64,000 nt of DNA from Alphaproteobacteria bacterium (lineage in GTDB: Bacteria; Pseudomonadota; Alphaproteobacteria; Bin95): NCBI GenBank assembly GCA_020638555.1, contig JACKII010000006.1:137140-201139 (forward strand), given 5' to 3'. Under the pieces are notes generated by a model. It saw only the letters and a list, made by a program, of their open reading frames with translations. It was not told the origin of the DNA and made no database searches. Positions 1 to 64,000 of the stretch are shown here, piece after piece (positions within the stretch are counted from its first letter, which is position 1; each line of letters starts with the position of its first letter). Both the position numbers and the translations under genes were made by a program.

Positions 1-1618
1 GCATCGCCATCACGCCGGTTTTCATCGGGTGCGAGCCGGCAATGGTCGAGGCCGCCACGGCCGCCACCGCCACCGGCGGCGTGATATAGCTCATCATGCC
101 CCAGTAGAGGATGAACAGGTGGCCGGCCACCCGGTCGAGGCCCGCATCCACCACGGCCTGGCCCATGACCAGGGCGAGGAAGATGTAGCAGGCGCTGACG
201 GTCATGCCCATGCCCAGGATGAAGCTGGTGATCGCGCCCAGCACCAGCAGCAGGATGACATTGTCGCCGGCGAATTGCAGCAACTCGCCCGAGAAGGCCG
301 GGCCGACGCCGGTATAGCTGAGCGAGCCGACGATCATGCCGATGCCGACCAGGATGCCAACGATGTTGACGATGTTCTTGGTGGCGTCGAGGACCAGTTC
401 GATCAGGTGACGGAAGCCGAAGCGGTGCTCGCCCTTCTTGAAGATCGCGCAGGTGACGATCAGCACGCCGGTCGCGAAATACGGGGCGAACGCCTCGATC
501 CGCATGAAAATCAGCATGTAGACCAGCATGATCAGGCTGAAGAGATAGTACCAGCCGTCCTTGACGACGTCCCGCAGGCGCGGAATCTCCTCGGCCGGCT
601 GGCCCTTCAGGCCGTTGCGGGCGGCATAGTTGTCGGCCTGCAACAGCAGCGCCAGATAGAACAGCACCGCCGGCACCAGGGCCGCAATGACCACTGTCGA
701 GTACGAGACGTTCAGGAACTCCGCCATGATGAAGGCGACGGCGCCCATCACCGGCGGCATCAGCGCACCACCGGTCGAGGCGCAGGCCTCGACCGCGCCC
801 GCATAGGTGGCGGGATAGCCGATGCGCTTCATGGTCGGGATGGTGATCTGGCCGGTGGTGACCACGTTGGAGATCACCGAGCCCGACAGCGAGCCAAAGA
901 AGCCGGACGACAGAATGGCCACCTTGGCCGGGCCGCCACGGCTTTTGCCCAGCAAAGCCGTGGCAAAGGCCATGAAGAACTCGCCGCCGCCGGTCACGAC
1001 CAGGGCCGAACCGAAGATCAGGAAGCCGATCAGCAGGTTGGTGACCACGCGCATGGGAAGGCCGATGATTGACTCGGTGCCGAGCGCGTGCTGGCGCACG
1101 AATTCCTCGACCGCGCTTTCCGGTCCCCAGAGGAAGCCCGGCATGTATTCGGCGAACAGAGGGTAGAGGAAGAAGAACAGGCAGACGCCGAACAGGATCC
1201 AGCCGCCGGCGCGCCGCACCGCCTCCAGCGCCAGGACGCAGATCACGCCGGCAATGATCGTCGCGTCGGGCGGGGCCAACAGGTCCCAGCCTTCCTGGAT
1301 GATCCGCTCGCCATTGTAGGCCATGAAGCCCGCACAGAAGAGCGTCAGGGCGAAGAGTATCCAATCGATGATGGATATTCGTCCTGTTGTCTCGCCCTTG
1401 AAGCCATAGACGAGATAGACCATGCTCATGAAGATGCCGAGCATGACATAGAAGAACGAGGTGTCGATGATCAACAGCAGTCCGAAGAACTGCCAGTTGA
1501 ACACTTGGTTCATTGCCAGGTAGATGCCGATCACGCCCATGATGATCGTGAGCGTGCGGACCCAGCCGTGCACCCGGTCGCGTTCACTTAACCCCGGCGG
1601 GGGGGCTGCGTCTGCCAT
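1..1618 (-). CDS. TRAP transporter fused permease (TAXI-type DctQ/DctM fusion); gene 3' end cut by window edge
   Basis: Not in the ORF track because it runs off the window. Manual reverse translation from ATG 1618..1616 (GGAGGAA RBS upstream) gives MADAAPPPGLSERDRVHGWVRTLTIIMGVIGIYLAMNQVF... This is followed by uninterrupted polytopic membrane sequence (GGGEFFMAFATALLGKSRGGPAKVAILSSGFFGSLSGSVISNVVTTG, HLFILYWGMMSYITPPVAVAA), typical of TAXI-family fused TRAP permeases. The + strand ORFs 29..1072 and 1088..1591 are R/H/D-rich shadows. Confidence 0.85.
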   Translation of the reverse strand, partial: MADAAPPPGLSERDRVHGWVRTLTIIMGVIGIYLAMNQVFNWQFFGLLLIIDTSFFYVMLGIFMSMVYLVYGFKGETTGRISIIDWILFALTLFCAGFMAYNGERIIQEGWDLLAPPDATIIAGVICVLALEAVRRAGGWILFGVCLFFFLYPLFAEYMPGFLWGPESAVEEFVRQHALGTESIIGLPMRVVTNLLIGFLIFGSALVVTGGGEFFMAFATALLGKSRGGPAKVAILSSGFFGSLSGSVISNVVTTGQITIPTMKRIGYPATYAGAVEACASTGGALMPPVMGAVAFIMAEFLNVSYSTVVIAALVPAVLFYLALLLQADNYAARNGLKGQPAEEIPRLRDVVKDGWYYLFSLIMLVYMLIFMRIEAFAPYFATGVLIVTCAIFKKGEHRFGFRHLIELVLDATKNIVNIVGILVGIGMIVGSLSYTGVGPAFSGELLQFAGDNVILLLVLGAITSFILGMGMTVSACYIFLALVMGQAVVDAGLDRVAGHLFILYWGMMSYITPPVAVAAVAASTIAGSHPMKTGVMAM

Positions 1619-1917
1619 GCGAATTTCCTCCCTCGAAGGCGAATAGCACCTTCGTGTCACAGTTGGCGCTCTTCTAGCATTCTGCCGGCAACTGTCAAAG
1701 GCTCCCTGCAACACGGTCGGAGTCCGGCAGCCGACGGCATTTGCCAAGAGCGGGACGCAGGCCGGCGGCGAGACGGGGACAGGGCTCGTGCCGAGGGACA
1801 AGCGCGTTTGCCCCACACGCAAACCCGGCGCGGAGGCTGTGCCGCGCCGGGTCGGTACCACGGTGACCGGCGGCCGCCGCGCAGAGGCGCGGATGGCAGC
1901 CGGTCATAGAGGGTCTA

Positions 1918-4692
1918 TCAAGACAGATACCAGATCGACTGAGCCTCCACCGCGATATCGGTGTCGACAAACACGTCCGCCAGACCATAGCTGTAATGCG
2001 CGTAGGTTGCGTCCGCGTCGGTGTAGGTGTCGTTCATCTCCACCAACGGCACCATGTTCAGGGTGAGCGTGTCGCCGATATCGCCGGTGATCATCGTGAT
2101 CGAGGCCGCGCTGAAATCGAGCTGCTCCAGCACATCCAGCGCCTGATTGTCGGCCGCACCGTTGGTCATGTCGACGTGGCTGGCTTGCTCCATCGCCAGC
2201 GCCGTAAACGTGCCCGTCGCGACATCGAAGGCACCGTCGCTGAACTTCAGGGTCTCGACATTGCTGACCTGGTCCATCCCGTCGGAGCCGAACAGATCCG
2301 TGACCTGGACCGCGGATGCCTGGTCCGTCGGCATGATGGCATAGGTTGCGAATGCCCCGCCGAACATCGCCGTATCGTGTCCGTTGCCGCCATCGAGCCA
2401 GTCGTCTCCGCTTGCACCGTACAGGACGTCGTTTCCGTCATTGCCATTGATGATGTCGAAGACGTCACTGCCCAGCATCAGGTTGTCGGCGGCATTGCCG
2501 TCCCCCTGGGATACCGGAGCCTTGGTATACCTGTCGGTGAGAATCAGAATTTCGGTGTTCTCGGCCATGGTGACCGAGACATCGCTGATAATCGTGTCGA
2601 CACCGGCGTCGCCCTGTTCGATGACCGTGTCGTTTTCTCCGGTCAGATAGATGTCGTGACCGTTGCCGCCCGAGAGGATGTCCTGCTTGGTTTCGTTGAG
2701 ATGCTGGGCGTGGCGGAAAATATTGTTTTCATCCGTGCCGACCAGCTCGTCCGCGCGCATCGTACCGCCGATCGCAGTCCATCTCGGCAAGGCGTCGGTC
2801 AATTCGGGTGGGGCGATCGTGGGGGTGATCAGGGGATCGCCCGTGGTGACGGTGTCGTAGCCGACAATGGCGCGCAGGCGGGCCACGTCCTCTGGGGTGA
2901 TGGTGTCGGTGGCGAGATTGACCGCGTCCGGCCCGTAGAAGGCCGAGAGCGCCGCTTGGTAGAAACCGTCGTGGTACTGTCCGTCTTCGATCGAATAATA
3001 CGAGTCGGCGAACTGGAGGATTTCAACGTTGTGAACCTGCTCGTTTCCGGCCTCGCCGCTGTCGGGGGCGTTGACGTAGTAGGTGCCCCAGCCATATTGC
3101 CCGATCTGATAGTCGGCGGCCACGGACGCGTAGATCGAGACATCGATCCCGTCTCCGCCCTGCAACTCGTCGTTGCCGCCACCGCCATAGAGGATGTCGT
3201 TGCCAGCGCCGCCGGACAGGCGGTCGGTGCCGCTGTTGCCGATCAGGACGTCGTCGCCGGCATTCCCACCCAGCATATCCCGATAGCTTCCGCTGATCAG
3301 AATGTCATTGCCGGTGCCGCCCAGCGCGAACATGAGGCCGACCCAGTCTCCGATAATCACGTCGTTGCCGTCGCCGCCGAACGCATAATCGGTGCCACCA
3401 CTCTGCGCCCTGCCGGGTTCGATCCAGTCGTCGCCGGCGTCACCGAACAGAAAATCCGAGCCGAAGCCCCCGCGGATGGTGTCGTTGCCGTCGCCGCCGA
3501 AAATGGTGTCGCGGCCGTTCTGACCGGTAATCGTGTCGTCGCCGCCCATACCGTTATAGGGGGTGGTTTCCTCCAGGTAGCTGACTGGCAACTCGTAGGT
3601 GTCGTCGGCGCTGGTTCCCAACACGGCATCCTGGCCGAACCGGAAATCGGCGATGGGGAGTGTGCCGGTTGCGCCATCGACCAGTTCCGTATTGCCGGAC
3701 AATTGGGCGAGGCCGAATATCAGGTGAGTATTGTTGAACCCGGAGATCGTATTGTTCTCGACAACAGCCAACGTATCCGTCCGGTTCATGATGATGTACG
3801 GCGCATTGTCGGCATTGTCGGTCGGATCGAGGTCCAACCGGTTGTTGACCAGCACATTATCGCGGATCACGACGGAATCGCCGGGCTCGTTACCGTAGCG
3901 AGCCGCCGTGTAGTTGATGATCCCCGGGCCGATGCCGGACTGTTCGCGGGTGATGGTGTTGTTCGCGATCAGAACATCGCCGCCGGCGGTGATGTCGATC
4001 AAAAGATTTCCGGGCTCCAGGCCAGTGCTATTGGTTCCGTCGGAGATGTTGGAGCCGGTGACTTCGGTGTAGTAGGCCGTGCTTTTGACGGCGTGCCCGC
4101 CGACCGTGTCGTGAATGGTGGAATTCTCGACGAAGAGGGCATTGGCGTGGACGTAGATGGCGTGCGATTTGCCGTTGATATAGCCGTTTTCCGAAAACTC
4201 CGACCCGATGATGCGAACGGTGCCCTCCCGGCCTTCGACCTGGGTTCCGAGCACGCCGTCGTCATTGCCCTCGAAGACGGAGTTGACGACGGTGACATCG
4301 CCGCTTTCGATCCGGACGCCGGCGCCATTGCGACTGGTCGAATGGAAGTTGCGGAAGGTGATATTCTCGATCGTGACCGACTGGGACGCATCGCCGGAAA
4401 TAACGAACAGACCTTTCGAGACACTCGTCTGACCGGATACTGTGCCGTCGGCATTGCGTTCCAGACCGGTATCGAAGACCGCGCCGGCGCCATCGCCCTT
4501 GATGGTGATGCTCGCGGAGATCCTGATATCCACCGGTATCCGGCTGGTTGGCTCCCCAGTGACCGGATCCAGGTAATAGCCGCGGTCGGGGGTGTAGTTG
4601 CCCTCGGCGATGACGATCGTGTCGCCATCCACTGCGTTCAGGGCAGCACTGCGCAATTCGTCGTACGACGAAACTGTAATGATTTGACCCAT
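1918..4692 (-). CDS. Large secreted-type protein with an N-terminal right-handed parallel beta-helix region plus RTX (hemolysin-type Ca-binding) nonapeptide repeats; probable type I secretion substrate
   Basis: ORF 1918..4761; preferred start is ATG 4692 (MGQIITVSSYDEL) with AGGAG just upstream. Beta-helix-like repeats: VVNSVFEGNDDGVLG, IIGSEFSENG, VENSTIHDT, IANNTITRE, VIRDNVLVNN, VENNTISG. Multiple GGxGxD runs: GGDGNDTIRGGFGSDFLFGDAGDD, GGAGNDILYGGGGNDELQGGDGID, GNDGNDVLYGASGDDWLDGGNGHD. No N-terminal signal peptide. Confidence 0.85.
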   Translation of the reverse strand: MGQIITVSSYDELRSAALNAVDGDTIVIAEGNYTPDRGYYLDPVTGEPTSRIPVDIRISASITIKGDGAGAVFDTGLERNADGTVSGQTSVSKGLFVISGDASQSVTIENITFRNFHSTSRNGAGVRIESGDVTVVNSVFEGNDDGVLGTQVEGREGTVRIIGSEFSENGYINGKSHAIYVHANALFVENSTIHDTVGGHAVKSTAYYTEVTGSNISDGTNSTGLEPGNLLIDITAGGDVLIANNTITREQSGIGPGIINYTAARYGNEPGDSVVIRDNVLVNNRLDLDPTDNADNAPYIIMNRTDTLAVVENNTISGFNNTHLIFGLAQLSGNTELVDGATGTLPIADFRFGQDAVLGTSADDTYELPVSYLEETTPYNGMGGDDTITGQNGRDTIFGGDGNDTIRGGFGSDFLFGDAGDDWIEPGRAQSGGTDYAFGGDGNDVIIGDWVGLMFALGGTGNDILISGSYRDMLGGNAGDDVLIGNSGTDRLSGGAGNDILYGGGGNDELQGGDGIDVSIYASVAADYQIGQYGWGTYYVNAPDSGEAGNEQVHNVEILQFADSYYSIEDGQYHDGFYQAALSAFYGPDAVNLATDTITPEDVARLRAIVGYDTVTTGDPLITPTIAPPELTDALPRWTAIGGTMRADELVGTDENNIFRHAQHLNETKQDILSGGNGHDIYLTGENDTVIEQGDAGVDTIISDVSVTMAENTEILILTDRYTKAPVSQGDGNAADNLMLGSDVFDIINGNDGNDVLYGASGDDWLDGGNGHDTAMFGGAFATYAIMPTDQASAVQVTDLFGSDGMDQVSNVETLKFSDGAFDVATGTFTALAMEQASHVDMTNGAADNQALDVLEQLDFSAASITMITGDIGDTLTLNMVPLVEMNDTYTDADATYAHYSYGLADVFVDTDIAVEAQSIWYLS

Positions 4693-5078
4693 GATACTCC
4701 TGCCAAGATTTTCTTGTTTGTTGGCTTTTAGCGATATGGCATGGGTCTTTGTAAAACGCAAAGGATTCAGATAAAGAATTTACTTAGATTACCCTAATAC
4801 TTTCAAGATAATTTTCACAAACTTACACATATATTGGTATACATATTACGTTATTTTTATGTCAATCGAGGAGTATTTTTGGGACAAACGGAAAACGCAC
4901 ATCGCCAGGCATGTCAAACTTTCGGCCCGTTTGACGGCAACAAATGGCGAAAATGATGCAGTAATATTCACATGCGACAAATTGGGATAATTCAAAAGGC
5001 GGCAATAATATATTACAGATATGACGATTATATCCATAATACATTATGTTTATACTTTGATCTGAATCAATCTTTGGG
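4693..5078 (-). promoter_or_regulatory. AT-rich leader/promoter region of the beta-helix/RTX gene
   Basis: Hand count gives about 26% G+C over 4741..4860 against a ~65% background. No credible ORF. Contains GATAATTTT at 4807..4815, 115 nt upstream of the start codon. Confidence 0.45.
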
Positions 5079-5198
5079 TTGGCAAGATTGATCCCGGTGC
5101 CGTCGATGCCTCGCGTCCTGCCCGCATGGGCGGCGCTTTCCATCGCTCTGGGATTCACCGATAATCCCCACCCCCACGCACAAGGAGATACAGAGCCA

Positions 5199-6065
5199 AT
5201 GAATCCCGACGTTCAAGCCGCCATGCCGGAACTGGAAAAATGGGTCGGACGTCAGCGCATCGTCGAGGACGAGATGGGACTGACATCGGTGCAACGCGCG
5301 GCCGCGACCATGAATGTCGATCCCGGCAGCTTCCGGAATGGGGATGCGGTGCCCCGGCAATGGTTCAACATGTTCTTTCCGGATATCTGCCGCCAGGACG
5401 ATATCGGCCCGGACGGCCACCCGAACAAAGGCGTCTTCCTGCCGCCGATTCCGTTGCCGCGCCGCATGGGCGCCGGGCGCCGGGTCAGGATCATGGGCAA
5501 TCTCGTGGTCGGGCAACCGGCGCGCAAGATTGCCGAGGTGGCGGCGATCATCCCGAAAAGTGGCCGGTCCGGCAATATCGTCATCCTGACCATGAAGCTG
5601 ACCTTCGAGAGCGGCGGCAAGACCATCGCCGTCGACGAATTCGATGCCATTTATCGCGAGGCGGTGCCGCCAGGGCAAAAATCGTCCACGACGGCGTTCC
5701 GCGAGGCGCCCACCGAGAGCGATTGGCAGGAAACGCACCATTTCAGCGAAGCGCTGAACTTCCGCTATTCCGCGGTGACGTGGAACGCCCATCGCATTCA
5801 CTATGACGCGGACTATACCCGCGACGTGGAGGGCTATCCGCACACGGTGCAGAATGGCGGCCTCACCATGCAGACGGTCACCGATGCGGCGTGCCGGCAC
5901 AATGGCGGCGTGATCGACGGTCTCGACGCCCGCCTGACCAAGCCGATCAATGTCGGCGATACCGTGACCATTCTCGGCCGGCACGAGGGGACCAACGAGG
6001 CTTGCTGGATCGCCGACCGGCACGGGCATTTGTGTGCCGAGATGACGGTGTCCTTCGGCGGCTGA
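5199..6065 (+). CDS. MaoC/hotdog-fold hydratase (HTD2 / mesaconyl-C4-CoA hydratase-like, FAS1-like dehydratase domain)
   Basis: ORF 5079..6065; preferred start is ATG 5199 (MNPDVQAAMPELEKW) with AAGGAGA RBS at 5182..5188. Hydratase-type motif FRYSAVTWNAHRIHYDADYTRDVEGYPHTVQNGGL. Confidence 0.7.
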   Translation: MNPDVQAAMPELEKWVGRQRIVEDEMGLTSVQRAAATMNVDPGSFRNGDAVPRQWFNMFFPDICRQDDIGPDGHPNKGVFLPPIPLPRRMGAGRRVRIMGNLVVGQPARKIAEVAAIIPKSGRSGNIVILTMKLTFESGGKTIAVDEFDAIYREAVPPGQKSSTTAFREAPTESDWQETHHFSEALNFRYSAVTWNAHRIHYDADYTRDVEGYPHTVQNGGLTMQTVTDAACRHNGGVIDGLDARLTKPINVGDTVTILGRHEGTNEACWIADRHGHLCAEMTVSFGG

Positions 6066-6114
6066 GCAAAGCCGCTCGGGCCGCATGCCGGTTCCGGATC
6101 GGCCTGCCGCCAAC

Positions 6115-6152
6115 AAAAAACGCCAGCCCTTCGGGGCTGGCGTTTTCGGTTT
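6115..6152. terminator. Bidirectional rho-independent terminator between convergent genes
   Basis: A-tract 6115..6120, stem CGCCAGCCC (6121..6129), loop TTCG, stem GGGCTGGCG (6134..6142), then TTTTCGGTTT. Confidence 0.8.
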
Positions 6153-6194
6153 GCAGGGCCGCTCACGGCCCGGCAAGACGGTGGGAGAGGGCGC

Positions 6195-9100
6195 CTAAGT
6201 GGCGGTCCCTCCCGCGCCGTGAGAAGGCTCGGTCCCGGAGCGCGGCCCCGGCTCCCCGTCCTGGTCGGCGTTCGGGAAGAGCTTGTGGCCGCCGAAGATT
6301 TTCCGCTCCCGAATCCATTCGAACACCGCATAGAGCATCGGGATCATGAAGATGCCGAACATCGCCGAGGCCAACATGCCGAACAACACCGGCATGCCCA
6401 CGGCGAACATGCTGTCCGCACCGGGGCCTTGTGCGACCACCAACGGGATCAGGCCGGCGATGAAGGCGAAGCTGGTCATCATCACCGGGCGGAAGCGCTG
6501 GTGGGCGCCGGTGACCGCGGATTGCTGGATGCTTTGTCCTTCGGCCCGTCGCGCCAGCGAGAACTCGGTCATCAGGATCGAGTTCTTGGCGGCCAGGGCG
6601 ATCAGCACGACGATGCCGATCTGGGCGTAGAGCACGAAGCTCATATCGGCCAACTGAACGCCGATCATCGCCCCCAGCACCGCGACCACGACCGATAGCA
6701 GCACCGGGATCGGCACGTTCCAGCTTTCGTACAGCGCCACCAGAAAGAGGAAGGCGAACACGATCGCAAACCCGATCACGATCGGCGTTTGCCCCGCCGA
6801 CTCGACCTGCTCCAGGGCCTGGCCGGTCCATTCGTAGGCATAGCCGCGCGGAAGGTCCTTATTCGACAGGTCCTCCATCGCCGCGATGGCATCGCCGTCG
6901 CCATAGCCGGGGCCGGCACTGCCATTGATGGAGATCGCACGATAGTTGTTGTAGCGCACGATCGACCGGGCGCCGACCTCCAACGTGGCCCGCGCCACCG
7001 CCGACATGGGGACCATGGCGCCGGTGTTGCTCTTGACCTTGATGTCGTAGATCGAGTCGATGGTGTTGCGGAACTGCTTCTCGCCCAGCAGCCGCACGGT
7101 CCAGGTTCTGCCGAACAGGTTGAAGTCGTTGACGTAGAACCCGCCCAGCGTGGTTTGCAGCGCCTGGAACACATCGGACAGCTTCAGGCCCAGCACCTGC
7201 ACCTTGTCCCGGTCGATATCCAGCCGGACCTGGGGGGTCGACGCGTCGAAGGTGGAGAACACCCGTTGCAGTTCCGGCCGTTGGTTCGCCTGAACGATGA
7301 TGTTGCGCATGGTCGCCGCCATTTCGCTGGGCGATTGGCCGGTCAACCCTTCGAGGATGTACTCGAACCCGCCGGTCTGGCCGATGCCGGAGATGGCAGG
7401 TGGGTTCAGCGGCAGGAAATAGCCTTCCGTCAGGGGGGCGAGAGACCGGGTCAGGCGGTTCACCACGGCCGTGGCGTGCAGGTCCGGCGTGACCCGCTCC
7501 TCATAGGGCTTCAACCGGATGAACAGGATGCCGGAACTTGACGATGCGCCGCCGCCCAGGAAATCGAAGCCGGCCACCGAGACCACGGTCTGCACTGCCG
7601 GATCGGCGCTGACGATTTTCTGCGCCTTTGCTGCTGCGGCTTCCGTCCGGTTGAGCGACGCGCCGGGCGTCAGCCCGAACACCGCCATGATATAGCCCTG
7701 GTCTTCTTCCGGCAGGAAGCCGGACGGCGTCGTGGAGAACATATACAAGGTGCCGCCTGCCAGGGCAGCGACCAGCACGATGCTCATCACGGCGACGCGC
7801 ACCAGGCGGGCCACGACCCAGCCATAGCCGTCGCCGACCCGATTGATGCCGTTGGTGACGACGCGCATGATGCGGCCAGGATGGCCAGGCCGCAGGATGA
7901 GGGTGCAGAGGGCAGGGGATAGCGTCAGCGCGTTGATGGCCGAAATCACCATCGCCGCAGAAATCGTGATGGCGAACTGGCGGAACAACACGCCGCTGGA
8001 GCCGGGCAGGAAGGCGATCGGCACGAACACCGACAGCAACACCAAGGTGATGGCGATCACCGGGCCGGTGATTTCGGCCATGGCCTTGTGGGTCGCTTCG
8101 GCGGGCGAAAGGTGCGGTTCTTCCTCCATCACCCGTTCGACATTCTCGACCACGATGATGGCGTCGTCGACGACGATGCCGATGGCCAGGACCAAGGCGA
8201 GGAGGGATATGGTGTTGGCCGAGTAGCCAAACGCCAGCAGCACCGCAAAGGTGCCGATCACGGCAACCGGCACCGCCAGCAGCGGAATCACGGTCGGGCG
8301 CAGGCGGCCGAGGAAGACAAACACGACGATGGCGACCAGGATGAACGCTTCCACCAGGGTGTGAACGACCTTGTCCATCATCGCCGAGACGAACTCGGCC
8401 GTGTTGTAGATATAGGCGTAGGTTACGCCTTCGGGGAAGCGGGGTTTCAGATCCTCCAGGCGCTGGGCCACCGCTTTGGCGACCGCAACCGCATTGGCGC
8501 CAGGCGACAGATAGATGCCGATGGCGGCGACGGGGCGGCCCTCGAACCGGGCCGTGGTATCGTAGTTGGCCGCGTCCAACTCGACGCGCCCGATGTCTTT
8601 GATCCGGACCAGCGCGCCGTTGCTGTCGCTGCGAAGCACGATGTTCTCGAATTCCTCGGCGGAGGTCAGGCGGCCCTTGGTGGTGACCGTCAACTGCAGC
8701 CGCTGGTCCTTGCTGAGCGGCGCCGCACCGATCCGGCCGGCCGCGGCCTGGAGGTTCTGAGACTTGATCGCGGCGATGATTTCCGCACTGGAGAGCTCAT
8801 AATTGGCGAGCTTTTGCGGATCGAGCCAAATGCGCATGGAATAATCCTGCGCGCCAAAAATGGTAACATCGCCAACGCCGGGAACGCGCTTCAACTCGTC
8901 CAGGATCGAGATGGTGACGAAGTTGGAAAGAAACAGGTTATCGTGCTCGGGGTTGTTCGAATAGAACATGAACACCTGCAACAGGCTGGTCGAAACCTTT
9001 TTGATCGACAAACCTGTTGATCGAACTTCTTCCGGCAACTTGGTTTCAACCAGGCTGGCCCGGTTTTGCACGTTGACGGTGGCGATGTCCGGGTCCTGGC

Positions 9101-9392
9101 TCAGGTCGAAACTGACATTCAGGCGGTAGGAGCCGTCGCTTCCCGACGTCGACTTCATATACCGCATGCCCGAAACGCCGTTGATCGCGTTTTCGAGCTG
9201 CTGTGCCACGCTTTCTTCCACCGTTGGCGCATCGGCGCCGGAATAGGTGGCCGTCACCTGTACCGTTGGCGGGGCGATATCCGGGTATTGCGCGGTCGGC
9301 ATGACGGCGATCGCGATGGCGCCGGCCAGGGTGATGACCAGCGACACGACCATCGCCATGCGCGGACGTTTGATAAAGGTATCCGAAATCAT
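6195..9392 (-). CDS. RND multidrug efflux permease (AcrB/MexB, HAE1 family)
   Basis: 1065 aa. Canonical N-terminus MISDTFIKRPRMAMVVSLVITLAGAIAIAVMPTAQYPDIAPPTVQVTATYSGADA, with large periplasmic loops and a 12-TMS pattern. 11-nt gap to the upstream adaptor gene. Confidence 0.93.
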   Translation of the reverse strand: MISDTFIKRPRMAMVVSLVITLAGAIAIAVMPTAQYPDIAPPTVQVTATYSGADAPTVEESVAQQLENAINGVSGMRYMKSTSGSDGSYRLNVSFDLSQDPDIATVNVQNRASLVETKLPEEVRSTGLSIKKVSTSLLQVFMFYSNNPEHDNLFLSNFVTISILDELKRVPGVGDVTIFGAQDYSMRIWLDPQKLANYELSSAEIIAAIKSQNLQAAAGRIGAAPLSKDQRLQLTVTTKGRLTSAEEFENIVLRSDSNGALVRIKDIGRVELDAANYDTTARFEGRPVAAIGIYLSPGANAVAVAKAVAQRLEDLKPRFPEGVTYAYIYNTAEFVSAMMDKVVHTLVEAFILVAIVVFVFLGRLRPTVIPLLAVPVAVIGTFAVLLAFGYSANTISLLALVLAIGIVVDDAIIVVENVERVMEEEPHLSPAEATHKAMAEITGPVIAITLVLLSVFVPIAFLPGSSGVLFRQFAITISAAMVISAINALTLSPALCTLILRPGHPGRIMRVVTNGINRVGDGYGWVVARLVRVAVMSIVLVAALAGGTLYMFSTTPSGFLPEEDQGYIMAVFGLTPGASLNRTEAAAAKAQKIVSADPAVQTVVSVAGFDFLGGGASSSSGILFIRLKPYEERVTPDLHATAVVNRLTRSLAPLTEGYFLPLNPPAISGIGQTGGFEYILEGLTGQSPSEMAATMRNIIVQANQRPELQRVFSTFDASTPQVRLDIDRDKVQVLGLKLSDVFQALQTTLGGFYVNDFNLFGRTWTVRLLGEKQFRNTIDSIYDIKVKSNTGAMVPMSAVARATLEVGARSIVRYNNYRAISINGSAGPGYGDGDAIAAMEDLSNKDLPRGYAYEWTGQALEQVESAGQTPIVIGFAIVFAFLFLVALYESWNVPIPVLLSVVVAVLGAMIGVQLADMSFVLYAQIGIVVLIALAAKNSILMTEFSLARRAEGQSIQQSAVTGAHQRFRPVMMTSFAFIAGLIPLVVAQGPGADSMFAVGMPVLFGMLASAMFGIFMIPMLYAVFEWIRERKIFGGHKLFPNADQDGEPGPRSGTEPSHGAGGTAT

Positions 9393-9403
9393 GGGGGTCG
9401 GAC

Positions 9404-10555
9404 CTAGCCGTCTTTAGAGGGATTGCCGTCAGGGTCCGTCGCCATTTGCGGCGCAACCTTGCCGCCGGGACGGGCATTCTGGTGGCCGCTGACGATCACG
9501 CGATCACCCTTTTCGAGGCCGGATTTGACGACGATCACCGATCCGCGTTGCTCGCCCACGATCAGGCGTTTGATGCGCACCGTGTCATCCTTGTCGACGA
9601 CCAGCGCATAGGCGCCCTGCTGGTCCAGCAACAGGCCGGCCTGTTGCATCACCAGTTTCTCCTCCGGCGCCTTGCGGACAACCTCGACATTGACCAGTTG
9701 CTGGTCGACCAGCAACTGGTCCGGATTGGGGATGCTGGCGCGGACCTCGACCGAGTCGGTGGCCGCCGACGCCTGGACATCCGCGAACTGGATATGGCCC
9801 TTGTGGGGGTAGAGCGAGCCATCCCCCAGATGGAGTTGCACATAGACGCTGTCGGCACCCTCGCCGATTTTCTGCACCTGCAACAGCAGCCATTGCGGCA
9901 CCGGGAAGCGTACGAAGATCGGGTCTTGCGCCACCAGCATCACCAGGGGTCCGCTGGACGGCCCCACCAGATTGCCCACGGAATAGGCCGAACGGCCGAT
10001 GCGGCCGTCCATGGGCGCGCTGATCTTGGTGTAACTGAGATTCAGGCGCGCAGTGCCCAGGTCCGCCTTGCGGGCCTGAAGGTTCGCCTGCGATTGCGCC
10101 AGGTTCGCGGCGGCTTCGTCCAGGCTGGCCCGGGCGACGTTGTTGCGGCTCGCCAGCGCTCTCATCCGGTCGAAGGTTTGGTTGGCCAGTGTCACCGCGG
10201 CTTCGGCGCTGACGACATTGGCTTCGGCCTGTTGCTCCGCCAGTTGAAACGTGTCGGGTTCGATTTGGTACAGCAATTCGTCTTTTTTGACGTCCGCGCC
10301 TTCCTCGAACAGCCGCGCCTTCAAGAACCCTTGCACGCGCGCCCGGACTTCCACCTTGTCGATGGCTTCGACGCGACCGGAGAATGTGCGGGTGTTGGTC
10401 AGGTCCTTCAATTCGGCCGGCGCCACGACCACCGACGGCGGAGGCGGCGGCGCTGTCTGACTCTGCGCCTGCTTCTCATCGCAGCCCGAGAGCAACCCTG
10501 CGGCGAGTAACATCAAAACTGCCGGGACGGCAAAGCGCATTCTCGCTCTCTCCAT
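9404..10555 (-). CDS. RND efflux periplasmic adaptor (membrane fusion protein, AcrA-type lipoprotein)
   Basis: Lipobox LLSGC after a hydrophobic signal. Coiled-coil hairpin region (AEQQAEANVVSAEAAVTLANQTFDRMRAL, AQSQANLQARKADLGTARLNLSYTKISAPMDGRIG). Alternative start ATG 10540 (MRFAV) also has a good RBS. Confidence 0.9.
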   Translation of the reverse strand: MERARMRFAVPAVLMLLAAGLLSGCDEKQAQSQTAPPPPPSVVVAPAELKDLTNTRTFSGRVEAIDKVEVRARVQGFLKARLFEEGADVKKDELLYQIEPDTFQLAEQQAEANVVSAEAAVTLANQTFDRMRALASRNNVARASLDEAAANLAQSQANLQARKADLGTARLNLSYTKISAPMDGRIGRSAYSVGNLVGPSSGPLVMLVAQDPIFVRFPVPQWLLLQVQKIGEGADSVYVQLHLGDGSLYPHKGHIQFADVQASAATDSVEVRASIPNPDQLLVDQQLVNVEVVRKAPEEKLVMQQAGLLLDQQGAYALVVDKDDTVRIKRLIVGEQRGSVIVVKSGLEKGDRVIVSGHQNARPGGKVAPQMATDPDGNPSKDG

Positions 10556-10929
10556 GAACCAAACTTCCTCGGTTTGCCATATCGGTAAAACGGTGCGGTA
10601 GCGTCAGCGAAACTGCTTACCCAAATCAGCGAGCTTCCCTATTACCCGGACTCGGGTATGTGCACAACAATAACACGTTGTCGCACTTTGTCTTTTGCGG
10701 CAGTATAGTAGCAACGGTGACGGTGAGCAACCATTGGTGAAAGTCTTCTAAACACCATCGACACCGAAGCGGGATGCGACCGGGGTTTTGTCGGCAGTGC
10801 TGATCAAATTTGTCTATATGCCACGCGCCGGCAGGTCTGTGGGGAGGGGCGCGGGTGCCGGGGCAATTGTCGCTGGCGTATCTCGGTCCGCTCGGCGTAA
10901 GATTTCCCCGAATAACGGAGGAAACAGCC

Positions 10930-11496
10930 ATGTCACGAGCATCCAAGGCGACGCCGGTGGGGATCAACCACGTGGTTCTCAACGTGCGGAACATGGAAGA
11001 GTCGCACCGCTTTTGGACCGAAGTGGTCGGCATGCACCAGGTGGGCCAGTTGAAGCCGCGCCCGGACCGCCCCAATCCGCCGAACATGCGCTTCTATAGC
11101 GGCCTGCGTCAGGGCCGGGAGAACCACCACGATCTCGCGCTGGTCGAGAATCCGAACCTGCCGGAACCGCCGGAAGAATGGAGCATGTTCGGCATGCCGT
11201 CGGCGGTCAACCACATCGCCATCACCTTTCCCGACCGCGAGTCTTGGATGAAGCACCTGGAATATCTTCAGGAAAAAGGGGTGAAATTCAACCGTCGCGT
11301 CGATCATGGCATGACCCACAGCTTGTATATCAACGACCCCAACGGCTATGGCGTCGAACTGCTCTACGAGCTGCCGCGGGATGTCTGGGGCGGCGATATC
11401 GACGGCGCCCTGAACTGGGCCCGCGCCCTGCCGACCGAGGGCAAGGAGGCGCTCGAAGACGCGACCGACGACCTGCCCGTGTTCGGCAAGGCCTGA
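10930..11496 (+). CDS. VOC family protein (glyoxalase/extradiol dioxygenase fold)
   Basis: ORF 10810..11496; preferred start is ATG 10930 (MSRASKATPVGINHVVLNVRNMEESHRFW) with GGAGGAA RBS. Second beta-alpha-beta-beta-beta module: VNHIAITFPDRESW ... HSLYINDPNGYGVEL. Confidence 0.75.
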   Translation: MSRASKATPVGINHVVLNVRNMEESHRFWTEVVGMHQVGQLKPRPDRPNPPNMRFYSGLRQGRENHHDLALVENPNLPEPPEEWSMFGMPSAVNHIAITFPDRESWMKHLEYLQEKGVKFNRRVDHGMTHSLYINDPNGYGVELLYELPRDVWGGDIDGALNWARALPTEGKEALEDATDDLPVFGKA

Positions 11497-11506
11497 CGAG
11501 GCGTCC

Positions 11507-11893
11507 ATGCCCAAGCGCCAGAGCATCGAAATCCCCGGCTTCAGCCACGCCAACCCGATTCCGGGCGCGAGCCGCATCGGCAATCTGATGATGTCGAGCG
11601 TCATCGGCGGCCGGGACCCGGGCGCAAGCACCATGCCGCCGGATCTTGGCGGGCAGATCGCCAACGTCTTCACCCATATCCGCAGCGCCATGGCGGCGGC
11701 GGGCGGCTCGCCGGACAATATCCTGCGCATCACGTTTTATGTGCGGGATGCGGCGGAGGGCCGGGCAGCGCTGAACGGCGAGTGGGAGAAGATGTTCCCA
11801 GACCCCGAGTCCCGCCCCGCCCGGCACACCATCGCCGTGCCCGGCAGCGGTCCCGGTCTGGTCTCGTGCGAGTTCGTGGCGGTGCTGGACTGA
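11507..11893 (+). CDS. RidA/YjgF/UK114 family protein
   Basis: 128 aa. The size and pattern (GNLMMSSVIGG ... QIANVFTHIRSAMAAAGGSPDNILRITFYV ... CEFVAVLD) fit the RidA-like fold. Confidence 0.7.
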   Translation: MPKRQSIEIPGFSHANPIPGASRIGNLMMSSVIGGRDPGASTMPPDLGGQIANVFTHIRSAMAAAGGSPDNILRITFYVRDAAEGRAALNGEWEKMFPDPESRPARHTIAVPGSGPGLVSCEFVAVLD

Positions 11894-11922
11894 CGTCCCG
11901 ACCGGAATGGAGAGCATTTGAC

Positions 11923-14253
11923 ATGAAATTCGGTGTCGGCCAGCCGGCCACCCGGCTGGAGGATATTCGTCTGGTCCAGGGCCAGGGCCATTTCCAGGAC
12001 GACCGGCAACTGCCGGGTCAGGTCTATACGGTGTTCGTCCGCTCGCCCCACGCCCATGCGAAGATCAACGGCGTCGCGACCGCCGCTGCCAGGGCCGCGC
12101 CGGGCGTGCTGGCGGTCTATACCGGGGCGGACTATGCCGCCGACGGCCTCGGCATGCCGAAGGCGACGCAGCCGCGCAAGCGCGCCGACGGCTCGCCCAT
12201 GTTCGCGCCGCAGCGCCCGGCCATGATGGTCGACCGGGTGCGCTATGTCGGCGACACCGTGGCCATGGTCATCGCCGAGACCCTGAACCAGGCCAAGGAC
12301 GCCGCCGAACTGGTGGACGTCGACTACGAACCGCTGCCGTCGGTCACCGACACGGCCTTCGCCGCCGATCCGGCCTCGCCGCCGATCTGGGAGGGCAACC
12401 CCGACAACATCTCGCACCGCCACGAGCGCGGCGACAGGGCCAAGACCGAGGCGGCTTTCGCCGGGGCGGCCCACATCGTCAAGCGCCGCTATGTCATCAC
12501 CCGCGTCCACGCCCAGTATATGGAGCCGCGCGGCTCGCTGGGGGTCTGGGATGCGGGCGACGAGCGCTATGTGCTCTATGCCGACGTGAACTACCCGCAC
12601 CGGGTGCGCAACATGCTGGCCAACCAGGTGTTTCGCGTGCCGGAAAGCGCGGTCCGCGTCGTGGTGCAGGATGTGGGCGGCGGCTTCGGCACCAAGGGCT
12701 GGCAGTATGTCGACCACCGGCTGGTGCTGTGGGCGGCCCGGAAGCTCGGCCGGCCGGTGCGCTGGACCTGCGAGCGCTCGGAGGCCGTCATGGCTGACGA
12801 GCACGGGCGCGACAATATCGGCGAGATTTCCCTGGCCTTCGATGCCGGGGGCAAACTCCTGGGCCTGCACCTCGACATGATCGCCAATATCGGCGCCTAT
12901 GTCGCCAGCGACCGGCAATTGCTGACGCCCTTCGGCCAGATCGGCACCGTGACCGGCGTCTATGACATTCCGGCGGCCTATGTCTGCATCGACGCGGTGC
13001 TGACCAACACCAACCCGACCGCCCCCTATCGCGGCGCCGGCCGGCCGGAAGCCATCTATCTGATCGAGCGCGCGATGGATGCCGCCGCCGACGAACTGGG
13101 CATCGACCGGCTGGAATTGCGCCGGCGCAACATGATCCAGCCCGCGCAACTACCCTACAAGACGCCGTTGGGGCCGCACTATGATGTGGGCGCCTTTCCC
13201 GACAATCTGGACCGGGCTTTGACGCTCGCCGATGTCGCCGGTTTTGCCGCGCGCCGGGCCGAATCGGCGGCGCGCGGCAAGCTGCGCGGGCTCGGCATCG
13301 CCAACGCCATCGAGCAGGCGGCCGGCCCGCAGCCGGAATATGCGGAGGTGCGCTTCAACCCTTCCGGCACGGCACTGCTGATGCTGGGCACCAAGAGCCA
13401 CGGCCAGGGCCACGAGACGGTGTTCAAGCAAATCCTGCACGAAAAGCTGGGCATCGACCCGGCGGACGTGCGCTTTATCGACGGCGACACCGACCGCGTC
13501 GCCTTCGGCATGGGCTCGAACGGATCGCGGTCCATGGCCATTGGCGGGTCGGCGCTGGTGCTGGCGGCGGACAAGATCATCGCCAAGGGCAAACGGCTGG
13601 CCGCGCACCTGCTGGAGGCGGGGGAAGGCGACGTGGAATTCGCGGACGGCGCGTTCAGCGTCGTCGGCACGGACCGAAAGCTCGCCCTGAAGGACGTCGC
13701 CCGTGCGGCCTTCCAGCCGGCGCGTCTGCCGCAAGGGATGGAGCCGGGCTTCTATGAGAACGCCACCTTCAGCGCGAGCGAGCCGACCTATCCGAACAGC
13801 TGCCATGTCTGCGAGGTGGAGGTGGACCCGGAAACCGGCCGCACCCAGGCGCTGGGCTATTGGGTGGTGGACGATGTGGGCACGGTCATCAATCCGCTGA
13901 CGTTGAAAGGCCAGATCCACGGCGGCATCGCCCAGGGCATCGGCCAGGCGCTGATGGAGCGCGTGGTCTACGACCCCGACAGCGGCCAGTTGCTGAGCGC
14001 CAGCTTCATGGACTACGCCATGCCGCGGGCCGGCGACCTGTCCTCGGTCGCGGTCGAGAGCAACCCGATTCCCACCGCCCGCAACCTGCTGGGCGCAAAG
14101 GGGGCCGGGGAGGCGGGTACGGTCGGAGCACTGCCCAGCTTCATGCTGGCGGTGATGGATGCGCTGCGCCCGCTCGGTGTGCGGGACCTGGACATGCCGG
14201 CAACGCCGGAAGCCGTGTGGCGGGCGATCCAGGCCGCGCGTTCGGCCGGCTGA
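11923..14253 (+). CDS. Xanthine dehydrogenase/CoxL-family molybdopterin-binding subunit
   Basis: ORF 11782..14253; preferred start is ATG 11923 (MKFGVGQPATRLEDIRLVQGQGHFQDD). Family-typical blocks: YTGADYAADGLG, APYRGAGRPEAIYLIERAMD, NPLTLKGQIHGGIAQGIGQALMERVVYD, GAKGAGEAGTVGALPS. Confidence 0.88.
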   Translation: MKFGVGQPATRLEDIRLVQGQGHFQDDRQLPGQVYTVFVRSPHAHAKINGVATAAARAAPGVLAVYTGADYAADGLGMPKATQPRKRADGSPMFAPQRPAMMVDRVRYVGDTVAMVIAETLNQAKDAAELVDVDYEPLPSVTDTAFAADPASPPIWEGNPDNISHRHERGDRAKTEAAFAGAAHIVKRRYVITRVHAQYMEPRGSLGVWDAGDERYVLYADVNYPHRVRNMLANQVFRVPESAVRVVVQDVGGGFGTKGWQYVDHRLVLWAARKLGRPVRWTCERSEAVMADEHGRDNIGEISLAFDAGGKLLGLHLDMIANIGAYVASDRQLLTPFGQIGTVTGVYDIPAAYVCIDAVLTNTNPTAPYRGAGRPEAIYLIERAMDAAADELGIDRLELRRRNMIQPAQLPYKTPLGPHYDVGAFPDNLDRALTLADVAGFAARRAESAARGKLRGLGIANAIEQAAGPQPEYAEVRFNPSGTALLMLGTKSHGQGHETVFKQILHEKLGIDPADVRFIDGDTDRVAFGMGSNGSRSMAIGGSALVLAADKIIAKGKRLAAHLLEAGEGDVEFADGAFSVVGTDRKLALKDVARAAFQPARLPQGMEPGFYENATFSASEPTYPNSCHVCEVEVDPETGRTQALGYWVVDDVGTVINPLTLKGQIHGGIAQGIGQALMERVVYDPDSGQLLSASFMDYAMPRAGDLSSVAVESNPIPTARNLLGAKGAGEAGTVGALPSFMLAVMDALRPLGVRDLDMPATPEAVWRAIQAARSAG

Positions 14254-14370
14254 ACCGGCACCTTGGTCCTATCCGGTTGTTGCGGATTGCAATTGCGGTG
14301 GCAGTTGTATGTGGTACCCTGTTCGCGGAGATGCATATGTGCTTCCGCTCTGAGAAGGCAGGTCCAAGCA

Positions 14371-15186
14371 ATGCGTACAACCGCTATTTCCGCTGTGTTT
14401 TCGGCCATCGCCTGTGCAATGGGCGGGGCGGCCGTGGCGGCCGATGGTTTCATCACCATTGCGCCGGGGAATATCCCCAATTTTTTCGCCATCGGCATTG
14501 GCGCCGCACCGGACTATCTGGGCTCAGACAACTACATGGCCGGCGGCGCTCCCGCCGGTCGGGTGGCGATTGGCGAGCACCGCTATGTGAGCCTGGAGGC
14601 GAACTATCTGAGTGTGAATCTGATCAACGATCCGCACTTCCAGGCCGGGCCGTCCGGGCTGTATCGCTTCGGGCGGGACAATGTGGACGACCGGTTGGTG
14701 GACAAGCTGCCGGACATCGACAACACCGTCGAGTTGGGCGCATTCGTCGGCTATGAGTGGTGGGACGAGGACGATTCCCGCAATCGCTGGCGGATCGGAG
14801 CCGACTTCCTGCACGATGTCGGCGGCGTGCATAACGGCTTCGTCGTCAGCGCGTCGCTGCGCAAGTGGTTTGCCATCGGCTCGACCGGGGCATTGGGGAT
14901 TGGCCTCGCCACCTCCTACGGGTCCGACGACTATACCGACAAGTATTTTTCGGTGACGAGCCGCGGCGCGGCGGCCAGCGGCCTGCACATGTTCCAGGCC
15001 GATGGCGGCATGCGCGACGCGCGGTTGACGGCCCTTTATGTCCAACCGATTTCGCAATCGTGGATCGTCGGCGCCGGTGCGATGTATTCGCGCTTTCTGG
15101 GCGACGCCGCCGACAGCCCGGTGGTGGACGACCGCGGCGATGCCAACCAGTTCATTTTCGGCGTGGGCGCCGGCTATACGTGGTGA
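14371..15186 (+). CDS. MipA/OmpV-family outer-membrane protein
   Basis: ORF 14263..15186; preferred start is ATG 14371 (MRTTAISAVFSAIACAMGGAAVAADG, a Sec signal). Alternating beta-strand pattern with aromatic C-terminus GVGAGYTW. Confidence 0.7.
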   Translation: MRTTAISAVFSAIACAMGGAAVAADGFITIAPGNIPNFFAIGIGAAPDYLGSDNYMAGGAPAGRVAIGEHRYVSLEANYLSVNLINDPHFQAGPSGLYRFGRDNVDDRLVDKLPDIDNTVELGAFVGYEWWDEDDSRNRWRIGADFLHDVGGVHNGFVVSASLRKWFAIGSTGALGIGLATSYGSDDYTDKYFSVTSRGAAASGLHMFQADGGMRDARLTALYVQPISQSWIVGAGAMYSRFLGDAADSPVVDDRGDANQFIFGVGAGYTW

Positions 15187-15361
15187 CCCGCCGCTGACCC
15201 GAAGACTCCGTCGCCGGGTCTTCTGACCGAGCTGCCGGGCGGCCAGCCTCGCGCGCAAGGACAGGCTGCCTCGCGGCCAACCTAGCCCAAGATACGAAAC
15301 GCCGGGCAATTTTCTGAAGCTTGGCCGCGCCACCCGGTTTCCCGGAGGCACGGCATTGGGC

Positions 15362-18300
15362 CTATACGGTATGGCAGTCCTGCGCCAGATCGTCGAAGGG
15401 TACGCCGATGATCAAGGGTTGGACATTGCCATTGGCTTCGGCCTCCGGGGTCGGGTCGAGCACCAGTCCGACAAGATCGCCGGCACCGGCTGCGTAGCCT
15501 TCGCCGTTCGCCACGGCCAGGTCGTGGATCTCCTGCGCGTTGGCTTGGGTGCCCAGGCCGCTGCTGACAAACACGAAGTCGTCGGTCAGGCCCCAGATCG
15601 CGCCTTGTACCTCGGCCTCGGTATAGGTCTGGCCGGTGCCGTCGCCGTTGTCCATCGAGGCGAAATCCTGATTCAGGATCCAGTTGATCAGATCCAGATT
15701 CTCGGGATGCCCGAGAATACCCGTCGGGACCGAACCCTCGGCAGCGAGGTAGAAGTCGTAGGGGACGTCGACCCCGACATCGATCGGCTCGAACAAGGCG
15801 AGGCAGTCGGCGCTTTCGAAGGTGACGCCGTCGAAACGGGCGTCGCCGGTGTTCGACAGCGTCACGTCGAACAGACTGCCGCCATAGGTCCTGTCCTCGC
15901 TCAGGACCAGCGTGCCGCTGGTCGGCAGGCTGGTTTCGATGGTCCCCAGTGTGTTGGTGGTGCCGTGGAAGGTGATGTCGACAGTGGCGCTGTCGACGCC
16001 GCCAAGGCCGTCGCTGACGGTATAGGCATAGCTGGCGCCCGTGTCGGTCCCGACCAGCGCGTCCTCATAGGCCGTGCCGGTCGCATCGAAAACCAACTCT
16101 CCGCCGGACAAGGTGATTTGCACGCCGTCCGACGCGGTGACGGTCTGCCCATCGGCAATCGACTGGCCGTCGACCGAGGTGATGGTCAGGCTGTTCCCAT
16201 CGGCATCCGTGTCGTTGGCCAGCACGTCGACCGTCACAGGGGTGTCCGCGCAGGTCTGGTCCGCATCGTCCATCGCGACCGGCGCGGCATTCAACTGCAC
16301 CAGGCCCGCATCCACATCGCGCTCGGCCTGGCCTGCGGCGAGACTGATCACGCCGGTCAGGCCGCCCGCGCGGGCGTCGCTGTCATTGTTGACCGCATCC
16401 GGCGCCGCCGCGCTCGCCGTCGTGAAGGCATAACCGTCCGCCGTCGTGAACCGCACCTGGTAGTTGCCGGCGTCGAGATGGTCGAACAGATACTGGCCGG
16501 CGGCGTCGGTGGCGGTCGACGCCAGCACCGCGCCGGTGCCCGCGTCGATCAGGCTGACGGTCAGGCCCGCGGCGCCTTGCTCGCCAGCGTTCCGCACGCC
16601 GTCCTTGTTGGCGTCGAACCAGACCGTGTCGCCCAGCGAGGCGTGCCGGTGGCATCCACATCGCGTTCGGCCGAGACTGATCACGCCAGTCAGGCCGCCC
16701 CGCGCAGGCGTCGCTGTCATTGTTGACCGCATCCGGCGCCGCCTCGCCGTCGTGAAGGACCAGGCCGCGCGTAGTTGCCGGCGTCGAGATGGTCGCGATA
16801 CTGGCCGGCGTTTGACGGTCCGCAGCACGCGCCGATCGGTCAGGCCGGCGCTCGTTGGTGGCAGGCAGACCGTGTCGCCCAGCGAGGCCGTGCGTCGCCA
16901 TCGCAGCTGCCTGCGGCGAGCATCCGCCGCCGCGCGGGCGTCGCTGTCATTGTTGACCGCATCCGGCGCCGCCGCGCTCGCCGTCGTGAAGGCATAACCG
17001 TCCGCCGTCGTGAACCGCACCTGGTAGTTGCCGGCGTCGAGATGGTCGAACAGATACTGGCCGGCGGCGTCGGTGGCGGTCGACGCCAGCACCGCGCCGG
17101 TGCCCGCGTCGATCAGGCTGACGGTCAGGCCCGCGGCGCCTTGCTCGCCAGCGTTCCGCACGCCGTCCTTGTTGGCGTCGAACCAGACCGTGTCGCCCAG
17201 CGAGGCCGTGCCGGTGTCGACCAGGCCCGCATCCACATCGCGTTCGGCCTCGCCTGCGGCGAGACTGATCACGCCGGTCAGGCCGCCCGCGCGGGCGTCG
17301 CTGTCATTGTTGACCGCATCCGGCGCCGTCGCGCTCGCCGTCGTGAAGGCATAACCGTCCGCCGTCGTGAACCGCACCTGGTAGTTGCCGGCGTCGAGAT
17401 GGTCGAACAGATACTGGCCGTTGGCGTTGGTGACGGTCGTCGCCAGCGCCGCGCCGGTGCCCGCATCGATCAGGCTGACGGTCAGGCCGGCGGCGCCTTG
17501 CTCGCCAGCGTTCCGCACGCCGTCCTTGTTGGCATCGAACCAGACCGTGTCGCCCAGCGAGGCCGTGCCGGTGTCGACCAGGCCCGCGTCGATATTGCGT
17601 TGGGCCTCGCCGATCGACAGGGACACCACGCCGGTCAGGTTGCTGGCGGCCGCGTCGCTGTCGTTGTTGGCGGCATCCGGCGCCAGGGGGCTCTGCGTCG
17701 TCAACGCATAGCCGTTGGGAGTGACGAATTCGACCTGATAGATGCCGGCTTTGAGGTTATCGAACAGATAATGGCCGGCGGCGTCGGTGATCGTCGTCGC
17801 GACCAGCGAACCGTTCGCCGAGTTGATCAGTTCGACGGTGACGCCCCCGGCGCCCTGTTCGCCATTGTTCAGCAGGCCATCCTTGTTCGTGTCGTACCAG
17901 ACGGTATCGCCCAGCGAGGCCGTGCCCGGATCGACCAGGCCCGCGTCGATGTTCAGTTGGACCTCGCCTTCGGTCAGGTAAATCGTGTCGGTCATGCCGT
18001 TCGCATGAGCATCCGAGTCGGTGTTCGCGAGTTCCGGTCCGTACGGCGCCTTGGTGGTGAACGCATAGCCGCCGGGCGCAACGAACATCACCTTATAGGC
18101 GCCGGGGTCCAGATCCTCGAACAGGTAATGGCCGTTCGCGTCCGTCACCTTGGTCGCCAAGACCGCACCCGAAGCCGCGTCCAGCAGCTTGACGGTCACG
18201 CCGGCGGCGCCGTGCTCGCCGATGTCCTGCAGGCCGTTCTGATTGGTATCGTACCAGACCGTGTCGCCCAGCGAGGGCTTGTCGCAGATCTCGATCCGCA

Positions 18301-21300
18301 GGTTTTCCCGGGCGGGTTCGCAGGTTGGATCGTCGGTCAGGCGGACCAGCGTGACCTCGTAGACATTGTCCTTGCCCTGATCCTGCGGATTCTCGTAGTC
18401 CGGCGCGGTCTTGAAATTCACCACGCCGTTTTCGTCGACCGTGAACAGCGCCGCATCCGGGCCTTCCAGCTGGTAGGTCACGCTGCCGGTCGCCTCGAAA
18501 TCCTGGGAGACGGTGGAGCGCACGATCTCGCGTCCGCCCGCGTCGGTCTCGTAGCTGACCTGGCCGGAAATCTCGGTAATTCTGTAGGATTGCAGGCTTT
18601 GCAGTTCGCCGACCTCGACCACCGCGTCGCCATCGTCGACCCAGAGCGCCAGCCCGTTCAGTTCCGCCCCGGAGACCACGCCGTCATGATTGGCGTCGAA
18701 CTGGGCCCGGAGCTTGGCATAGCCGTCCGTGTAGGCGCCGTTGTCGTCGCCGAACAGGCGCGAGCCGTCCATGTGGGCAAGCGCGTTGCCGTCGCGGTTG
18801 TCGATCAGGATGCCGTCGCCGGAGCCGTCGAACCATTCGATCCGCTCGGCCACGCCGTCGGCGTTCATGTCGAACAGAACGGTCTGGCCGATGGTCAGGC
18901 CGGTCTTGTCGGCCGATGACGTCGCGCCGGTCACGCCGATCTGGCCGTCATGGTTCAGATCGATTGCCACCGGCGTCGTCGCGACCACGCTGACGCGCTC
19001 GCAAGCCTGGTCCAGATCGTGATTGTAGATCTCGTCGATCACCACCCCGAACACGAAGTTCAGGGCCGAAGACTCGGTGCCGATGAAGAAGGCGTCGGAC
19101 TGGGTTTGCCCGGCCTTTACCGTGACTTGCATCTCCTCATAGCGAGGCGCATTGATTTCGTTCGCCTGGTCGGTCAGATAGGCCGCGCCGTCATAGGTGG
19201 TGGGGCCGCTGGGCAGGTCGTTCGGATCGACGGTCAGGCGGACCGTGAATGTCAGATCGGTCTCGGCGGGTTGTTCCAGAAAAACGTAATAGGGAACGGC
19301 GGTCGTCGTCGCATTGTTCCAGTGGTTCACTTGGTCTTCGTCGAAGCCGGTCTGGCCCACCCGGGCGCAGATCGGCTGGTCGACCATGAAATAGACGTCT
19401 TCGCTGACCAACTCGCAGTTGGTGTCGAAATCCCGCACGAAGGTTTCGTTTTCGCAGACCGTGATCGTCACATCGGTCGTCGCGCCGATCGTGCCGGTAT
19501 CCACGCCCGAGGTTTCCACCCCGGCCGTCACCCGGGCGGTGGCGCTGAGGCCGCCATCCGAGGCAACGCGATAATCGCCGGCAGCCAGGTCGTGGAACGA
19601 ATAGCCGCCATCGGCGCGAGTGGTTGCGGTGACGGCGTGGCCGTCGGCGTCGAGCACCTGGCTGTTGTCGGCGTGCAGCAAGGAAACGGTGCGACCGCCC
19701 AGGCCGGCCTCGCCGTCGTCCCGCTGCCCATCCTGGTCGCCATCGTAATAATAGGTGCCGGTCAGAACGCCGGTGTCATAGGTCATGTTGACCTGGCGCA
19801 CGGACACATTGTCCAGCATGGCGCCGAGGCCGTTGTCGGACTTGCCGGAGTCATAGCCGCTTTCGGTGAAGCGGATCGTGTGGGTGCCGGCGGTCAGGTG
19901 AAGGTCGAAACTGCGATGCTGGAAGCCGCGGTCGAAATTGCTGTCGGTACCGGTGCCGGTGACCTGCACGATCTCGTCGTCGACGTAAACCAGGAAGGAA
20001 TTGCTCTCGGCATCGAGCCACCAGGGCTCGTCGACGGAATTGTAGGCGCGAACCCCGTAGTCGTAGGCGACCTGATAGGTGCCGGTCTCGACGACCATGA
20101 AGGTTTGCTGAATGCCTTCCACGGCACCAGAGGTCGCATCCAGCTCGACGATCGCGTTGCCGACCGTATTGCCGGTGTTGTAGTTGCCGGTTTGCAACTC
20201 GATCCATTTGGCGTCGTTGGCGACTTGCCAGCCCGGCAGCGCCGTGCCGGTCACGCCGCCATAATTCCACCAGCCGATCGCGCCGGCATGGGCATGGTTT
20301 TCAAAGCCGCCATTGACGATCAATTCGCCGCCGAGGCTGCGGACCTCCTGGTCGACATGGTCGCCGGCCTGCAACACCCGGTATTCGAAGCCGTCGGCAT
20401 TGGCCCGCAGGCCGAAATCGACATCGCTGACGGTCTGGCCCGTGCCGACGGCCACCGCACCGCTCTGCCCGAAGCGGCCGAAGAGCTGGGCCGCATCGCT
20501 GTCGATGGCGTCGTTGCCGCCGACATTGGCGGCGACGAAGCCCTCGCCAGTGTGATCCGTGACCCGCACCCGGTAATCGTTGCTGGCGTGCAGGCCGCCG
20601 AACCGGTAGCCGCCGTCCGCATCCGTCGTCGTTTCCCGAAGCACGAACCAGTAGCCGGCGGAATAGGCGTAGAGTTGCACGGTGGCTCCGGCGATTCCGG
20701 CGTCGCCGTTGTCGATATTGTTGCCGTCGGCGTCGACGAAGACGCGACCCTGGATCGTGCCGTGGAGGGCCGAGTTTACGCCCGCATCGACATTGGTGAC
20801 ATGTTCGCCGGCCCCCAGGCTGATAGAGTTCACTTGGCCGAATTCGCCGAACGTCTGGTTGACATCGCTGTCGTTGAGGTCGTCACCGACACTCGTCGCC
20901 ACGAACGTCTCGCCGGTTTGGTTGTGAAAACGCACGCGGTAGTCCTGATGCGCGACCAGACCTTCCAGCGTGTAGTTGCCGTCGGCGTCGGTGATTGTCT
21001 CCGCGGCGACCACCCAGCCGGACCCGAAATTCGCGTAGGCCTGGACGGTGGCGCCGGCGACCCCGGCATCGCCGTCGTCGCGGGCGTTGCCATTGGCGTC
21101 ATAGAAGAACCGGCCGGAAATCGCCCCGACCTCGGCCGTTGGCACATAGCCGACGTCGATATGGCCGTAGACCTGGCCGGCTTCCAGGTGAATGACGTCG
21201 GTCAGGCCGCTCGAATACGCGTCGGAATCCACCAGGAGGTTCGCAACGCTATCCTTCTCGGAGAAGGTATAGGTGTCGATTTCGGCGAACCGGACGAAAT

Positions 21301-21538
21301 AGTCGCCGGGCGGCATTTCAAAACGGTAAGTGCCACCGGCCGTGGTATAGGTCTCGGCGACAACATTGCCCCACTCGTCCAGCAATTGCACGAGCTGGCC
21401 GGAAATCCCGGAGTCCCAACGGCCCAGGTCTGCGTTCCATTCGCCGTTGCTGCCGTCGAGATCCAAAAACAGGCGCCCCTGGATCACACCGAGGGAGGAG
21501 GCGGAAGTGCTCGAAAGCTCTTGGGTGTTGTCGGCCAT
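15362..21538 (-). CDS. Giant (2058 aa) multidomain surface adhesin-like protein with SdrD-B/Cna-B-type repeats, a carbohydrate-binding-like module, EF-hand-like/cadherin-like domains and a unique C-terminal domain
   Basis: Repeated units GDTVWxDxNxDGxxxxGExGxxGVTVxLxDxxxGxxxxTxxTDxxGxYxFxxLxxGxYxVxF. Cadherin-like segments (SVTYQLEGPDAALFTVDENGVVNFKTAPDYE; TVDVLANDTDADGNSLTITSVDG). No signal peptide. The long antisense ORFs on the + strand are shadows. Confidence 0.88.
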   Translation of the reverse strand: MADNTQELSSTSASSLGVIQGRLFLDLDGSNGEWNADLGRWDSGISGQLVQLLDEWGNVVAETYTTAGGTYRFEMPPGDYFVRFAEIDTYTFSEKDSVANLLVDSDAYSSGLTDVIHLEAGQVYGHIDVGYVPTAEVGAISGRFFYDANGNARDDGDAGVAGATVQAYANFGSGWVVAAETITDADGNYTLEGLVAHQDYRVRFHNQTGETFVATSVGDDLNDSDVNQTFGEFGQVNSISLGAGEHVTNVDAGVNSALHGTIQGRVFVDADGNNIDNGDAGIAGATVQLYAYSAGYWFVLRETTTDADGGYRFGGLHASNDYRVRVTDHTGEGFVAANVGGNDAIDSDAAQLFGRFGQSGAVAVGTGQTVSDVDFGLRANADGFEYRVLQAGDHVDQEVRSLGGELIVNGGFENHAHAGAIGWWNYGGVTGTALPGWQVANDAKWIELQTGNYNTGNTVGNAIVELDATSGAVEGIQQTFMVVETGTYQVAYDYGVRAYNSVDEPWWLDAESNSFLVYVDDEIVQVTGTGTDSNFDRGFQHRSFDLHLTAGTHTIRFTESGYDSGKSDNGLGAMLDNVSVRQVNMTYDTGVLTGTYYYDGDQDGQRDDGEAGLGGRTVSLLHADNSQVLDADGHAVTATTRADGGYSFHDLAAGDYRVASDGGLSATARVTAGVETSGVDTGTIGATTDVTITVCENETFVRDFDTNCELVSEDVYFMVDQPICARVGQTGFDEDQVNHWNNATTTAVPYYVFLEQPAETDLTFTVRLTVDPNDLPSGPTTYDGAAYLTDQANEINAPRYEEMQVTVKAGQTQSDAFFIGTESSALNFVFGVVIDEIYNHDLDQACERVSVVATTPVAIDLNHDGQIGVTGATSSADKTGLTIGQTVLFDMNADGVAERIEWFDGSGDGILIDNRDGNALAHMDGSRLFGDDNGAYTDGYAKLRAQFDANHDGVVSGAELNGLALWVDDGDAVVEVGELQSLQSYRITEISGQVSYETDAGGREIVRSTVSQDFEATGSVTYQLEGPDAALFTVDENGVVNFKTAPDYENPQDQGKDNVYEVTLVRLTDDPTCEPARENLRIEICDKPSLGDTVWYDTNQNGLQDIGEHGAAGVTVKLLDAASGAVLATKVTDANGHYLFEDLDPGAYKVMFVAPGGYAFTTKAPYGPELANTDSDAHANGMTDTIYLTEGEVQLNIDAGLVDPGTASLGDTVWYDTNKDGLLNNGEQGAGGVTVELINSANGSLVATTITDAAGHYLFDNLKAGIYQVEFVTPNGYALTTQSPLAPDAANNDSDAAASNLTGVVSLSIGEAQRNIDAGLVDTGTASLGDTVWFDANKDGVRNAGEQGAAGLTVSLIDAGTGAALATTVTNANGQYLFDHLDAGNYQVRFTTADGYAFTTASATAPDAVNNDSDARAGGLTGVISLAAGEAERDVDAGLVDTGTASLGDTVWFDANKDGVRNAGEQGAAGLTVSLIDAGTGAVLASTATDAAGQYLFDHLDAGNYQVRFTTADGYAFTTASAAAPDAVNNDSDARAAADARRRQLRWRRTASLGDTVCLPPTSAGLTDRRVLRTVKRRPVSRPSRRRQLRAAWSFTTARRRRMRSTMTATPARGGLTGVISLGRTRCGCHRHASLGDTVWFDANKDGVRNAGEQGAAGLTVSLIDAGTGAVLASTATDAAGQYLFDHLDAGNYQVRFTTADGYAFTTASAAAPDAVNNDSDARAGGLTGVISLAAGQAERDVDAGLVQLNAAPVAMDDADQTCADTPVTVDVLANDTDADGNSLTITSVDGQSIADGQTVTASDGVQITLSGGELVFDATGTAYEDALVGTDTGASYAYTVSDGLGGVDSATVDITFHGTTNTLGTIETSLPTSGTLVLSEDRTYGGSLFDVTLSNTGDARFDGVTFESADCLALFEPIDVGVDVPYDFYLAAEGSVPTGILGHPENLDLINWILNQDFASMDNGDGTGQTYTEAEVQGAIWGLTDDFVFVSSGLGTQANAQEIHDLAVANGEGYAAGAGDLVGLVLDPTPEAEANGNVQPLIIGVPFDDLAQDCHTV
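16300..18280 (-). repeat. Tandem array of six ~357-bp (119-codon) coding repeats inside the adhesin gene
   Basis: The anchor GTGTCGCCCAGCGAGGC (GTATCG variant at 17904) occurs at 16626, 16872, 17190, 17547, 17904 and 18261. Spacings are 246, 318, 357, 357 and 357 nt. 16381..16642 is identical by eye to 16945..17206. Confidence 0.85.
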
Positions 21539-21790
21539 ATCGGGTTTCCCACTACATACAGCGCATTGGGCGAAAGCGTGGGCGTCGGACCATTGGTCCG
21601 TATACTAACGCAACGAATGCGCAGAGTTGTCTGCATAGTTGAATGCATATAATGATATGGATAATTTTACGTATAGGCAAAGTGATTTTCTTTAGAGATA
21701 AAGGGATAATACCCAGATATCCCGGTTGTCTATCGGCTATCCCCTTGTTACTGAAAGGCCCAGATGATAATTGGTATAGTTCAAAAGTTT
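21539..21790 (-). promoter_or_regulatory. AT-rich leader/promoter region of the giant adhesin gene
   Basis: About 33% G+C over 21601..21720 by hand count. GATAATTTT at 21660..21668 lies 122 nt upstream of the start. Further GATAAT copies at 21704 and 21766. Confidence 0.45.
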
Positions 21791-22131
21791 TGCGCTAAGG
21801 CCTGTCCGCGCCCGGGGCGATCCGGTTCCGGACCGCGGAATCGCCAACGATGTACCCGCACGGATGGTTCGAGCGGAAGATGGTATGCGCCAACCATACG
21901 GCCAATGGTCGACCGAACCGGCCATGCGGCGCGACCGGGCCAGGCGGAACGCCGTGCTGCGCTTCGAAATTCTGTCTGTGGTGAATGGAAACTTCCGAGC
22001 CGGCCGCGTCCGCATTGATCGGGAGGCAACGTGACCGGGCTTCAAGCGCCCGGTTCATATGGTCGGAATAGCGTGGTCAGCCCGGGCCGGAATGCGACCG
22101 TAAGCCGTTGATTGCGCGCGGTAATGAAGAG

Positions 22132-22206
22132 TGGTGACCCCTAGGGGAATCGAACCCCTGTTTTCAACGTGAGAGGCTGACGTCCTAACCGCTAGACGAA
22201 GGGGCC
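22132..22206 (-). tRNA. tRNA-Glu (anticodon CUC)
   Basis: 75 nt: GGCCCCTTCGTCTAGCGGTTAGGACGTCAGCCTCTCACGTTGAAAACAGGGGTTCGATTCCCCTAGGGGTCACCA. It folds as a cloverleaf: acceptor GGCCCCT/AGGGGTC, anticodon stem TCAGC/GTTGA, loop CTCTCAC, T-loop TTCGATT, encoded CCA. Confidence 0.92.
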
Positions 22207-22293
22207 ACACAGAGAAGAAGCCGGTATATGCCATCGGCGACCGGTCAGATCAAGCGGAGATTTTGCTGTTTTCCCAACCCGCGACCATGGCGC

Positions 22294-22584
22294 TCAATGG
22301 GGCGTCACCGCCAGGTTGACACGACCCTGCTCGCTGCCGTCGGTGGCGTTCAGGATGAGCAGGGATTGGCTGCCATCGGCCCCGTCCAGGCGCAGGACGA
22401 TGCGGCCATCGCCCACCCGGGTCTCGGCGATGCGGGTGCCGGGCGGAAGCGTCACCAGCCCCTGGAAGGCGGCGGTCGGCGTCCCCATGTCTTGCGTCCG
22501 CATCACCAGCGTCACCGCCACCACGACGAACCCGACCAGGATCAGCACCCCCATCCCGATGACCACCGCCTTGATCGCGCCCAT
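22294..22584 (-). CDS. Small single-pass membrane protein (unknown function)
   Basis: Within ORF 22294..22869. Preferred start is ATG 22584 (MGAIKAVVIGMGVLILVGFVVVAVTLVM) with AAGGAAG RBS. One N-terminal TM helix followed by a beta-rich tail. Divergent from rluD. Confidence 0.5.
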   Translation of the reverse strand: MGAIKAVVIGMGVLILVGFVVVAVTLVMRTQDMGTPTAAFQGLVTLPPGTRIAETRVGDGRIVLRLDGADGSQSLLILNATDGSEQGRVNLAVTPH

Positions 22585-22627
22585 CGATTTGACTTCCTTT
22601 GCGCTTGGAACATTGTAGGAAGAGGGC

Positions 22628-23596
22628 ATGCGCGACGACGACGAACTCCGCCATGCGACGATTCCGCCAGCACTGGCCGGCGAACGGCTGGACCGTGCCG
22701 CGGCAGCGTTGTGGCCCGATTTGTCGCGCACGCGGCTGCGCGTCCTGATCGAGAGCGGCGACCTGCGGACGGACCGGGCGCTTTCCCCGTCGGCGACGGT
22801 GCGGGAAGGAGAGGCGCTGAGCCTGCGCCTGCCGCCGCCCGTGGCGTCGCGGTTGGAACCGCAGGCCATTCCGCTTGCGATTCTCTATGAAGACGAGGCC
22901 GTGCTGGTGATCGACAAGCCGCCGGGCCTGGTGGTGCATCCGGCGCCCGGGCACCCGGACGGAACCCTGGTCAACGCCGTTCTGGCCCATTGCGGCGACA
23001 GCCTGGCGGGTGTCGGCGGCGAGCGGCGCCCCGGGATTGTCCACCGTCTCGACAAGGACACCAGCGGCGTCATGGTGGTCGCCAAGAGCCAGGCCGCGCA
23101 TGCGAACCTGGTGGCGCAATTCCAGGTGCATTCGATCGAACGCGCCTACATCGCCTTCGTTTCCGGAACGCCCAATCCGCCGCAGGCCCTGATCGACCTG
23201 CCCATCGGCCGCCATCCGGGCGACCGCAAGCGCATGAGCGTCGTCGCCCGCGGCCGGCCCGCCCGGACCCATTATACGGTCGAACGCTATTTCGGACAGG
23301 TGGCGGCGCAGGTGCGCTGCCGGCTGGAGACCGGGCGCACCCATCAGATCCGGGTGCACCTGTCGCATTCCGGCCTGCCGGTGCTGGGGGATCCGGTCTA
23401 CCTCAATATGTCGAGCGCGCGCCGTGCCGCCCTGAAGCCGGTGGAGGCTACGCTCAAATCCCTAGGGCGGCAGGCGCTGCATGCGGCGGTTCTGGGCTTT
23501 GCCCATCCATTAAGCGGTGAAACCGTCCGTTTCGAGAGCGATCTGCCCTCAGATTTGCGTTCACTGCAAAAATGTTTGATCCAATCCTACGCTTAA
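22628..23596 (+). CDS. rluD: 23S rRNA pseudouridine synthase, RluA/RluD family
   Basis: S4-like N-terminus (GERLDRAAAALWPDLSRTRLRVLIESGDLRTD). Catalytic block HRLDKDTSGVMVVAK and C-terminal TGRTHQIRVH. Confidence 0.92.
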   Translation: MRDDDELRHATIPPALAGERLDRAAAALWPDLSRTRLRVLIESGDLRTDRALSPSATVREGEALSLRLPPPVASRLEPQAIPLAILYEDEAVLVIDKPPGLVVHPAPGHPDGTLVNAVLAHCGDSLAGVGGERRPGIVHRLDKDTSGVMVVAKSQAAHANLVAQFQVHSIERAYIAFVSGTPNPPQALIDLPIGRHPGDRKRMSVVARGRPARTHYTVERYFGQVAAQVRCRLETGRTHQIRVHLSHSGLPVLGDPVYLNMSSARRAALKPVEATLKSLGRQALHAAVLGFAHPLSGETVRFESDLPSDLRSLQKCLIQSYA

Positions 23597-23755
23597 TCCG
23601 TATCAGTGTTAGAACCATATCAAGCACCCGGCCCCTAAAAGCGCCAATTTGCTGCCTGTGCGAATTGTGTATTTCGCATAGCGGCGAGGCGGCCTTACAT
23701 ATGGTCCGGTGAATGGCTCCGTGACGGGCCATTACGAGTAGAGAGGGATGTGACT

Positions 23756-24670
23756 ATGGCTGTTCCGGCAACGATTCCTGCAATTTCCGCCGAGGGGAAC
23801 CTGACCCGGTATCTGCAGGAAATCCGCAAATTCCCGATGTTGGATCCCGACGAGGAATTCATGCTGGCCAAGCGCTGGCAGGAGCACGAGGACGTGGAAG
23901 CCGTCCACAAAATGGTGACCAGCCATTTGCGGCTGGTGGCGAAGATTGCCATGGGCTATCGCGGCTACGGCCTGCCGGTTGGCGAGCTGATCTCGGAAGG
24001 CAATGTCGGGATGATGCAGGCGGTGAAACGCTTCGACCCCGACCGTGGCTTCCGTCTGGCGACCTATGCCATGTGGTGGATCCGCGCCTCGATCCAGGAA
24101 TACATTCTGCATTCCTGGTCGCTGGTGAAAATGGGCACCACGGCGGCGCAAAAGAAGCTGTTTTTCAACCTGCGCAAGATCAAGGGCCAGTTGAAGGCGC
24201 TGGACGACGGCGACCTCAGCCCGGAAAACGTCGAGAAGATCGCGACCCGGCTCCAGGTGAGCCAGGACGACGTGATCTCGATGAACCGGCGCCTGTCCGG
24301 CGGCGACCAGTCGCTGAACGCGCCGCTGCGCATCGATGGCGACGGCGAATGGCAGGATTGGCTGGAGGACGAGTCCGACAGCCAGGAAGTGCTGATCGGC
24401 GAGGAGGAGGAACTCGACCATCGTCGCCGCATGCTGGGCGAGGCGATGGAGTGCCTGAACGCGCGCGAGCGGCACATCCTGACCGAGCGGCGCCTGAAGG
24501 ACGATCCGGCGACCCTGGAAGATCTGAGTCACGAATACGGCATCAGCCGCGAGCGCGTGCGCCAGATCGAGGTGCGGGCGTTCGAGAAGCTGCAACGGGC
24601 GATGCGCGCCGCGGCGATCCAGGAAAACCTGGCCGCCAAAAAGGCCTCGGAGGCGTATCTGGTAGGGTAA
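23756..24670 (+). CDS. rpoH: RNA polymerase sigma-32 (heat-shock sigma factor)
   Basis: ORF begins at GTG 23750; ATG 23756 has a GAGAGGGA RBS. Region 2 reads GLPVGELISEGNVGMMQAVKRFDPDRGFRLATYAMWWIRASIQEYIL. RpoH box AAQKKLFFNLRK and region 4 LEDLSHEYGISRERVRQIE. Confidence 0.93.
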   Translation: MAVPATIPAISAEGNLTRYLQEIRKFPMLDPDEEFMLAKRWQEHEDVEAVHKMVTSHLRLVAKIAMGYRGYGLPVGELISEGNVGMMQAVKRFDPDRGFRLATYAMWWIRASIQEYILHSWSLVKMGTTAAQKKLFFNLRKIKGQLKALDDGDLSPENVEKIATRLQVSQDDVISMNRRLSGGDQSLNAPLRIDGDGEWQDWLEDESDSQEVLIGEEEELDHRRRMLGEAMECLNARERHILTERRLKDDPATLEDLSHEYGISRERVRQIEVRAFEKLQRAMRAAAIQENLAAKKASEAYLVG

Positions 24671-24699
24671 TCCGGCGAAAAGCGCCGGCCACCGGCGTG

Positions 24700-24777
24700 C
24701 CCCGGAGGTGGCGGAGCGCCGCTCCGGGGCGGCCGGGACTCCCTGTTCCCCGGAGGTGGCTGAGCCGCCATCCGGGG
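24700..24777. repeat. Two copies of a 30-nt GC-rich palindromic (REP-like) hairpin between convergent genes
   Basis: CCCCGGAGGTGGCGGAGCGCCGCTCCGGGG (24700..24729) and CCCCGGAGGTGGCTGAGCCGCCATCCGGGG (24748..24777). Both have outer stem CCCCGGA/TCCGGGG. They may serve as terminators for rpoH and the convergent gene. Confidence 0.6.
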
Positions 24778-24878
24778 CCGGCGTCATCCTTCGAACACCG
24801 CCGCCGCGGGTGTTCGCGAGAGCGACCGGTCCCGGCGCACCGCTCCGCGGCGGCCGGGACACACCCGCCTGAAATCCC

Positions 24879-26984
24879 TCAGCCGAGGCCGCGAGCGAAG
24901 GCGATCGTGTCGGCCCAGTCCGGGCGGTCGATCAGGGGATTGCGGTTGCCCTGCGCGGTCGCAACCGTTGCGTTGCGATGCAACTCCCAGGGAGAGTCGG
25001 CGGGCGGCGATTGCCGGTGCCAGTCCAGGAGGATGGGGATGCGGTCGGCGCTGAACTCGTTGCTGGTGTCGTTGACGAAGCCGGGATAGCGCAGCAGGAA
25101 ATACAGGGTGGCGCGCGCCACCGCCCCTTTGTTGAAGCCCGGCTCGAAATTGTGGCCGTCGATCTTGCCGCAATCGCCGCGGACGGCCTCGCCGAAATCC
25201 GGGAAGTCGGTGTAGGGGTGGTTCGAGCGGAAGCTGTTGCAGCGCGATTCGCAGGTGAACAGGTGGTGCAGGTCGGTCCGCATCGGGTTCTTCTTGTCGA
25301 ACCAGGATTGCGGCACCACGTGCTCGCAATTGAAGGGCAGGGCGGCCTCGAACTCGGCCAGTTCGTCGGCGATGTCCTCGTCGCTGCGAGTGGACTCGAT
25401 GGCCAGCAATTCCGTGCGGCGTTGGTCGAGCAGGGCCTCCAGCGCGCGCTCCTGGGCGATGATCATTTCTGCCGGAAACGCCTCGCCGGAATAGACGCTG
25501 CGCAGCAGGCCGTCCGGATAGCGGTCGATGACGGGATAGAGGTGATCGAGCCGCGCTTCGGAGTAGCTGAACACGCGCTCGTGGCTTTGGCGCAACAGGT
25601 CCGACAATTGCTGATAGAGCCCGGCCGGGTCCGCGGTGTCGTCGATGTCCGCGTAATACCGGCGCGCGGCTTCCCGATCCGCCGCTGCGTCATAATATTC
25701 GGTATCGACACCGGGCAATGGCGGCTCCGGCGGGGTGGGCGGTACCGGGGTTGGTGGCACCGGGGTTGGCGGCGTACCGACTCCCGTTCCGGTACCCGTG
25801 CCCGTCTCCGGCGGGGCGGGGCCGACCCGAACCGTCGGCGCGCCGACGTCGATCTTGGCCCCATTCGCGCCGAAACTGACCTGGAGCGGCAAGGTGAAGG
25901 CGACCTGACCGCCCACGGTGGCGGCGCCGGTCGAACCGCTCGCGGTCGGCGTGTCGGTCTCCAGCCGCCGCGGATGCAGGGTCAGCGCCTCGTCGATCAG
26001 CCGCTGGCGGTCGGGTGCCAGGGTCAGCGAGCGCAAATGGCGGACGATGCGCGATGCGCGGACGCCCTCGTTCGCGACCCATTTGATCGGGCGCACGATC
26101 TGCCCGCTGGCATCGGTCTCCGGAACGCCGGAATGGTGCAGGGCCACCACCTCCCAGGCGTCGTTGAACACCGGCGAGCCGCTGGAGCCGGGCTCGGTGT
26201 CGGTGGAGTAGTGCAGGAACAGGTCCGGGTCGTCGGTCAGGTGCAACAGCCGGTTGTCGCGGAACGCGATCTGCTTCGGGCCGCCATTCGGGTGCTGGAT
26301 GATGTTGAGCGGTTCGCCGACCAGCACCTTGCCCTCTTCGCCGATCAGCCTGTGCCAGCCATAGGACCGCGGCTCGGTTCCGCCAGCGGTCCGCCCGACG
26401 GCGACCAGCGCAAAGTCCAGGTTGAAATCGGACACGAAAAAGCGCGAAGGCTCCAGCGGGAACAGCACGCTCTGCCGCATCGCCCCCAGCGGGCCTTCCT
26501 CATAGTCCATTTCAAGCTGGCTGTTCTGCGCGTCGATGGCGGTTTGCAGCACGTGATGGTTCGTCAGCACCAGTTGCGGCGAGACGAGGAAGCCGGTGCC
26601 GTAGCCGACAATGCGTTGGGAGGCGTCGCGAATGCGGATACGCCCCACCGCCCGCGAGGCCCGGTTGCCGTGCGAGAGATAGCGGACGCCGGTCAGATTG
26701 TTCTGGCCCAGCACCCGCTCCAGCCCGACGCGGGCGGTTTCGTCGTGGTCCGCCAGGGCAATGGCGGCGCGCGCGGGCTGCATCGCCTCTTCGGGCTTCA
26801 GTTCGGCCGCCAGCTCGCGGAAGCCCAGCCGGCGCAGGCGCTTGCCGACCCGCTCGTGCCGGTCCAGTTCCAGGGGCGTCTTGCCGTCCTTCAGGGCTTG
26901 CTGGACCGCGGCGATCGCGGCTCGGGCCTTGCGGTAGCGTTCGGCCGCGCGTTCCATCTGGATCTGGTCATAACCCGTCTGCAT
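24879..26984 (-). CDS. Fusion protein: helical N-terminal region + trypsin-like serine protease (Trypsin_2-type) + Pro/Thr-rich linker + Endonuclease I (EndA/Vvn-type) domain
   Basis: ORF 24879..27134; preferred start is ATG 26984 (MQTGYDQIQMERAAERYRK) with AAAGGAAG RBS. Protease triad candidates: LTNHHVL, DFALVAV, GSSGSPVFN. Linker GTGTGTGVGTPPTPVPPTPVPPTPPEPPLPG. Nuclease motifs FNCEHVVPQSWF, DLHHLFTCESRCNSFRSNHPY, ARATLYFLLRYPG. No signal peptide is visible. Confidence 0.85.
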   Translation of the reverse strand: MQTGYDQIQMERAAERYRKARAAIAAVQQALKDGKTPLELDRHERVGKRLRRLGFRELAAELKPEEAMQPARAAIALADHDETARVGLERVLGQNNLTGVRYLSHGNRASRAVGRIRIRDASQRIVGYGTGFLVSPQLVLTNHHVLQTAIDAQNSQLEMDYEEGPLGAMRQSVLFPLEPSRFFVSDFNLDFALVAVGRTAGGTEPRSYGWHRLIGEEGKVLVGEPLNIIQHPNGGPKQIAFRDNRLLHLTDDPDLFLHYSTDTEPGSSGSPVFNDAWEVVALHHSGVPETDASGQIVRPIKWVANEGVRASRIVRHLRSLTLAPDRQRLIDEALTLHPRRLETDTPTASGSTGAATVGGQVAFTLPLQVSFGANGAKIDVGAPTVRVGPAPPETGTGTGTGVGTPPTPVPPTPVPPTPPEPPLPGVDTEYYDAAADREAARRYYADIDDTADPAGLYQQLSDLLRQSHERVFSYSEARLDHLYPVIDRYPDGLLRSVYSGEAFPAEMIIAQERALEALLDQRRTELLAIESTRSDEDIADELAEFEAALPFNCEHVVPQSWFDKKNPMRTDLHHLFTCESRCNSFRSNHPYTDFPDFGEAVRGDCGKIDGHNFEPGFNKGAVARATLYFLLRYPGFVNDTSNEFSADRIPILLDWHRQSPPADSPWELHRNATVATAQGNRNPLIDRPDWADTIAFARGLG

Positions 26985-27132
26985 TGCCGGCTTCCTTTCG
27001 ATCCTGCGCTGGCGCCCCACCGCGGGAAAGCCTAACCCGTGTCGGTGGCCCCGGCTATGAGCGACTTCACACGAGGTGCCCCGCGGCGGTAGTATCCGGG
27101 CGACCACACACGCCAAAACGCGGGAGGACGCC

Positions 27133-27525
27133 ATGTCCGTCGGCTTGCTCGACCACTACAATATTCGCACGGCCAAACTGGCCGAAACGGTGGGCTTTTA
27201 TGAGAAGGTCCTGGGCCTGAAGGACGGCGACCGGCCGAATTTTGCCTTCCCCGGCGCCTGGCTCTACAGCGAAGGCCGCCCGGTGCTGCATCTGATCGAC
27301 ATTTCCGGCAGCGGCGAAGGGCAGAAGGACGGTACCGGCTGCATCGATCATATCGCCTTTGTCAGCAATGGCTTCGAGGCGATGAAAACGCATCTGGAGT
27401 CGACCGGCTACGAATACGAGGCGCGCATCGTGCCGGGCGGCAAGCTCTGGCAGATTTTCGTGCGCGACCCGAACGGGCTGCTGATCGAGCTGAACTACGA
27501 CGCTGCCGCCGAACAGGCCGCCTGA
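27133..27525 (+). CDS. VOC family protein (glyoxalase-like)
   Basis: ORF 27076..27525; preferred start is ATG 27133 (MSVGLLDHYNIRTAKLAETVGFYEKVLGL) with GGGAGGA RBS. Also IDHIAFVSNGFEAMKTHL ... QIFVRDPNGLLIEL. Confidence 0.8.
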   Translation: MSVGLLDHYNIRTAKLAETVGFYEKVLGLKDGDRPNFAFPGAWLYSEGRPVLHLIDISGSGEGQKDGTGCIDHIAFVSNGFEAMKTHLESTGYEYEARIVPGGKLWQIFVRDPNGLLIELNYDAAAEQAA

Positions 27526-27544
27526 ACCGGGGAGGGCAGAGACG

Positions 27545-28372
27545 ATGGACGCCATCGCCTACCGCGTCGAAGCGGGCTATGAGTTTCCGAGCGAAATCCT
27601 GACCGTGACCGAGGGCGAGCAGCGCTGGCGCCATGCCTGCTGCGACATCCCGCACGGCTTTTATGGCGACCGCGCCGACCCGACCATCCTGGCCACCCGG
27701 CCGATCAAGGTGATCGGCGAGGCGCTGTTCGCCAATTACGACGACCGCGGCTATGTCCACACCGAAAGCACGATCGAGCAATTCGCGCCGATCCCGCTGG
27801 AAGCGCCGATCGCCTTTGCCGGGCGATTCACGGCGGTGGACGACCACCCGCGCGGCTGGATGATGCACGGTGCCTTCACCTATCACGGCCCGGACGGCCG
27901 GCTTTTGCTGGAAGTCAAGCCGAAGGCGCTGATGGCCGACCAGACCAAGATGCGGCCACGGCCGGCAGTGGCGGCGGAGGATGGCTATTCCACCGCCCTG
28001 CGCCCGCCGCCGCCCGTGGATCTGGAGCCGGGCTGGGAGTTGCTGTGCAACCGGCAGGTGACGCCGGCCAAATGCCTCGGCTACAGCGGCAACACCCGCA
28101 ACATCATCCACACCGACCCGGCCTATGCGCAGAATTTCGGCTATCGCATGCCGATTTTCGCCGGCAATGCCATGGTGCAGAACCTGGTTCAGGTGGCGCA
28201 GACGGACGGGTTGCTGGACGCGTTCAAGGTGCATGTGCGCATGTTGCGCCCGGTGCACTGGGACGACGGCCTCGCCATTGTCGGCCGGCGTGACGACGCC
28301 GGCCGCATTGTCGAGGTCCGTGCCATCGGGCCGGAGGGCAAGCCCACCAACGATCTCGTGCGGCTCGACTGA
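27545..28372 (+). CDS. Hotdog-fold (MaoC-dehydratase-like) protein, tentative
   Basis: 275 aa. The C-terminal half carries a MaoC-like block NIIHTDPAYAQNFGYRMPIFAGNAMV. It starts 19 nt after the VOC gene, so is probably co-transcribed. Confidence 0.5.
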   Translation: MDAIAYRVEAGYEFPSEILTVTEGEQRWRHACCDIPHGFYGDRADPTILATRPIKVIGEALFANYDDRGYVHTESTIEQFAPIPLEAPIAFAGRFTAVDDHPRGWMMHGAFTYHGPDGRLLLEVKPKALMADQTKMRPRPAVAAEDGYSTALRPPPPVDLEPGWELLCNRQVTPAKCLGYSGNTRNIIHTDPAYAQNFGYRMPIFAGNAMVQNLVQVAQTDGLLDAFKVHVRMLRPVHWDDGLAIVGRRDDAGRIVEVRAIGPEGKPTNDLVRLD

Positions 28373-28404
28373 TCGCCGGTCGCCGACACCGCGTCCCCAA
28401 TGCA

Positions 28405-28434
28405 AAGGCCCCCGGTTGCGTCACCGGGGGCCTT
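28405..28434. terminator. GC-rich hairpin between convergent genes (probable terminator)
   Basis: AAGGCCCCCGG (28405..28415), 8-nt loop, CCGGGGGCCTT (28424..28434). The flanking T-tracts are weak. Confidence 0.5.
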
Positions 28435-28462
28435 CTTGCGTGGGAGGGCGGCGCGGCGGTCG

Positions 28463-29806
28463 CTATTTTGCCAACAGGACCATGCTCAGCCAGGGGAAGG
28501 CCGTGACCAGGCCCCAGACCACCATCAGCGGCAGCAGCAGCTTGAACACATGGCGGATGATCTGGTCGTAGTTGATGCCCAGCACGCCCGAGACCACGAA
28601 CAGGTTCAGGCCATAGGGCGGGGTGATGAAGCCGATGGTGGTGCCGACGACGAACACCACGCCCCAGTGCACGGGATCGATGCCGATACTCTCTGCGACC
28701 GGCCCCAGGATCGGCCCCAGGATCAGCACCACGGCCACCGACTCGGTGATGGCACCGACGGCGAGGATCAGCAGCATCATGACGATGACCAGCACGGCGT
28801 AACCGTAATGAGCGCCCAGCTCACCCAGAAAATCCTGGATCGCTTCGGGCAAGCCCATAACGCTGGAAACCTGCTGGAACTGGATCGAAAATACCACCAG
28901 CGGCACCAGCAGGCCGGCGAGGCGGGCGCTGTTCAGCAGGATTCCCGGCACTTGTCGCAGCTTCAACTGACCGCCGAGGAACGGCACCGTGCCGACGATG
29001 AAGCAATAGATGGCGACGACGCCCGCGGCCTCGGTCGGGCTGAAATAGCCCCAGTAGATGCCGAGAAAGATCACGCCGATGGCGATGAAGCCGGCCCAGG
29101 CATGGGCGCCGGTGCACAGGATCTGCCGTGGCCGAAACGCGCGAATACCCGTGCCCGGCTCGATCTTGCCGGTGAGCCAGACCGCCGCGCCCATCAGGGC
29201 GAGGACCATCAGGACGCCCGGAATCATGCCGCCGACGAACAGGTCGACGCTCGGCACTTCCATGGTGACGCCGTAGATCAGGAAGATGACGCTGGGCGGG
29301 ATGATGACGCCGACCGTGCCGCCAGCGGCGATGATCGCGCCCGCCAGCCCCGGCTTGACGCCGCGTTCGATCATCTCCGGCCCCAGCAACCGGCCCATGG
29401 TCGCCGCCGTCGCCGCGTTCGAGCCCGAAATCGCCGCGAACAGGCCGCACGAGAACATGGCCGTCGCTGCCGTTGCTCCCGCCATGAAGCCGACGCACGA
29501 GCGCGAGAACGCGATCAGCTTGCGGCTGATGCCGCCCTCTGTCAGGAAGTCGCCGGTGATGACGAACAGCGGCACGGCCAGGAAGATGAAGCTCTTGATT
29601 GAGTCGTTCGCGGCAATGCCCACATTCATCAGCGGAAAGTCGACGATGAAATAGGACGAGGCCATCACCCAGGTCGCCAGCACCAGGACCACCGGCGTTC
29701 CCAGGAAGAACAGCGCGACCGAAATGCCGGTGATGGTCCAGACGTCCAGCACGTCGCGCAGCCAGTCCACCAGCATTTGCAGCGTGGTGAGATCGTCCCC
29801 GCTCAT
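28463..29806 (-). CDS. TRAP transporter large permease (DctM family)
   Basis: ORF 28463..30025. Preferred start is ATG 29806 (MSGDDLTTLQMLVDWL), forming an ATGA overlap with the stop of the upstream DctQ gene. Polytopic membrane sequence typical of DctM. Confidence 0.88.
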   Translation of the reverse strand: MSGDDLTTLQMLVDWLRDVLDVWTITGISVALFFLGTPVVLVLATWVMASSYFIVDFPLMNVGIAANDSIKSFIFLAVPLFVITGDFLTEGGISRKLIAFSRSCVGFMAGATAATAMFSCGLFAAISGSNAATAATMGRLLGPEMIERGVKPGLAGAIIAAGGTVGVIIPPSVIFLIYGVTMEVPSVDLFVGGMIPGVLMVLALMGAAVWLTGKIEPGTGIRAFRPRQILCTGAHAWAGFIAIGVIFLGIYWGYFSPTEAAGVVAIYCFIVGTVPFLGGQLKLRQVPGILLNSARLAGLLVPLVVFSIQFQQVSSVMGLPEAIQDFLGELGAHYGYAVLVIVMMLLILAVGAITESVAVVLILGPILGPVAESIGIDPVHWGVVFVVGTTIGFITPPYGLNLFVVSGVLGINYDQIIRHVFKLLLPLMVVWGLVTAFPWLSMVLLAK

Positions 29807-30309
29807 CGGATGTCCTCCGCGGTAACATGGGGGCCGGTCTCGCCCCGCAGCACCCGGACCAGTTGCTGGGCGACGCGCATCATGGTGAAGGCCCAGCCCA
29901 GCGGCACGGCGATGGAGATGGCCGCCATGGGGATGTCGGTGCCGAAAATCTTCTGGTTGAAGCGCTCGTTCAACTCGACCACGTCCCAGGAAACCGCAAT
30001 CACGATCAGGCCGAGGGCGAACCACAGCAGGCAGTCGAACACTTCCATGCCCTGGCGCAGGCGCGGGCCCATCCGGTCGCGCAGGGTGGTGAAGGAGAGG
30101 TGGGCGCCGGTGCGGACACCGCTCGCCATGGCGAACCAGGAGAGCCAGACGAACGCCCCCATGGCGATCTCCGGCCCCCAGGCCGCCTGCTCGCCGGTGA
30201 TCATCCGTCGGATGGTCTCCAGCCCGACCACCAGAATGATGGTGAGATAGGCGGCGAGCATGACCGCCTTTTCAATGCCGGATATCAGATCGTCCAGGAA
30301 CCGACCCAT
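29803..30309 (-). CDS. TRAP transporter small permease (DctQ family)
   Basis: 168 aa with four predicted TM helices. Sits between the DctP and DctM genes. Confidence 0.85.
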   Translation of the reverse strand: MGRFLDDLISGIEKAVMLAAYLTIILVVGLETIRRMITGEQAAWGPEIAMGAFVWLSWFAMASGVRTGAHLSFTTLRDRMGPRLRQGMEVFDCLLWFALGLIVIAVSWDVVELNERFNQKIFGTDIPMAAISIAVPLGWAFTMMRVAQQLVRVLRGETGPHVTAEDIR

Positions 30310-30426
30310 GCGCAGTCACTCCCATCCCCGACCGGGGTGCTGCCGCGGCCAGGGAGCTTGCGTTCATACGAATCAAAGGGGGAATCCCGGCCGGTTACGA
30401 ATGCCGTCCGGGGGAAAGCAATCGGG

Positions 30427-31614
30427 TCAGGCCCACCATTTCTGGGCATTCAGCGGCTTGCCGCGCACTTTCTTCTCGTATTCCGAGACCGCGCCAAACA
30501 CGTCGAGACCGGCCAAGGCATCCAGTTCCTTGCGGATTTCGCTATAGATTTGGCCGTTGCGCTCGACGGAGCCGCGCTCGCGGAACGTGTCCATCTCGTC
30601 TTCGGTGAGGCGGACATGGCGCATGGTGGCGCTCATCTTCACATAATCGCTGTCGGGCGCCGGGTTCGGGCCGCAGCCGGTGATGGCGTCCAGCCCCCAC
30701 CCGACCTTCTCTTCCGACAACTCGCTGGCGCGCCGCGCCGCCTCGCGCACCACCTCCTGCAACCGTTCCGGCAGGCGTTCCATGCTGCGGCTGTTGATGA
30801 AGGTCGAGCCCATGCCGGGGCAGAAGTCCAGCTCCACCGCCTGGGCGGTCACCCGCGTCATGCCGAAACCGGCGGCGCTGGAGCCCCAGGTCTCCATGCC
30901 GTCGACCACGCCGGATTTCATGCCCTCCAGCGTCTCGGTCCAGGCCAGCGGCACCGGGCTCATGCCGAGCGAGGCGGCGAAATTCTGGATCATGGCGGAA
31001 TTGGTGATGCGCAGCTTGCGGCCCTTGAGTTGGTCCGGGTGCCGCACCTCTGGCAGGTCGCTGTATTTCAGCCCCATGAACACGTCGCGCATCTCGTTCG
31101 AGCAGTACAGGAATTCGATGCCGTATTTCTTCTTCCAGACATCGCGGTAGACCGCGTTCATGCTGGGATCGTGCAGGAGGTTCACCAGCGAGGTGCGGTC
31201 GCGCCACAGAAACGGCCAGTCCAATGCCTGGGCGTGATAGACGACGGCGGCGGCGTTCTGCGCCGACGAACCGCCAATGTCGAGCACGCCGGCGCCGACC
31301 CGCTCAACGCACTGGTTTTCGGCGCAGGCCTGGCCCTTGTCGATGATCTGCACGGCGATCTCGCCATCGGACAGTTCCTCGATCCAGTTGGCGAAGTCGT
31401 AGACCCGGATTTGCAGATAGCCGTCGCTTTTGGGCGTCATCACCGACGGCCCGTACCGGAATTTGTATTTCGCCCTTTTGGCGGCGTGCGCGTCCCTGGC
31501 GGCGAACTGGCCCAGCACCGTGCCGGCGGTGGTGCCGGTGATCGCGGCAAACATTGCCGTCTTGGTGCCGTAGTCCTTGGTGATGCGGAGAAAATCCCGG
31601 CGGGAAAGGGGCAT
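30427..31614 (-). CDS. TRAP transporter solute-binding protein (DctP family) with twin-arginine signal
   Basis: MPLSRRDFLRITKDYGTKTAMFAAITGTTAGTVLGQFAARDAHA has an SRRDFL Tat motif plus h-region and AHA cleavage site. First gene of the P-Q-M operon. Confidence 0.85.
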   Translation of the reverse strand: MPLSRRDFLRITKDYGTKTAMFAAITGTTAGTVLGQFAARDAHAAKRAKYKFRYGPSVMTPKSDGYLQIRVYDFANWIEELSDGEIAVQIIDKGQACAENQCVERVGAGVLDIGGSSAQNAAAVVYHAQALDWPFLWRDRTSLVNLLHDPSMNAVYRDVWKKKYGIEFLYCSNEMRDVFMGLKYSDLPEVRHPDQLKGRKLRITNSAMIQNFAASLGMSPVPLAWTETLEGMKSGVVDGMETWGSSAAGFGMTRVTAQAVELDFCPGMGSTFINSRSMERLPERLQEVVREAARRASELSEEKVGWGLDAITGCGPNPAPDSDYVKMSATMRHVRLTEDEMDTFRERGSVERNGQIYSEIRKELDALAGLDVFGAVSEYEKKVRGKPLNAQKWWA

Positions 31615-32023
31615 GGGTGGGGAACTCCCTGTTCTTCGGTTTTGGTTGGCTTGGCGGGTAGCCGACGGCTATTCGGCCGTCAGGGCGATGGGGGGCGGGC
31701 GGCTTCCGGCGCATGCTGCCCTCGGCAACGCCGCGCGAGCGCCGGTGTTGGCGGTTGGAAGCCGTCGATACTCTCGGCCATTGTCCCGATACGCGGGTTC
31801 TTGGGATACACACGGTTATGGCGGTAAGCGTCCGCAGTCATGGCGCAATTTCCTCCAGTGCCACTGCCGCGTAACGTTTGGCGCCGTTGGACAGTTTGAC
31901 ACGCGGGATTAAGACACAAGCCAGAGGTCGGACGCCAGAAATTTTTATCCACGCCAAAGGGTCGCCGGTTTGAAGGGCGCGGGATATAGTCTTGGGCCAC
32001 GACTGAAGGATTGAGAGCTTCCG

Positions 32024-32650
32024 GTGTTTCACGAAACGGATTTCGACCGGCTGCGGGCCGGGATCGACCGCAATATGCGCGGTTTCACGCCGTCGGCGGC
32101 AACGGCTGACGGGCTGAAACGGGCCGCCGTCGCCATCACCGTGACGGCCGACGAGACGGGGGCGCCCGCCTTCTTTCTGACGAAGCGGGCGCCGCGCCTG
32201 AATCGCCATTCCGGGCAGTGGGCGCTGCCGGGCGGCCGCCTCGACCCGGGCGAGGATGCGATCACGGCGGCCTTGCGCGAAATGGACGAGGAAATCGGCG
32301 TGCGGCTCGAGGCTTCGGCCGTGCTGGGCCTGTTGGACGACTACCCGACCCGCTCCGGCTATTGCATCACGCCGGTGGTGGTCTGGGCCGGTCCCGGCGT
32401 CGAGGCCGTGCCGAATCCGGACGAGGTGGCCCGCCTGCACCGCATCCCGCTGGCGCATCTGGCGCCGGACGATGTGGTGGAACTGGCACCCATCCCCGAC
32501 AGCGAGCACCCGCTGGTCCGCGTGCACATCGCCGAAAGCCATGTTCACGCGCCGACCGCGGCCTTGATTTACCAGTTCCGCGAGGTGGCGCTCGCCGGCC
32601 GGCACACGCCGGTCGCCCACCTGGAACAGCCGAAATGGGCCTGGCGATAG
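32024..32650 (+). CDS. NUDIX hydrolase (CoA pyrophosphatase-like)
   Basis: Nudix box LPGGRLDPGEDAITAALREMDEEIGV. The ORF starts at GTG 32024; the true start is uncertain. Confidence 0.82.
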   Translation: MFHETDFDRLRAGIDRNMRGFTPSAATADGLKRAAVAITVTADETGAPAFFLTKRAPRLNRHSGQWALPGGRLDPGEDAITAALREMDEEIGVRLEASAVLGLLDDYPTRSGYCITPVVVWAGPGVEAVPNPDEVARLHRIPLAHLAPDDVVELAPIPDSEHPLVRVHIAESHVHAPTAALIYQFREVALAGRHTPVAHLEQPKWAWR

Positions 32651-32785
32651 GGGGAATGCGTCACCGGGCGGCTTTCCCGGCCGAGCCCCAGGCGAGAGCC
32701 GGGACCTCATGCGGGAGGCAGGCCCGGCCGGAGGTCCCGGATCGCCGCTTTGCGCCGTCCGGGAAAGTTCGGGGTGGCGTGCGTC

Positions 32786-34018
32786 TCAGTCGACGATGGC
32801 CTGGTAGGTCAGTACCCGCAATTCGCGGCGCACCGGATAGGTGCTGCTCGGCATCAACTGGGTCAGGAAGACCACGGCCATGTCCTCGGCCGGATCGCAC
32901 CAGAAGGCGGTGCTGGCGGCGCCGCCCCAGGCATATTCGCCGGGGGTGCCCAGAATGTGCGCCTTGGCCGGGTCCAGCATGACCGAGAATCCCAGGCCGA
33001 AGCCGATGCCATAATACGGGCTTTCGGAGAAAGTCGGCTGACCCATCTCCGCCATGTCGCCGCCCAGATGGTTGCTGGTCATCAGCTCCACGGTCTTGCG
33101 GCCCAGCAGGCGCACGCCCTCCAACTCGCCCTTGTTCAGCAGGAACTGGCAGAAGCGCAGATAGTCGTGGGCGGTCGAGACCAGACCGCCGCCGCCGCTC
33201 GCCACCGGCGGCATGGCGTTGTAGCGCGGGCTGTCCTGGGGATCGTCGATCAGGGCCAGGCCGCCATCCGGCTTGCGGGTGTAGTTGCCGGCAAACCGGT
33301 CCAGCTTGTCGGCCGGCACCCAGAAATCGGTATCGACCATGCCCAGGGGCCGGATCACCCTTTCGCGCAGGAACACGTCGAACGGCTGGCCGCTGATTTG
33401 CTGCACCAGATAGCCGAGCACGTCGGTGGCGACCGAATAGTTCCATTCCGTGCCGGGCTGGGCGATCAGCGGCGCCTGCACCAGCTTGTCGATCACCTCG
33501 TCCAGCGACTTGTTCTCGCCCCAGTTGAAGTCGATGCCGTTCGACCGGTAGAGCGCATCGACCGGGTTCGACTCCATGAAGCCATAGGTCAGGCCGGAGG
33601 TGTGCGAGAGCAGGTCGCGATAGGTGATTTCGCGGTGCGCGGGCTCGGTCGCGATGGTGCCGCGGCTGCCGCCGGTCATCACCCGCATGTGTTTGAAGCC
33701 CGGCGCATAATGGCTGATCGGGTCGTCCAGCTGGAAGTGGCCGTCCTCGTACAGCATCATGATCGCCGTCGAGGTCAGCGGCTTGGTCATCGAATAGATA
33801 CGGAAAATCGTGTCGAGCGCGGCCGGCTTGCTGCGCTCGATATCCGCCTGGCCGGTGACGCCGGCATGGACGATCTCGCCCCGGCGCAGGACCGCGGTCA
33901 GGGCGCAGGGCAGTTTGCCGGAATTGACCCATTTCTCGCGCCAGGCGTCGACGCGGGCGAGCCGGTCGGTCGAAAGGCCGACGGATTCCGGGGTGGCGGT
34001 GGTGGCGATGGCTGGCAT
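32786..34018 (-). CDS. Serine hydrolase, beta-lactamase/esterase (class C-like) family
   Basis: SxxK motif in FRIYSMTKPLTS. 410 aa, with no signal peptide. Confidence 0.8.
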   Translation of the reverse strand: MPAIATTATPESVGLSTDRLARVDAWREKWVNSGKLPCALTAVLRRGEIVHAGVTGQADIERSKPAALDTIFRIYSMTKPLTSTAIMMLYEDGHFQLDDPISHYAPGFKHMRVMTGGSRGTIATEPAHREITYRDLLSHTSGLTYGFMESNPVDALYRSNGIDFNWGENKSLDEVIDKLVQAPLIAQPGTEWNYSVATDVLGYLVQQISGQPFDVFLRERVIRPLGMVDTDFWVPADKLDRFAGNYTRKPDGGLALIDDPQDSPRYNAMPPVASGGGGLVSTAHDYLRFCQFLLNKGELEGVRLLGRKTVELMTSNHLGGDMAEMGQPTFSESPYYGIGFGLGFSVMLDPAKAHILGTPGEYAWGGAASTAFWCDPAEDMAVVFLTQLMPSSTYPVRRELRVLTYQAIVD

Positions 34019-34170
34019 GGGCGCAGGGCTCCAGGTCGGTCGGGAAGGCGGTGCATAAGACTAAGGCCGCAGTCTAGGCCGACCGAAGCGGGCGCGCCTA
34101 GCCCCTAGTCACCGACGCGATCACGACGCAGGCCCACTCTCCCTTCGATAATGCCGGGCATACCGGACGC

Positions 34171-34200
34171 AAAAAAGGCGGCTCCCGAAGAAGCCGCCTC
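34171..34200 (-). terminator. Rho-independent terminator of the PEP-CTERM gene
   Basis: Minus strand reads GAGGCGGCTTCTTCGGGAGCCGCCTTTTTT (stem GGCGGCT/AGCCGCC followed by a T6 tract). Confidence 0.75.
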
Positions 34201-34223
34201 GTGCGTTGATTTGGCTGTTCGGC

Positions 34224-34865
34224 TCAGCGCTGGCGACGCACCAGACCGAGCACGACCAGGCCGCCGCCCAGCAGGGCGAGCGTGGCCGGAGCCGGGACCC
34301 GTGCGGAGAGGCCGGTGAACTCGAACGCGTTCGAGGAAGAAGCGAAGCGCACCTCGTCGAACGGACCCGTGAACGTGACATAGACGTTCGAGGTCGGCGG
34401 GTTCGTCGGCGCCAGCGGCGGGTTGACGTCCGTCTGATCGAACGGGCCACCGACCTGCATGCCGTTCAGGTAAAAGGTCAGGCCGTTATAGTCGTCCGGC
34501 GACCCCCAGAGGAAGCTGAGGGAGGACATTTGGCGCGAGAAGCTCAGGATGGCCGGATTGGCCGGATTGTCCGGGCCAACGGCGAAATACATGAGATCTA
34601 TGGCGCCGGCCAGGGAGCTGGTGAACGTATCGCTCACCGTCTCGTCGAACGGCGAGCGGGCAATGCCCGAAATATTGCCCGAGCGGATGGTCGGCGCGGC
34701 GGACCAAGAGGCGAACGCCGGCAACGCCACCGGAGCCGCATTGGTGCTGACGTCGACCATGCTGTAATCGTTCGGCCCGCCGATGCTGGTGAGGGCAACG
34801 GCACTGGCCGCGACGGGAACCGCCATGAGGGCGATGGCCGCCAGAGGGGCAAGGATGAGTTTCAT
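34224..34865 (-). CDS. PEP-CTERM sorting-domain protein (putative exosortase substrate)
   Basis: ORF 34224..34892; preferred start is ATG 34865 (MKLILAPLAAIALMAVPVAASA, a Sec signal) with GGAGG RBS. C-terminus VPAPATLALLGGGLVVLGLVRRQR matches the PEP-like motif + TM helix + basic tail. Confidence 0.8.
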   Translation of the reverse strand: MKLILAPLAAIALMAVPVAASAVALTSIGGPNDYSMVDVSTNAAPVALPAFASWSAAPTIRSGNISGIARSPFDETVSDTFTSSLAGAIDLMYFAVGPDNPANPAILSFSRQMSSLSFLWGSPDDYNGLTFYLNGMQVGGPFDQTDVNPPLAPTNPPTSNVYVTFTGPFDEVRFASSSNAFEFTGLSARVPAPATLALLGGGLVVLGLVRRQR

Positions 34866-35043
34866 GGTGATGCCTCCAATATATAACACCACCGATTTGT
34901 ATGCATTGCCTATGCCAGATCAAATACCAACATATCCTGCTAAAAAATGTATTATATTAATGTTTTATGGAGTGATAGTGTAAAGAAAGCTGACACTGTA
35001 AAAGGAGAATTTTACACATATAGCATAAATTGTCGATACTATA
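34866..35043 (-). promoter_or_regulatory. AT-rich leader/promoter region of the PEP-CTERM gene
   Basis: About 28% G+C over 34921..35040 by hand count. GAGAATTTT at 35005..35013 lies 140 nt upstream of the start. Confidence 0.45.
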
Positions 35044-35940
35044 TTAAGATGCACGCGTACACAGATACGCGACCAGCGGCCGGCGGAAAACGGCGAAGGA
35101 TTTGTAAGCGTCCATCTCCGGCGCCATGGTCTGGATCGCCGTCAGCAGGCGCCGGGCACGTACCGGGTCGGCGGCAAGGGTGCCGAGCGGCGCCTGGTAG
35201 ATCCGGATGCCGAAACAGATTGCCTGGCTCTCCGGCAGGCGCACCAGGGTCTGACGCTCGGAGCGGAACCAGACGCTCTGCGGCAGGTTTTCGACGGTGA
35301 ACCGCGGATCGGATTCGGTGCGGCCATGACCGGTGGGTTGGAACAGCGCGCCGTCGTCCAGCAGCGACCAGTTGATCCGCCAGACCGGCTTGTCGGCTTT
35401 TAAATGCTGGAGAAAGCGATCGACCTGCCGCGCCATGCGCTCGGCATAGAGCGGCACCGGCGCGTGGATCGCCGCCATGGGCCGGCCCAGCTTGTCGGCC
35501 AGACGCCAGCGGCTGGGAAAGCAGAGGCTGGCGGCCGTCAGACAATAGGGCTCGCCCGGCGCCGGCGATTGCATCAGGCACAAATCCTCCTGCACCAGCC
35601 GGCCGGCGGTCAGCAGGGGCGGGGCGTCGCCATCCAGGCGGACGCTGCGGTCGGGGCCGATGCGCAGCGAGTCGCCATCGCGGCCATAGAGGGCGGGAAA
35701 CCGGCGGGGCAGGTGCTCGACCAGGCGGGCCAGCACCTCCGCCTGCGCCGCTTCGCTGCCGGGCAGGGCGGCAAATACCTCGTCCCGGCGCTCCGCCAGC
35801 AGGCGTTCCTTTTCGGCCAGATGGGCCTCCAGGTCGTCGTCCGGCGCGATCCAGTCGGCAGGATCGAGCGGACGCAGGGCCATGGCCATGCGCCACGGCC
35901 CATCCTCAATCGGAAACAGGGGAGCGATCGGCCGCGGCAT
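35044..35940 (-). CDS. DUF3445-family protein (heme-dependent oxidative N-demethylase alpha-subunit-like)
   Basis: 298 aa. Pattern LRPLDPADWI ... LVQEDLCLM ... LTAASLCFPSRWRLADKLGRPMAAIHAPVP ... RINWSL recalled as DUF3445. The assignment rests on memory of the family only. Confidence 0.6.
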   Translation of the reverse strand: MPRPIAPLFPIEDGPWRMAMALRPLDPADWIAPDDDLEAHLAEKERLLAERRDEVFAALPGSEAAQAEVLARLVEHLPRRFPALYGRDGDSLRIGPDRSVRLDGDAPPLLTAGRLVQEDLCLMQSPAPGEPYCLTAASLCFPSRWRLADKLGRPMAAIHAPVPLYAERMARQVDRFLQHLKADKPVWRINWSLLDDGALFQPTGHGRTESDPRFTVENLPQSVWFRSERQTLVRLPESQAICFGIRIYQAPLGTLAADPVRARRLLTAIQTMAPEMDAYKSFAVFRRPLVAYLCTRAS

Positions 35941-35950
35941 GGGCGCGGAA

Positions 35951-36430
35951 TCAGGCGGATTTGGCAGCCTGCCAGTCCTTCAGAATGTCATGGGCACGGG
36001 CGTAGTCGCGCGGGCTCTCGCCCTTCTTGGCCGACAGCTCGATGACATAGCCGTTCGGGTCGCGAAAATAGATCGAGTCGATGAAGTGATGGTCGGAGAT
36101 GCCGCGCGTTTCGATGCCGGCGGCCTTGCCCTTTTCGAACATGGCCTTCAGGTGATCGGGCTCCACCTCCAGGGCGATGTGCAGGTCGAAATCGTGCTGC
36201 TGCCTGAACTCGAACGGCCGGTCCGGCGCTTCGAAAAAGGCCAGGAACGAGCCGTCGCCCATCTCGTAGAAAGTGTGCAGCACGTCGGTCTTGCGGCCGG
36301 TCTGGGTGGTCCTGATCGGCAGTGCCTCCGCCAGTTTCAGGCCAAGGAAATCCTCGTAGAAGCGGCGGGTTTCCTCGGAATCCCGGCAACGATAGGCGTT
36401 GTGGTGCAGGCCTTTGATGGCGATGGACAT
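35951..36430 (-). CDS. VOC family protein
   Basis: MSIAIKGLHHNAYRCRDSEETRRFYEDFLGL ... HIALEV ... DSIYFRDPNGYVIEL. Confidence 0.8.
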   Translation of the reverse strand: MSIAIKGLHHNAYRCRDSEETRRFYEDFLGLKLAEALPIRTTQTGRKTDVLHTFYEMGDGSFLAFFEAPDRPFEFRQQHDFDLHIALEVEPDHLKAMFEKGKAAGIETRGISDHHFIDSIYFRDPNGYVIELSAKKGESPRDYARAHDILKDWQAAKSA

Positions 36431-36567
36431 CGCGTGGTTTCCTTCGGCTGGGTCAAGGCGATGGACTGCCCCTCAGATAGGGTTCCCCAGGATGATCGCA
36501 ATCGGCCCGGCCGCAAAGGACTTCTGCATCGGCCTTCCCGGACGGGTAGCGTCGCCGCGGTGCCGGT

Positions 36568-38274
36568 TCACTCGCCCGCCAGGATGTGATCGGCGATTTT
36601 CTCGGCGGTCATCAGTGTGGGGCCGTTGGTGTTGGCGCAGGGCACGCTCGGCATGATCGAGGCGTCGCAGACCCTGAGGCCGGCCACGCCCCGCACCCGG
36701 CCGGTGCCGGTGGTCACCGCCATCGGGTCGTCGTCGGCGCCCATCCGGTTGGTGCAGGAGGCGTGCCAGATGCCGTGGACGTTGTCGCGAATGAACCCTT
36801 CCAGCACATCCTCGCTGTTCATCAGGTCGTCGACGGTCGGTCCTTCGGCAATCACGTTCCGGATCAGGTAGTCGCGCACGCTCTTGTTCGAGTCCATGGC
36901 CCAACCGGCCATCCGGGTGAGCACCTTGTTTTTGGTCGTCACCTGGGCGAAGGCGCGCACACGGTCGGAATAGGCGGCCGGAAACGGGGTTTCGATCACG
37001 CCGTGCAATGCCGGATGGCGATAGATGGTGATGGCTCTTCGGTAGGCGTCCATCATCCGCTCGAGGTCGCGGCGGTCGCTGCACAGGTCGAAGTCGACGA
37101 CCGGCTCGTCGCGATAGTCGCGGGTCGCCAGTTTCACCTCGCCGGTGGAATAGGACTTGTAGACGCTCATCAGCAGCGAGCCGAGGCGCCAGCCGACCTG
37201 GTGCCAGGTGCTCTTGGCGATCTGGATCAGGAACATGTCGCCGGGCGGCGCCTCGCCGATGCCGGAGGAATAGCGCAAGCCGACATGAATGTGACGCTTG
37301 ATCCGTTCCGGCTGCCGGTACCGGTCGTGCAGGAAGCCGGCCAGGCCGAGGGCCGGGTGTTCCATCAGGTGCTGGCCGACGCCCGGCAGGGCATGGCGCA
37401 CCGCAATGCCCATCTCGCGCAGATGGCCCTCCGGCCCGATGCCGTTCCGCATCAGGTGGGCGGGGGAATGGATGGCGCCGCAGCAGAGAATGACCTCTCT
37501 GGCGTTGAAGGTCTGGCTCTGGCCCTTGTGCACGGCCCGCACGCCGGTGGCCTTCAGGCCGTCGAACAGGATTTCCGCGACCATGGTCTCCGACTGGATG
37601 GTCAGGTTCGGGCGCTGCCGCGTCGCCGGGTCCAGATAGCCGATGGCGGCAGAGACGCGACGGTCATAGATGTTGGAGATGGTGATGGGGAAATAGCCGT
37701 CTTTCCATTCGCCGTTCTGGTCGGCGCGGTATTCGAACCCCAGTTGCTTGAAGGCCTCGGCAACCGCGTGCGCGTGGCCGGGCCAGTCCTCCTGGAACAG
37801 CCGGCGGACGGGGATGCGGCCGGTCTGGCCGTGATACTCGCCGCCGAAATCCATGTCGCGTTCCAGCTTCTTGAAGTAAGGGAAGCATCGCTCCCAACTC
37901 CAGCCCGCGGCGCCCTGGCGGCCCCAGTCGTCATAGTCGTTCGGCGAGCCGCGGTTCAGCAACTGGCCGTTGATCGAGGAACCGCCGCCCATGACGCGCG
38001 CCTGCTCGTATTTGCGCAGCGGCGGCCGCGGCGCCTCCGGCCGGTTGTGCTCGCGGGCGCGGGTGGTGACCTGCAACTGGTTCCAGTGAAAGCGCGGGTC
38101 GAAATAAACCGTGCCGGGATAGCTGTTGTGCACCTCCGGCGGGATGTTGCCGTGCGGCGTATCGATCCCGGCTTCCAGCAGCAGCACCTTGTTGGCGCCT
38201 TTGGCCGACAGCCGATGCGCGAGCACCGAGCCGGCGGACCCGCCGCCGACAATGACATAGTCGAATTCGGTCAT
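36568..38274 (-). CDS. GMC-family FAD oxidoreductase (choline dehydrogenase-like)
   Basis: ORF 36568..38670; preferred start is ATG 38274 (MTEFDYVIVGGGSAGSVLAHRLSAKGANKVLLLEAG, an FAD GxGxxG fold). C-terminal active-site block IWHASCTNRMG ... LRVCDASIMP. Confidence 0.88.
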   Translation of the reverse strand: MTEFDYVIVGGGSAGSVLAHRLSAKGANKVLLLEAGIDTPHGNIPPEVHNSYPGTVYFDPRFHWNQLQVTTRAREHNRPEAPRPPLRKYEQARVMGGGSSINGQLLNRGSPNDYDDWGRQGAAGWSWERCFPYFKKLERDMDFGGEYHGQTGRIPVRRLFQEDWPGHAHAVAEAFKQLGFEYRADQNGEWKDGYFPITISNIYDRRVSAAIGYLDPATRQRPNLTIQSETMVAEILFDGLKATGVRAVHKGQSQTFNAREVILCCGAIHSPAHLMRNGIGPEGHLREMGIAVRHALPGVGQHLMEHPALGLAGFLHDRYRQPERIKRHIHVGLRYSSGIGEAPPGDMFLIQIAKSTWHQVGWRLGSLLMSVYKSYSTGEVKLATRDYRDEPVVDFDLCSDRRDLERMMDAYRRAITIYRHPALHGVIETPFPAAYSDRVRAFAQVTTKNKVLTRMAGWAMDSNKSVRDYLIRNVIAEGPTVDDLMNSEDVLEGFIRDNVHGIWHASCTNRMGADDDPMAVTTGTGRVRGVAGLRVCDASIMPSVPCANTNGPTLMTAEKIADHILAGE

Positions 38275-38360
38275 AAGTGGCTGACATCCCTGCACCGTGC
38301 TTTGTCGCCAAAGCGTATCACGCCGATGGCGACGCCCGGAAGAGGGCAGGGAAGGGCCAC

Positions 38361-38891
38361 TCAGTGCGGTCGGATATCGTTGTTGACGCTGCGCTCGCCC
38401 GACAGCCATTCGCGCAGATAGCGATGGGCGTTGGGCGAGTGCTCCGCATAGATGCGCTGGAAATCCGGGTGATCGACCGTGAATTCCAGGCGCAGATTGT
38501 TCGGGTCGTTGCAATAGAGCGAGACGCAATAGCCGTGGTCGGTCAGCCGGGTCGCATAGCCGGCGGCGTCCAGCCGGGCCTTGATCGCGGCCTGGGTCTC
38601 CGCATCGCATTCCAGCGCCAGATGGCCGGGCGATTTCAGCTCCGGCGGGTGTTCGTCCTGGTCGTCCCACTGGAAAAAGACGACGGCACCGCCATCGCCG
38701 ATTTCGAAGAAGGTGTGGCAGTATTCGCGGCCGTCGGGCGATTTTTCCTTCCAGCAGGCGGTCATCGGCAGGCCGATGATTTCCTCGTAAAACTGACGGG
38801 TGGCTTCCTGGTCCTTGGTCACCCAGGCCGCATGATGCAGGCGGCGGGGGCGTTGCAGGGCGGCGCGGGAGCGGGCGGTTTCCTGGGTCAT
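38361..38891 (-). CDS. VOC family protein (paralogue of 35951..36430)
   Basis: LHHAAWVTKDQEATRQFYEEIIGL ... HLALECD ... VSLYCNDPNNLRLEF. Confidence 0.78.
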   Translation of the reverse strand: MTQETARSRAALQRPRRLHHAAWVTKDQEATRQFYEEIIGLPMTACWKEKSPDGREYCHTFFEIGDGGAVVFFQWDDQDEHPPELKSPGHLALECDAETQAAIKARLDAAGYATRLTDHGYCVSLYCNDPNNLRLEFTVDHPDFQRIYAEHSPNAHRYLREWLSGERSVNNDIRPH

Positions 38892-38981
38892 CGGGGCCTC
38901 CTTGGCTGAGACCCCGTCACCCTAGCAGCCGCGCCCGCACCGCGCACGCGTCTCGCCCGGGCTGCTCGCCCGGTCGGCTCG

Positions 38982-39359
38982 TCAGCCGGCGCGGCGGATC
39001 GGCTTGCAATCGGCGGTGCAGGGGCCTTCCCGCTCCTCGTCCCGCGGGCCGGCGCGGTGGAACACCGACTTGGTCAGGGTGATTTGCGCCATCGCATCAT
39101 CGCCCCGCGGCGGCGCCGGCCGGGCCGTGCCATTGAGGATCAGCGCATAGCCGCCCGGCTCCCGCGGCGGCCAGAACAGCGAGACATTGGGCTGGGTCGC
39201 GATATTCCGGCCGGCGCTCCGCCCCAGCACGCAGGTGACGGTCTCGCCGTCCAGGTCGACGCGGACGCTGCTGGTGTGCGGGCCGGTTTCGCTGACGGTC
39301 AGCAGATAGGCCTCGCGGCCATACTGGGAAATGGCGTCTGCCAATCGGGTTTCGGACAT
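38982..39359 (-). CDS. Pyridoxamine 5'-phosphate oxidase-like (FMN-binding split-barrel) small protein, tentative
   Basis: 125 aa. Pattern REAYLLTVSETGPHTSSVRV ... GRNIATQPNVSLFW ... GYALILNG is suggestive of the split-barrel fold. Confidence 0.45.
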   Translation of the reverse strand: MSETRLADAISQYGREAYLLTVSETGPHTSSVRVDLDGETVTCVLGRSAGRNIATQPNVSLFWPPREPGGYALILNGTARPAPPRGDDAMAQITLTKSVFHRAGPRDEEREGPCTADCKPIRRAG

Positions 39360-39589
39360 CGCTCGTTCCTCCGATGGGTCTGGGAATGGCGGGCAGCTTG
39401 CGTTGTTAAAGTGGAATGTAACATATGGATTAAATCCGAGGGGATTCCATGCCGGTCGGCCCGCTGCGGCGGGAAATCGCGGCGGTCGCGGAATGCAGCG
39501 TGGAATGCGACGCCGAACGGTGGGTCTTGCCGTCCGGTGTGGCGGCGCACATCATGCGACCAAACCGACATATGAGGAGCCGCCCCGCC

Positions 39590-40621
39590 ATGGCCGAGAA
39601 GACATCCGGCGCCAATATGGGCCACACCGCACCGGACGATGCCTGGCTTGCCAAGCTTCAGGAAGATATTCTGGAGCCCGACCTGCCGATCATCGACCCG
39701 CACCACCATTTGTGGATGCGCAACGGCTACCGCTACCTGATCCCCGAATTCATGGAGGACGCCGCCAGCGGCCACAACATCGTCTCGACCGTGTTCGCCG
39801 AGTGCCATTCCATGTACCGGCCGGACGGGCCGGAGGCGGAAAGGCCGCTGGGCGAGACCGAGTTCATCGTCGGTTGTGCGGCGATGGCGGCCAGTGGCGC
39901 CTTCGGTCCGGCACGCGCCTGTGCCGCCATGTTCGGCCGGGTGGAGATGACCCTGGGCGCCGCGGTGCGGCCGCTGCTGGAGCGCCACCTCGAACGCTCC
40001 GCCGGCCGGTTCAAGGGCGTGCGCTATTCCACCGGCTGGGATGCGAACGAGCGCATCCCCAATGTCGCCCCGGCCCGGCACATGCTGATCGACCCGGCGG
40101 TGGTGGAGGCGGCCGGTGTGCTGGCGGACATGAACCTTACCCTGGATGTCTGGCTCTATCATCCGCAATTGGCGGATGTCGCGGCCCTGGCGGACAAGCT
40201 GCCCAATCTCGCCATCGTGCTGAACCATGTCGGCAGCCCGATCCTGGGCGGCCCCTATCGCGACAAGGGCGAGGAAGTGTTTCGCGACTGGCAGCAGGGC
40301 ATTGCCGATCTGGGCCAGAGGGCGAACGTCTATTGCAAGCTGGGGGCGCTGCCGATCCGCATGCCCGGCTCGACCGCTGATCGCTCTTTGCCGCCGGGAT
40401 CGGAGGAGATTGCGGCGGCGTGGGGGCCGTGGATGCGCGCCTGCATCGACGCCTTCGGCCCGGCCCGTTGCATGTTCGAGAGCAATTTCCCAGTGCAGAA
40501 GCGCTGGTCCAGCTACCAGACCACCTGGAATGCCTTCAAGCGCATGGCGGCCGATGCCTCTGCCGCCGAAAAGGCCGACCTGTTCGCCGGCGCCGCAACG
40601 CGCGCCTATCGCCTGGGGTAG
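39590..40621 (+). CDS. Amidohydrolase-2 family metal-dependent hydrolase/decarboxylase
   Basis: ORF 39449..40621; preferred start is ATG 39590 (MAEKTSG) with GAGGAG RBS. HxH motif in PIIDPHHHLW. TIM-barrel-type pattern ... IVLNHVGSP ... MFESNFPV. Confidence 0.8.
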   Translation: MAEKTSGANMGHTAPDDAWLAKLQEDILEPDLPIIDPHHHLWMRNGYRYLIPEFMEDAASGHNIVSTVFAECHSMYRPDGPEAERPLGETEFIVGCAAMAASGAFGPARACAAMFGRVEMTLGAAVRPLLERHLERSAGRFKGVRYSTGWDANERIPNVAPARHMLIDPAVVEAAGVLADMNLTLDVWLYHPQLADVAALADKLPNLAIVLNHVGSPILGGPYRDKGEEVFRDWQQGIADLGQRANVYCKLGALPIRMPGSTADRSLPPGSEEIAAAWGPWMRACIDAFGPARCMFESNFPVQKRWSSYQTTWNAFKRMAADASAAEKADLFAGAATRAYRLG

Positions 40622-40763
40622 AGGGCGGAGGGCCTTGGACCCGCGGCGCCAGCGGTCCAGGCGCCGCCCGCGCCACCCGTTCCACCCCGCCCCGTGCTTG
40701 ACACAGGGTCCATGCCTGAGAATCCCTCACAAACTCCCGGCTCTGCGGGATGCGCTCAGGCAT

Positions 40764-40850
40764 GGCCTCCCGCCTTCGCGGGAGAAGGGGGTGACGAGAT
40801 GGCGGAGGGCCAACAACGCTCCGCGGCCTCCCGCCTTCGCGGGAAAAGGG
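40764..40850. repeat. Direct repeat of a 26-nt hairpin-containing element in an intergenic region
   Basis: GGCCTCCCGCCTTCGCGGGAGAAGGG (40764..40789) and GGCCTCCCGCCTTCGCGGGAAAAGGG (40825..40850) differ by one mismatch. Each contains CCCGC-CTTC-GCGGG. Confidence 0.6.
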
Positions 40851-40878
40851 AGAGGGCAGAGGCCGAAGCCCGGCGGCC

Positions 40879-41949
40879 TCAGACCCGGCTCATCACCTGG
40901 CGGGCGAAATCCTCGGCGAAGCGCCACTTGCCTTGGGTGCCGGCGGCCCACATGATCTCCTGCAGGCCCTGGCGCTCCAAGTCCTGCACCTGCTCCACCA
41001 GGTCATCGGCCACGCCGACCAGGCAGGTGGCGCGGATCAGGTCGGCGGTGATCAACTCCGCCTCGCCGGGATGCAGATAGGTGTAGTGGAATTCGTGCGT
41101 GCGCAGATGACGCAGTTCCGGGGCGGTGTCCTCGACCAGGGCGCAATAGGGCTTCCAGATCGGCTTCAGGAAATCCAGCACCTCGACGCCGCGCTCGTGC
41201 ACCTCGTCATAGAAATAATAGACGCTGGCCATCACGTTCGGGCCGATCAGCGCCTTGATGCGGTCGCTGTCCACGGCCTCGCCGGGCTGTAGCAAAGCGA
41301 TGTTGGTGAGGGCGCAGTTGCGGAAGTCCGCGCCGATGCTGCGGCCGACGCTGGCCGCCCCCTGCCGCACATGGCCCAGCGCTTCCGGCACGGCGACGCC
41401 GCGGGGCGGAATGGCGAAGACCAGACCGTCGCCGAACTCGCCCGCCAGCCCCATGGCCCGCGGCCCGAAGCCCGAGACATAGAGCGGGATTTTCGGCTCC
41501 AGATTCATAAAGCCGGTCTCGTCGTGCATCAGCAGTTTCACCGGCTTGGTGACGCCATTGTGGGTGTAGTCCAGCGTCTCGCCCCGCAGCAGGCCCGAGA
41601 GCGCACGCAGATACTCGCGATAGGCGGCAATCCGCATGGGGCGCTGGCCCATGGTGCGCATGGCGGTGTTGCCGGTGCCGATGCCGATATGGATGCGGCC
41701 CGGCGCGATGCGGTTGAGTGTCGCCGCGGCGGCGGCATGCACGGGCGCAATACGGGTGCCGGTGATGGCCGTGCCGGTGCCGAGTTGCAGGCGCGAGGTC
41801 TGCCGTGCCGCCAGGGCGAGGACGGCATAGCAGTCCGAAAACAGCATCTGGCTGTCGGTCACCCAGACCGCGTGATAGCCGAGCGCTTCTACATGATTGA
41901 AAAAGCCGATTTCGTCGATATTCGCCATGACGCAGATGCTGAATTTCAT
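40879..41949 (-). CDS. LLM-class (luciferase-like) flavin/F420-dependent oxidoreductase
   Basis: 356 aa. MKFSICVMANIDEIGFFNHVEALGYHAVWVTDSQMLFSDCYAVLALAA ... GRIHIGIGTGNTAM is typical of the LLM TIM barrel. Confidence 0.82.
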   Translation of the reverse strand: MKFSICVMANIDEIGFFNHVEALGYHAVWVTDSQMLFSDCYAVLALAARQTSRLQLGTGTAITGTRIAPVHAAAAATLNRIAPGRIHIGIGTGNTAMRTMGQRPMRIAAYREYLRALSGLLRGETLDYTHNGVTKPVKLLMHDETGFMNLEPKIPLYVSGFGPRAMGLAGEFGDGLVFAIPPRGVAVPEALGHVRQGAASVGRSIGADFRNCALTNIALLQPGEAVDSDRIKALIGPNVMASVYYFYDEVHERGVEVLDFLKPIWKPYCALVEDTAPELRHLRTHEFHYTYLHPGEAELITADLIRATCLVGVADDLVEQVQDLERQGLQEIMWAAGTQGKWRFAEDFARQVMSRV

Positions 41950-42167
41950 GCGCGCGGTTCCTCTGCGGGCTTCGGGGCGATGGGCGCTTCAGTATAAGGG
42001 GGTGTCCGGCCGGAGCCATCCCTGCATGCGCAGATGTCGGAGGTGGACCAATCGCCGGCTAGGTCTGCTCGACCCTTGCGGAGCGTTCGGCAAACTGCCA
42101 TCGTTTCCTCACTCTTGATGACGGGAGTGTATCCCGCGTGGTCTACAGGAAGAAACGAGGAAGCCTC

Positions 42168-43295
42168 ATGAAACGAGCAATCTTGGCCGGTATGGCGGCC
42201 GTCGGTCTGGTCTTGGCAGCCGGCGCCGGACAGGCCAGGGAATTGGTCTATGCCAGTTCCGTTCCGGCGAAGCACCCGGTCCACACCCACGGCGTCGAGC
42301 CGTTCGGCGAGCGTCTGTCCAAGGCGACCGACGGCAAGCTGACCATCAAGCTGTTTGCCGGCGGCTCGCTCGCCAGCGGCAAGACCACGTTGAACGCCAT
42401 CCGCAACGGCACCGCCGACATGGGCCTGCTGGCCGACGTCTATACGCCGAACGAATTGCCGACCAGCGCCCTGATCAGCGACCTGGCGGTGCTGGGTCGG
42501 GATGCGCGGGTGATGACCGGTGCGGTCAACCAGATGCTGCAACTGGATTGTCCCGCCTGCAAGAAGGACTATACGGAAGACAAGGTGCTGCCGTTCGCCT
42601 CCTACTCGCTGACGCCCTATCACCTGATGTGCGTCAGCGGTAGCATCGTCACCGCCGACGACTGGAAGGGCAAGAAGGTGCGCGGCACCGGTGCCATGGG
42701 CGTGTTGGCGGCGAATATGGGTGCGACGCCGGTGAATGTCACCAGCGCCGAAATCTACGAGGCGTTGCAGCGCGGCCAGGTGGACTGTGCCATGGGGCCG
42801 TTGCCCTGGCTCAAAACCATGGCGCTGTGGGACATGGTGACGACGGTCTCCGACTCCGGGCTCGGCACGTATCACGGTACCAATTTTATCAATTTGCGCA
42901 CCAACACCTGGCAGAAACTGTCGAAGAAGGAAAAGCAGGCCTTCGTCGACAATCTCGTCCAGGCGGTCGTCGGCATCGCGCGGGCATACGAGGATGACGA
43001 CGCGAGCATCCGCAAGGAAGCGGAAGCCAAGGGCATCAAGTGGCTCACCGTGGACAAAAGCTTCGAGGACGCGGTCGAGCACATGCGCCAGAACGACACC
43101 GCTCGGGTGATCGAGTTGGCCAAGTCGCGCGGCGTGAAGGACCCGGAACCGATCGTGGCGAAGTTCAAGGAGAACATCGCCAAGTGGACCAAGATCGTGA
43201 ACGACATCAATCCGGGTTTCTGGGGCGATGCCGAGTGGGCGAAATACGCCGAAGCGCTGAACACCGAAATTTACAGCAAGGTGTCCTATCCCTGA
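42168..43295 (+). CDS. TRAP transporter solute-binding protein (DctP family)
   Basis: ORF from GTG 42138; preferred start is ATG 42168 (MKRAILAGMAAVGLVLAAGAGQA, a Sec signal) with GAGGAAG RBS. First gene of a P-Q-M operon. Confidence 0.85.
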   Translation: MKRAILAGMAAVGLVLAAGAGQARELVYASSVPAKHPVHTHGVEPFGERLSKATDGKLTIKLFAGGSLASGKTTLNAIRNGTADMGLLADVYTPNELPTSALISDLAVLGRDARVMTGAVNQMLQLDCPACKKDYTEDKVLPFASYSLTPYHLMCVSGSIVTADDWKGKKVRGTGAMGVLAANMGATPVNVTSAEIYEALQRGQVDCAMGPLPWLKTMALWDMVTTVSDSGLGTYHGTNFINLRTNTWQKLSKKEKQAFVDNLVQAVVGIARAYEDDDASIRKEAEAKGIKWLTVDKSFEDAVEHMRQNDTARVIELAKSRGVKDPEPIVAKFKENIAKWTKIVNDINPGFWGDAEWAKYAEALNTEIYSKVSYP

Positions 43296-43392
43296 TGCGC
43301 GCGGCCGGCGACGGCGATTGGTCCGTCGCCGGCCCCGTTGCTGCGGCCAGCGCCGCACACCCCTTTCCCTTCTACCTGTGAGGATCTCCGTC

Positions 43393-43941
43393 ATGGCTGC
43401 CTTGGAGCGCCTGTTGGAGCGGTTCAGCGTGGGGCTTCTCTGGATCGCCGGCGTCGCCATCACGCTGATGATGATCCATGTCGCCGCCGACGTGGTCGGC
43501 AAGACGATCTTTCACCAGCCCATGACCGCCACCCTGGAAATCGTTGCCTGGTACTACATGGTCGCGACGGTGTTTCTGCCGGTCGCCTATATCCAGGTGC
43601 AGAAGAAGCATCTGATGGTGGAATTGTTCACCCGCACCATGGAGCCGCGGGCCATGGCGCGCCTGGAAGGCCTGATCGCCGTCCTGGGGGCGGTCTATGT
43701 GGGCATTCTGTTCTGGCTGACCCTGGAGCAGGCGATTGCGTCCACCGCCTCGAACGAAGTGCAGGACGTGACCTTCTTCGACCTGCCGGTCTGGCCGTCG
43801 CGCTGGTTCCTGCCCATCGCCGTCGGGGCGATGACGTTGATCATGATCCTGCAAGCCATCCGCGACCTGCGATACGGCTTCACCGGCCGCGGTGAACCGA
43901 CCAAGCAGACCCAAGACGGCATCATCATCGAGGAGAACTGA
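43393..43941 (+). CDS. TRAP transporter small permease (DctQ family)
   Basis: ORF 43318..43941; preferred start is ATG 43393 (MAALERLLERFSVGLLWIAGVAITLMMIHVAADVVGK). Four TM helices. Confidence 0.82.
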   Translation: MAALERLLERFSVGLLWIAGVAITLMMIHVAADVVGKTIFHQPMTATLEIVAWYYMVATVFLPVAYIQVQKKHLMVELFTRTMEPRAMARLEGLIAVLGAVYVGILFWLTLEQAIASTASNEVQDVTFFDLPVWPSRWFLPIAVGAMTLIMILQAIRDLRYGFTGRGEPTKQTQDGIIIEEN

Positions 43942-43944
43942 GCA

Positions 43945-45255
43945 ATGGATCCGATTTGGATCGGCATCATTGCCATCGTCGCGCTGCTGGTGCTGATCGG
44001 CCTGCGCGTTCCCATCGGCATCGCCCTCGGCTCGGTGTCCCTGGTCGGGCTGATGTTCGCCCGCTCGACCGAGTCGGCCTTCGGCATTTTCGGCGACCTG
44101 CCGTTCGAGTTCGGCGCCAGCTGGTCGCTGTCGGCGGTGCCGATGTTCCTGCTGATGGGCTCCGTCGCCTATCATTCCGGGCTGACCTCCAGCCTCTACA
44201 ATGCGGCCCGGCTGTGGCTGTCGGCCTTGCCGGGCGGCCTGGCGGTCGCGACCAATTTCGCCTCCGCCGGATTTGCCGCCGCCAGCGGCTCATCGCTGGC
44301 GACCTCGGCCGCCATGGGCCGGTTGGCCATCCCGGAGATGCTGCGCCTCGGCTATGACAAGGCGCTGGCCGCCGGCGTCGTCGCCGCGTCCGGCACGCTC
44401 GGCGCCCTGATCCCGCCCTCCATCGCCTTCGTGCTCTATGGCTGGTTCACCGAGACCTCGATCGGCGCGTTGTTGATCGCCGGCATTCTGCCGGGGCTGC
44501 TGACGGCTTTCATCTATGCCGGCATGATCATCATCCGGTGCTGGTTGAACCCCGAACTGGCGCCGGCGGTGAGCGAGACCGTCACCTGGGGCCAGCGCTG
44601 GAGCGCGCTCATCGAAATCTGGCCGGTGCCGTTGTTGATCCTGGGCGTGGTCGGCAGCATCTATGGCGGCATCGCCACGCCGACGGAAGCGGGTGCGCTG
44701 GGGGCGTTGATCGCGATTATCATCGCCTTCTTCCAGGGGCGCATGACCTGGCAGATTTTCCGGACCAGCGTGATGGAAGCGCTGGAGAGCACCGCCGGCA
44801 TCTTCTTCGTCGCCATCGGCGCCCTGTTGCTGACCCGCCTGCTGGCGTTCAGCGGCGTGCCGATGCTGATGGCGGAGATGATCGGCGACTGGGCCATCGA
44901 CCCGTTGCTGCTGATTATCGGCCTGTCCATCGTCTATCTGATCCTAGGCATGTTCCTGGACCCGCTGGGTCTGATGCTGCTGACCCTGCCGGTGTTCCTG
45001 CCGATGTTCGAGGCGCTGAAGCTGGACCTGATCTGGGTCGGCGTGATCGTCGTCAAATACATCGAGATCGGTTTGTTGACCCCGCCCGTGGGCCTCAACG
45101 CCTATGTTGTGAAAAGCGTGGTGGGCGACGCCATACCGCTCACCACCATATTCCGGGGGTTGGCCTGGTTCCTGGCGGCCGAGGCGGTGATCATGGTGCT
45201 TCTGATCGCCTTCCCGGAAATCTCGCTGACATTGCCGAACTACATGCTGAACTGA
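43945..45255 (+). CDS. TRAP transporter large permease (DctM family)
   Basis: 436 aa polytopic protein beginning 3 nt after the DctQ stop. Confidence 0.9.
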   Translation: MDPIWIGIIAIVALLVLIGLRVPIGIALGSVSLVGLMFARSTESAFGIFGDLPFEFGASWSLSAVPMFLLMGSVAYHSGLTSSLYNAARLWLSALPGGLAVATNFASAGFAAASGSSLATSAAMGRLAIPEMLRLGYDKALAAGVVAASGTLGALIPPSIAFVLYGWFTETSIGALLIAGILPGLLTAFIYAGMIIIRCWLNPELAPAVSETVTWGQRWSALIEIWPVPLLILGVVGSIYGGIATPTEAGALGALIAIIIAFFQGRMTWQIFRTSVMEALESTAGIFFVAIGALLLTRLLAFSGVPMLMAEMIGDWAIDPLLLIIGLSIVYLILGMFLDPLGLMLLTLPVFLPMFEALKLDLIWVGVIVVKYIEIGLLTPPVGLNAYVVKSVVGDAIPLTTIFRGLAWFLAAEAVIMVLLIAFPEISLTLPNYMLN

Positions 45256-45258
45256 CGG

Positions 45259-45286
45259 GAAGGGGGCTTCGGCCCCCTTCTTCTTG
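45259..45286 (+). terminator. Rho-independent terminator after the TRAP operon
   Basis: GAAGGGGGC (45259..45267), loop TTCG, GCCCCCTTC (45272..45280), then TTCTTG. Confidence 0.75.
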
Positions 45287-45394
45287 CGCATGGATTCCCC
45301 AGTCGCGGTTCGCCTTGCCGGGGCGCGGAGCCGGAGTCTAGCATGCTTGCATTCGCTAATCGCCCACTCAACCGGGCACAGGAGGAAACAAGTC

Positions 45395-46321
45395 ATGCGA
45401 TTGGAAGGCAAGGCCGGGATCGTCACCGGCTCCGGGCGCGGCATCGGCCGTGCGGTGGCCCTGCTGATGGCCAAGGAAGGCGCCAGCGTCGTCGTCAATG
45501 ACCCCGGCGTCGGCCGCGGCGGCGAGGCGACGGAAGAACGCCCGGCGGACGAGGTGGTCGCCGAAATCAAGGCCGCGGGCGGCACCGCCATCGCGAACTA
45601 CGGCTCGGTCGCGGAATACGACACCGCCGGGCGCATGGTGAAGGAGTGCGCCGACACGTTCGGCAAGGTCGACTTTGTCGTCAACGTGGCCGGCATGCTG
45701 CGCGAGCGCATGATCTGGAACATGACCGAAGAAGACTTCGACCAGGTCATCAACGTGCACCTGAAGGGGCACTGGAACATGTGCCACCACGCCATCAAGC
45801 TGATGCGCGGGCAGCGCTATGGCCGGATCGTCAACTTCTCGTCCGATGCATTCAAGGGCTCGGTCGGCCAGTGCAACTATGCGGCGGCCAAGGCCGGGAT
45901 CATCGGCCTGACCCGCACCATCACCCGCGAGTGTGGCCGATACGGCATCACCGCCAACGCCATGTGCCCGATGGCCGCCACCCGCATGACCGTCAACGAT
46001 GCGGTGATTGCGGGCTGGAAGCGGCGCCTGGACAGCGGCCTGCTGACCCAGGCCCAGTACGAGTCGCGCATGGCCATGCCGGGGCCGGAATTCGTGGCCC
46101 CGATGGTCGCCTATCTCTGCACCGAAGAGGCCGCCGACATCAACGGCCAGATCTTCCACGCCGAAAAAGGCCTGATCCACACCTATTATTACGGCGAGGA
46201 AGCCCGTGCGCTCTACAAGTTCGAGGACGGCGGCATGTTCAGCGTCGACGAACTGGCCGACAGCGTGCCGGGTTCGCTGATGGCAGGCATTCCGAACATC
46301 GCGCCCAAGACCGAAGACTGA
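45395..46321 (+). CDS. SDR-family oxidoreductase (MFE-2/3-hydroxyacyl-CoA dehydrogenase-like)
   Basis: ORF 45284..46321; preferred start is ATG 45395 (MRLEGKAGIVTGSGRGIGRA) with AGGAGGAA RBS. Catalytic YxxxK in CNYAAAKAG. Confidence 0.86.
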   Translation: MRLEGKAGIVTGSGRGIGRAVALLMAKEGASVVVNDPGVGRGGEATEERPADEVVAEIKAAGGTAIANYGSVAEYDTAGRMVKECADTFGKVDFVVNVAGMLRERMIWNMTEEDFDQVINVHLKGHWNMCHHAIKLMRGQRYGRIVNFSSDAFKGSVGQCNYAAAKAGIIGLTRTITRECGRYGITANAMCPMAATRMTVNDAVIAGWKRRLDSGLLTQAQYESRMAMPGPEFVAPMVAYLCTEEAADINGQIFHAEKGLIHTYYYGEEARALYKFEDGGMFSVDELADSVPGSLMAGIPNIAPKTED

Positions 46322-46460
46322 GCGCGGGCGGCAAGACCGGGGCGGTGGCGAGTGGCCGGCCATCGCAACCGCCCCTCTTGCGCCTTGAACCCGCCGGAGG
46401 ATGGGGAGAGCCGCTGGCAAGACCTGCCTTCTGCCTGCCCCATGCCGCGAAGGACACGCC

Positions 46461-46979
46461 ATGCCCGCCGACGCATCCATCTCCCAGGCCGCTGCCATGG
46501 CCCGTGCGCTCGAAATCGCGGCGACCGCCGCCGACCAGGCCGGCGCGCTGCCCTATGCCGCCGTGGTGGTCCTGGACGGCCGGATCGTCGGCGAGGGGCT
46601 GAACCGCGCGCAAGCCCTGTCCGATCCGACCTCCCACGGCGAGACCGAGGCGATCCGCGATGCCTGCAAGCGGCTCGGCACCACCAGCCTCGCCGGGGCC
46701 ATCATGGTCACGACGGCGGAGCCCTGCGCCATGTGTGTTGCGACCATGCTGCTCGCCGGCATTACGCAGTTGGTTTACGCGGCCGATGCCCGGGACAGTG
46801 CGGCCTTCATGGCGAAGCTTGTGGGGAAGAACCCTGCGGTGCGCCGTCGCTTCTCCATGGAGGAGTTGCGCGACCAGGTCGGCCTGCCGGCGGATGCCCG
46901 ACGGCACCTGCCGGCCCATCGCGAATCCCGGGCGGAATCGCTGGCGATTTTCGACGCCTTCGCCGCCCGCCATGGCTGA
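46461..46979 (+). CDS. CDA-fold nucleoside/nucleotide deaminase (guanine/tRNA-adenosine deaminase-like)
   Basis: ORF 46401..46979; preferred start is ATG 46461 (MPADASISQ). Zinc motifs HGETEAI and PCAMCVATM. Confidence 0.8.
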   Translation: MPADASISQAAAMARALEIAATAADQAGALPYAAVVVLDGRIVGEGLNRAQALSDPTSHGETEAIRDACKRLGTTSLAGAIMVTTAEPCAMCVATMLLAGITQLVYAADARDSAAFMAKLVGKNPAVRRRFSMEELRDQVGLPADARRHLPAHRESRAESLAIFDAFAARHG

Positions 46980-47325
46980 AATTTGGCGGGATTTGCAGTC
47001 GGGCCGGCGACGCCTTTCTGACACAGGCTCCCGGCAGCGCTTTATGGTGGAAATCCAAGCAGAACCAAGATGCCCACTCCCTGACGACTGGGGCATTGCA
47101 AATATGGCCACCTGCCTCGGAGTATAGCGGCCGTACCGGCCGAATAACCGCCTGGGATCACACGCACCCGGAAGACCCTGCCACGCTTGCTTCCGGTGCT
47201 GCGTTTGCGGGCTAATCTCTGGCTTTTCCCTGTCTTGCCTGCTAATTTGCACACGGGTGATCGGGGCGGTTTTTCCACTATTCATAGCGGATTGCGACCG
47301 TCCCCCACCCCCATATCTTGCATAG

Positions 47326-50004
47326 TTGCGTTTGGGCAAAGGGACAGGACTCTTGGTCGACGAAATCCGGAGCGAGCGCCGCGATATTGCGCCCGTCTCC
47401 ATTGAAGAGGAAATGCAGCGTTCGTACCTCGATTACGCCATGAGCGTGATCGTGTCGCGCGCCATTCCGGACGTGCGCGACGGCCTGAAGCCGGTGCACC
47501 GCCGCATCCTCTATGCCATGCGCGTCGGCGGCTATGACTGGTCGCGGCCCTATCGCAAGTCGGCCCGCATCGTCGGCGACGTCATGGGCCAGTTCCACCC
47601 CCACGGCGACTCCGCCATTTACGATGCGCTGGTGCGCATGGCGCAGTGGTTCTCCATGCGCCTGCCGTTGATTTCCGGCCAGGGCAATTTCGGCTCGCTG
47701 GACGCCGATCCGCCGGCGGCCATGCGTTACACCGAGGCGCGTCTGGCCCAGGCCGCCCAGCCATTGCTGGAGGACATCGACAAGGACACGGTCGATTTCC
47801 AGCTCAACTACGATGAAAGCGAGCGCGAACCGACGGTTCTGCCGGCCCGCTTCCCGAACCTGCTGGTCAACGGGGCAGGGGGCATCGCCGTCGGCATGGC
47901 CACCAACATCCCGCCCCACAATCTGGGCGAGGTGGTAGCGGCGACGCTCGCCTATCTGGATGATCCAGAAATCGGCCTCGACGAACTGATGGAGATCATG
48001 CCGGGGCCGGATTTCCCGACCGGCGCGCTGGTCATGGGCCGGGGCGGCATCCGCCAGGCGTTCGCCACCGGCCGGGGCTCCGTCATCATGCGCGCCCGCC
48101 ACCAGATCGAGGAGCGCCCGGGCGGCCGCGAGGCGATCATCGTCACCGACGTGCCCTACCAGTGCAACAAGGCCAAGATGGTGGAGCGGATCGCGGAGGT
48201 GGTGAACCTCAAGCTGATCGAGGGCATTTCCGACCTGCGCGACGAGAGCGACCGCCACGGCATCCGCGTCGTCATCGAACTGAAGCGCGATGCGGTCACC
48301 GACGTGGTGCTGAACCAGTTGTTCCGCTTCACGCCGATGCAGACCTCGTTCGGCTACAACATGCTGGCCCTGAACGGCGGCCGGCCGCAGGTGATGCCGC
48401 TGAAGGCGGTGTTGCAGGCCTTCTGCCGTTTCCGCGAACAGGTCATCACCCGGCGCACCGCCTACGAACTCGGCCGGGCGCGCGAGCGGGCGAACACCTT
48501 GCTGGCGCTCGCCGTTGCCGTTGCCAACCTGGACGACGTGATCCGGCTGATCCGCGAGGCGCCGGACCCGGCGACCGCCCGCGAGCGGTTGATGGCGCGG
48601 CCCTGGCCCGCCGGCGACATCGCGCCGCTGATCGCCCTGGTCGACGACGGCGCCGACGCCCGCGGCGACGGCAACTACCGGCTCAGCCAGGCTCAGGCCC
48701 AGGCCATTCTCGACCTGCGCCTGCACCGCCTGACCGGGCTGGAGCGCGAAAAGATCGACACCGACCTGCGCGAGACCGTGCGCCTGATCGAGGACTATCT
48801 CGACATTCTCGGCAATCGCGAGCGCGTGCTGACCATCATGCGCGACGAACTGGCCGAGGTTCGCGAGAAGTTCGACACGCCCAGGCGCACGGAAATTCTC
48901 GACGCGGAGGCCGACCAGGACGACGAAGACCTGATCCAGCGCGAGGACATGGTCATCACCGTCAGCCGCCAGGGCTATATCAAGCGCGTGCCGCTCGCCA
49001 GCTATCGCGAGCAGCGCCGCGGCGGCAAGGGCAGGGCGGGCATGTCGACCCGCGACGAGGATTTCGTCGCCGACGTCTTCGTCGCCAACACCCACGCGCC
49101 GGTGCTGTTCTTCTCGTCCCGCGGCATGGTCTACAAGCTGAAGGTCTACCGCCTGCCGATCGGCACGCCACAGGCTCGCGGCAAGGCCATGGTGAACCTG
49201 CTGCCGCTCTCCGAGGGCGAGACCATCTCCACCGTCCTGCCGCTACCGGAGGAGGATACGCCGGGCCTGGACGAGATGGACATCGTCTTCGCCACCGCCA
49301 GCGGCAATGTGCGCCGCAACAAGCTGTCGGACTTCACCAATGTCATGGCCAACGGCAAGATCGCCATGAAGCTGGAAGAGGGCGACAGCCTGATCGGCGT
49401 GGCGCTGGCGGAGCCGACCGATCACTTCCTGCTGGCCACCTGGCACGGCAAGGCGATTCGCTTCCCGGTTGAAGACGTGCGCGTGTTCGCCGGCCGGGCA
49501 TCCACCGGCATTCGCGGCATCGCGCTCGCCGAGGGCGACCGCGTCATCTCCATGACCATTCTGAAGGGCGCGGAAATCGACACGGAAACGCGCGATGCCT
49601 ATCTGCGCATGGCCGCGGCCCGCCGCCGGGAAGACACGGGCGAGGTGGGCGAAGAGCAGGCCCTGGACGAAGCGCGGTTCGAGGAATTGCACGCGGCGGA
49701 AGAACTGATTCTGTCGGTGGCCGACGACGGCTATGGCAAGCGCACCAGCGCGTATGACTACCGGGTGACGCGGCGCGGCGGGAAGGGCATCGACCTGATG
49801 GATCTGATGCCCGGTGCGGGCGTCGTGGCGGCCTTCCCCGTCAGCGATAGCGATGGCCTCGTTCTCGTGACGAACGGCGGGCAATTGATTCGCGTGCCCG
49901 TGCAGGATATCCGTATAGCAAGGCGATCCACCCGCGGCGTGCGGTTGTTCTCGGTTGGCGAGGGCGAACGCGTTGTCTCGGTCTCGCGGATCGCAGAGGA
50001 ATAG
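47326..50004 (+). CDS. gyrA: DNA gyrase subunit A
   Basis: [45 protein letters not shown]; active-site region [10 protein letters not shown]; GyrA box [13 protein letters not shown]; beta-pinwheel CTD repeats. The start is uncertain: TTG 47326 in the track, with TTG 47353 also possible. Confidence 0.93.
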
Positions 50005-50063
50005 GGTGCCGGGCGTCGCCCCGCCCGGTACCGCATCGCTACGAGGCTATTGAGAGATTTTCC

Positions 50064-50609
50064 ATGCCGGATGGGCATATCGCGCTTTACCCAGGCACGT
50101 TCGACCCGGCCACCCGTGGCCACACCGACATCATCATGCGCGCAGCCGCGGTGGTGGATAAGCTCTATGTCGGCGTCGCCGGCAATGCGGGCAAGGGGCC
50201 GTTGTTCAGCGTCGACGAGCGCGTCGCCATGGTGCAGGACGAGATCGACGCCATGACCGACCGCAAGCTGGCGGCCAATATCTCGGTCACCGTCGTGGAT
50301 GGCCTGCTGGTGCACAGCGCCCGCAAGCTGGACGTGACCGTGTTGATCCGCGGGCTCCGGGCGGTGACCGATTTCGAATACGAAATCCAGATGGCCAGCC
50401 TGAACAAATCCCTAGATTCCGGCATCGAGACCGTGTTCCTGATGGCGAGCGACCGCCACCAGTTCATTTCCAGCCGCTTCGTCAAGGAAATCGGCTCGCT
50501 CGGCGGCAAGATCGACGACTTCGTCTCGCCGCGCGTGGCCAAGCGGCTGGCGGAGAAGTTTGGCGACGGCAACACCGTTCAGGCCGGTGCGGCGTCGAAA
50601 GTGTATTGA
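50064..50609 (+). CDS. coaD: Phosphopantetheine adenylyltransferase
   Basis: IALYPGTFDPATRGHTDIIMRAA ... RGLRAVTDFEYEIQMA ... ISSRFVKEI. Confidence 0.92.
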   Translation: MPDGHIALYPGTFDPATRGHTDIIMRAAAVVDKLYVGVAGNAGKGPLFSVDERVAMVQDEIDAMTDRKLAANISVTVVDGLLVHSARKLDVTVLIRGLRAVTDFEYEIQMASLNKSLDSGIETVFLMASDRHQFISSRFVKEIGSLGGKIDDFVSPRVAKRLAEKFGDGNTVQAGAASKVY

Positions 50610-50635
50610 ACCAAGCGCTTTAGCGAGGGTTTTTC

Positions 50636-51967
50636 ATGTACGATCTTGTGATCCGGGGCGGCATGGCGGTGCTGCCAGCGGGCGTGGTGCCGTGCGATAT
50701 CGGCGTGCGTGGCGGGCGGATTGCGACGCTCGGCACCATTCCGGCGGGGCAGGGGGCGGACGAAATCGACGCCACCGGCCTCACCGTGCTGCCCGGCATG
50801 ATCGACACCCAGGTGCACTTCCGCGAGCCCGGCGGTGAGCAGAAGGAAGACCTCGCCACCGGCTCCAAGGCCGCGGTCCTGGGCGGCATCACCGGCGTGT
50901 TCGAGATGCCGAACACCAACCCCTCGACCAGCACGCCGGCAGCGCTCGCCGACAAACTCGCCCGCGCGGCCGGCCGTATGTGGTGCGAGCACGCCTTCTA
51001 TGTGGGGGCCACGCCGGACAATCTGGCCGAACTGCCGGAACTGGAACGCCTGCCCGGCGCCTGCGGCGTCAAGCTGTTCATGGGCTCGTCCACCGGCTCG
51101 CTGCTGGTCGAGGAGCCGGGCGCCATCGCGGCCGTGTTGCGGAACGGCAGCCGCCGGGTGGCCGTGCACGCGGAAGACGAGGCGCGCCTGCGCGAGCGCA
51201 AGGGCGTGGCCGAGGCCGCGGCGCATCCCCGGGCCCATCCGGACTGGCGCGACCCGACAACCGCTCTGAATGCCACACGGCAACTCGTTGAACTGGCGCG
51301 GCAAACCGGTCGCCGCATTCACGTGCTTCACATTTCCACCGGCGACGAGATGGACTTTCTGGTCGATCACAAGGATATCGCTACGGTCGAGGTGACGCCG
51401 AACCATCTGACGCTGGAGGCGCCGGACTGTTACGACCGACTCGGCACGCATGCGCAGATGAACCCGCCGGTGCGCGATGCGGCGCACAAGGCCCGCATCT
51501 GGCAGGCCGTTGCCGACGGCACCGTCGACATTATCGGCTCCGACCACGCCCCACACACGGCCGAGGAGAAGGCCCGTGCCTATCCGGCGAGCCCCTCCGG
51601 CATGCCCGGGGTGCAGACCACCTTGCCGCTGATGCTGACCCATGTGGCGGAGGGGCGCCTCAGCCTGCAACGGCTGGTCGACCTGATGGCGCACGGCCCG
51701 AACCGGGTGTTCGGCATCGCGAATAAGGGCCGGATTGCCGTGGGTTACGACGCGGACTTCACGTTGGTCGACCTTGCGGCTGAGCGCGAGATCACCCGCG
51801 ATTGGCTGGCAAGCCGGGCAGGGTGGTCGCCCTATGAGGGCGTGCGCTGCAAGGGCTGGCCGGTCGGTACCATCATCCGCGGCCGCGTGGTCATGCGCGA
51901 GGGCGACTTGCTGGGCGAGCCCCAGGGCCGACCGCTCCGCTTCCACGAGACGCTGGCCCGCACCTAG
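50636..51967 (+). CDS. pyrC: Dihydroorotase (class I cyclic amidohydrolase)
   Basis: 443 aa. GMIDTQVHFREPGGEQKEDLATGSKAAVLGGITGVFEMPNTNP is the class I DHOase metal/lysine region. ...GSDHAPHT. Confidence 0.75.
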   Translation: MYDLVIRGGMAVLPAGVVPCDIGVRGGRIATLGTIPAGQGADEIDATGLTVLPGMIDTQVHFREPGGEQKEDLATGSKAAVLGGITGVFEMPNTNPSTSTPAALADKLARAAGRMWCEHAFYVGATPDNLAELPELERLPGACGVKLFMGSSTGSLLVEEPGAIAAVLRNGSRRVAVHAEDEARLRERKGVAEAAAHPRAHPDWRDPTTALNATRQLVELARQTGRRIHVLHISTGDEMDFLVDHKDIATVEVTPNHLTLEAPDCYDRLGTHAQMNPPVRDAAHKARIWQAVADGTVDIIGSDHAPHTAEEKARAYPASPSGMPGVQTTLPLMLTHVAEGRLSLQRLVDLMAHGPNRVFGIANKGRIAVGYDADFTLVDLAAEREITRDWLASRAGWSPYEGVRCKGWPVGTIIRGRVVMREGDLLGEPQGRPLRFHETLART

Positions 51968-52038
51968 GTCCGGGGTTGGACCCACCGCCTCCGGGCGTTA
52001 TACCGCCACCATCTGCAATCCGCCCATGCGAGGGTGCT

Positions 52039-53583
52039 ATGGCCGAGCCATACTACATCACCACGCCCATCTATTACGTGAACGACGACCCGCACATCGG
52101 CCACGCCTACACGACGCTGGCCTGCGATGTTCTGGCCCGGTTCAAGCGCATGGACGGCTACCGCGTGCATTTCCTGACCGGTACCGACGAGCACGGCCAG
52201 AAAGTGGAAAAGGCGGCGGAGGCGGCCGGCGTCGACCCGCAGACCTTCACCGACCGGGTCAGCCAGAATTTCCGCGATCTGGCCGCACGGATGAACTTCT
52301 CCAACGACGATTTCATCCGCACCACCGAGGACCGGCACACCCGCGCCTGCCAGGCGCTCTGGCAGAAACTGCTGGACGCGGGTGACATCTATCTGGGTTC
52401 CTATGCCGGCTGGTACGCGGTTCGCGACGAAGCCTTTTATGCGGAAAGCGAACTGACCGCCGGTGCCAATGGGGAAAAGCTGGCCCCGTCGGGCGCGCCG
52501 GTGGAGTGGGTCGAGGAGCCGAGCTATTTCTTCCGGCTGTCCGCCTGGGGCGACCGTCTGCTGGCCTGGTACGACGCGAACCCGGATTGCATCGGCCCGG
52601 CCTCGCGCCGCAACGAGGTGATCAGCTTCGTCAAAGGCGGTTTGCAGGATCTCTCGGTCAGTCGCGTGTCGTTCAAATGGGGTGTGCCGGTGCCGAACGA
52701 CGCCGATCACATCATGTATGTGTGGCTCGACGCGCTCACGAACTACGCAACCGCCGTTGGCTATCCGGACATGAAGTCCGAGGCATTTTCAACCTTCTGG
52801 CCGTGCAATCTTCACATGGTGGGGAAGGACATTCTGCGCTTCCATGCCGTCTATTGGCCGGCTTTCCTCATGGCCGCCGACATCGCGCCGCCGCAGCGGA
52901 TCTATGCCCATGGTTGGTGGACCAACGAGGGGCAGAAGATCAGCAAGAGCCTTGGGAATGTGATCAAACCCTATGACTTGATTGAGAGATATGGTCTCGA
53001 CCAGGTGCGCTATTTCCTGCTGCGCGAGGTGCCGTTCGGCAATGACGGCGATTTCTCCCATGCGAGCATGGTCAGCCGCATGAACCACGAACTGGCGAAT
53101 GATTACGGCAATCTGGTCCAGCGCGTGCTCAGCATGATCAACAAGAACTGCGATGCGCGGGTGCCGGAACCCGGCAACTTCACCGACGATGACCGCGCCC
53201 TGTTGCAGCCGGCCCGACAACTGGTCGAGACCATGCGGCCTCTGATGGACCGGCAGGCCTTCCACGAAGCCCTGGAAGCGATCTGGCAGGTGGTGCGGGC
53301 CGCCAACGCCTATGTGGACCACCAGGCGCCCTGGGCTCTGCGCAAGACCGACCCCGCGCGGATGGCCACGGTGCTCTACGTGCTGGCGGAAACCCTCCGG
53401 CATCTGGGTCTTGCGACCTCACCTTATATGCCAGAAGCTTCGGATAAGATTCTGGATCAGTTGGAAATTGCCGCATCGGATCGCGTTTTCTCTCGCATGG
53501 GAGAGATCGGCGCCCTGCAACCCGGAACCGCGCTGCCGAAGCCCCAGGGCGTGTTTCCCCGCTATGTGGAGGAGCCCGCCTGA
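52039..53583 (+). CDS. metG: Methionyl-tRNA synthetase (short form)
   Basis: ORF 51976..53583; preferred start is ATG 52039 (MAEPYYITTPIYYVNDDPHIGHAYTT, the HIGH motif). KMSKS-type motif QKISKSLGN. Confidence 0.93.
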   Translation: MAEPYYITTPIYYVNDDPHIGHAYTTLACDVLARFKRMDGYRVHFLTGTDEHGQKVEKAAEAAGVDPQTFTDRVSQNFRDLAARMNFSNDDFIRTTEDRHTRACQALWQKLLDAGDIYLGSYAGWYAVRDEAFYAESELTAGANGEKLAPSGAPVEWVEEPSYFFRLSAWGDRLLAWYDANPDCIGPASRRNEVISFVKGGLQDLSVSRVSFKWGVPVPNDADHIMYVWLDALTNYATAVGYPDMKSEAFSTFWPCNLHMVGKDILRFHAVYWPAFLMAADIAPPQRIYAHGWWTNEGQKISKSLGNVIKPYDLIERYGLDQVRYFLLREVPFGNDGDFSHASMVSRMNHELANDYGNLVQRVLSMINKNCDARVPEPGNFTDDDRALLQPARQLVETMRPLMDRQAFHEALEAIWQVVRAANAYVDHQAPWALRKTDPARMATVLYVLAETLRHLGLATSPYMPEASDKILDQLEIAASDRVFSRMGEIGALQPGTALPKPQGVFPRYVEEPA

Positions 53584-54368
53584 TGCTGGTCGACAGCCAC
53601 TGCCACCTGGATTTTCCGGAACTCCACGTCGATCTCGATGCGGTGGTGGCACGGGCGCGCAATGCCGGGATCGGCTGCATGCTGACGATCTGCACCCGCG
53701 TCGAAGCCATTCCGACGGTCCTGGCGATTGCCGAGCGCTATCCGGAGGTCTATGCCGCCATTGGCATACACCCGCACAGCGTCGAGGGCCATGGTGTGCG
53801 GTCTGTCGATGAGATCGTCTCCTGGACCGAGCACCCGAAGGTGGTGGGCATCGGCGAAACCGGCCTCGACTACTATTACGACAAGAGCCCGCGCGAGATG
53901 CAGCGCCAGAGCTTCGTCAACCACATCGAGGCTTCGCGTCGGACCGGGCTGCCGTTCATCGTCCACACGCGCAACGCCGACGCCGACACGGCCGCCATTC
54001 TGGACGAGGCCATGGCCAAAGGCCCGGTACCGGGCCTGTTGCACTGTTTCAGCTCCGGCCGCCCGTTGGCGGAGCACGCGGTGCGGCACGGGCTCTATGT
54101 ATCGTTCTCGGGCATGCTGACATTCCGGAACGCTGACGACATCCGGGCGACCGCCAAGGTGCTGCCGTCGGACCGTCTGTTGGTCGAGACCGACGCGCCG
54201 TTCCTGGCGCCGGTGCCGAAACGCGGCAAGACCAACGAACCCGCCTTTACCATCCACACCGCGGCCTGCCTGGCCGAGGTTCACGGCGTGACGGCCGCCG
54301 CGATGGCCGAGACGACGACGGACAACTTTTTCCGGCTGTTTGCCAAGATCGACAGAACGGTTCTGTGA
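53583..54368 (+). CDS. tatD: TatD-family metal-dependent hydrolase/DNase
   Basis: MLVDSHCHLDF ... AIGIHPH ... GETGLDYYY ... FIVHTRNA ... LLVETDAPFL. ATGA overlap with the metG stop. Confidence 0.88.
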   Translation: MLVDSHCHLDFPELHVDLDAVVARARNAGIGCMLTICTRVEAIPTVLAIAERYPEVYAAIGIHPHSVEGHGVRSVDEIVSWTEHPKVVGIGETGLDYYYDKSPREMQRQSFVNHIEASRRTGLPFIVHTRNADADTAAILDEAMAKGPVPGLLHCFSSGRPLAEHAVRHGLYVSFSGMLTFRNADDIRATAKVLPSDRLLVETDAPFLAPVPKRGKTNEPAFTIHTAACLAEVHGVTAAAMAETTTDNFFRLFAKIDRTVL

Positions 54369-54484
54369 GCCTGTTCCGGTTTCTAACATAATTTCCCATA
54401 ATATATCTGTTCACATTTAGGGGTTGAGACGATTGACGCGACGCGGCCGGCGGCAGTACCAATCCCCCGCCGCCGGCGTACCAC

Positions 54485-54574
54485 GGATGGGTGGCAGAGT
54501 GGTTGATTGCACCGGTCTTGAAAACCGGCGTGCGTGCAAGCGTACCGTGGGTTCGAATCCCACCCCATCCGCCA
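54485..54574 (+). tRNA. tRNA-Ser (anticodon UGA)
   Basis: 90 nt: GGATGGGTGGCAGAGTGGTTGATTGCACCGGTCTTGAAAACCGGCGTGCGTGCAAGCGTACCGTGGGTTCGAATCCCACCCCATCCGCCA. Acceptor GGATGGG/CCCATCC, anticodon stem CCGGT/ACCGG with loop CTTGAAA, a long variable arm, and encoded CCA. Confidence 0.93.
54561..54574 (+). repeat. attL core (3' end of tRNA-Ser)
   Basis: CACCCCATCCGCCA, identical to 63387..63400. Confidence 0.8.
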
Positions 54575-54685
54575 GATTTCGCATGTATCTCATTGAAATA
54601 ACGCGATTTGGCTTAGGTCTGTCCGCCATTTCTTCCCCCAGAATTGCGCCCGATCAGGCGCCCCGTTGCTTATCGGTCGCGACGG

Positions 54686-55186
54686 CTAGTTGGTAACGGC
54701 TTGGTTGGGTGCGGCTTCTGCATCGGGTGCCACGTCGGCCGAATAATCCGCCAACGCCTGGAGCCGCACCGCCGCATTGGCGGCGCTCCGCAGGATCAAA
54801 AAGTGATCGTTGCGGATGGAGCCTTTGAGGCGGTCACACATCGGAGCCAAGAGGACCGCTGCGACCTCTGCGTCTTCCGATATGGACGCCATGGCGTTCT
54901 CGAATTCGGTCAATCGGTTGAACGCATTGGCTTTGGACTCTGCGTCGGCTGCAAGAGTGTTGCTGGCCTCGGTCCCGATCCGCTTAAAGGCTTCGCTTGC
55001 GGCGCTCAACTGTAGGTCCGTCGCCCGGTCGATGCGGCCGGGTGCGTCCATGATATGCCCCAGTATGAGCACGCCAAGTGCGGCTTCTACTCTGGCCTCG
55101 CCAGAACGTATCTTGAGGCGGTCGACGGCCGGTCCCCAATCACTGGGCTGCGATGCGGTCCCCATGTTGGTGTTTGTGTAGGGCAT
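54686..55186 (-). CDS. Hypothetical protein (166 aa, helical, no recognised domain)
   Basis: ORF with ATG 55186, divergent from the XRE gene across a 50-nt spacer. No motif that I recognise. Confidence 0.55.
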   Translation of the reverse strand: MPYTNTNMGTASQPSDWGPAVDRLKIRSGEARVEAALGVLILGHIMDAPGRIDRATDLQLSAASEAFKRIGTEASNTLAADAESKANAFNRLTEFENAMASISEDAEVAAVLLAPMCDRLKGSIRNDHFLILRSAANAAVRLQALADYSADVAPDAEAAPNQAVTN

Positions 55187-55217
55187 TGTCTCGGACTCCT
55201 GTTATGGATATGCTTCC

Positions 55218-55234
55218 GTCACTCTCAAGGTGAC
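55218..55234. promoter_or_regulatory. Palindrome GTCAC-N7-GTGAC (candidate operator) abutting the XRE gene start
   Basis: GTCACTCTCAAGGTGAC at 55218..55234 lies 2 nt before ATG 55237, within the 50-nt divergent spacer. Confidence 0.35.
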
Positions 55235-55236
55235 AT

Positions 55237-55485
55237 ATGAACAATAGCCGCAATCGAGACATGGTGACAAGTGCACAAATTCGAGCCGCACGCGGGCTCC
55301 TAGCCTGGACTGTCCGCGACCTTGCCGAAAAGGCGGGGGTGCACCGGAACACGGTGACACGCATCGAGACGGAGGCCACGTCGCCAGGCCATGCCCTCGC
55401 CTCGATCCGAGCCGCGCTTGAGGCCGGCGGCGTGGTGTTTCTGGACGCGAACGGGAACGGCCCCGGCGTGGCGCTGAGGCGCTGA
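55237..55485 (+). CDS. XRE-family helix-turn-helix transcriptional regulator
   Basis: 82 aa. SAQIRAARGLLAWTVRDLAEKAGVHRNTVTRIE is a classic HTH_XRE. Confidence 0.85.
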   Translation: MNNSRNRDMVTSAQIRAARGLLAWTVRDLAEKAGVHRNTVTRIETEATSPGHALASIRAALEAGGVVFLDANGNGPGVALRR

Positions 55486-55539
55486 GCCAGCCCCGGACGG
55501 GTGCACCATCAACCAGTTCGACAGAGAGGACCGCAGCCG

Positions 55540-55689
55540 ATGACGATCAACCAATTCCGCGGCCTGCTGTACCGTATCGCGAAATACAGCGGAGACATGC
55601 AGGCCCTGACCAGCAAGCGCCCCGGCGCGGTCCAGCGCAGGATCTGGCGCCGCATCCTCGGCAAGCTGCTTGGCCGGGCGTGGCGCTGA
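55540..55689 (+). CDS. Small basic hypothetical protein (49 aa)
   Basis: Within ORF 55501..55689. ATG 55540 (MTINQFRGLLYRIAKYSGDMQALTSKRPGAVQRRIWRRILGKLLGRAWR) has a GAGAGGA RBS. Coding status is uncertain. Confidence 0.4.
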   Translation: MTINQFRGLLYRIAKYSGDMQALTSKRPGAVQRRIWRRILGKLLGRAWR

Positions 55690-55946
55690 GGCGCTGAACG
55701 ACGGTCTTCCCCTTTGGCGTGCCGCGTCGGCGGTGAGCCGGGCGACACCCTTGGACCACTGCCGGGAAAACCATTCCAATTTTGGCATGCGCAAAAGTTT
55801 TGCCCCCCGCCGGTCCTGGCGCGGATCGCGGTAGACTTTCGACCACCCCCCACCGCCGCCGGGCGTGATCCTGGCGGGCACGCGCCTGAAATCGGGGCGC
55901 CCGTGTGAGCCGGTGGGAGGGGGGTATCTGATCTCTCGACCACCCT

Positions 55947-57323
55947 TCAAGGACCGGCGGGTCCCGACATTATGCAAAAGCGTAAGAAAACGAAGCTGCA
56001 AAAAAACCCGCCGGCAATTTTCGTACCGGCGGGCCTTGCTTTGACGTGCTGGCGGGGCCGGAGCCCCGCCCGCTCGCCTGGGTTATCCGTGACGGCGGTC
56101 ACGGTGTAGAACGCGCCGGATGCGCCACGGCCACATCGGCCCGCAGGGACGCAACGAAAGCGTATTGATGATTGGCTGCATAGGTCTCGCAACAGTTCGA
56201 CCTGAAGCCCTGTCCGCATGCCGATCATCAAGTGCTGGAAATTGCCGGCGAAGATCGTGGATCTGTCTGAGCTGGTGCCGCCATCGGTCGGAACGGCCGT
56301 GGTGGTCAACTGTGGGATCGCGCTCAGCGCTGCCGGGGCCATGAGCGGCTGGCCGGTCGAGTCCGTGAGGCCGGCCAGGGTGCCCTCATCGCGCGGGTGC
56401 AGGATCGCGGCTGTTACCGGTCCCGCATTCGCGGTCAGGATGGCCGTGCGACCGGCCAGCAGCGGCCCATAGTTGGCCAGGTCGGCGCCCAGCGCCGCCG
56501 TGCCGATGCCCGAGGTATTGGCGATGCCTCTCGGCTCGGGCGCGGTGCCGGAGCCCAGCAGCGCCACCCGGTCGAGTTCCGTCGCCAGGGCCGCGGCCAG
56601 AAGCTGCGGCAGTGCGGTTTCGAGGTTCAACGAGTCCTCGATCAGCTCGCGGCTGACCTTGACCAGAACCGCCAGGCTGCGCGGGGTGAAGACGACAGCG
56701 CGAAACGTCGGGTCGCTCTCCGCAACCGCGGCATTTTCAGAGCGCCAGGCCGGCGCCGGATCGCTGGCCACCGCCGCGATGGAGTTCGTGGCGCTGGTCA
56801 GCGGCACGGTGCGGGCGCCGGCCTGGACGGTCACGCTCGCCGCCCGAAGATTGTCGAGCAGTTCCGCCGAAACAACCGCCGGAACGCTGTAGCCGCCGGC
56901 GGAATCGCTGCCCTCGGCAAGCGCGCGCCGCTCGGTCTCGGTTTTTCCTCCGAGGATCATCGACCGCAAATAGGCGCCGGCGCTCAGGCCGCGATAGGGG
57001 TCGGGCTGGTGCTTCGCCGCCCAGTCGAGCATGCGCTGTTCCGGCGCCAGGCCGAAGGGCGGCGCAGCACCGCGCTCCCACACGCCGCCGCCGGCGCTGC
57101 CGCCGTCATCCTCGCCGCCGGTCACGTCGGCATAGGGCGGCCGGCGCATTTTCGACAGATCGGCCGAGAGCCGGTCGCGCTCGGCCATCGCGGCATCAAA
57201 CCGGGCCTCGATTTCGGCCGCGCGTTCCTTGGTCGTCGCGGCCTGGCCCATTTCATCGGTCAGGGCTCGGCATTCGGTGTCGAGCGCCTGGATATGGTCG
57301 ACGATTTTTTTTTCGTCGGTCAT
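55947..57323 (-). CDS. HK97-fold phage major capsid protein with frame-disrupted 3' end (possible pseudogene or indel error)
   Basis: ORF 55947..57590; preferred start is ATG 57323 (MTDEKKIVDHIQALDTECRAL, a coiled-coil delta-like N-terminus). The capsid core reads GGYSVPAVVSAELLDNLRAASV ... LAVLVKVSRELIEDS ... HPRDEGTLAGLTDSTGQPL ... MIGMRTGLQVELLRD. After ~56185 the conserved tail YAANHQYAFVASLRADVAVAHPA is readable only in the +1 frame. The track frame runs on through a terminator hairpin. Confidence 0.8.
   Translation of the reverse strand: MTDEKKIVDHIQALDTECRALTDEMGQAATTKERAAEIEARFDAAMAERDRLSADLSKMRRPPYADVTGGEDDGGSAGGGVWERGAAPPFGLAPEQRMLDWAAKHQPDPYRGLSAGAYLRSMILGGKTETERRALAEGSDSAGGYSVPAVVSAELLDNLRAASVTVQAGARTVPLTSATNSIAAVASDPAPAWRSENAAVAESDPTFRAVVFTPRSLAVLVKVSRELIEDSLNLETALPQLLAAALATELDRVALLGSGTAPEPRGIANTSGIGTAALGADLANYGPLLAGRTAILTANAGPVTAAILHPRDEGTLAGLTDSTGQPLMAPAALSAIPQLTTTAVPTDGGTSSDRSTIFAGNFQHLMIGMRTGLQVELLRDLCSQSSIRFRCVPAGRCGRGASGAFYTVTAVTDNPGERAGLRPRQHVKARPAGTKIAGGFFCSFVFLRFCIMSGPAGP
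56000..56033 (-). terminator. Rho-independent terminator downstream of the capsid gene
   Basis: Minus strand reads CCCGCCGG-11 nt loop-CCGGCGGG followed by T7 (plus-strand A-tract 56000..56006; stems at 56007..56014 and 56026..56033). Confidence 0.75.
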
Positions 57324-57456
57324 GTGATGTGCTCCATGCCGCCCCTTTGGCGGCGTTCGGAGTTGATCAGCTTCCGGCTTTCGCCTTCGGCCTACCTCCC
57401 GAAATTCGGCGTGTCGGGGTGTCACGCTATGCCCCGAGGGGCATTCCATGTGCCGG

Positions 57457-57807
57457 TCAGCAGCGGCCGGCGGGTGTTTCATCGATCGCCGCGGCCATCG
57501 CCACCAGCGCCTTGGCTGCCGCGGGGCCTTTGACCTTCGCGTAAAGCTGCAAGCCGGAGACAAGCCAGGCGGTGACGAAGACTTCGGCATCTCCGCCGGC
57601 TGCGTCTGCTGCCTTCACGGCATCCGCCCAAAGTTCGCGTGCAATCCGAATTTGTTCATGATCTGCATTATACATGAGCTTTGCTCGTATTCCTATGACG
57701 TGGTGGTGTGTTGCGCCGGCATCGGTGGTCAGTCGGCCGGCGGCGTGCATGCGCGCCTCTGCCGCCGACGCTCGGGCTGGCGTCCGGCACATCGCCAGCG
57801 CTGCCAT
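57457..57807 (-). CDS. Hypothetical protein (116 aa; alternative 72-aa form from ATG 57675)
   Basis: ORF between the iteron array and the capsid gene. The C-terminal part MYNADHEQIRIARELWADAVKAADAAGGDAEVFVTAWLVSGLQLYAKV looks protein-like. RBSs for both starts are weak. Confidence 0.45.
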   Translation of the reverse strand: MAALAMCRTPARASAAEARMHAAGRLTTDAGATHHHVIGIRAKLMYNADHEQIRIARELWADAVKAADAAGGDAEVFVTAWLVSGLQLYAKVKGPAAAKALVAMAAAIDETPAGRC

Positions 57808-57877
57808 TTCCGCTTGATCGCGGGGTTGCCCGCCATCGCGTGCCGGCCCGGCTGGGTTTGGTCCATGTGATTTCCTG

Positions 57878-58069
57878 TGGGACCAGTGGGACAGGTGGGA
57901 CCGGGTTGTTTTTGCTGGTAGATTCCAGTCCCACTATGTGCGGCCCGTGTGGGACAGGTGGGACCGGTCGAGGGCATGTGGTCCCACATGTCCCACCGCC
58001 ATGGACCACTGTGGGACCGAGAAAACCACGCAATATCAACGTGGTCCCACCTGTCCCACCTGTCCCACC
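57878..58069. repeat. Iteron array of 12 GTGGGAC heptamers (6 forward, 6 reverse); candidate replication origin/initiator-binding region of the element
   Basis: Forward copies at 57878, 57887, 57896, 57950, 57959 and 58012. Reverse copies (GTCCCAC) at 57929, 57982, 57991, 58045, 58054 and 58063. Spacing within clusters is 9 bp. All six forward/reverse pairs are mirror-positioned about 57973.5. Confidence 0.8.
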
Positions 58070-58089
58070 GATATTCGCGGGTGGCAGTG

Positions 58090-59820
58090 TCAGTCATCAC
58101 CCGCACCCATGATCGAGGCCGTGACCGCATAGGCGCGGGGCCGGCCATGCTTGAGGCTCATGCGACGGGTGAGGTGTCGCCCATCGCCTCCTTCGAGGTA
58201 GCCGGCGTCATGAAGATATCGCGCCGCCCGCTGTGGATCGGCGCCGCGGTGAACCTCGCGCCAGGCGTCGGCGGCGACGTAATAGGTTTCTCCCTCGCGC
58301 CACCCGGCCCGGTTCGGGATCGCGGGCCGCGGGTCGCCGCCGGGGTCCAGTCGCTCAAAGCGCGCATCGCCATGGGTGACCAGGAACGCGCGCACGCGCT
58401 CGATGGCCTCGCGGGCTTCGGCCGGCCCGGCACCGCCGCGGCCGTCGATCCACAGGCCGAGAATATGCATTGCAGCGTCATGCGCCGCCCCTCGTGGCCA
58501 CCCCGTGAGATCGAAGATGGTCGCCAGTTCTCCGGCGGCGGCGATCAGGCCCAGGCGAGCGGCGGCCCGCTGTGTCTGACCATCTGCCTCGACGCCATGC
58601 AATTCCACCGCGTCACGGCGAAACGTCTCCATCGCCTCGCGGGCCGTCGCTTTCGCCGCCTCGGGGTCGTCGAGAAATTTCGCGACGAATGCCGGCCCGG
58701 CCGTGCCGTGGGCAGTGGCGGTTGTCGCCCGAACGCGGTCGGCAAATGCTGCAGCGCTCTCCGAGCCATGCAGATGGTCGAATGCGCCATGTTGGCCGGC
58801 GTCGGCCGACACATCGAGAAGGCGCACATGCTGCCCGGCATGGGTGCGGCCGCCGGCCTCCGCGATCTTGTCTGCCAGACAAATTTCGCCACTGGACAAG
58901 ATCATCGTGCGCCATCGCTTTTGCGGCCGGGCTGCGCCCGTTCGATCCGCCCGCGCTTTGCCGATGCCGTTGGCGATCATATAGGCCGCTTGTGCCGCCT
59001 CTCGGCCGGAGACTTCGCCCATTTCGTCCAGGGCCAGCACCGAGCCGTTGCAGGCCGTCGCCAGGGCCTCCAGGCCGTTGGCGGTCGCCCGCCAGCTTTG
59101 CAGGAAAGCGGGGCCGCCCCAGACCGACGCCGCCGCCCGCTGGATCGTGCTCTTGCCGCTGCTCGATGCGCCGCGAAGATGCAGGCCGCCGCCATCGAGG
59201 CCAAGCGGTTCGAGCAGCGGCCCGGCGAGGGCGAGCGAGACGGCGGCGACCATCAGCGGATTGCCGACGCAGAGCGCCGCGACCTGGCCGCGCCAGTCCG
59301 CGAGATCACCGGCCGCCACCATAGCCGTCGCGGCGCTGCTGATCGTCTCGGCCTGAAACACGGCGCGCTCGTCGCCGATCACCTCGCCACTGCCGAGAAC
59401 GAAGCTGCGGCAGGTCTCGTCGGACCATCCCAGCCGGTCGACCGATAGGGCGCGGTCCTTGGGCCGCCAGCGCTGTAGCAGGTCGGCGAGCGCATATCGG
59501 GCGGCCGGGCCAGGCGCGATGTAAAGCCCAAGGTCCAGCAGCTTGGCGCGCAGTTCGGCGCCGTCGCCCGCGAACATGCGTGCGGGGATCGCCCAAACAT
59601 GGGCATTGCCGTCCGAGTCGATGACTTCCACCAGCCGGCCCCATCCCGCGCCGGATCGGTCGCGGGTCAGGGCCAGAACGTGAAGTTCCGAGCAAACAAG
59701 GGGGGCGCGGCGGTTGCCTTCATCATCTTCGACGATACGATGAATGTCGCCGTTCGGTCGCGCCTCGAAGCCAGTGGGCAGTGGCGAAAAATTGATCCTG
59801 GTCACGTTGGATGCCGTCAT
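58090..59820 (-). CDS. DUF927-type replicative helicase/ATPase (SF3-like, P4 alpha C-terminal-like)
   Basis: ORF 58090..60030. Preferred start is ATG 59820 (MTASNVTRINFSPL), forming an ATGA overlap with the primase stop. Walker A LRGASSSGKST and Walker B-like VLALDEMGE. Confidence 0.8.
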   Translation of the reverse strand: MTASNVTRINFSPLPTGFEARPNGDIHRIVEDDEGNRRAPLVCSELHVLALTRDRSGAGWGRLVEVIDSDGNAHVWAIPARMFAGDGAELRAKLLDLGLYIAPGPAARYALADLLQRWRPKDRALSVDRLGWSDETCRSFVLGSGEVIGDERAVFQAETISSAATAMVAAGDLADWRGQVAALCVGNPLMVAAVSLALAGPLLEPLGLDGGGLHLRGASSSGKSTIQRAAASVWGGPAFLQSWRATANGLEALATACNGSVLALDEMGEVSGREAAQAAYMIANGIGKARADRTGAARPQKRWRTMILSSGEICLADKIAEAGGRTHAGQHVRLLDVSADAGQHGAFDHLHGSESAAAFADRVRATTATAHGTAGPAFVAKFLDDPEAAKATAREAMETFRRDAVELHGVEADGQTQRAAARLGLIAAAGELATIFDLTGWPRGAAHDAAMHILGLWIDGRGGAGPAEAREAIERVRAFLVTHGDARFERLDPGGDPRPAIPNRAGWREGETYYVAADAWREVHRGADPQRAARYLHDAGYLEGGDGRHLTRRMSLKHGRPRAYAVTASIMGAGDD

Positions 59821-60725
59821 GCCGCCACCTCGCGGCGGAGCAGGTCGTTGAAGTCCGATCCGGCAGGCGGTTGCAGCAGCGTCACCTCCCAGGCCCAGCC
59901 GTGCGCACGGTCCGCCAGGGCGTAGGCCGCGCGCCGGCCGGCCTGATCGCGATCCAACGCGACGACCAGGCGACCAGGAGTCCTCGGCAGTTTCACCTGC
60001 TTCATGTTGGAGCTGCTGATCGCTGCCCAAATCCGAGCGTCGGGCTCGACGAAGCCGCCGGGAATAGCAGACAGGGCGGTTTCGATGCCTTCGGCGATGA
60101 CCAACGGTCCGCGCCCAACGGTCAGGCGCACGGCGCCTCCGCGGACCGGGCCAAGCGCTCGCTTCTGGTCATTGCTGCCCACAGGCGCTTTGCCGGTGCC
60201 GTCGCGGTCCAGATAGATGCGGTGGACCGCAAAGCCATCGCCGCCCTGGACCAGCGCGACGACGGCGGGCCAGCACATTTTCGACGGCGTGTGCCAGCAG
60301 GCCGACAGGTATCGAAGCGTGCCGGGCAATTCGCAGTCGATGCCGCGAGTTCGCAGATATCGCTCGCCCAACGTGCCATGGATCGGCCTGGCCTCACGCC
60401 AGATGCGTTCGGCGAAGCGTGAACTCTCTGCCCGGACGGCCTGGCGCTCGGCGTTGAGTTGGGCGACCGCCACCGGGTCGGGTGCTGCATGCGAGCCCGG
60501 CGCGACGCCAGCCGCCGCCAGGACATCGCGGAAGGTGCACTGGCTTTTCTTGCAGTGCAACAACAGCCGGCCACGGCTATCGGCCAAGGTCAGGGCGTTT
60601 TGATCGCGGCGCCGCTCCGGCTGGCAGACGGGGCAAGGGCAGGTGCCGTAGTGGCCGTACCAGCGGCCGCCCAGCGCCTTGGTCAGGGATTGGGCGTCGG
60701 CTCGTTCGAGAATGGCGGTGGTCAT
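59817..60725 (-). CDS. Zinc-ribbon + Toprim domain DNA primase-like protein
   Basis: Zinc ribbon YGTCPCPVCQPERRRDQNALTLADSRGRLLLHCKKSQC. Toprim motifs PLVIAEGIETALS and VVALDRDQAGRRAA. Confidence 0.8.
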   Translation of the reverse strand: MTTAILERADAQSLTKALGGRWYGHYGTCPCPVCQPERRRDQNALTLADSRGRLLLHCKKSQCTFRDVLAAAGVAPGSHAAPDPVAVAQLNAERQAVRAESSRFAERIWREARPIHGTLGERYLRTRGIDCELPGTLRYLSACWHTPSKMCWPAVVALVQGGDGFAVHRIYLDRDGTGKAPVGSNDQKRALGPVRGGAVRLTVGRGPLVIAEGIETALSAIPGGFVEPDARIWAAISSSNMKQVKLPRTPGRLVVALDRDQAGRRAAYALADRAHGWAWEVTLLQPPAGSDFNDLLRREVAA

Positions 60726-60910
60726 CGGCCGCCCTCCCGATCCGTCGCGGATGTGGTGCCGCAGCCCGTCTCTAGCGCCATCGTCTCGTGGCTTGCATTT
60801 GTCACCACGGCCGCTACATTCAGGGCTTCCGCAGCAATCGCCCCCTCATGATTGCGTAGCCCCGCGCCGGTCTGACCACCGGCCGGGGCGTTTCTTTGTC
60901 CGCCTCCCAT
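60722..60910 (-). CDS. Small hypothetical protein (62 aa), doubtful
   Basis: ATG 60910 lies directly after the alpA stop, and the stop overlaps the primase start (ATGA). The sequence is Gly/Ala-rich, the RBS is weak, and no motif was recognised. Confidence 0.3.
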   Translation of the reverse strand: MGGGQRNAPAGGQTGAGLRNHEGAIAAEALNVAAVVTNASHETMALETGCGTTSATDREGGR

Positions 60911-60912
60911 GA

Positions 60913-61131
60913 TCAGGCTGCCTTGTCGGCTTCGCGGCTGGCGATCCACGCTTCAATGTCTTCGCGCCGCCACCCAATGGCGCGCGCACCGAGCTTGATG
61001 GGCGCAGGGAACTGCCCAGCCTTTACTTGGTCGTAAACCCAAGAGCGCCCCATGCCGATGGCGGCTAGCACCCGGGGAAAGCGCCAAACTTCATTGTGCA
61101 TTGTTAATGCCTCTCGCGTGTTAGTGGACAT
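60913..61131 (-). CDS. alpA: AlpA-family phage regulatory protein/excisionase (HTH_17)
   Basis: 72 aa. RFPRVLAAIGMGRSWVYDQVKAGQFPAPIKLGARAIGWRREDIEAWI is the AlpA/Xis-type winged HTH signature. Confidence 0.85.
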   Translation of the reverse strand: MSTNTREALTMHNEVWRFPRVLAAIGMGRSWVYDQVKAGQFPAPIKLGARAIGWRREDIEAWIASREADKAA

Positions 61132-61201
61132 GCGAAAGGTAGAAAGCCACCAATGGCAGCGACTAAGGCAAATTTCCGGAAAATTTAGCGCCGACCGCGA
61201 A

Positions 61202-61960
61202 TTATCCTAAGGTCTTCTCGGATCGTCCTCTGTGATATGGATTTTTTTTGTCGGCATCTGATTTTTCGTACCATTCAGTTACTTTGAGCACTAACCACTT
61301 CTGCAAAGCATTGTCTGTCGCATGTTTTTCTTGGTGCATAATTTCTTTAATATAGTCTCTCCGTTTTTCTGACTGTTTTCTTCGTGAACTGACGCTTTCA
61401 CTTCTGCCGGAATCGCTCCATCCGTATCTTTTCATTCCCAATAGAATTGACGGCTTGTATTTCGTTCGCCAATGCCATTCCTCTGTAAGAGCGCCTAAAG
61501 CAATAGCGAAATGCATCTGGCCCGCGCCCCCTGCATTCCTTCGCAGGTCCTCGATTGTTTCGATTGCCCTTGCCGCATACCACGGATCGGAGAACGGTTC
61601 CGAGAAGTTCCTCGCAAATTCGGTCACATGGGCGAAACCGAACCCACCTTCTTTGATCTTCTGAATGGGCGGGCAGTTTGGATCGCTGGTTTGCCACCAA
61701 GTGTTGCGGTCCTTGTATACCACACGCTCTTGCCCGTGCGGGAGGCCCGCCGCCTTCAATACCGAGTGGCACTCAGCCCAAAGCGCGTCGATCTCGCTCC
61801 AGATTGTTGCTAGGGCCAATTCTCTCGCCTCGAACGACTCTTTTACGATCCCCACCTTCTGTTGAATTGGCATGTCGTCCCAATCGGGCTCTTGCCAATG
61901 GCCCAAGCGGGTTAATTCATCGCCCCCCTTGTCGATCCATTCTCGTTTTTTATCAGTCAT
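61202..61960 (-). CDS. Hypothetical protein (252 aa), low-GC cargo gene translationally coupled to int
   Basis: ATG 61960..61958 overlaps the int stop (ATGA). The 3' half (61201..61500) is about 41% G+C by hand count. Trp/Lys-rich, with no recognised domain. Confidence 0.7.
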   Translation of the reverse strand: MTDKKREWIDKGGDELTRLGHWQEPDWDDMPIQQKVGIVKESFEARELALATIWSEIDALWAECHSVLKAAGLPHGQERVVYKDRNTWWQTSDPNCPPIQKIKEGGFGFAHVTEFARNFSEPFSDPWYAARAIETIEDLRRNAGGAGQMHFAIALGALTEEWHWRTKYKPSILLGMKRYGWSDSGRSESVSSRRKQSEKRRDYIKEIMHQEKHATDNALQKWLVLKVTEWYEKSDADKKNPYHRGRSEKTLG

Positions 61961-63243
61961 ATAGAGGCCCTCAGTTGAACAAGTTTCTCGGCCCCCTTCC
62001 CCTCCAGGAATCGGCCCCAGGCTTCTAGCATCCCGCGCCGCCGCTCCAGCATGTCAGATCGGCGGTAGGCTCTTTCGACTTCCGTGCCGACCGTGTGCGC
62101 GAGAGCGATTTCCGCCATGTCGCGCGGGTATCCCCGCTCATCCGCCCAATCGCGGAATGTCGAGCGTATTCCGTGAGGTACAGCGGGCCGTTTGCTTCGG
62201 GGGTCAAGATACCCTTCCCTCCCCGCGTCGGCCTCTGCCTTGTGAATGCGGCGCGTGACGGCCGACAGGCTCATATCCGAGAGGGGTCCACCGCGCGGGG
62301 CAAAGAACACGACCTCCGAACCCTCCAGTCGCGGCAGCCGGGACAGCAATGCGACGGCCTCTTGTGTCAGGGGGACTCGATGCTCGCGGCCCGCCTTCAT
62401 GCGTTCCGCTGGGATGGTCCAAACTGCGGCGCTTGGGCTGGGGCCTGGCGATCCAAGATCGACCTCACCCCATACCATGCCCCGCACTTCGCCGGATCGG
62501 CATGCGGTCAGCGTCAGGAATTGCAGCGCCTGTGCTGCCATCCCTGCCCTGCCCTGTAGGTCTTCCCACCAGCGCGGCATGTCGGCCAAAGCGACGGCCG
62601 GGTGGTTTCCCGCTCGTGCTACCCTGGCGGGCTTGGGCAGGACTTCCGAAAGGTTGCCCTTCCATCGCGCCGGGTTGTCGCCCTCCCGATAGCCGGCAAC
62701 GGTTGCCCAGGATAGCACCGCCTCGATGCGCCCTCGAAGCCGCGAGGCCGTCTCGGTCTTGGTCGACCAGATCGGCTCAAGGACACGCAGAATATCGCTC
62801 ATGGTGATCGACCGGACGGGCAATTCCCCTAGCGCCGGCCGGGCGTAGGTGTCCAAGGTGGAGCGCCATTGCTTCTGGTGTTTCTCGTTGCGGAATTCAT
62901 CCAGCTTCGAGGCCAGATACTTTTCCACCGCCTGCTGAAAGGTCAGGGCATCCCGCTGCCTCTGCTTTTCCGCCAGCGGGTTTCCGCCGCCTCGAACGAT
63001 CCGCTTATTCTCGAACGCCGCTTCGCGCGCATCGGCCAGCGACACCAGAGGCGGGCTGCCAAGGCCAAGTTCCCGCCGCTTCCCATGAATGGTGAGCCGC
63101 TGCACCCAGAACCGCGAGCCGTTCGGTTCGACCCGCAGGTAAAGGCCGAACCCGCCGCCGTCATGATGCTTCCCCGGCCCTGCGGATTTCACCCTCGCGG
63201 CGGTAAGCGTCTTGGCTGCCCGTCGTTCCATCGCCCTGGCCAT
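61957..63243 (-). CDS. int: Tyrosine recombinase, P4-type integrase with DUF4102 arm-binding N-terminus
   Basis: HDGGGFGLYLRVEPNGSRFWVQRLTIHGKRRELGLG is DUF4102-like. Catalytic blocks TACRSGEVRGMVW, HGIRSTFRDW and ALAHTVGTEVERAYRRSD. Confidence 0.92.
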   Translation of the reverse strand: MARAMERRAAKTLTAARVKSAGPGKHHDGGGFGLYLRVEPNGSRFWVQRLTIHGKRRELGLGSPPLVSLADAREAAFENKRIVRGGGNPLAEKQRQRDALTFQQAVEKYLASKLDEFRNEKHQKQWRSTLDTYARPALGELPVRSITMSDILRVLEPIWSTKTETASRLRGRIEAVLSWATVAGYREGDNPARWKGNLSEVLPKPARVARAGNHPAVALADMPRWWEDLQGRAGMAAQALQFLTLTACRSGEVRGMVWGEVDLGSPGPSPSAAVWTIPAERMKAGREHRVPLTQEAVALLSRLPRLEGSEVVFFAPRGGPLSDMSLSAVTRRIHKAEADAGREGYLDPRSKRPAVPHGIRSTFRDWADERGYPRDMAEIALAHTVGTEVERAYRRSDMLERRRGMLEAWGRFLEGKGAEKLVQLRASI

Positions 63244-63386
63244 TCTTCCTCCATTTCTTCCCCCTCAATGACGCGGATTTGAGCGTATCAGAGCGGACGA
63301 CAATGGACAAGAGAAGTCAAATAACCGCTTATTTTCAATGGGATTTGTGAACATTCGCGAACATCGCCGGATTCGACGATGGCGGA

Positions 63387-63400
63387 CACCCCATCCGCCA
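63387..63400 (+). repeat. attR core (duplicated tRNA-Ser 3' end)
   Basis: CACCCCATCCGCCA, identical to 54561..54574. The upstream GGATTCGA partly echoes the tRNA T-arm GGTTCGAA. Confidence 0.8.
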
Positions 63401-63413
63401 ATCTCGGTCGCTG

Positions 63414-63746
63414 TTATCCCATCATCCGGTAGTTCAGGTCGAACATTACCCATATCGCGCCGGCGATGATGATCGCGCCAATCACCACCGCCAATGTCAG
63501 GGCGATCGTGGCCTCCAGCGGCACGCGCTTGGTCGAATAGTGCAGAAAATACCGCAGATGCACCAGGATCTGTGCCAGCGCGAAGACCGTGACGATGAGA
63601 AAGGTGCCGGATTTGCCCACATCGCCGGCGGCCACGACATAGAACGGGACGCCGGTCAGGGCGATGGCCAACAGGAAACCCGTGAGATAGTCCGCTATTG
63701 GGGGCTTGTGCAGAAAGAATGGCAGGTCTTCGTCGCGGTCGCTCAT
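63414..63746 (-). CDS. cyoD: Cytochrome o ubiquinol oxidase subunit IV
   Basis: 110 aa with three TM helices. YLTGFLLAIALTGVPFYVV ... ALAQILVHLRYFLH is typical of CyoD. ATGA overlap with the upstream cyoC. Confidence 0.82.
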   Translation of the reverse strand: MSDRDEDLPFFLHKPPIADYLTGFLLAIALTGVPFYVVAAGDVGKSGTFLIVTVFALAQILVHLRYFLHYSTKRVPLEATIALTLAVVIGAIIIAGAIWVMFDLNYRMMG

Positions 63747-64000
63747 TTGACCAATCCCGGCAGGTAAACAAAGGAGAAGATGCCAATCCAGATCAGGTCG
63801 AGGAAGTGCCAGAACAGGCCCAGCCGATACAGTCGCGACAGAACCGGATGGGTCAGGCCCTTGACCTGAATTTGAACGAACATCACCGCAAGCATGAGCA
63901 GGCCAAAGCTTACATGCAGGCCGTGGGTGCCGACCAGGGCGACGAAGCCGGAGAGGAAGCCGCTACGCTGCGGTGTTGCGCCGTTGGCGGCCATTTCCGC
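63743..64000 (-). CDS. cyoC: Cytochrome o ubiquinol oxidase subunit III, C-terminal part (gene continues beyond the window)
   Basis: GTHGLHVSFGLLMLAVMFVQI ... LGLFWHFLDLIWIGIFSFVYL is the conserved subunit III C-terminus. The listed Met is not the true start. Confidence 0.78.
   Translation of the reverse strand, partial: AEMAANGATPQRSGFLSGFVALVGTHGLHVSFGLLMLAVMFVQIQVKGLTHPVLSRLYRLGLFWHFLDLIWIGIFSFVYLPGLVK

Follow-up and report, generated by a model that had tools for sequence, protein, structure and literature searches.

Why would a bacterium join a trypsin-like serine protease to an Endonuclease I-type nuclease in one polypeptide that carries no export signal? The gene that raises this question lies within a 64-kb stretch of DNA (64,000 nucleotides, hereafter the window) and was singled out in a first-pass annotation made from the letters of the sequence. 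The gene and its surroundings are as follows.

24879..26984, minus strand: coding sequence of the fusion protein, 701 aa, stop codon included (ORF call, Pfam, translation)
26991..26997, minus strand: Shine-Dalgarno-like AAGGAAG, 6 nt 5' of the ATG at 26984 (read from the sequence)
23750-24670: rpoH, convergent with the fusion gene
24697..24856, no strand assigned: three copies of a 39-nt GC-rich repeat in the spacer between rpoH and the fusion gene (sequence and folding)
27076-27525: Glyoxalase/VOC gene, divergent from the fusion gene

The mechanical ORF of the fusion gene extends to 27134, which would give a protein of 751 aa. We rejected this longer reading, which has no ribosome-binding site and overlaps the start of the divergent VOC gene. 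We prefer the ATG at 26984 because of the AAGGAAG 6 nt upstream, the overlap of the longer form with the VOC gene, and the alignment of homologues, which begins at the 701-aa start. The 701-aa minus-strand ORF given by the first-pass annotation thus stands. Annotated neighbours also confirm its description of a stand-alone gene, as the fusion gene lies by itself between rluD-rpoH and the VOC gene. Its neighbours in the window are housekeeping genes (rluD, rpoH, VOC and a TRAP transporter). The first two copies of the 39-nt repeat fold as hairpins (-29 and -26 kcal/mol) and probably act as a bidirectional terminator. The two hairpins described earlier are therefore real and strong. They cannot yet be called "REP-like", since the 64-kb window has the motif at no other place. 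We dropped the reading as a dispersed REP family since, within the window, the motif is confined to the rpoH-side spacer.

The protein can be divided into the following parts, all encoded on the minus strand.

26718..26984, minus strand: N-terminal helical region, aa 1-89, a putative pro-region (alignments, AlphaFold2, profile search)
26715..26720, minus strand: invariant E89-R90 within LER(V/I)LGxND, putative zymogen activation junction (alignments, V8/Esp numbering)
25980..26714, minus strand: S1B-type (Trypsin_2) serine protease domain, aa 91-335 (Pfam, alignment, Foldseek)
26553-26555, 26415-26417 and 26181-26183, minus strand: codons of the catalytic triad H144, D190 and S268
25827..25901, minus strand: small conserved beta unit, aa 362-386, with disordered flanks, part of the constant module
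25704..25826, minus strand: low-complexity Gly/Thr and Pro/Thr linker, aa 387-427, predicted to be disordered
24882..25703, minus strand: Endonuclease I-type beta-beta-alpha-metal nuclease domain, aa 428-701 (Pfam, alignments)
25341..25472, minus strand: two-helix segment, aa 505-548, directly before the catalytic NCEH strand (AlphaFold2, alignment)
25320-25322, 25236-25238 and 25221-25223, minus strand: codons of the nuclease catalytic residues H555, N583 and N588

The two domains proposed from the letters were both matched above the curated Pfam cut-offs: Trypsin_2 (PF13365) at aa 129-282 (E 5e-24; 86.1 bits, cut-off 27.6) and Endonuclease_1 (PF04231) at aa 546-688 (E 9e-28; 98.1 bits, cut-off 25). 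The nuclease domain itself is larger (~aa 428-701) than the Pfam match. The translation contains the protease motifs VLTNHHVL (H144), NLDFALVAV (D190) and GSSGSPVFN (S268), with His, Asp and Ser in the canonical order, as well as the nuclease motifs LPFNCEHVVPQSWF (with H555) and DLHHLFTCESRCNSFRSNHPY (with N583 and N588). No catalytic residue has been lost. The triad is invariant across 113 homologues, as are E554, H555, C578, C582, N583 and C605, and at least 90% of these homologues retain N588. The GT/PTPVPP linker noted earlier is present and has a pLDDT below 50 in the AlphaFold2 model. The beta unit that precedes it has the family consensus TWTIPLQVS..LG. The N-terminus had been described as charged and helical over ~110 aa; its helical character is borne out, but the helical region is shorter, at ~89 aa, and residues 87-112 form a conserved lead-in to the protease.

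Among solved structures, those closest to the protease domain in sequence are SplE, V8, the exfoliative toxins and Esp (E 2e-13 to 1e-9), and its fold matches those of FAM111A, Esp, V8 and DegS (Foldseek). The GxSGSPVFN motif is common to the window protease and to staphylococcal V8/SspA, Esp, SplA-F and exfoliative toxins. Activity of these staphylococcal S1B proteases requires removal of an N-terminal pro-peptide or signal, which frees a precise N-terminus (cf. the titles of PDB entries 6q24, 6tya and 6u1b). In the mature forms of V8 and Esp, residue 22 falls at position 31 of the profile. Their mature N-terminus therefore maps to aa ~90-93 of the window protein, at E89-R90, a junction placed by alignment register alone and with an uncertainty of 2-3 residues. 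The extra residues of pro-Esp fall on the N-terminal side of the mapped mature start. Thus, aa 1-89 are in the position of a pro-peptide, and E89-R90, which is invariant in four alignments of relatives, may be the zymogen cleavage site. The staphylococcal enzymes differ in being secreted virulence enzymes, which carry signal peptides and short pro-peptides and are not fused to an effector, whereas the window protein has a conserved 89-aa helical region in the pro-position and no signal peptide.

The helical region has no sequence match in the PDB, and a domain-only model (pLDDT 74, moderate quality) gave no PDB match with E <1 in Foldseek. No CARD or death-fold similarity was found by sequence or with this model, whose moderate quality leaves some doubt. 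A profile of the region matches 605 protein clusters, and in nearly all of the 150 clusters listed the match is at the protein N-terminus. It was found solely before the S1B-type protease and never on an NTPase, and for this reason we dropped the idea of a CARD-like adaptor shared with NTPases. No sensor domain is recognisable in the fusion protein.

The nuclease domain matches the solved Endonuclease I structures 2pu3, 1oup, 2g7e and 2vnd, and its N..RSN aligns to VNGDRSN of 2pu3 and 1oup. It shares the Pfam family PF04231 with E. coli EndA and Vibrio Vvn/Dns, and conserves their ..EHVVP.. motif (with the catalytic His) and their metal-site motifs DLHxL and N..RSN. EndA, Vvn and Dns are exported and disulfide-stabilised, whereas the clade of the window nuclease is signal-less and has ~120 extra N-terminal residues, including the two-helix segment. 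Where the window nuclease has C578 and C582, 2pu3 has Ala and Val, and the cysteines thus differ from those of the disulfide-stabilised periplasmic enzymes. On the basis of alignments, the window nuclease is a member of a distinct signal-less Endonuclease I clade. The length of the two-helix segment varies among relatives, and, speculatively, this segment is a candidate gating insert.

Consistent with the first-pass reading that there is no Sec, Tat or lipoprotein signal, neither the query nor any of 113 homologues showed a signal-like N-terminus (home-made hydrophobicity test, other than SignalP), a Tat-like motif or a lipobox-like motif. Within the first 60 aa of the query, the Kyte-Doolittle mean over 10 aa peaks at 1.45, compared with 2.66 for an OmpA signal-peptide control. 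Pfam revealed no secretion-system or secretion-related domain in the fusion protein or in the family members examined. From its sequence, the protein is very probably cytoplasmic.

We also weighed whether the protein could instead work outside the cell, leaving it by non-classical export or when a subpopulation lyses, and serve in scavenging, predation or competition (or in a role like that of a polymorphic toxin), with the protease processing or accompanying the nuclease there. The Endonuclease I enzymes that have been characterised act in the periplasm or are secreted (PMC5714182); V8, Spl, the exfoliative toxins and Esp are secreted too, and a constant N-terminal module that carries varying toxic domains at its C-terminal side (see below) formally recalls polymorphic toxins. 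However, those systems have an N-terminal domain for secretion or trafficking and an immunity gene next to the toxin, and neither was found for this family: the 113 members lack a signal peptide, Tat motif, lipobox or secretion-system domain, and no conserved downstream immunity gene was detected. The family also spans phyla without a common specialised secretion system, and the cysteines are unlike those of the disulfide-stabilised periplasmic enzymes. A truly exported relative (L085) shows its export domain openly, as a Por_Secre_tail. An extracellular role is improbable, and the secreted bifunctional scavenger offered as an alternative in the first-pass annotation found no positive support.

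Our preferred reading, which we hold tentatively and with somewhat less than even confidence, is that the protein is a cytoplasmic zymogen-effector that dismantles the cell once triggered, in abortive infection or programmed death. Its parts would be the ~89-residue helical pro-region, the V8/Spl/exfoliative-toxin-type (S1B) protease, the beta unit, the disordered linker and the Endonuclease I-type non-specific nuclease, the last presumably gated by proteolysis. The fusion protein would be produced in a latent form. A trigger (phage infection or another lethal stress) would lead to cleavage at the invariant E89-R90, which would free the protease N-terminus as in maturation of V8/Esp-type zymogens. 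The active protease and the tethered nuclease would then break down cell contents, and cleavage of the linker may release the nuclease. The end result would be abortive infection, or programmed cell death and lysis.

A homologue search shows that the fusion is conserved, as a survey proposed earlier had been meant to establish. More than 3,500 homologues have the same protease-Endonuclease I fusion at 42-50% identity, and the closest relatives of the window protein are 47-50% identical. Groups rich in the family include cyanobacteria, myxobacteria, Streptomyces, Nitrospira, Planctomycetota and Acidobacteriota. Within genera, its members are patchily distributed and strongly divergent in sequence.

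The protease is constant and the second domain is not. Trypsin_2 is present in all 43 full-length representatives, in which the second domain is Endonuclease_1 (17), Endonuclease_NS (13), PLDc_2 (5), Peptidase_S8 (2), Lipase_3 (2), GDSL (1) or Metallophos (1). Other variants of the module carry EEP, LCAT/PGAP1-type lipases or other alpha/beta-hydrolase-like domains. The helical N-terminal region is kept in every effector variant. Such swapping of effectors on a constant protease module is typical of conflict systems, and the fusion of a constant N-terminal region and protease to interchangeable degradative domains, together with plasmid carriage, has the hallmarks of a conflict-system effector. 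We found no description of the fusion family in literature on the Pfam pair or on "protease-nuclease". Jablonska et al. (2017) mention coupling to Trypsin_2 solely for the Endonuclease_NS-type group, and read it as virulence-related.

Relatives occur on 139 plasmid records. A Geminocystis plasmid relative adjoins a cell-wall hydrolase cassette, a Bradyrhizobium plasmid relative adjoins an S1/P1 nuclease, and a Fischerella copy sits amid AIPR, ParE/Phd, Tn3 and integrase genes. The gene is solitary in seven annotated chromosomal contexts of relatives. An all-against-all ORF comparison of the fetched loci revealed no partner or immunity gene conserved across phyla; apparent neighbour clusters were dismissed as generic subtilases, ABC ATPases or antisense ORFs in GC-rich DNA. 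Phage genomes yielded two weak matches, both to the nuclease domain. No defence model in PADLOC-DB v2.0.0 matched significantly over the full length, and the weak matches involved the protease part alone (RT-Protease_XI 4.7e-7, LmuA 1e-3, PDC-S45 3e-3). Enrichment in defence islands, which had been suggested as a check, is not evident, as the approximately eight chromosomal contexts sampled are mostly housekeeping. The earlier idea of a latent, protease-gated cytoplasmic effector thus finds partial support, in the lack of a signal in 113/113 homologues, the effector swapping, the plasmid relatives and a pro-nuclease precedent (PMC12799240), but not in defence-island enrichment.

These contexts also bear on another reading, in which the protein is a factor for developmental or stress autolysis and recycling, and not an anti-phage system. 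It would dismantle DNA (membranes in the paralogues) in cells committed to die, such as mother cells, differentiating fruiting bodies or filaments, or starving cells of bacteria with complex life cycles. The groups in which the family is prominent and the mostly housekeeping contexts suit such a role, as do the cell-wall hydrolases or other nucleases beside some relatives, and the pairing of an intracellular-type subtilase with the Endonuclease I-only form in Bacillaceae. LypC (see below), moreover, serves regulated host lysis rather than defence. Frequent plasmid carriage and effector swapping are more in keeping with conflict systems than with a conserved role in development, and patchiness within genera, divergence and a closest relative just 47-50% identical also argue against it. 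We regard autolysis and recycling as unlikely.

The preferred reading, a latent cytoplasmic zymogen-effector, is supported by the domain architecture with its full set of catalytic residues, by effector swapping, by the occurrence of relatives on plasmids, and by the fact that neither export signals nor a conserved partner were found. Against it stand the housekeeping setting of the window gene and of most chromosomal contexts sampled, the weak PADLOC matches confined to the protease, and the absence of a recognisable sensor domain for a trigger. It is also difficult to see how one gate could serve effectors of unrelated chemistry, unless the protease or the tether is the seat of latency. The experience with LypC, the sole studied protein of like architecture (by description), would also speak against it, as its nuclease activity was dispensable.

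Protease-activated latent pro-nucleases have been shown experimentally in Hachiman, AVAST and canu, where the activated nuclease kills or arrests the cell (Tuck et al., Science 2025, PMC12799240). The likeness lies in the coupling of a trypsin-like or caspase protease to a non-specific DNase, there latent until cleaved, and this is the mechanism put forward in the first-pass annotation. There are several differences. The Hachiman/AVAST/canu nuclease has a metallo-beta-lactamase fold rather than that of Endonuclease I, and is encoded separately from the protease, whereas the window protein is a single fusion. The protease of Hachiman (HamMAB), Avs and canu is fused to a sensor (helicase or STAND), a domain that the window protein lacks. 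Experiments showed that an active-site-blocking insertion, which carries the site cut by the protease, gates those nucleases (PMC12799240); in the window protein, gating is hypothetical.

The first-pass statement that no characterised system has this architecture is outdated. LypC of the Caulobacter crescentus CARD-NLR-like system LypABC is described as a trypsin-like peptidase joined to an endonuclease via a flexible linker (Banks et al., bioRxiv 10.1101/2025.05.08.652646; Nat Microbiol 2026, PMC13236601), and by that description the fusion architecture is not unprecedented. LypC acts with LypA (a CARD-protease) and LypB (an NLR-like ATPase), encoded in the same operon. Its protease activity is essential for the lysis linked to release of gene transfer agents (GTA), and its nuclease activity is dispensable (PMC13236601). 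As far as the published description goes, the likeness extends to one cytoplasmic polypeptide and to regulated cell death and lysis (PMC13236601). The catalytic His-to-Asn distance is similar (34 residues in LypC, 33 in the window protein), but the Ser-to-His distance is 175 residues in LypC as opposed to 287 in the window protein and 249-311 in Endonuclease_NS variants. Given this spacing, and with LypC compared by description and spacing, it is probably not a close family member. No Caulobacter protein is among the best 120 of the >3,500 homologues, or among the best 120 of 2,870 matches to a search seeded with a Mesorhizobium Endonuclease_NS variant. The spacing signature of LypC (ACL94044.1; S296/H471/N505, 662 aa) fits none of the latter.

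A LypC-like arrangement would place the window protein under a sensor encoded elsewhere. An NLR/STAND-type or other sensor would act through an initiator protease to cleave the pro-region, and the protein's own protease would be the key output. The shared domain order (N-terminal extension and trypsin-like peptidase, flexible linker, endonuclease), the lack of a visible sensor domain in the window protein and a pro-region with an invariant junction, which suits cleavage by another protease, are consistent with this, and other CARD-NLR systems use nuclease or phospholipase effectors. However, the 10 kb on either side in the window contain no gene for an NLR/STAND protein or a CARD-protease, and such genes are not conserved neighbours in the fetched loci either. 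CARD-NLR systems (Wein et al., PMC10312443) and LypABC have an NLR-like STAND ATPase in the operon, whereas the window gene is solitary. [quoted passage not shown] Together with the different Ser-to-His spacing, these observations speak against control by a distant sensor, which we regard as unlikely.

If the zymogen-effector reading is correct, thousands of genes annotated as "endonuclease" or "trypsin-like peptidase domain-containing protein" encode a single-gene suicide or defence system, with a simple testable switch, namely loss of the pro-region by cleavage at E89-R90. The activation of latent effectors by proteolysis, as for the MBL nucleases of Hachiman, AVAST and canu, would then extend to a fused, sensor-less format with several effector chemistries. 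A broader and more doubtful possibility is that the family represents an unnamed, widespread class of one-polypeptide "executioners", cytoplasmic S1B-type zymogens in which the helical pro-region is both lock and sensor, and self-activation at the invariant Glu-Arg unleashes whichever degradative domain is fused. The fused domain would be Endonuclease I, an EndoG-like nuclease, PLD, a lipase, a phosphoesterase or a subtilase. Each such gene would by itself amount to a system of abortive infection or programmed death. What can be said plainly is that the family of protease-Endonuclease I fusions is large and uncharacterised; it looks like a latent self-destruct or defence effector. The family size, effector swapping, absence of a conserved partner gene, plasmid relatives and position of E89-R90 at the putative zymogen junction are new in this analysis. 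Were the protein an autolysis or recycling enzyme instead, annotation of a large family would still be improved.

The effector-swapped paralogues are a natural experiment in how one control module may restrain unrelated toxic enzymes, and a compact protease-gated DNase could act as a kill switch. In eukaryotic apoptosis, mitochondria release an HtrA-family protease and an EndoG-type nuclease. In the Endonuclease_NS members, a protease of the HtrA-family type is fused to a nuclease of the EndoG type, which bears on the old proposal of bacterial roots for eukaryotic apoptotic enzymes.

FAM111A, a trypsin-like protease that works inside the cell and cleaves itself, acts at DNA and restricts viruses. 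Its structures (PDB 8s9k, 8s9l) are the best Foldseek match of the window protease domain (E 3e-12, target-normalised TM-score 0.69). The resemblance is one of fold alone, as FAM111A is eukaryotic, ~20% identical, has no fused nuclease and has other N-terminal regions.

The signal-less Endonuclease I clade is common to the fusion proteins and to Endonuclease I-only proteins of Bacillaceae. In 5 of 16 Bacillaceae loci, a gene for a signal-less subtilase lies directly 5' of the signal-less Endonuclease I-only gene and overlaps it, an independent parallel to the fusion.

The 701-codon ORF on the minus strand (24879-26984) encodes a bona fide member of both Pfam Trypsin_2 (aa 129-282, E 5e-24) and Endonuclease_1 (aa 546-688, E 9e-28), with each match well over the curated cut-off. 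Translation located every motif reported in the first-pass annotation: VLTNHHVL (H144), NLDFALVAV (D190) and GSSGSPVFN (S268) in the protease, LPFNCEHVVPQSWF (H555) and DLHHLFTCESRCNSFRSNHPY (N583, N588) in the nuclease, and a Gly/Thr and Pro/Thr linker (aa 387-427) between them. H144, D190, S268, E554, H555 and N583 are invariant among 113 homologues, as are C578, C582 and C605, and N588 is retained in at least 90% of sequences. The same alignment was used for an AlphaFold2 model (mean pLDDT 83.9, pTM 0.57).

Regions of the fusion protein in the AlphaFold2 model
aa 3-86: helices, the first of 30 residues (pLDDT >90 for aa 11-50)
aa 87-112: conserved coil and helix
to ~aa 335: chymotrypsin-fold core
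aa 344-361: disordered stretch
aa 362-386: small beta unit, family consensus DG..TWTIPLQVS..LG
aa 391-419: disordered linker
~aa 428 to C-terminus: helix-rich nuclease domain

The nuclease domain exceeds the Pfam match, because the helix-rich region starts at ~aa 428, at a conserved YYD...YY segment. Within it, a two-helix segment (aa 505-548) immediately precedes the catalytic NCEH strand, and the domain aligns to the Vvn and EndA structures via the DLHxL and N..RSN motifs. In fold comparison, the protease comes closest to that of FAM111A (E 3e-12), followed by RsgI9, Esp, V8, Spl, DegS and HtrA. The closest solved relatives by sequence profile are SplE, V8 glutamyl endopeptidase, the exfoliative toxins and Esp (E 2e-13 to 1e-9), and by sequence the protease is assigned to the S1B group.

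Database matches to the fusion protein number more than 3,500. The fusion itself is conserved: among the best 120 of these matches nearly all are 680-800 aa long, with the same two Pfam domains and 42-48% identity (a few partial-coverage matches reach 55%). Relatives come from cyanobacteria, myxobacteria, Streptomyces, Acidobacteriota, Chloroflexota, Nitrospira, Planctomycetota and some Alphaproteobacteria. No close relative was identified in the collections searched, where the top alignment identity was 50%. When 1.8 billion representative proteins were searched with a profile built from aa 1-112, 605 clusters were returned. Of the 150 clusters listed, nearly all have the match at their N-terminus. 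Trypsin_2 is present in all 43 full-length representatives, and the second domain varies.

Second domain in the 43 full-length representatives
Endonuclease_1: 17 of 43
Endonuclease_NS (EndoG/NucA type): 13 of 43
PLDc_2: 5 of 43
Peptidase_S8: 2 of 43
Lipase_3: 2 of 43
GDSL lipase: 1 of 43
Metallophos: 1 of 43

Further variants carry an EEP nuclease/phosphatase, an N-terminal LCAT/PGAP1-type lipase or an unassigned alpha/beta-hydrolase-like domain, and the Endonuclease_NS branch by itself has more than 2,800 members. The N-terminal region, protease and beta unit are a constant module joined to interchangeable enzymes, and we regard this effector swapping as the most informative comparative result. 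An NTPase or other sensor domain was never found on the module among the variants examined.

Some relatives have other arrangements. In a Hyphomicrobiales MAG (L023 9452-12658), which encodes the closest alphaproteobacterial relative (51%, best segment), and in a Chitinophaga MAG (L052 242-3244), the protease is followed by EEP (Exo_endo_phos) and then Endonuclease I. A 923-aa 'endonuclease' on a Mesorhizobium plasmid (L090 7800-10571) is similar in length to these two proteins. Streptomyces sp. NPDC006134 (L012) encodes two paralogous pro-region and protease modules (10253-11038 and 15881-16672) on the same strand, 5.6 kb apart.

The N-terminus was said in the first-pass annotation not to be a Sec, Tat or lipoprotein signal, and a simple hydropathy and home-made motif test agrees. 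There is no hydrophobic core (top 10-aa Kyte-Doolittle mean of 1.45 vs 2.66 for the OmpA signal-peptide control), and no Tat-like or lipobox-like motif was identified in the query or in any of the 113 homologues. On this test, we conclude that the fusion protein is very probably cytoplasmic. A truly exported relative (L085) shows its export domain (Ig-like domains and Por_Secre_tail). EndA and Vvn have export and disulfide features, whereas the signal-less Endonuclease I clade to which the fusion protein belongs shares neither. At the positions of C578 and C582, periplasmic Endonuclease I (2pu3) has Ala and Val, thus the cysteine pattern differs from that of the disulfide-stabilised enzymes. 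C578, C582 and C605 (25164-25274; C553 is also present, at 25326-25328) are invariant across the clade, including its Bacillaceae proteins; where the exported enzymes have disulfides, these cysteines may instead bind a metal. Non-classical release as a scavenging, predation or competition enzyme is very unlikely: its one support is that characterised relatives of both domains are secreted; against it, the family has neither export signals nor an immunity gene and is spread across phyla. Lacking both a trafficking domain and an immunity gene, the fusion protein is also not a member of the polymorphic toxins.

Stand-alone Endonuclease I relatives (257-322 aa) lacking signal peptides were identified in Bacillaceae. 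Like the fusion protein, they have the N-terminal YYD...YY segment and C578, C582 and C605. At five of 16 Bacillaceae loci, the nuclease gene directly follows that of a signal-less, intracellular-protease-like subtilase (~320 aa), whose stop codon overlaps the nuclease start codon.

Subtilase and Endonuclease I-only pairs in Bacillaceae (coordinates local to each locus)
L061 8961-10735
L066 8970-10747
L069 8970-10741
L074 8964-10723
L077 5813-7548

Thus, the cytoplasmic Endonuclease I clade has been paired with a protease at least two times, using different protease folds, and the Bacillaceae pairing is a second, independent protease-nuclease association of the clade.

All ORFs of at least 100 aa were compared, all against all, across the fetched loci. 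No conserved partner gene was identified; only generic families (subtilases, ABC ATPases and antisense ORFs in GC-rich DNA) are common to many loci. The gene is solitary, with unrelated neighbours, in seven annotated chromosomal neighbourhoods, and we therefore infer that it stands alone across the family. One chromosomal family member adjoins dnaA, and the Fischerella copy lies amid AIPR, ParE/Phd, Tn3 and integrase genes. Enrichment in defence islands, which the first-pass annotation had proposed to survey, is not evident in this small sample of seven neighbourhoods. The phage genomes searched contain essentially nothing similar. Relatives occur in 139 plasmid records, chiefly from Bacillus, Rhizobium, Sinorhizobium, Bradyrhizobium, Nostoc and Streptomyces, and several of the plasmid copies have genes for further degradative enzymes as neighbours.

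Family members on plasmids and their neighbours (coordinates local to each locus)
L092 1468-7431, Geminocystis sp. NIES-3709 plasmid pGM3709_07: 662-aa module protein annotated 'trypsin-like peptidase domain-containing protein'
L094 6968-10061, Bradyrhizobium barranii plasmid: S1/P1 nuclease downstream
L093 5273-8752, B. thuringiensis plasmid: two M12 metallopeptidases upstream
L091 5904-10565, B. mycoides plasmid: divergent S8 peptidase

Following the Geminocystis module protein are four genes on the same strand, for a GH19 protein, a TPR protein, N-acetylmuramoyl-L-alanine amidase and a murein endopeptidase, a set that resembles a lysis cassette. Lytic-enzyme neighbours of this kind, the housekeeping contexts, the phyletic bias to bacteria with complex life cycles and the part played by Caulobacter crescentus LypC in lysis would all suit a developmental or stress autolysis and recycling factor. 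Plasmid carriage and effector swapping fit this role less well, and we consider it unlikely.

S1B proteases (e.g., V8, Esp and Spl) are zymogens whose activity depends on loss of a pro-segment and formation of a precise new N-terminus, as reflected in the titles of PDB entries 6q24, 6tya and 6u1b. The N-terminal region of the family accompanies the protease whatever the effector, and thus appears to serve the protease rather than the nuclease. In profile alignments, position 31 of the protease region pairs with residue 22 in the mature forms of both V8 and Esp, and pro-Esp has extra residues N-terminal to this point. By extrapolation, the mature N-terminus of V8 and Esp corresponds to aa ~90-93, right at E89-R90 of the LER(V/I)LGxND motif, the only invariant residues in the N-terminal third. 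Given this mapping and the zymogen behaviour of the S1B group, we propose that aa 1-89 serve as a pro-region, with E89-R90 as the junction at which activation takes place. The cut could fall after Glu89, if the enzyme shares the Glu specificity of V8, or after Arg90, given an invariant D262 six residues ahead of S268.

We tentatively favour a self-contained zymogen-effector model, to which we would give a little less than an even chance. Activation could be autocatalytic in trans (concentration- or oligomerisation-dependent) or carried out by another protease. The active protease may then release the nuclease by cleaving either the disordered linker or the two-helix segment that precedes the nuclease active site, or the two enzymes may simply work in concert. 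The cell's DNA and proteins would thereby be destroyed, in abortive infection or programmed death. The comparative evidence (lack of signals, effector swapping and relatives on plasmids) supports the earlier suggestion of a cytoplasmic effector of conflict or self-destruct type, and proteolytic gating and a role in phage defence are plausible. The model has weak points: neither a trigger nor a sensor can be recognised, one module would have to restrain chemically unrelated effectors, and both the window gene and most of the chromosomal copies sampled lie in a housekeeping context. A further weak point is that the LypC nuclease is dispensable and its protease essential.

Precedents for protease-effector partnerships are recent. 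In Hachiman, AVAST and canu, latent nucleases of the MBL fold are switched on as DNases by trypsin-like or caspase proteases (Tuck et al., PMC12799240), and CARD-NLR systems act via trypsin-like proteases on gasdermin, phospholipase or endonuclease effectors (Wein et al., PMC10312443). The fusion protein would work like such protease-gated effectors in outline. It is not a member of the MBL nuclease-protease pairs, as it has a different nuclease fold and is a single fused gene, nor, as far as testable, of the CARD-NLR systems, as there is no NLR neighbour and no CARD-like fold. It belongs to none of the PADLOC models. Coupling to Trypsin_2 was mentioned only for the Endonuclease_NS-type group, and read as virulence-related, by Jablonska et al. 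(PMC5714182). No description of the fusion family was found in the literature searched; it is a large, unnamed family, for which the protease-effector concept has precedents.

The first-pass annotation knew of no characterised system with this architecture, a statement that is now out of date. LypC, part of the LypABC lysis system, is a trypsin-like peptidase, linker and endonuclease (Banks et al., PMC13236601), and as described there has the same domain order. The window protein could be a similar executioner of a sensor encoded elsewhere, and its architecture and pro-region fit. We find this rather unlikely, however, as no NLR or CARD-protease gene lies near the window gene or is conserved at the fetched loci, the N-terminal region is not CARD-like in a fold search, and the Ser-to-His spacing is 175 residues in LypC vs 287 in the fusion protein.

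ORF and Pfam annotation of the window bears out the neighbours described previously, a convergent rpoH and a divergent VOC gene.

Genes and repeats around the fusion gene
22628-23596: RluD, converging on the fusion gene
23750-24670: RpoH, converging on the fusion gene
24697-24856: 39-nt GC-rich repeat in three copies (100%, 79% and 69% identity), between rpoH and the convergent fusion gene
27076-27525: glyoxalase/VOC gene, diverging from the fusion gene

The ATG at 26984 is a better start than position 27134, because AAGGAAG (read from the sequence) lies 6 nt upstream, all homologues align from approximately this codon, and the longer, mechanically called 751-aa form, which we rejected, would enter the start of the VOC gene. 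Copies 1 and 2 of the repeat fold into strong hairpins (-29 and -26 kcal/mol). Their description as REP-like is not established, because the core motif is confined to the rpoH-side spacer and absent from the rest of the window. The simplest reading is a bidirectional terminator.

A TRAP transporter is encoded beyond the VOC gene. Directly 3' of the VOC gene is a 275-aa ORF (27545-28372, plus strand) that hit nothing in Pfam (E up to 1e-5), as is also the case for ORFs at 31838-32710, 32750-34108 and 34206-34886; some of these may be spurious in GC-rich DNA. Upstream, a 2,058-aa ORF (15362-21538, minus strand) encodes nine SdrD B-like repeats with CarboxypepD_reg, Big_9 and cadherin-like domains, and is probably a giant surface adhesin.

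Follow-up and report, generated by a model that had tools for sequence, protein, structure and literature searches.

The 8.8-kb element lodged in the 3′ end of a tRNA-Ser(UGA) gene of an alphaproteobacterium is probably a phage satellite of Gram-negative PICI architecture, whose use of its capsid gene would depend on a helper. It carries an integrase with att sites, a co-oriented AlpA gene, a primase and a helicase with iterons 3′ of the helicase gene, and a capsid homologue; genes for tail, lysis, portal or large terminase were not detected in it. It belongs to a family of PICI-like satellites of about 9 kb that is widespread and previously undescribed. Helper dependence and the remodelling of capsids are what we infer for it.

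Ends and integration site

The following features delimit the element (positions are counted within the window, the whole 64,000-nucleotide stretch of DNA that was analysed).

54485-54574, + strand: tRNA-Ser(UGA), whose last 14 nt (54561-54574) are the attL core (ARAGORN, Rfam, exact repeat)
54626-54639, + strand: CCATTTCTTCCCCC, copy 1 of a 14-nt direct repeat present in both arms (k-mer comparison of the arms)
63251-63264, + strand: CCATTTCTTCCCCC, copy 2, shortly before the start codon of int (k-mer comparison of the arms)
63387-63400, + strand: attR core, which repeats the 3′ end of the tRNA

ARAGORN calls the tRNA as tRNA-Ser(tga), and the Rfam tRNA model matches it at 61 bits. Its 3′-terminal 14 nt, CACCCCATCCGCCA, occur as exact copies at the two core positions and nowhere else in the 64 kb, up to one mismatch being allowed; shuffled sequence gives 0.06 matches, and two matches were seen in 0 of 100 shuffles. 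The spacing between the two copies is 8,826 bp. Past the right repeat, the 3′ end of cyoD (63414-63746, − strand; COX4_pro in the twin locus) is 13 nt away. Both the repeat and the place of cyoD, already reported in a preliminary description of this DNA, held when they were derived anew. The CCATTTCTTCCCCC pair, judging by its occurrence in both arms, is a candidate for arm-type integrase sites.

Gene order and replication module

A single strand bears in succession int, the coupled gene orf252, alpA, the genes for a Toprim primase and a DUF927 helicase, iterons, a small ORF, the capsid gene and a terminator. Beyond the terminator, toward the tRNA, lie an XRE regulator and two uncharacterised ORFs.

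61957-63243, − strand: int, P4-type tyrosine integrase (Arm-DNA-bind_3, Phage_int_M and Phage_integrase in Pfam; phrog_1)
61202-61960, − strand: orf252, 252 aa, translationally coupled to int, with a 4-nt overlap with the int stop codon
60913-61131, − strand: alpA, AlpA-family excisionase/regulator (PF05930 at 1.7e-13; phrog_66)
59817-60725, − strand: primase, DUF7146 and Toprim_3 (Pfam, PHROGs, NCBIfam), its stop codon overlapping the helicase start codon
58090-59820, − strand: DUF927 replicative helicase (PF06048 at 8e-74; phrog_1139 at 1.4e-81)
57877-58068, unstranded: predicted replication origin, a dyad-symmetric array of 12 GTGGGAC iterons immediately 3′ of the helicase gene
57457-57675, − strand: small 72-aa ORF (97 aa with an upstream start), just upstream of the capsid gene
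56083-57323, − strand: HK97-type major capsid gene (PF05065 at 3.7e-27; phrog_10)
56000-56035, − strand: intrinsic terminator-like hairpin with T-run, 3′ of the capsid gene (RNA fold −26.9 kcal/mol, z = −3.46)
55237-55485, + strand: XRE-family HTH regulator (HTH_3 at 5.8e-7, HTH_31; repressor families in PHROGs)

This inventory, with its twelve iterons and its terminator, agrees with the preliminary description, as established by Pfam, PHROGs and NCBIfam searches, a motif count and RNA folding. So does the remark that portal, terminase, prohead protease, tail and lysis genes are missing: profile searches detected none of these families in the element, nor, across Pfam, PHROGs and NCBIfam, any terS family. 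No cos or pac site was recognised in it, such recognition needing the helper sequence. The helper prophage that was to be looked for did not turn up either: the 64-kb window holds no other phage head gene, and no helper phage was found there.

Arm-DNA-bind_3 is the domain formerly named DUF4102. Running counter to the main operon, the XRE gene may encode a maintenance repressor. As for orf252, its G+C content is low (0.47-0.50, from composition), and 46 representatives were found among 1.84 billion proteins, most of them with a C-terminal DeoR-like 'VSxRTIRRDL' motif; it is homologous to the gene that follows int in loci L005, L051 and L064 (hhalign 96%). Its AlphaFold model has a pLDDT of 86, and fold comparison of this model yields no match.

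The helicase is related to the SCCmec Cch1 helicase (NCBIfam), and its plasmid homologues reach up to 47% identity. The iteron array begins 22 nt past the helicase stop codon, and its motifs run three forward, one reverse, two forward, two reverse, one forward and three reverse. GTGGGAC occurs exactly 12 times in 57877-58068 and just 3 times in the remaining 63.8 kb. Clusters of 7-mers are found at the matching position in relatives L004, L025, L028, L038 and L051.

The capsid protein and its small partner

The capsid protein begins with a delta (scaffolding) domain of about 133 aa, and the closest solved structure is HK97 gp5. The intact twin protein, P0001, matches TIGR01554 at 1.5e-48 (NCBIfam). 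A comparison with 50,697 phage records found no member of its clade, the best match there having at most 31.5% identity. Removal of the HK97 delta domain needs a protease; an HK97-like delta domain is nevertheless retained here, although the element is without one. To our knowledge, portal and terminase provide the sole route for packaging double-stranded DNA into HK97 shells.

Homologues of the small ORF upstream sit at the equivalent position in 22 other loci (phmmer, hmmsearch). It belongs to no family of Pfam, PHROGs, NCBIfam or PADLOC.

A comparable gene set has been described in a preprint on temperate contigs of 8.9 ± 0.6 kb, which have neither portal nor terminase nor tail and carry only genes for capsid, integration (int) and replication, and whose encapsulin-like capsid proteins come from the gut (10.1101/2025.06.18.659913). 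The element resembles these contigs in size and gene content, and it might be read as an autonomous tail-less HK97 mini-virus of this 'twilight' type, packaging its own 9-kb genome without a helper. This is very unlikely. The capsid protein here is a classical HK97/TIGR01554 protein with delta domain, not an encapsulin-like one, and the presence of terS, HNH, tape-measure or portal genes in relatives implies particles with tails. Rather than a Linocin_M18-type match, its sole match within the phage_coat clan is Phage_capsid (PF05065), the encapsulin families being unmatched.

A capsid lesion confined to one assembly

The preliminary description noted a disrupted capsid frame. This is real in the window sequence: the frame is left near 56184 and regained near 56115, with about 25 codons garbled in between, and the two frameshifts together with the loss of the stop codon stretch the ORF to 55947. 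The changes lie in one short segment.

55937-56412, unstranded: patch of 475 bp with 5 substitutions (CpG>CpA) and 8 deletions, the latter in short repeats

In pairwise comparison, this patch accounts for the sole differences between the window and locus L001 across 15.76 kb. L148 and L149 agree with L001, the patch thus being missing from three otherwise near-identical assemblies of the locus, where the capsid gene is intact (414 aa); the twin gene is 100% identical outside the 475-bp patch. The proposed comparison of the same locus in other genomes delivered intact siblings. A search for exact junctions (attB/attR and attL/attP) gave no match. As judged from these siblings, the disruption is not a property of the element itself; it is most probably a matter of sequence quality in this one assembly, and at most a lesion that arose very recently in the strain. 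Apparent pseudogenes should be compared with sibling assemblies before 'decay' is inferred.

It was also suggested that the element might be a decaying remnant; read as a prophage with one structural gene left, this has the two frameshifts and the lost stop in its favour. Because the lesion is unique to one assembly and three others are intact, this explanation is disfavoured. Fragments of portal, terminase and tail genes are missing from the element, there are relatives with circular forms, and one compact order and size is common to about 30 independent elements, which between them occupy 14 different tRNA or tmRNA targets. A defective prophage would display remnants of several modules, with idiosyncratic size and content; what is found is a compact architecture kept throughout these elements. 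Decay is very unlikely and, in large part, already refuted.

A family of elements of about 9 kb

Relatives of the capsid protein are encoded at 63 genomic loci. About 25 of these have a co-oriented integrase 4-6 kb upstream of the capsid gene, and in relatives a tRNA gene lies on the opposite strand, 1.5-6 kb downstream. At least 29 other elements are delimited by tRNA 3′-end repeats of 14-59 nt, which, with the window element, gives a size of 9,351 ± 760 bp (n = 30; range 7.8-10.6 kb). The conserved order is int, alpA, replication module, iterons, small ORF and capsid, whichever the target. The integrase is distal to the tRNA in 24 of the 30 delimited elements; this arrangement, at first sight unusual, is the family norm. 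Replication modules are interchangeable (AAA_25, Prim-Pol/DUF3987, D5_N/DUF5906 or HTH_36 in relatives), and circular contigs are found (L043, 8.6 kb; L075, 10.6 kb), the two relatives assembling as circles of 8.5 kb and 10.5 kb. Gene order, tRNA repeats, narrow size and circular forms back the earlier proposal of a P4/PICI-like satellite from an uncharacterised alphaproteobacterial family.

In many relatives the capsid gene is directly followed by one for a small terminase (phrog_83 at 2e-11; Terminase_4 in 6 members). Genes for HNH or for a tape-measure protein (phrog_2854 at 6e-85) are present in some, and a portal gene in one; head genes of the cfPICI type appear only in the outliers L016 (portal) and L066. 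Relatives so equipped indicate tailed-phage helpers, and the narrow size range suggests a packaging constraint.

Both observations speak against a rival in which the element is an integrative island that replicates itself without being mobilised in phage particles, with the capsid homologue serving in anti-phage interference, as a decoy or as an encapsulin-like shell. The genes that accompany the capsid gene in relatives (terS, HNH, tape-measure, portal) have packaging and virion functions, and the capsid protein matches Phage_capsid/TIGR01554 and no encapsulin family. Such an island would agree with the window element having yielded no terS, cos site or helper, and with its accessory slots being filled by genes of no known family. 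Furthermore, deletion of the capsid homologue of EcCICFT073 left interference unchanged (PMC6092414), so that capsid homologues can have non-obvious roles. On balance we hold the island to be unlikely, and a satellite remains the preferred reading.

What emerges is a coherent, size-constrained family, mostly alphaproteobacterial, in which each element brings its private capsid protein together with the conserved small partner. Culturable hosts include Sulfitobacter mediterraneus DSM 12244, Silicibacter (Ruegeria) lacuscaerulensis ITI-1157, Aliiruegeria lutimaris DSM 25294 and a Marivita strain. In these tractable hosts one can ask how head assembly might be redirected by a single capsid gene that has neither portal nor protease beside it.

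Relation to known satellites

Gram-negative PICIs, among which EcCICFT073 and PmCI172 have a capsid homologue (Fillol-Salom et al. 2018, PMC6092414), are the closest in layout. As in the window element, int, alpA and pri/rep share one orientation and lie at one end (PMC6092414; PMC10085698), an iteron origin follows immediately 3′ of the replication gene, accessory genes occupy the far end, and tail and lysis genes are missing; as in the family, a lone capsid homologue comes next, with terS in many of our relatives. Of the five core functions in the PICI model of SatelliteFinder (PMC10085698), the window element has four and several relatives have all five. By contrast, the 2018 study's Gram-negative PICIs were all from Gammaproteobacteria (PMC6092414), and in the cited PICI literature satellites of this type are characterised experimentally in Firmicutes and Gammaproteobacteria only. 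Family elements are also smaller (a typical PICI has 10-15 kb, a range below which the 8.8-kb window element falls) and integrate at tRNA 3′ ends. Their capsid protein is full length, with delta domain, and of a clade unseen in sequenced phages; they have the conserved small ORF before the capsid gene, the gene coupled to int and, in some relatives, a tape-measure gene.

The cfPICIs likewise have their own HK97-type capsid and the same left half of int, alpA and primase (10.1101/2022.09.08.507074, PMC10085698), and IMG/VR neighbours of ~10.5 kb combine int, replication, terminase- or portal-like and capsid genes. The full cfPICI set comprises portal, protease/decoration, head-tail adaptor and connector, terL, terS and HNH, whereas the element has the capsid only: portal, adaptor/connector, terL and protease/decoration genes are all missing from the window element.

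In SaPIbov5, Ccm is a satellite capsid homologue of HK97 fold, the sole structural gene, which sets small capsids (as cited in PMC6092414) and poisons helper assembly; this is a Gram-positive SaPI of other regulatory layout (stl/str), likened here by description. The PICI-like tycheposons of Prochlorococcus, also present in viral-fraction metagenomes, are tRNA-integrated, with tyrosine recombinase, primase/helicase and terS or a lone capsid gene (10.1101/2020.12.28.424599); they differ in host phylum and hallmark gene families and are, again, likened by description. P4 resembles the element in its P4-type integrase with Arm-DNA-bind_3, its AlpA-like regulator and its primase-helicase replicon; it also integrates at a tRNA and measures ~10 kb. 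It encodes no capsid protein, however, and its replication proteins are of different families; sid, psu, delta and epsilon have no Pfam or PHROG match in the element.

A proposed life cycle

The P4-type integrase would insert the element in the tRNA-Ser(UGA) 3′ end, where the 14-nt core restores the tRNA, and the XRE regulator would keep it silent. A helper phage signal might then activate the operon from int to capsid. Int and AlpA, perhaps with the orf252 protein, would excise a circle of ~8.8 kb, for which the att sites and genes are in place, and Toprim primase and DUF927 helicase would replicate it from the 12-iteron origin, whose anatomy is plain. Head assembly might involve the HK97-type capsid protein that the element encodes, along with the small partner, the two building or re-sizing capsids that fit a ~9-kb genome, while portal, maturation protease, terminase and tail would be supplied by the helper.

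A more specific version, which we put forward only tentatively, has the capsid clade and its partner of 70-100 aa form a dedicated ~9-kb shell, in a 'one-gene capsid-forming' satellite borrowing portal, protease, terminase and tail from the helper. That the helper would be a resident gene transfer agent (GTA) of Rhodobacterales or other Alphaproteobacteria, instead of a phage, seems a long shot.

Accessory genes at the tRNA side

54686-55186, − strand: orf166, 166 aa, adjoining the tRNA and divergent from the XRE gene
55540-55689, + strand: orf49, small and basic, 3′ of the XRE gene

No family of Pfam, PHROGs, NCBIfam or PADLOC accommodates orf166, the sole match of which among 5.8 billion proteins is itself; its AlphaFold model is helical and of low confidence (pLDDT 45). 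Gene calls are present for orf49 in the twin loci L001, L148 and L149.

Ends and gene content of the element

An exact duplication of the tRNA 3′ end bounds the element. This 14-nt sequence, CACCCCATCCGCCA, is present in exactly two copies in the window, 8,826 bp apart, against a chance level, with up to one mismatch allowed, of 0.06 matches in shuffled sequence (two matches in 0/100 shuffles). The preliminary description had reported the duplication, the resumption of cyoD 13 nt beyond it and the list of interior genes, iterons included. The repeat was re-derived at the same positions, the coordinates of cyoD agree, and annotation with Pfam, PHROG and NCBIfam families matched the gene list and confirmed the 12 iterons. 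The features are the following.

Features of the element and its borders (window coordinates, strand, identity)
54485-54574, plus: tRNA-Ser(tga), called by ARAGORN
54561-54574: left copy of CACCCCATCCGCCA
54626-54639: left-arm copy of the 14-nt direct repeat CCATTTCTTCCCCC
54686-55186: orf166, a 166-aa ORF adjoining the tRNA
55237-55485, plus: XRE regulator, on the strand opposite to the main genes
55540-55689, plus: 49-codon ORF downstream of the XRE gene
56000-56035: terminator-like hairpin (-26.9 kcal/mol, z = -3.5)
from 57323, minus: HK97-type capsid gene
57457-57675, minus: small ORF (72 aa)
57877-58068: array of 12 GTGGGAC copies (3 forward, 1 reverse, 2 forward, 2 reverse, 1 forward, 3 reverse)
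58090-59820, minus: DUF927 helicase, start overlapping the primase stop codon
59817-60725, minus: DUF7146/Toprim_3 primase
60913-61131, minus: alpA
61202-61960, minus: orf252 (252 aa), start overlapping the int stop codon
61957-63243, minus: int (Arm-DNA-bind_3, formerly DUF4102; Phage_int_M; Phage_integrase)
63251-63264: right-arm copy of CCATTTCTTCCCCC
63387-63400: right copy of CACCCCATCCGCCA
63414-63746, minus: cyoD, its end 13 nt past the right copy of CACCCCATCCGCCA

The main genes of the interior are all encoded on the minus strand. Genes for integration, excision and replication are thus in place, together with the anatomy of an origin: GTGGGAC has only three copies in the other 63.8 kb of the window. 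The complementary claim, that portal, terminase, protease, tail and lysis genes are missing, is borne out as well. No ORF of the element matched these families in Pfam or PHROGs, and the head-module proteins of six phage-like loci, used as queries, found nothing in the 64-kb window.

The presence of CCATTTCTTCCCCC on both arms, together with the 7-mer clusters that relatives carry between attR and int, suggests candidate arm-type sites for the integrase. The motifs AAATAAC and CATTGAA, common to the surroundings of both att cores, are also candidate arm-type binding sites. Exact searches for the attB/attR junction (core and cyoD flank) in metagenome contigs, and for the attL/attP junction (core and element end) in viral contigs, returned no match. 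A megablast of the complete element found none among phage records either. Rfam found nothing besides the tRNA. The window has a second tRNA gene, tRNA-Glu(ctc), at 22132-22206 on the minus strand.

State of the capsid gene

A broken reading frame in the lone capsid gene had been regarded as a trait of the element. Three-frame translation does show the frame exited near 56184 and regained near 56115, with some 25 codons scrambled, and the ORF runs through the terminator to 55947 because its normal stop codon has been lost. Yet the best protein match, P0001, is an intact capsid protein of 414 aa with 99% identity. It comes from a MAG contig of GCA_020425505.1 (locus L001), where the same element sits at the same cyoD/tRNA-Ser locus. 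Over 15,760 bp the two sequences differ by 5 substitutions and 8 deletions, all of them within 475 bp of the window (55937-56412), and the other 15.3 kb are identical. Every substitution (5/5) is CpG to CpA on the coding strand, and the deletions (8/8) each take 1-2 nt out of a homopolymer or dinucleotide repeat. The locus is also present in two more independent metagenome assemblies, L148 and L149, which depart from L001 by one mismatch without gaps and show the same differences from the window. Since these three siblings agree against it, the lesion is peculiar to the window's assembly. Its error spectrum and tight clustering look like those of an unpolished stretch of low assembly quality; it may alternatively be a very recent, strain-specific lesion. 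Whichever its origin, the capsid gene is intact in the element as a type.

L148 and L149 both break at a GGCGGC stretch within the capsid gene, in the delta-domain linker, and L148:1-111, joined there, matches no part of the locus. A recombination boundary was considered and rejected: as the stretch is of low complexity, a break in the assembly, or a chimera, is the probable cause.

A family of integrative elements of about 9 kb

Among the candidates scored, 770 capsid relatives were found at E ≤ 1e-5, many on contigs of about 9 kb. A family profile built from 23 relatives was searched against GTDB species-representative genomes and gave 63 loci. Read with the capsid gene on the plus strand, about 25 loci have an integrase in the same orientation 4-6 kb upstream, and most have a minus-strand tRNA gene 1.5-6 kb downstream. 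The targets comprise the tRNAs for Thr, Ser, Asn, His, Arg, Phe, Cys, Met, Lys, Leu, Ala, Val and Trp, and tmRNA. In 30 loci the tRNA 3′ end recurs exactly, over 14-59 nt, at the far side of the element. The delimited elements, minus the phage-like L066 and plus the window element, measure 9,351 ± 760 bp (range 7,848-10,643, n=30). L066 had been a candidate member; it was rejected as an outlier on account of its terL, portal and protease genes. Two relatives assemble into circles: L043 (8,611 bp; terminal repeat of 77 nt) and the IMG/VR contig L075 (10,610 bp; repeat of 127 nt). The integrase is tRNA-distal in 24/30 of the delimited elements mapped. What had been noted as unusual in the window element is therefore the norm of the family. 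Hosts are mostly Rhodobacterales, with Rhizobiales/Hyphomicrobiales, Sphingomonadales and Caulobacterales as further groups; a few of the delimited elements belong to Alloalcanivorax (Gammaproteobacteria) or to MAGs with the label delta proteobacterium or Planctomycetota. Among the carriers are strains that can be cultured, such as Sulfitobacter mediterraneus DSM 12244 and Ruegeria lacuscaerulensis ITI-1157.

ORF clustering combined with Pfam and PHROGs gives a common order: integrase, a variable int-coupled gene, an AlpA/HTH_17-type gene, a replication module, short repeats, the small ORF and the capsid gene. Such repeats directly follow the replication gene on its 3′ side in L004, L025, L028, L038 and L051, among others. 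Where the window element has Toprim and DUF927 proteins, relatives carry AAA_25 (8), Prim-Pol with DUF3987 (5), D5_N/DUF5906 (5) or HTH_36 initiators (4), and the replication module is interchangeable within the family. Downstream of the capsid gene many relatives have a small terminase (cluster C4, phrog_83 at 2e-11; Terminase_4 in 6 members). In some there is a gene for an HNH endonuclease (phrog_2323 at 1.7e-29), in some one for a tape-measure protein with a length of about 600 aa (phrog_2854 at 6e-85; TMP_2). Neither terL nor a protease was found in the delimited elements apart from L066. By its gene content the window element is the minimal version of the family, with the capsid gene as its sole structural gene.

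The capsid protein

The capsid protein matches TIGR01554 (major_cap_HK97) at 1.5e-48, and a sequence search of the PDB gives HK97 gp5, delta scaffolding domain included, as the closest solved structure. The motif ERRALAEG[ST]DSAGGY, invariant in the family, aligns with the HK97 N-arm that starts at the delta-domain cleavage site, from which a length of about 133 aa follows for the delta domain. Lys169, the cross-linking residue of HK97, is not conserved (AVAESD vs LKPESD). In HK97 a prohead protease removes the delta domain. As the element has no such enzyme, maturation of its capsid would require the protease of a helper.

No capsid protein encoded in 50,697 phage genome records is more than 31.5% identical to this one. 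Relatives with 45-77% identity reside in 9-kb elements, and the clade appears to evolve within them. More distant capsids (38-51% identity) belong to IMG/VR contigs of about 10.3-10.8 kb with int, replication, terminase- or portal-like and capsid genes, a combination that makes them cfPICI-like neighbours. A link to GTAs was dropped: the PDB search returned HK97 gp5 and other phage capsids, and the absence of the RcGTA capsid left the idea without positive support.

Accessory and partner genes

Homologues of the small ORF occupy the same position before the capsid gene in 22 other loci. They came from local phmmer and iterated hmmsearch profiles, a word-indexed search having recovered only the query itself. 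They share the motif GGD[IL]R.F..A…L.AE[VI]EGP and often a C-terminal Cys. The small ORF is a hallmark of the family.

The family of orf252 is rare (46 representatives in 1.84 billion proteins). A homologue is the post-int gene of L005, L051 and L064 (hhalign 96%, E = 1.4e-9); that of L004 is not homologous. Most homologues have a terminal DeoR-like helix-turn-helix motif, "VSxRTIRRDL", lost or diverged in the window copy. The G+C content of orf252 is 0.47-0.50 vs about 0.66-0.70 for the rest of the element. Its AlphaFold model is confident (pLDDT 86), but neither the PDB nor BFVD yielded a structural neighbour; Pfam, PHROGs, NCBIfam and PADLOC hold no family for it. On the tRNA side, orf166 is an orphan, its sole match in a collection of 5.8 billion proteins being itself, and its model (pLDDT 45) is too poor for use. 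PADLOC detected no defence system among the accessory genes, with generic HTH matches for XRE only.

The XRE gene and the very basic 49-codon ORF (55237-55689, plus strand) make up a small operon whose transcription converges on that of the capsid gene. HTH families of the antitoxin type (HipB and MqsA classes) show weak similarity to XRE, so that the pair might act as a switch or in the manner of a toxin-antitoxin system.

Relation to known satellites and proposed mechanism

PICIs of Gram-negative bacteria are defined by int with alpA in the same orientation, by pri/rep followed directly on its 3′ side by the origin, by optional terS and capsid-morphogenesis genes, and by accessory genes (Fillol-Salom et al. 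2018, PMC6092414). Homologues of capsid proteins were reported there in EcCICFT073 and in PmCI172, which makes small heads of 38 nm, with SaPIbov5 Ccm cited as a precedent (PMC6092414). SatelliteFinder counts five core components in PICIs, namely int, a regulator, pri-rep, a capsid-like gene and terS, and sets cfPICIs apart by portal, adaptor, connector and terL (PMC10085698). The window element covers four of these five functions of the PICI core, a set that is complete in several relatives; the window element itself falls outside the definitions of cfPICIs and of P4. Conceptual neighbours are the tycheposons, PICI-like with a lone capsid gene (10.1101/2020.12.28.424599), and the 8.9-kb, encapsulin-like, capsid-only "twilight" genomes (10.1101/2025.06.18.659913); in VEIMEs capsid genes are mostly absent (10.1101/2022.07.26.501625). 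We found no description of this alphaproteobacterial family in a targeted search of the literature, and the word "Alphaproteobacteria" is absent from the main text of the SatelliteFinder paper (PMC10085698). The reading as a satellite, proposed from the sequence of the window, is supported at the comparative level by gene order, tRNA repeats, size and circular forms, and the two peculiarities that accompanied it have been explained away. The element is most likely a new member of the PICI kind, a minimal one, in a mostly alphaproteobacterial lineage, and it defines a clean family open to experimental testing.

We propose that XRE represses the element until a helper triggers expression of the operon from int to the capsid gene. 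Int and AlpA, possibly with orf252, would then excise it, and replication would start from the iterons. The capsid protein and its small partner might help build or resize heads that fit a genome of some 9 kb, with the helper supplying portal, protease, terminase and tail.

Variants among the relatives

In Aliiruegeria lutimaris (L016, 10.6 kb) a portal homologue, L016:7428-8603, lies between the capsid and terS genes; this element seems intermediate between capsid-only and cfPICI-like ones. A tape-measure-like gene directly follows capsid and terS in three elements of about 9-10 kb (L022:11869-13602, L027:11207-13063, L054:11620-13440), and we found no mention of a satellite-encoded tape-measure gene in the papers on satellites that we consulted. 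An IMG/VR contig of 6.46 kb (L073:1-6460), circular with a 111-nt terminal repeat, carries capsid, terS and HNH genes. Another (L072, 1-16140) holds two such units. It was considered as a packaged concatemer and rejected, the units being 85% identical without a perfect repeat; it represents a tandem pair of elements or else a chimera of assembly. ARAGORN calls tRNA-Leu(caa) at both ends of L064 (2943-3027 and 11584-11667), and, since the exact end repeat has 59 nt there, vs 14 nt in the window element, it spans most of the tRNA gene. Finally, three related capsid loci (L044, L045 and L046) on one chromosome of a Paracoccaceae MAG (OY770021.1) suggest that a genome may harbour several satellites of the family.

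Follow-up and report, generated by a model that had tools for sequence, protein, structure and literature searches.

The GTGGGAC array at 57877-58068 of the 64,000-nucleotide stretch of DNA analysed here (the window) most probably serves as the origin of replication for an integrated, PICI-like satellite island of 8.8 kb. We put the probability of this assignment, an origin of the SaPIbov1/PICI type, at about 0.85, as judged from sequence comparison, a structure model and analogy with islands whose origins are known. The array is a known kind of origin in a new instance, in an alphaproteobacterial island, and it shows one departure, a 16-bp GC-rich centre. An earlier note on this DNA had proposed an element origin with double-hexamer loading of the helicase. 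This proposal was supported by the homology of the helicase to SaPIbov1 Rep and by the same position and layout of the origin.

The exact heptamer GTGGGAC occurred 15 times in the window, and 12 of these copies fell within the array, where 0.04 sites would be expected by chance in 192 bp from the base composition. The remaining 63.8 kb contained just three further copies, and no second cluster was detected in the 64-kb window even when one mismatch was tolerated. The sites on the + strand start at 57877, 57886, 57895, 57949, 57958 and 58011, and those on the - strand (GTCCCAC) start at 57928, 57981, 57990, 58044, 58053 and 58062. Neighbouring sites of a cluster start exactly 9 bp apart. The six forward (F) and six reverse (R) sites follow the order FFF-R-FF / RR-F-RRR, that is, 3-1-2 / 2-1-3. 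For all six mirror pairs, the start of one site and the end of its partner add up to 115945, which places the dyad centre at 57972.5 with base-pair exactness. The two 26-nt arm spacers (57902-57927 and the reverse complement of 58018-58043) match at 13 of 26 positions, and 42 of the 108 non-site positions of the array are self-complementary. The site nearest to the helicase gene ends at 58068, leaving a gap of 21 nt to the stop codon (58090-58092).

Most of this description had been given in the earlier note. Its twelve iterons, 6 + 6, were found again, each coordinate being 1 lower than was given there, and its 9-bp spacing and site order were both reproduced by the recount. The exact dyad symmetry that it described held for the six mirror pairs, but its values of 115947 and 57973.5 did not. 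The arm spacers read as they had been quoted and do differ from each other, and the distance of 20 nt between the helicase stop and the array was corrected to 21 nt. The features of the origin and the island are listed in Table 1.

Table 1. Positions of the origin and island features in the window
Feature	Position	Strand	Remarks
attL core CACCCCATCCGCCA	54561..54574	+	3' end of tRNA-Ser(tga), 54485-54574
Further unknown frames	54686-56001		gene status not established
HK97-type major capsid gene	55947..57323	-	probable start MTDEKK at 57323
Small unconserved frames	between array and capsid gene		
Whole iteron array (putative ori)	57877..58068	.	12 x GTGGGAC, 3-1-2 / 2-1-3, dyad 57972.5
Distal outer triple	57877..57901	+	end 10 nt from possible ATG at 57866 with AGGAA ahead
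Distal arm spacer	57902..57927	.	26 nt, 46% GC; contains the array's least stable 20-mer, 57906-57925
Single inverted site, distal arm	57928..57934	-	
Inner pair, distal arm	57949..57964	+	
Centre CGGTCGAGGGCATGTG	57965..57980	.	16 nt, 69% GC
Inner pair, helicase-proximal arm	57981..57996	-	
Single site inverted relative to its arm, helicase-proximal	58011..58017	+	
Helicase-proximal arm spacer	58018..58043	.	26 nt, 46% GC; among the island's least stable duplex; bears conserved T-tract
T-tract of helicase-proximal spacer	58022-58025		AAAA on + strand
Helicase-proximal outer triple	58044..58068	-	three sites, 9-bp spacing
Rep, DUF927 MCM-like self-loading helicase (predicted)	58090..59820	-	576 aa; Pfam DUF927, E = 8e-74
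Primase, DUF7146 + Toprim_3	59817..60725	-	stop overlaps helicase start
Small ORF	60722-60949	-	
AlpA-family regulator/excisionase	60913..61131	-	
Unknown ORF	61202-61960	-	
Tyrosine integrase	61957..63243	-	Arm-DNA-bind_3, Phage_int_M and Phage_integrase domains
attR core	63387..63400	+	exact copy of tRNA 3' end

An exact 14-nt repeat marks both ends of the island, and one of its copies forms the 3' end of tRNA-Ser. The second copy, at 63387-63400, sets the extent of the island at about 54575-63400 (8.8 kb). A 28-nt imperfect repeat (54622 and 63247) was also considered as an att candidate and was dropped in favour of the exact tRNA 3'-end repeat. The host genes flanking the island are metG and tatD on one side and those for cytochrome oxidase subunits on the other, and the integrase sits at the island end remote from tRNA-Ser. 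An Rfam search matched the tRNA alone.

Beside the lone HK97-type capsid gene, no portal, protease or terminase gene was recognisable in the island. This single-capsid content matches cleanly neither a classical PICI, which has no structural genes, nor a cf-PICI, which has a full capsid and packaging set. The open reading frame of the capsid gene extends over 55947-57590 (-); its first 89 or so codons look non-coding, and its last 45 or so residues resemble read-through. The 10.2-kb Pseudomonas "phage" vB_Pae_U10 (L081) likewise carries an integrase, regulators, a primase, a DUF927 helicase and one capsid gene, and no obvious array was found past its helicase.

A profile built from the window helicase together with 27 homologues matched PDB entries 8tch (6e-30) and 5dgk (4e-27). 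The library title of the former is [quoted passage not shown] and the latter is SCCmec Cch. The AF2 model of the helicase had a mean pLDDT of 87.8, and a Foldseek search with this model returned 8tch (TM 0.63/0.73) and 5dgk as the top folds (range, 0.63-0.74), followed by MCM helicases. As judged from the profile matches and the similarity of the modelled fold to 8tch and 5dgk, the window helicase belongs with SaPIbov1 Rep and Cch in one family of self-loading helicases. Its C-terminal 80 or so residues form a helix-helix-wing in the AF2 model, with the winged helix at about residues 500-567. For the exact protein, no record was found in the protein look-up.

In SaPIs, the origin lies directly 3' of rep and consists of 6 to 12 iterons of 5 to 6 nt. 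These are split evenly between the two flanks of an AT-rich region, and on either flank two or more of them have opposite orientations (PMC9371898; PMC7581432, citing Ubeda et al. 2007 and 2012). The C-terminal winged helix of Rep reads the iterons, and loading of two Rep hexamers, one per side of the origin, has been proposed (PMC9371898; PMC7581432). In Gram-negative PICIs, the origin is likewise located directly 3' of rep and has two iteron sets, and the rep-ori fragment of EcCICFT073 maintains a temperature-sensitive plasmid (PMC6092414). In the SaPI and PICI literature, Rep and ori are together sufficient for replication. For the origins of SaPIs and E. coli PICIs, the central AT-rich region is said to be constant and to be where the DNA melts.

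A SaPIbov1-type origin was read from viral contigs coding for the 8tch sequence, among them the contig of locus L085 (L numbers are our locus labels), which is 100% identical over residues 26-355. After the rep stop, L085 has three copies of GTACCC, one of GGGTAC and two of GTACCC, followed by about 83 nt of AT-rich sequence and a second half with two copies of GGGTAC, one of GTACCC, and GGGTAC with degenerate copies. This layout is the 3-1-2 / 2-1-3 plan of the window. Three more SaPI lineages, with the iterons AGTCCCC, AGTACC and GTACAC, showed the same plan. The distal triples of L085 and L123, about 270 to 300 nt past the rep stop, look mosaic, with GGGGAC in the GTACCC-type origin and two copies of GGGTAC in the AGTCCCC-type origin. 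This suggests recombination between origins of differing specificity.

The window shares with SaPIbov1 a homologous DUF927/MCM-like initiator-helicase with a primase gene upstream of rep, an origin that begins a few tens of base pairs past the rep stop, a number of iterons within the range of 6 to 12 in two opposed sets, and outer triples that face inward. The iterons of SaPIbov1 are GTACCC at a spacing of 9 to 11 bp, whereas those of the window are GTGGGAC at exactly 9 bp, and the distal triple of SaPIbov1 is degenerate, whereas the symmetry of the window is exact. The primase of SaPIbov1 is an AEP (PMC7581432) and that of the window a Toprim protein, so that the module is homologous in part. 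The centre of the SaPIbov1 origin is AT-rich and about 80 bp long, but that of the window is short and GC-rich; an AT-rich region between the iteron sets is the feature of the SaPIbov1 type that the window lacks.

The island also resembles the Gram-negative PICIs (EcCICFT073; Fillol-Salom et al. 2018, PMC6092414). It has an integrase with its own att sites, the gene order int-alpA-pri-rep-ori and unidirectional transcription, all of its genes being on the - strand, and its origin is directly 3' of rep with two iteron sets. The host differs, being an alphaproteobacterium. Enterobacterial DUF927 elements from E. coli (L083) and Klebsiella (L084) have a different layout, 2-5-2-3, with strongly AT-rich arm spacers. 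The iteron is GGGTTAC in the former (1630-1910) and TGGTTCA in the latter (5450-5730).

When one genome per species was searched with the helicase alignment, 80 loci were obtained, with a helicase identity of 36 to 64%. In 46 of 78 loci, a position-blind search of the whole locus (about 13 kb) placed the densest cluster of hexamers 0 to 300 bp past the helicase stop, and in several further loci the cluster was adjacent after mis-set stop codons were allowed for. About one-third of the related loci had no clear array at the threshold used. The iteron varied by lineage (GTCGGAC, CTGGGAC, CTCGGAC, (T)GGGGACA, GGGTAAC, GGGTTAC, CGGTTAC, TGGTGAG, GGGTGACA and GTGTTCC). About 20 loci, spread over Alpha-, Beta- and Gammaproteobacteria, had the 3-1-2 / 2-1-3 layout, exact or one site short, and this layout was seen past DUF927 helicases with at least 10 different iteron sequences. 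Outer triples facing inward at a spacing of 8 to 10 bp were nearly universal among the relatives and were their most constant feature. Thus, in the comparison of homologous elements that the earlier note had recommended, the layout recurs while the iteron sequence changes.

For L003 (GTCGGAC; helicase 63% identical), all 12 sites were located at the exact offsets of the window, with a non-site identity of 33% compared with 26% expected from composition. The closest relative found, L285, has a helicase that is 70% identical, the GTGGGAC iteron, similar arm spacers and a centre of about 115 nt. This length results from an extra site and a partially duplicated arm spacer (CACATTGAAATCAAACGACTTTTCCG) at 3800-3960. 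The only genes common to the relatives were int, alpA, primase and helicase. The genes downstream of the array were not shared while the helicase was constant, indicating that the array belongs to the helicase and not to the cargo. The small frames downstream of the window's array had no similarity in any related locus.

In many relatives, an open reading frame with the motif FEERAAIxExDGGxxRxEAE was observed directly past the origin (L003, about 7930-8070; L030/L044; L286, 7742-8368). It has no Pfam family on record and is absent from the window's island. One related island (L286/L287, 10924-13731) is located about 2.5 kb from a cas1-cas2-cas4-cas7 cluster, possibly by coincidence.

The Pseudomonas satellite phiAH14b (KU708005) was packaged experimentally in helper capsids (PMC4936722). 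Like the window's island, phiAH14b (L082) carries an integrase, AlpA, a Toprim primase and a DUF927 "RNA helicase," and its GGGGAAC iterons are arranged as 3-1-2 / (1)-1-3 in a 310-bp unannotated gap past the helicase, after gene p16 (9299-9528). It differs in its size of 16.8 kb, its spacing of 8 to 9 bp and its 56-nt centre at 38% GC. The origin is not mentioned in the paper describing phiAH14b (PMC4936722).

A metagenome scan for GTGGGACNNGTGGGACNNGTGGGAC gave origin-like matches in L229, L243 and L224 only. Most of the other matches were one-directional runs with a 9-bp period and without a nearby helicase, and they were set aside as probable coding repeats. Such runs, with up to 14 GTGGGACNN units, were observed in L238, L233, L218, L172 and other loci. 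The GTGGGACNN runs, which can mislead pattern searches, are probably three-codon repeats of coding sequence and have nothing to do with origins.

In the alignments, residues 543-562 of the helicase (window numbering) were the most variable part of an otherwise conserved C-terminal domain, and this segment sorted by iteron class. The covariation test was confined to helicase pairs whose ATPase cores share at least 85% identity. The identity of the wing segment was 70% for pairs with the same iterons (n = 14) and 49% for pairs with different iterons (n = 16), the pairs being phylogenetically nonindependent. The adjoining helices showed no difference, with identities of 74% and 72%, respectively. 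The extreme case was L036, whose core is 91 to 92% identical to that of the GGGGACA group and whose wing is just 24 to 29% identical, with another iteron. The tracking of iteron class by the wing of the predicted winged helix is suggestive and makes this domain a candidate reader of the sites.

Other known systems were compared with the window. Like P4, the island is a satellite with an integrase, a Vis/AlpA-like protein and its own primase-helicase for short repeated sites. P4 requires two separate cis sites, ori and crr. Its alpha protein is a fused primase and D5-type SF3 helicase, whereas the DUF927 helicase and the Toprim primase of the window are encoded by separate genes, and a single iteron cluster was found in the 64 kb. 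The earlier note had named P4 ori/crr, along with plasmid origins, as known cases of short repeated initiator-binding sites; the nearest system is SaPIbov1/PICI and not P4. In the iteron plasmids (pPS10, RK2, R6K and F), repeated initiator-binding sites also mark the origin. These are direct repeats of 17 to 22 bp, and a winged-helix Rep recruits the host DnaB. The window differs in having mirrored sets of 7-bp sites, an initiator that would itself be the helicase and no RepA-type gene.

The large T antigen of SV40 and E1 of the papillomaviruses are self-loading hexameric initiator-helicases, and mirrored short sites assemble their double hexamer. In the core origins of these viruses, melting takes place in flanking elements and not in the centre. 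Their DNA-binding domain is N-terminal and unrelated, they have 4 sites compared with the 12 of the window, and they are viruses of eukaryotes. The analogy of SaPI Rep with this type of system has also been drawn previously (PMC7581432).

The centre of the window's array (57965-57980) has an average duplex stability. The least stable 20-mers of the array, 57906-57925 and 58020-58039, are in the arm spacers and rank at the 98th and 97th percentiles of instability in the island, respectively. The GC content of the arm spacers is 46%, compared with 64% for the region. Short GC-rich centres were also found in L003, L007, L028, L067 and L068, and AT-rich centres were found in L058, L059 and L082. 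In the window, L001, L003, L007, L011 and L024, exactly 26 nt separate the triple from the single site; elsewhere this spacer is mostly 22 to 27 nt long, with a minority near 48 to 50 nt.

A TTT run 3 to 9 nt from the inner end of the spacer, by the single inverted site, was present in 22 of 32 arms (from the window, L030, L047, L059, L063, L079 and other loci), compared with 4.0 ± 1.7 (maximum, 10) in shuffled sequences, indicating that the spacer is not free sequence. The Beta- and Gammaproteobacterial lineages share the spacer consensus CCAyGCGGGTTTG. The earlier note had claimed that selection acted on the geometry of the sites and not on the arm sequence. This claim is supported by the recurrence of the layout with at least 10 iterons and by the offsets and non-site identity of L003, with the correction that the T-tract shows the spacers to be not wholly free. 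The T-tract could be a melting start, a primase site or a bend. Inspection of the spacers for DnaA boxes and IHF sites gave poor matches to the consensus.

One tentative explanation for the GC-rich centre is that this Rhodobacterales lineage dropped the central AT-rich region. Opening would then start at the two mirrored 26-bp T-tract spacers, each between an outer triple and a single inverted site, and each spacer would be wrapped and opened by the Rep hexamer of its own half-origin, six winged helices matching six sites. Melting in the arms would resemble the flank melting of SV40 more closely than the model for SaPIs, in which the centre melts. The 9-bp spacing amounts to about -51 degrees per site, which is near the 60-degree step of a six-fold ring and could reflect this geometry. 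We consider this explanation rather doubtful.

The array might instead act mainly as an operator or promoter for the downstream (capsid) genes, bound by an AlpA-like regulator or by Rep as a repressor. Dyad-symmetric sites are typical of operators, the last site is 10 nt from a possible ribosome-binding site and ATG (57866) of the next frame, and the array of L003 likewise adjoins GGAGG-ATG. However, a promoter scan of 57400-58300 found no sigma-70-like promoter, and 12 sites over 192 bp far exceed the needs of an operator. Moreover, the genes past the array differ completely from one relative to the next, whereas the array remains next to the helicase, and the iteron class tracks the helicase C terminus. 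A main role as an operator is unlikely, and a secondary regulatory effect of the array, such as the promoter/operator role raised in the earlier note, is possible.

The long imperfect palindrome could also form a DNA or RNA hairpin or a cruciform, serving as a single-strand origin, terminator or processing site. The single strand of 57870-58075 does fold at -66 kcal/mol (z = -9.1 versus shuffles), but almost all of the pairing comes from the mirrored sites, with 13/26 spacer positions and 42/108 non-site positions complementary. In the relatives, the centres are noncomplementary and range from 12 to 115 nt, so that no stem is conserved, and no compensatory changes were seen in the spacers. Neither a T-run terminator nor an Rfam match was found, and a function as a hairpin is very improbable. 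The same low probability applies to a packaging site (pac or cos), to which the small subunit of a terminase would bind, or a centromere for partition, with a protein of the ParB/ParR type as its ligand. Arrays of short repeats are found at sites of these kinds too, and the one in the window does border a structural gene, but no terminase or partition gene was recognisable in the island, and across the relatives the array co-occurs with the helicase and with no packaging gene.

For an origin of the SaPIbov1/PICI type, the following mechanism is proposed. The DUF927 protein encoded directly upstream would be both the initiator and the replicative helicase, and its C-terminal winged helices would read the 7-bp iterons. 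One hexamer may be positioned by the set of six sites (3 + 1 inverted + 2) that makes up a half-origin, and the mirrored half-origins would thus place two hexamers in opposite orientation. The duplex would be melted and the two rings would separate, with the adjacent Toprim primase priming synthesis.

The GTGGGAC array does not overturn the current understanding of such origins. With this assignment, an intergenic repeat would gain a function, and the 8.8-kb tRNA-Ser island would be a self-replicating, probably phage-dependent element, of a kind that has been little studied in alphaproteobacteria. The rule that a DUF927 helicase is followed by inward-facing iteron triples (3-1-2 / 2-1-3) locates origins from Staphylococcus to Proteobacteria and also reveals classes of origin specificity. 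The near-random spacers, the base-pair-exact spacing and the GC-rich centre are natural variants with which questions of the positioning and melting by MCM-like helicases may be addressed.
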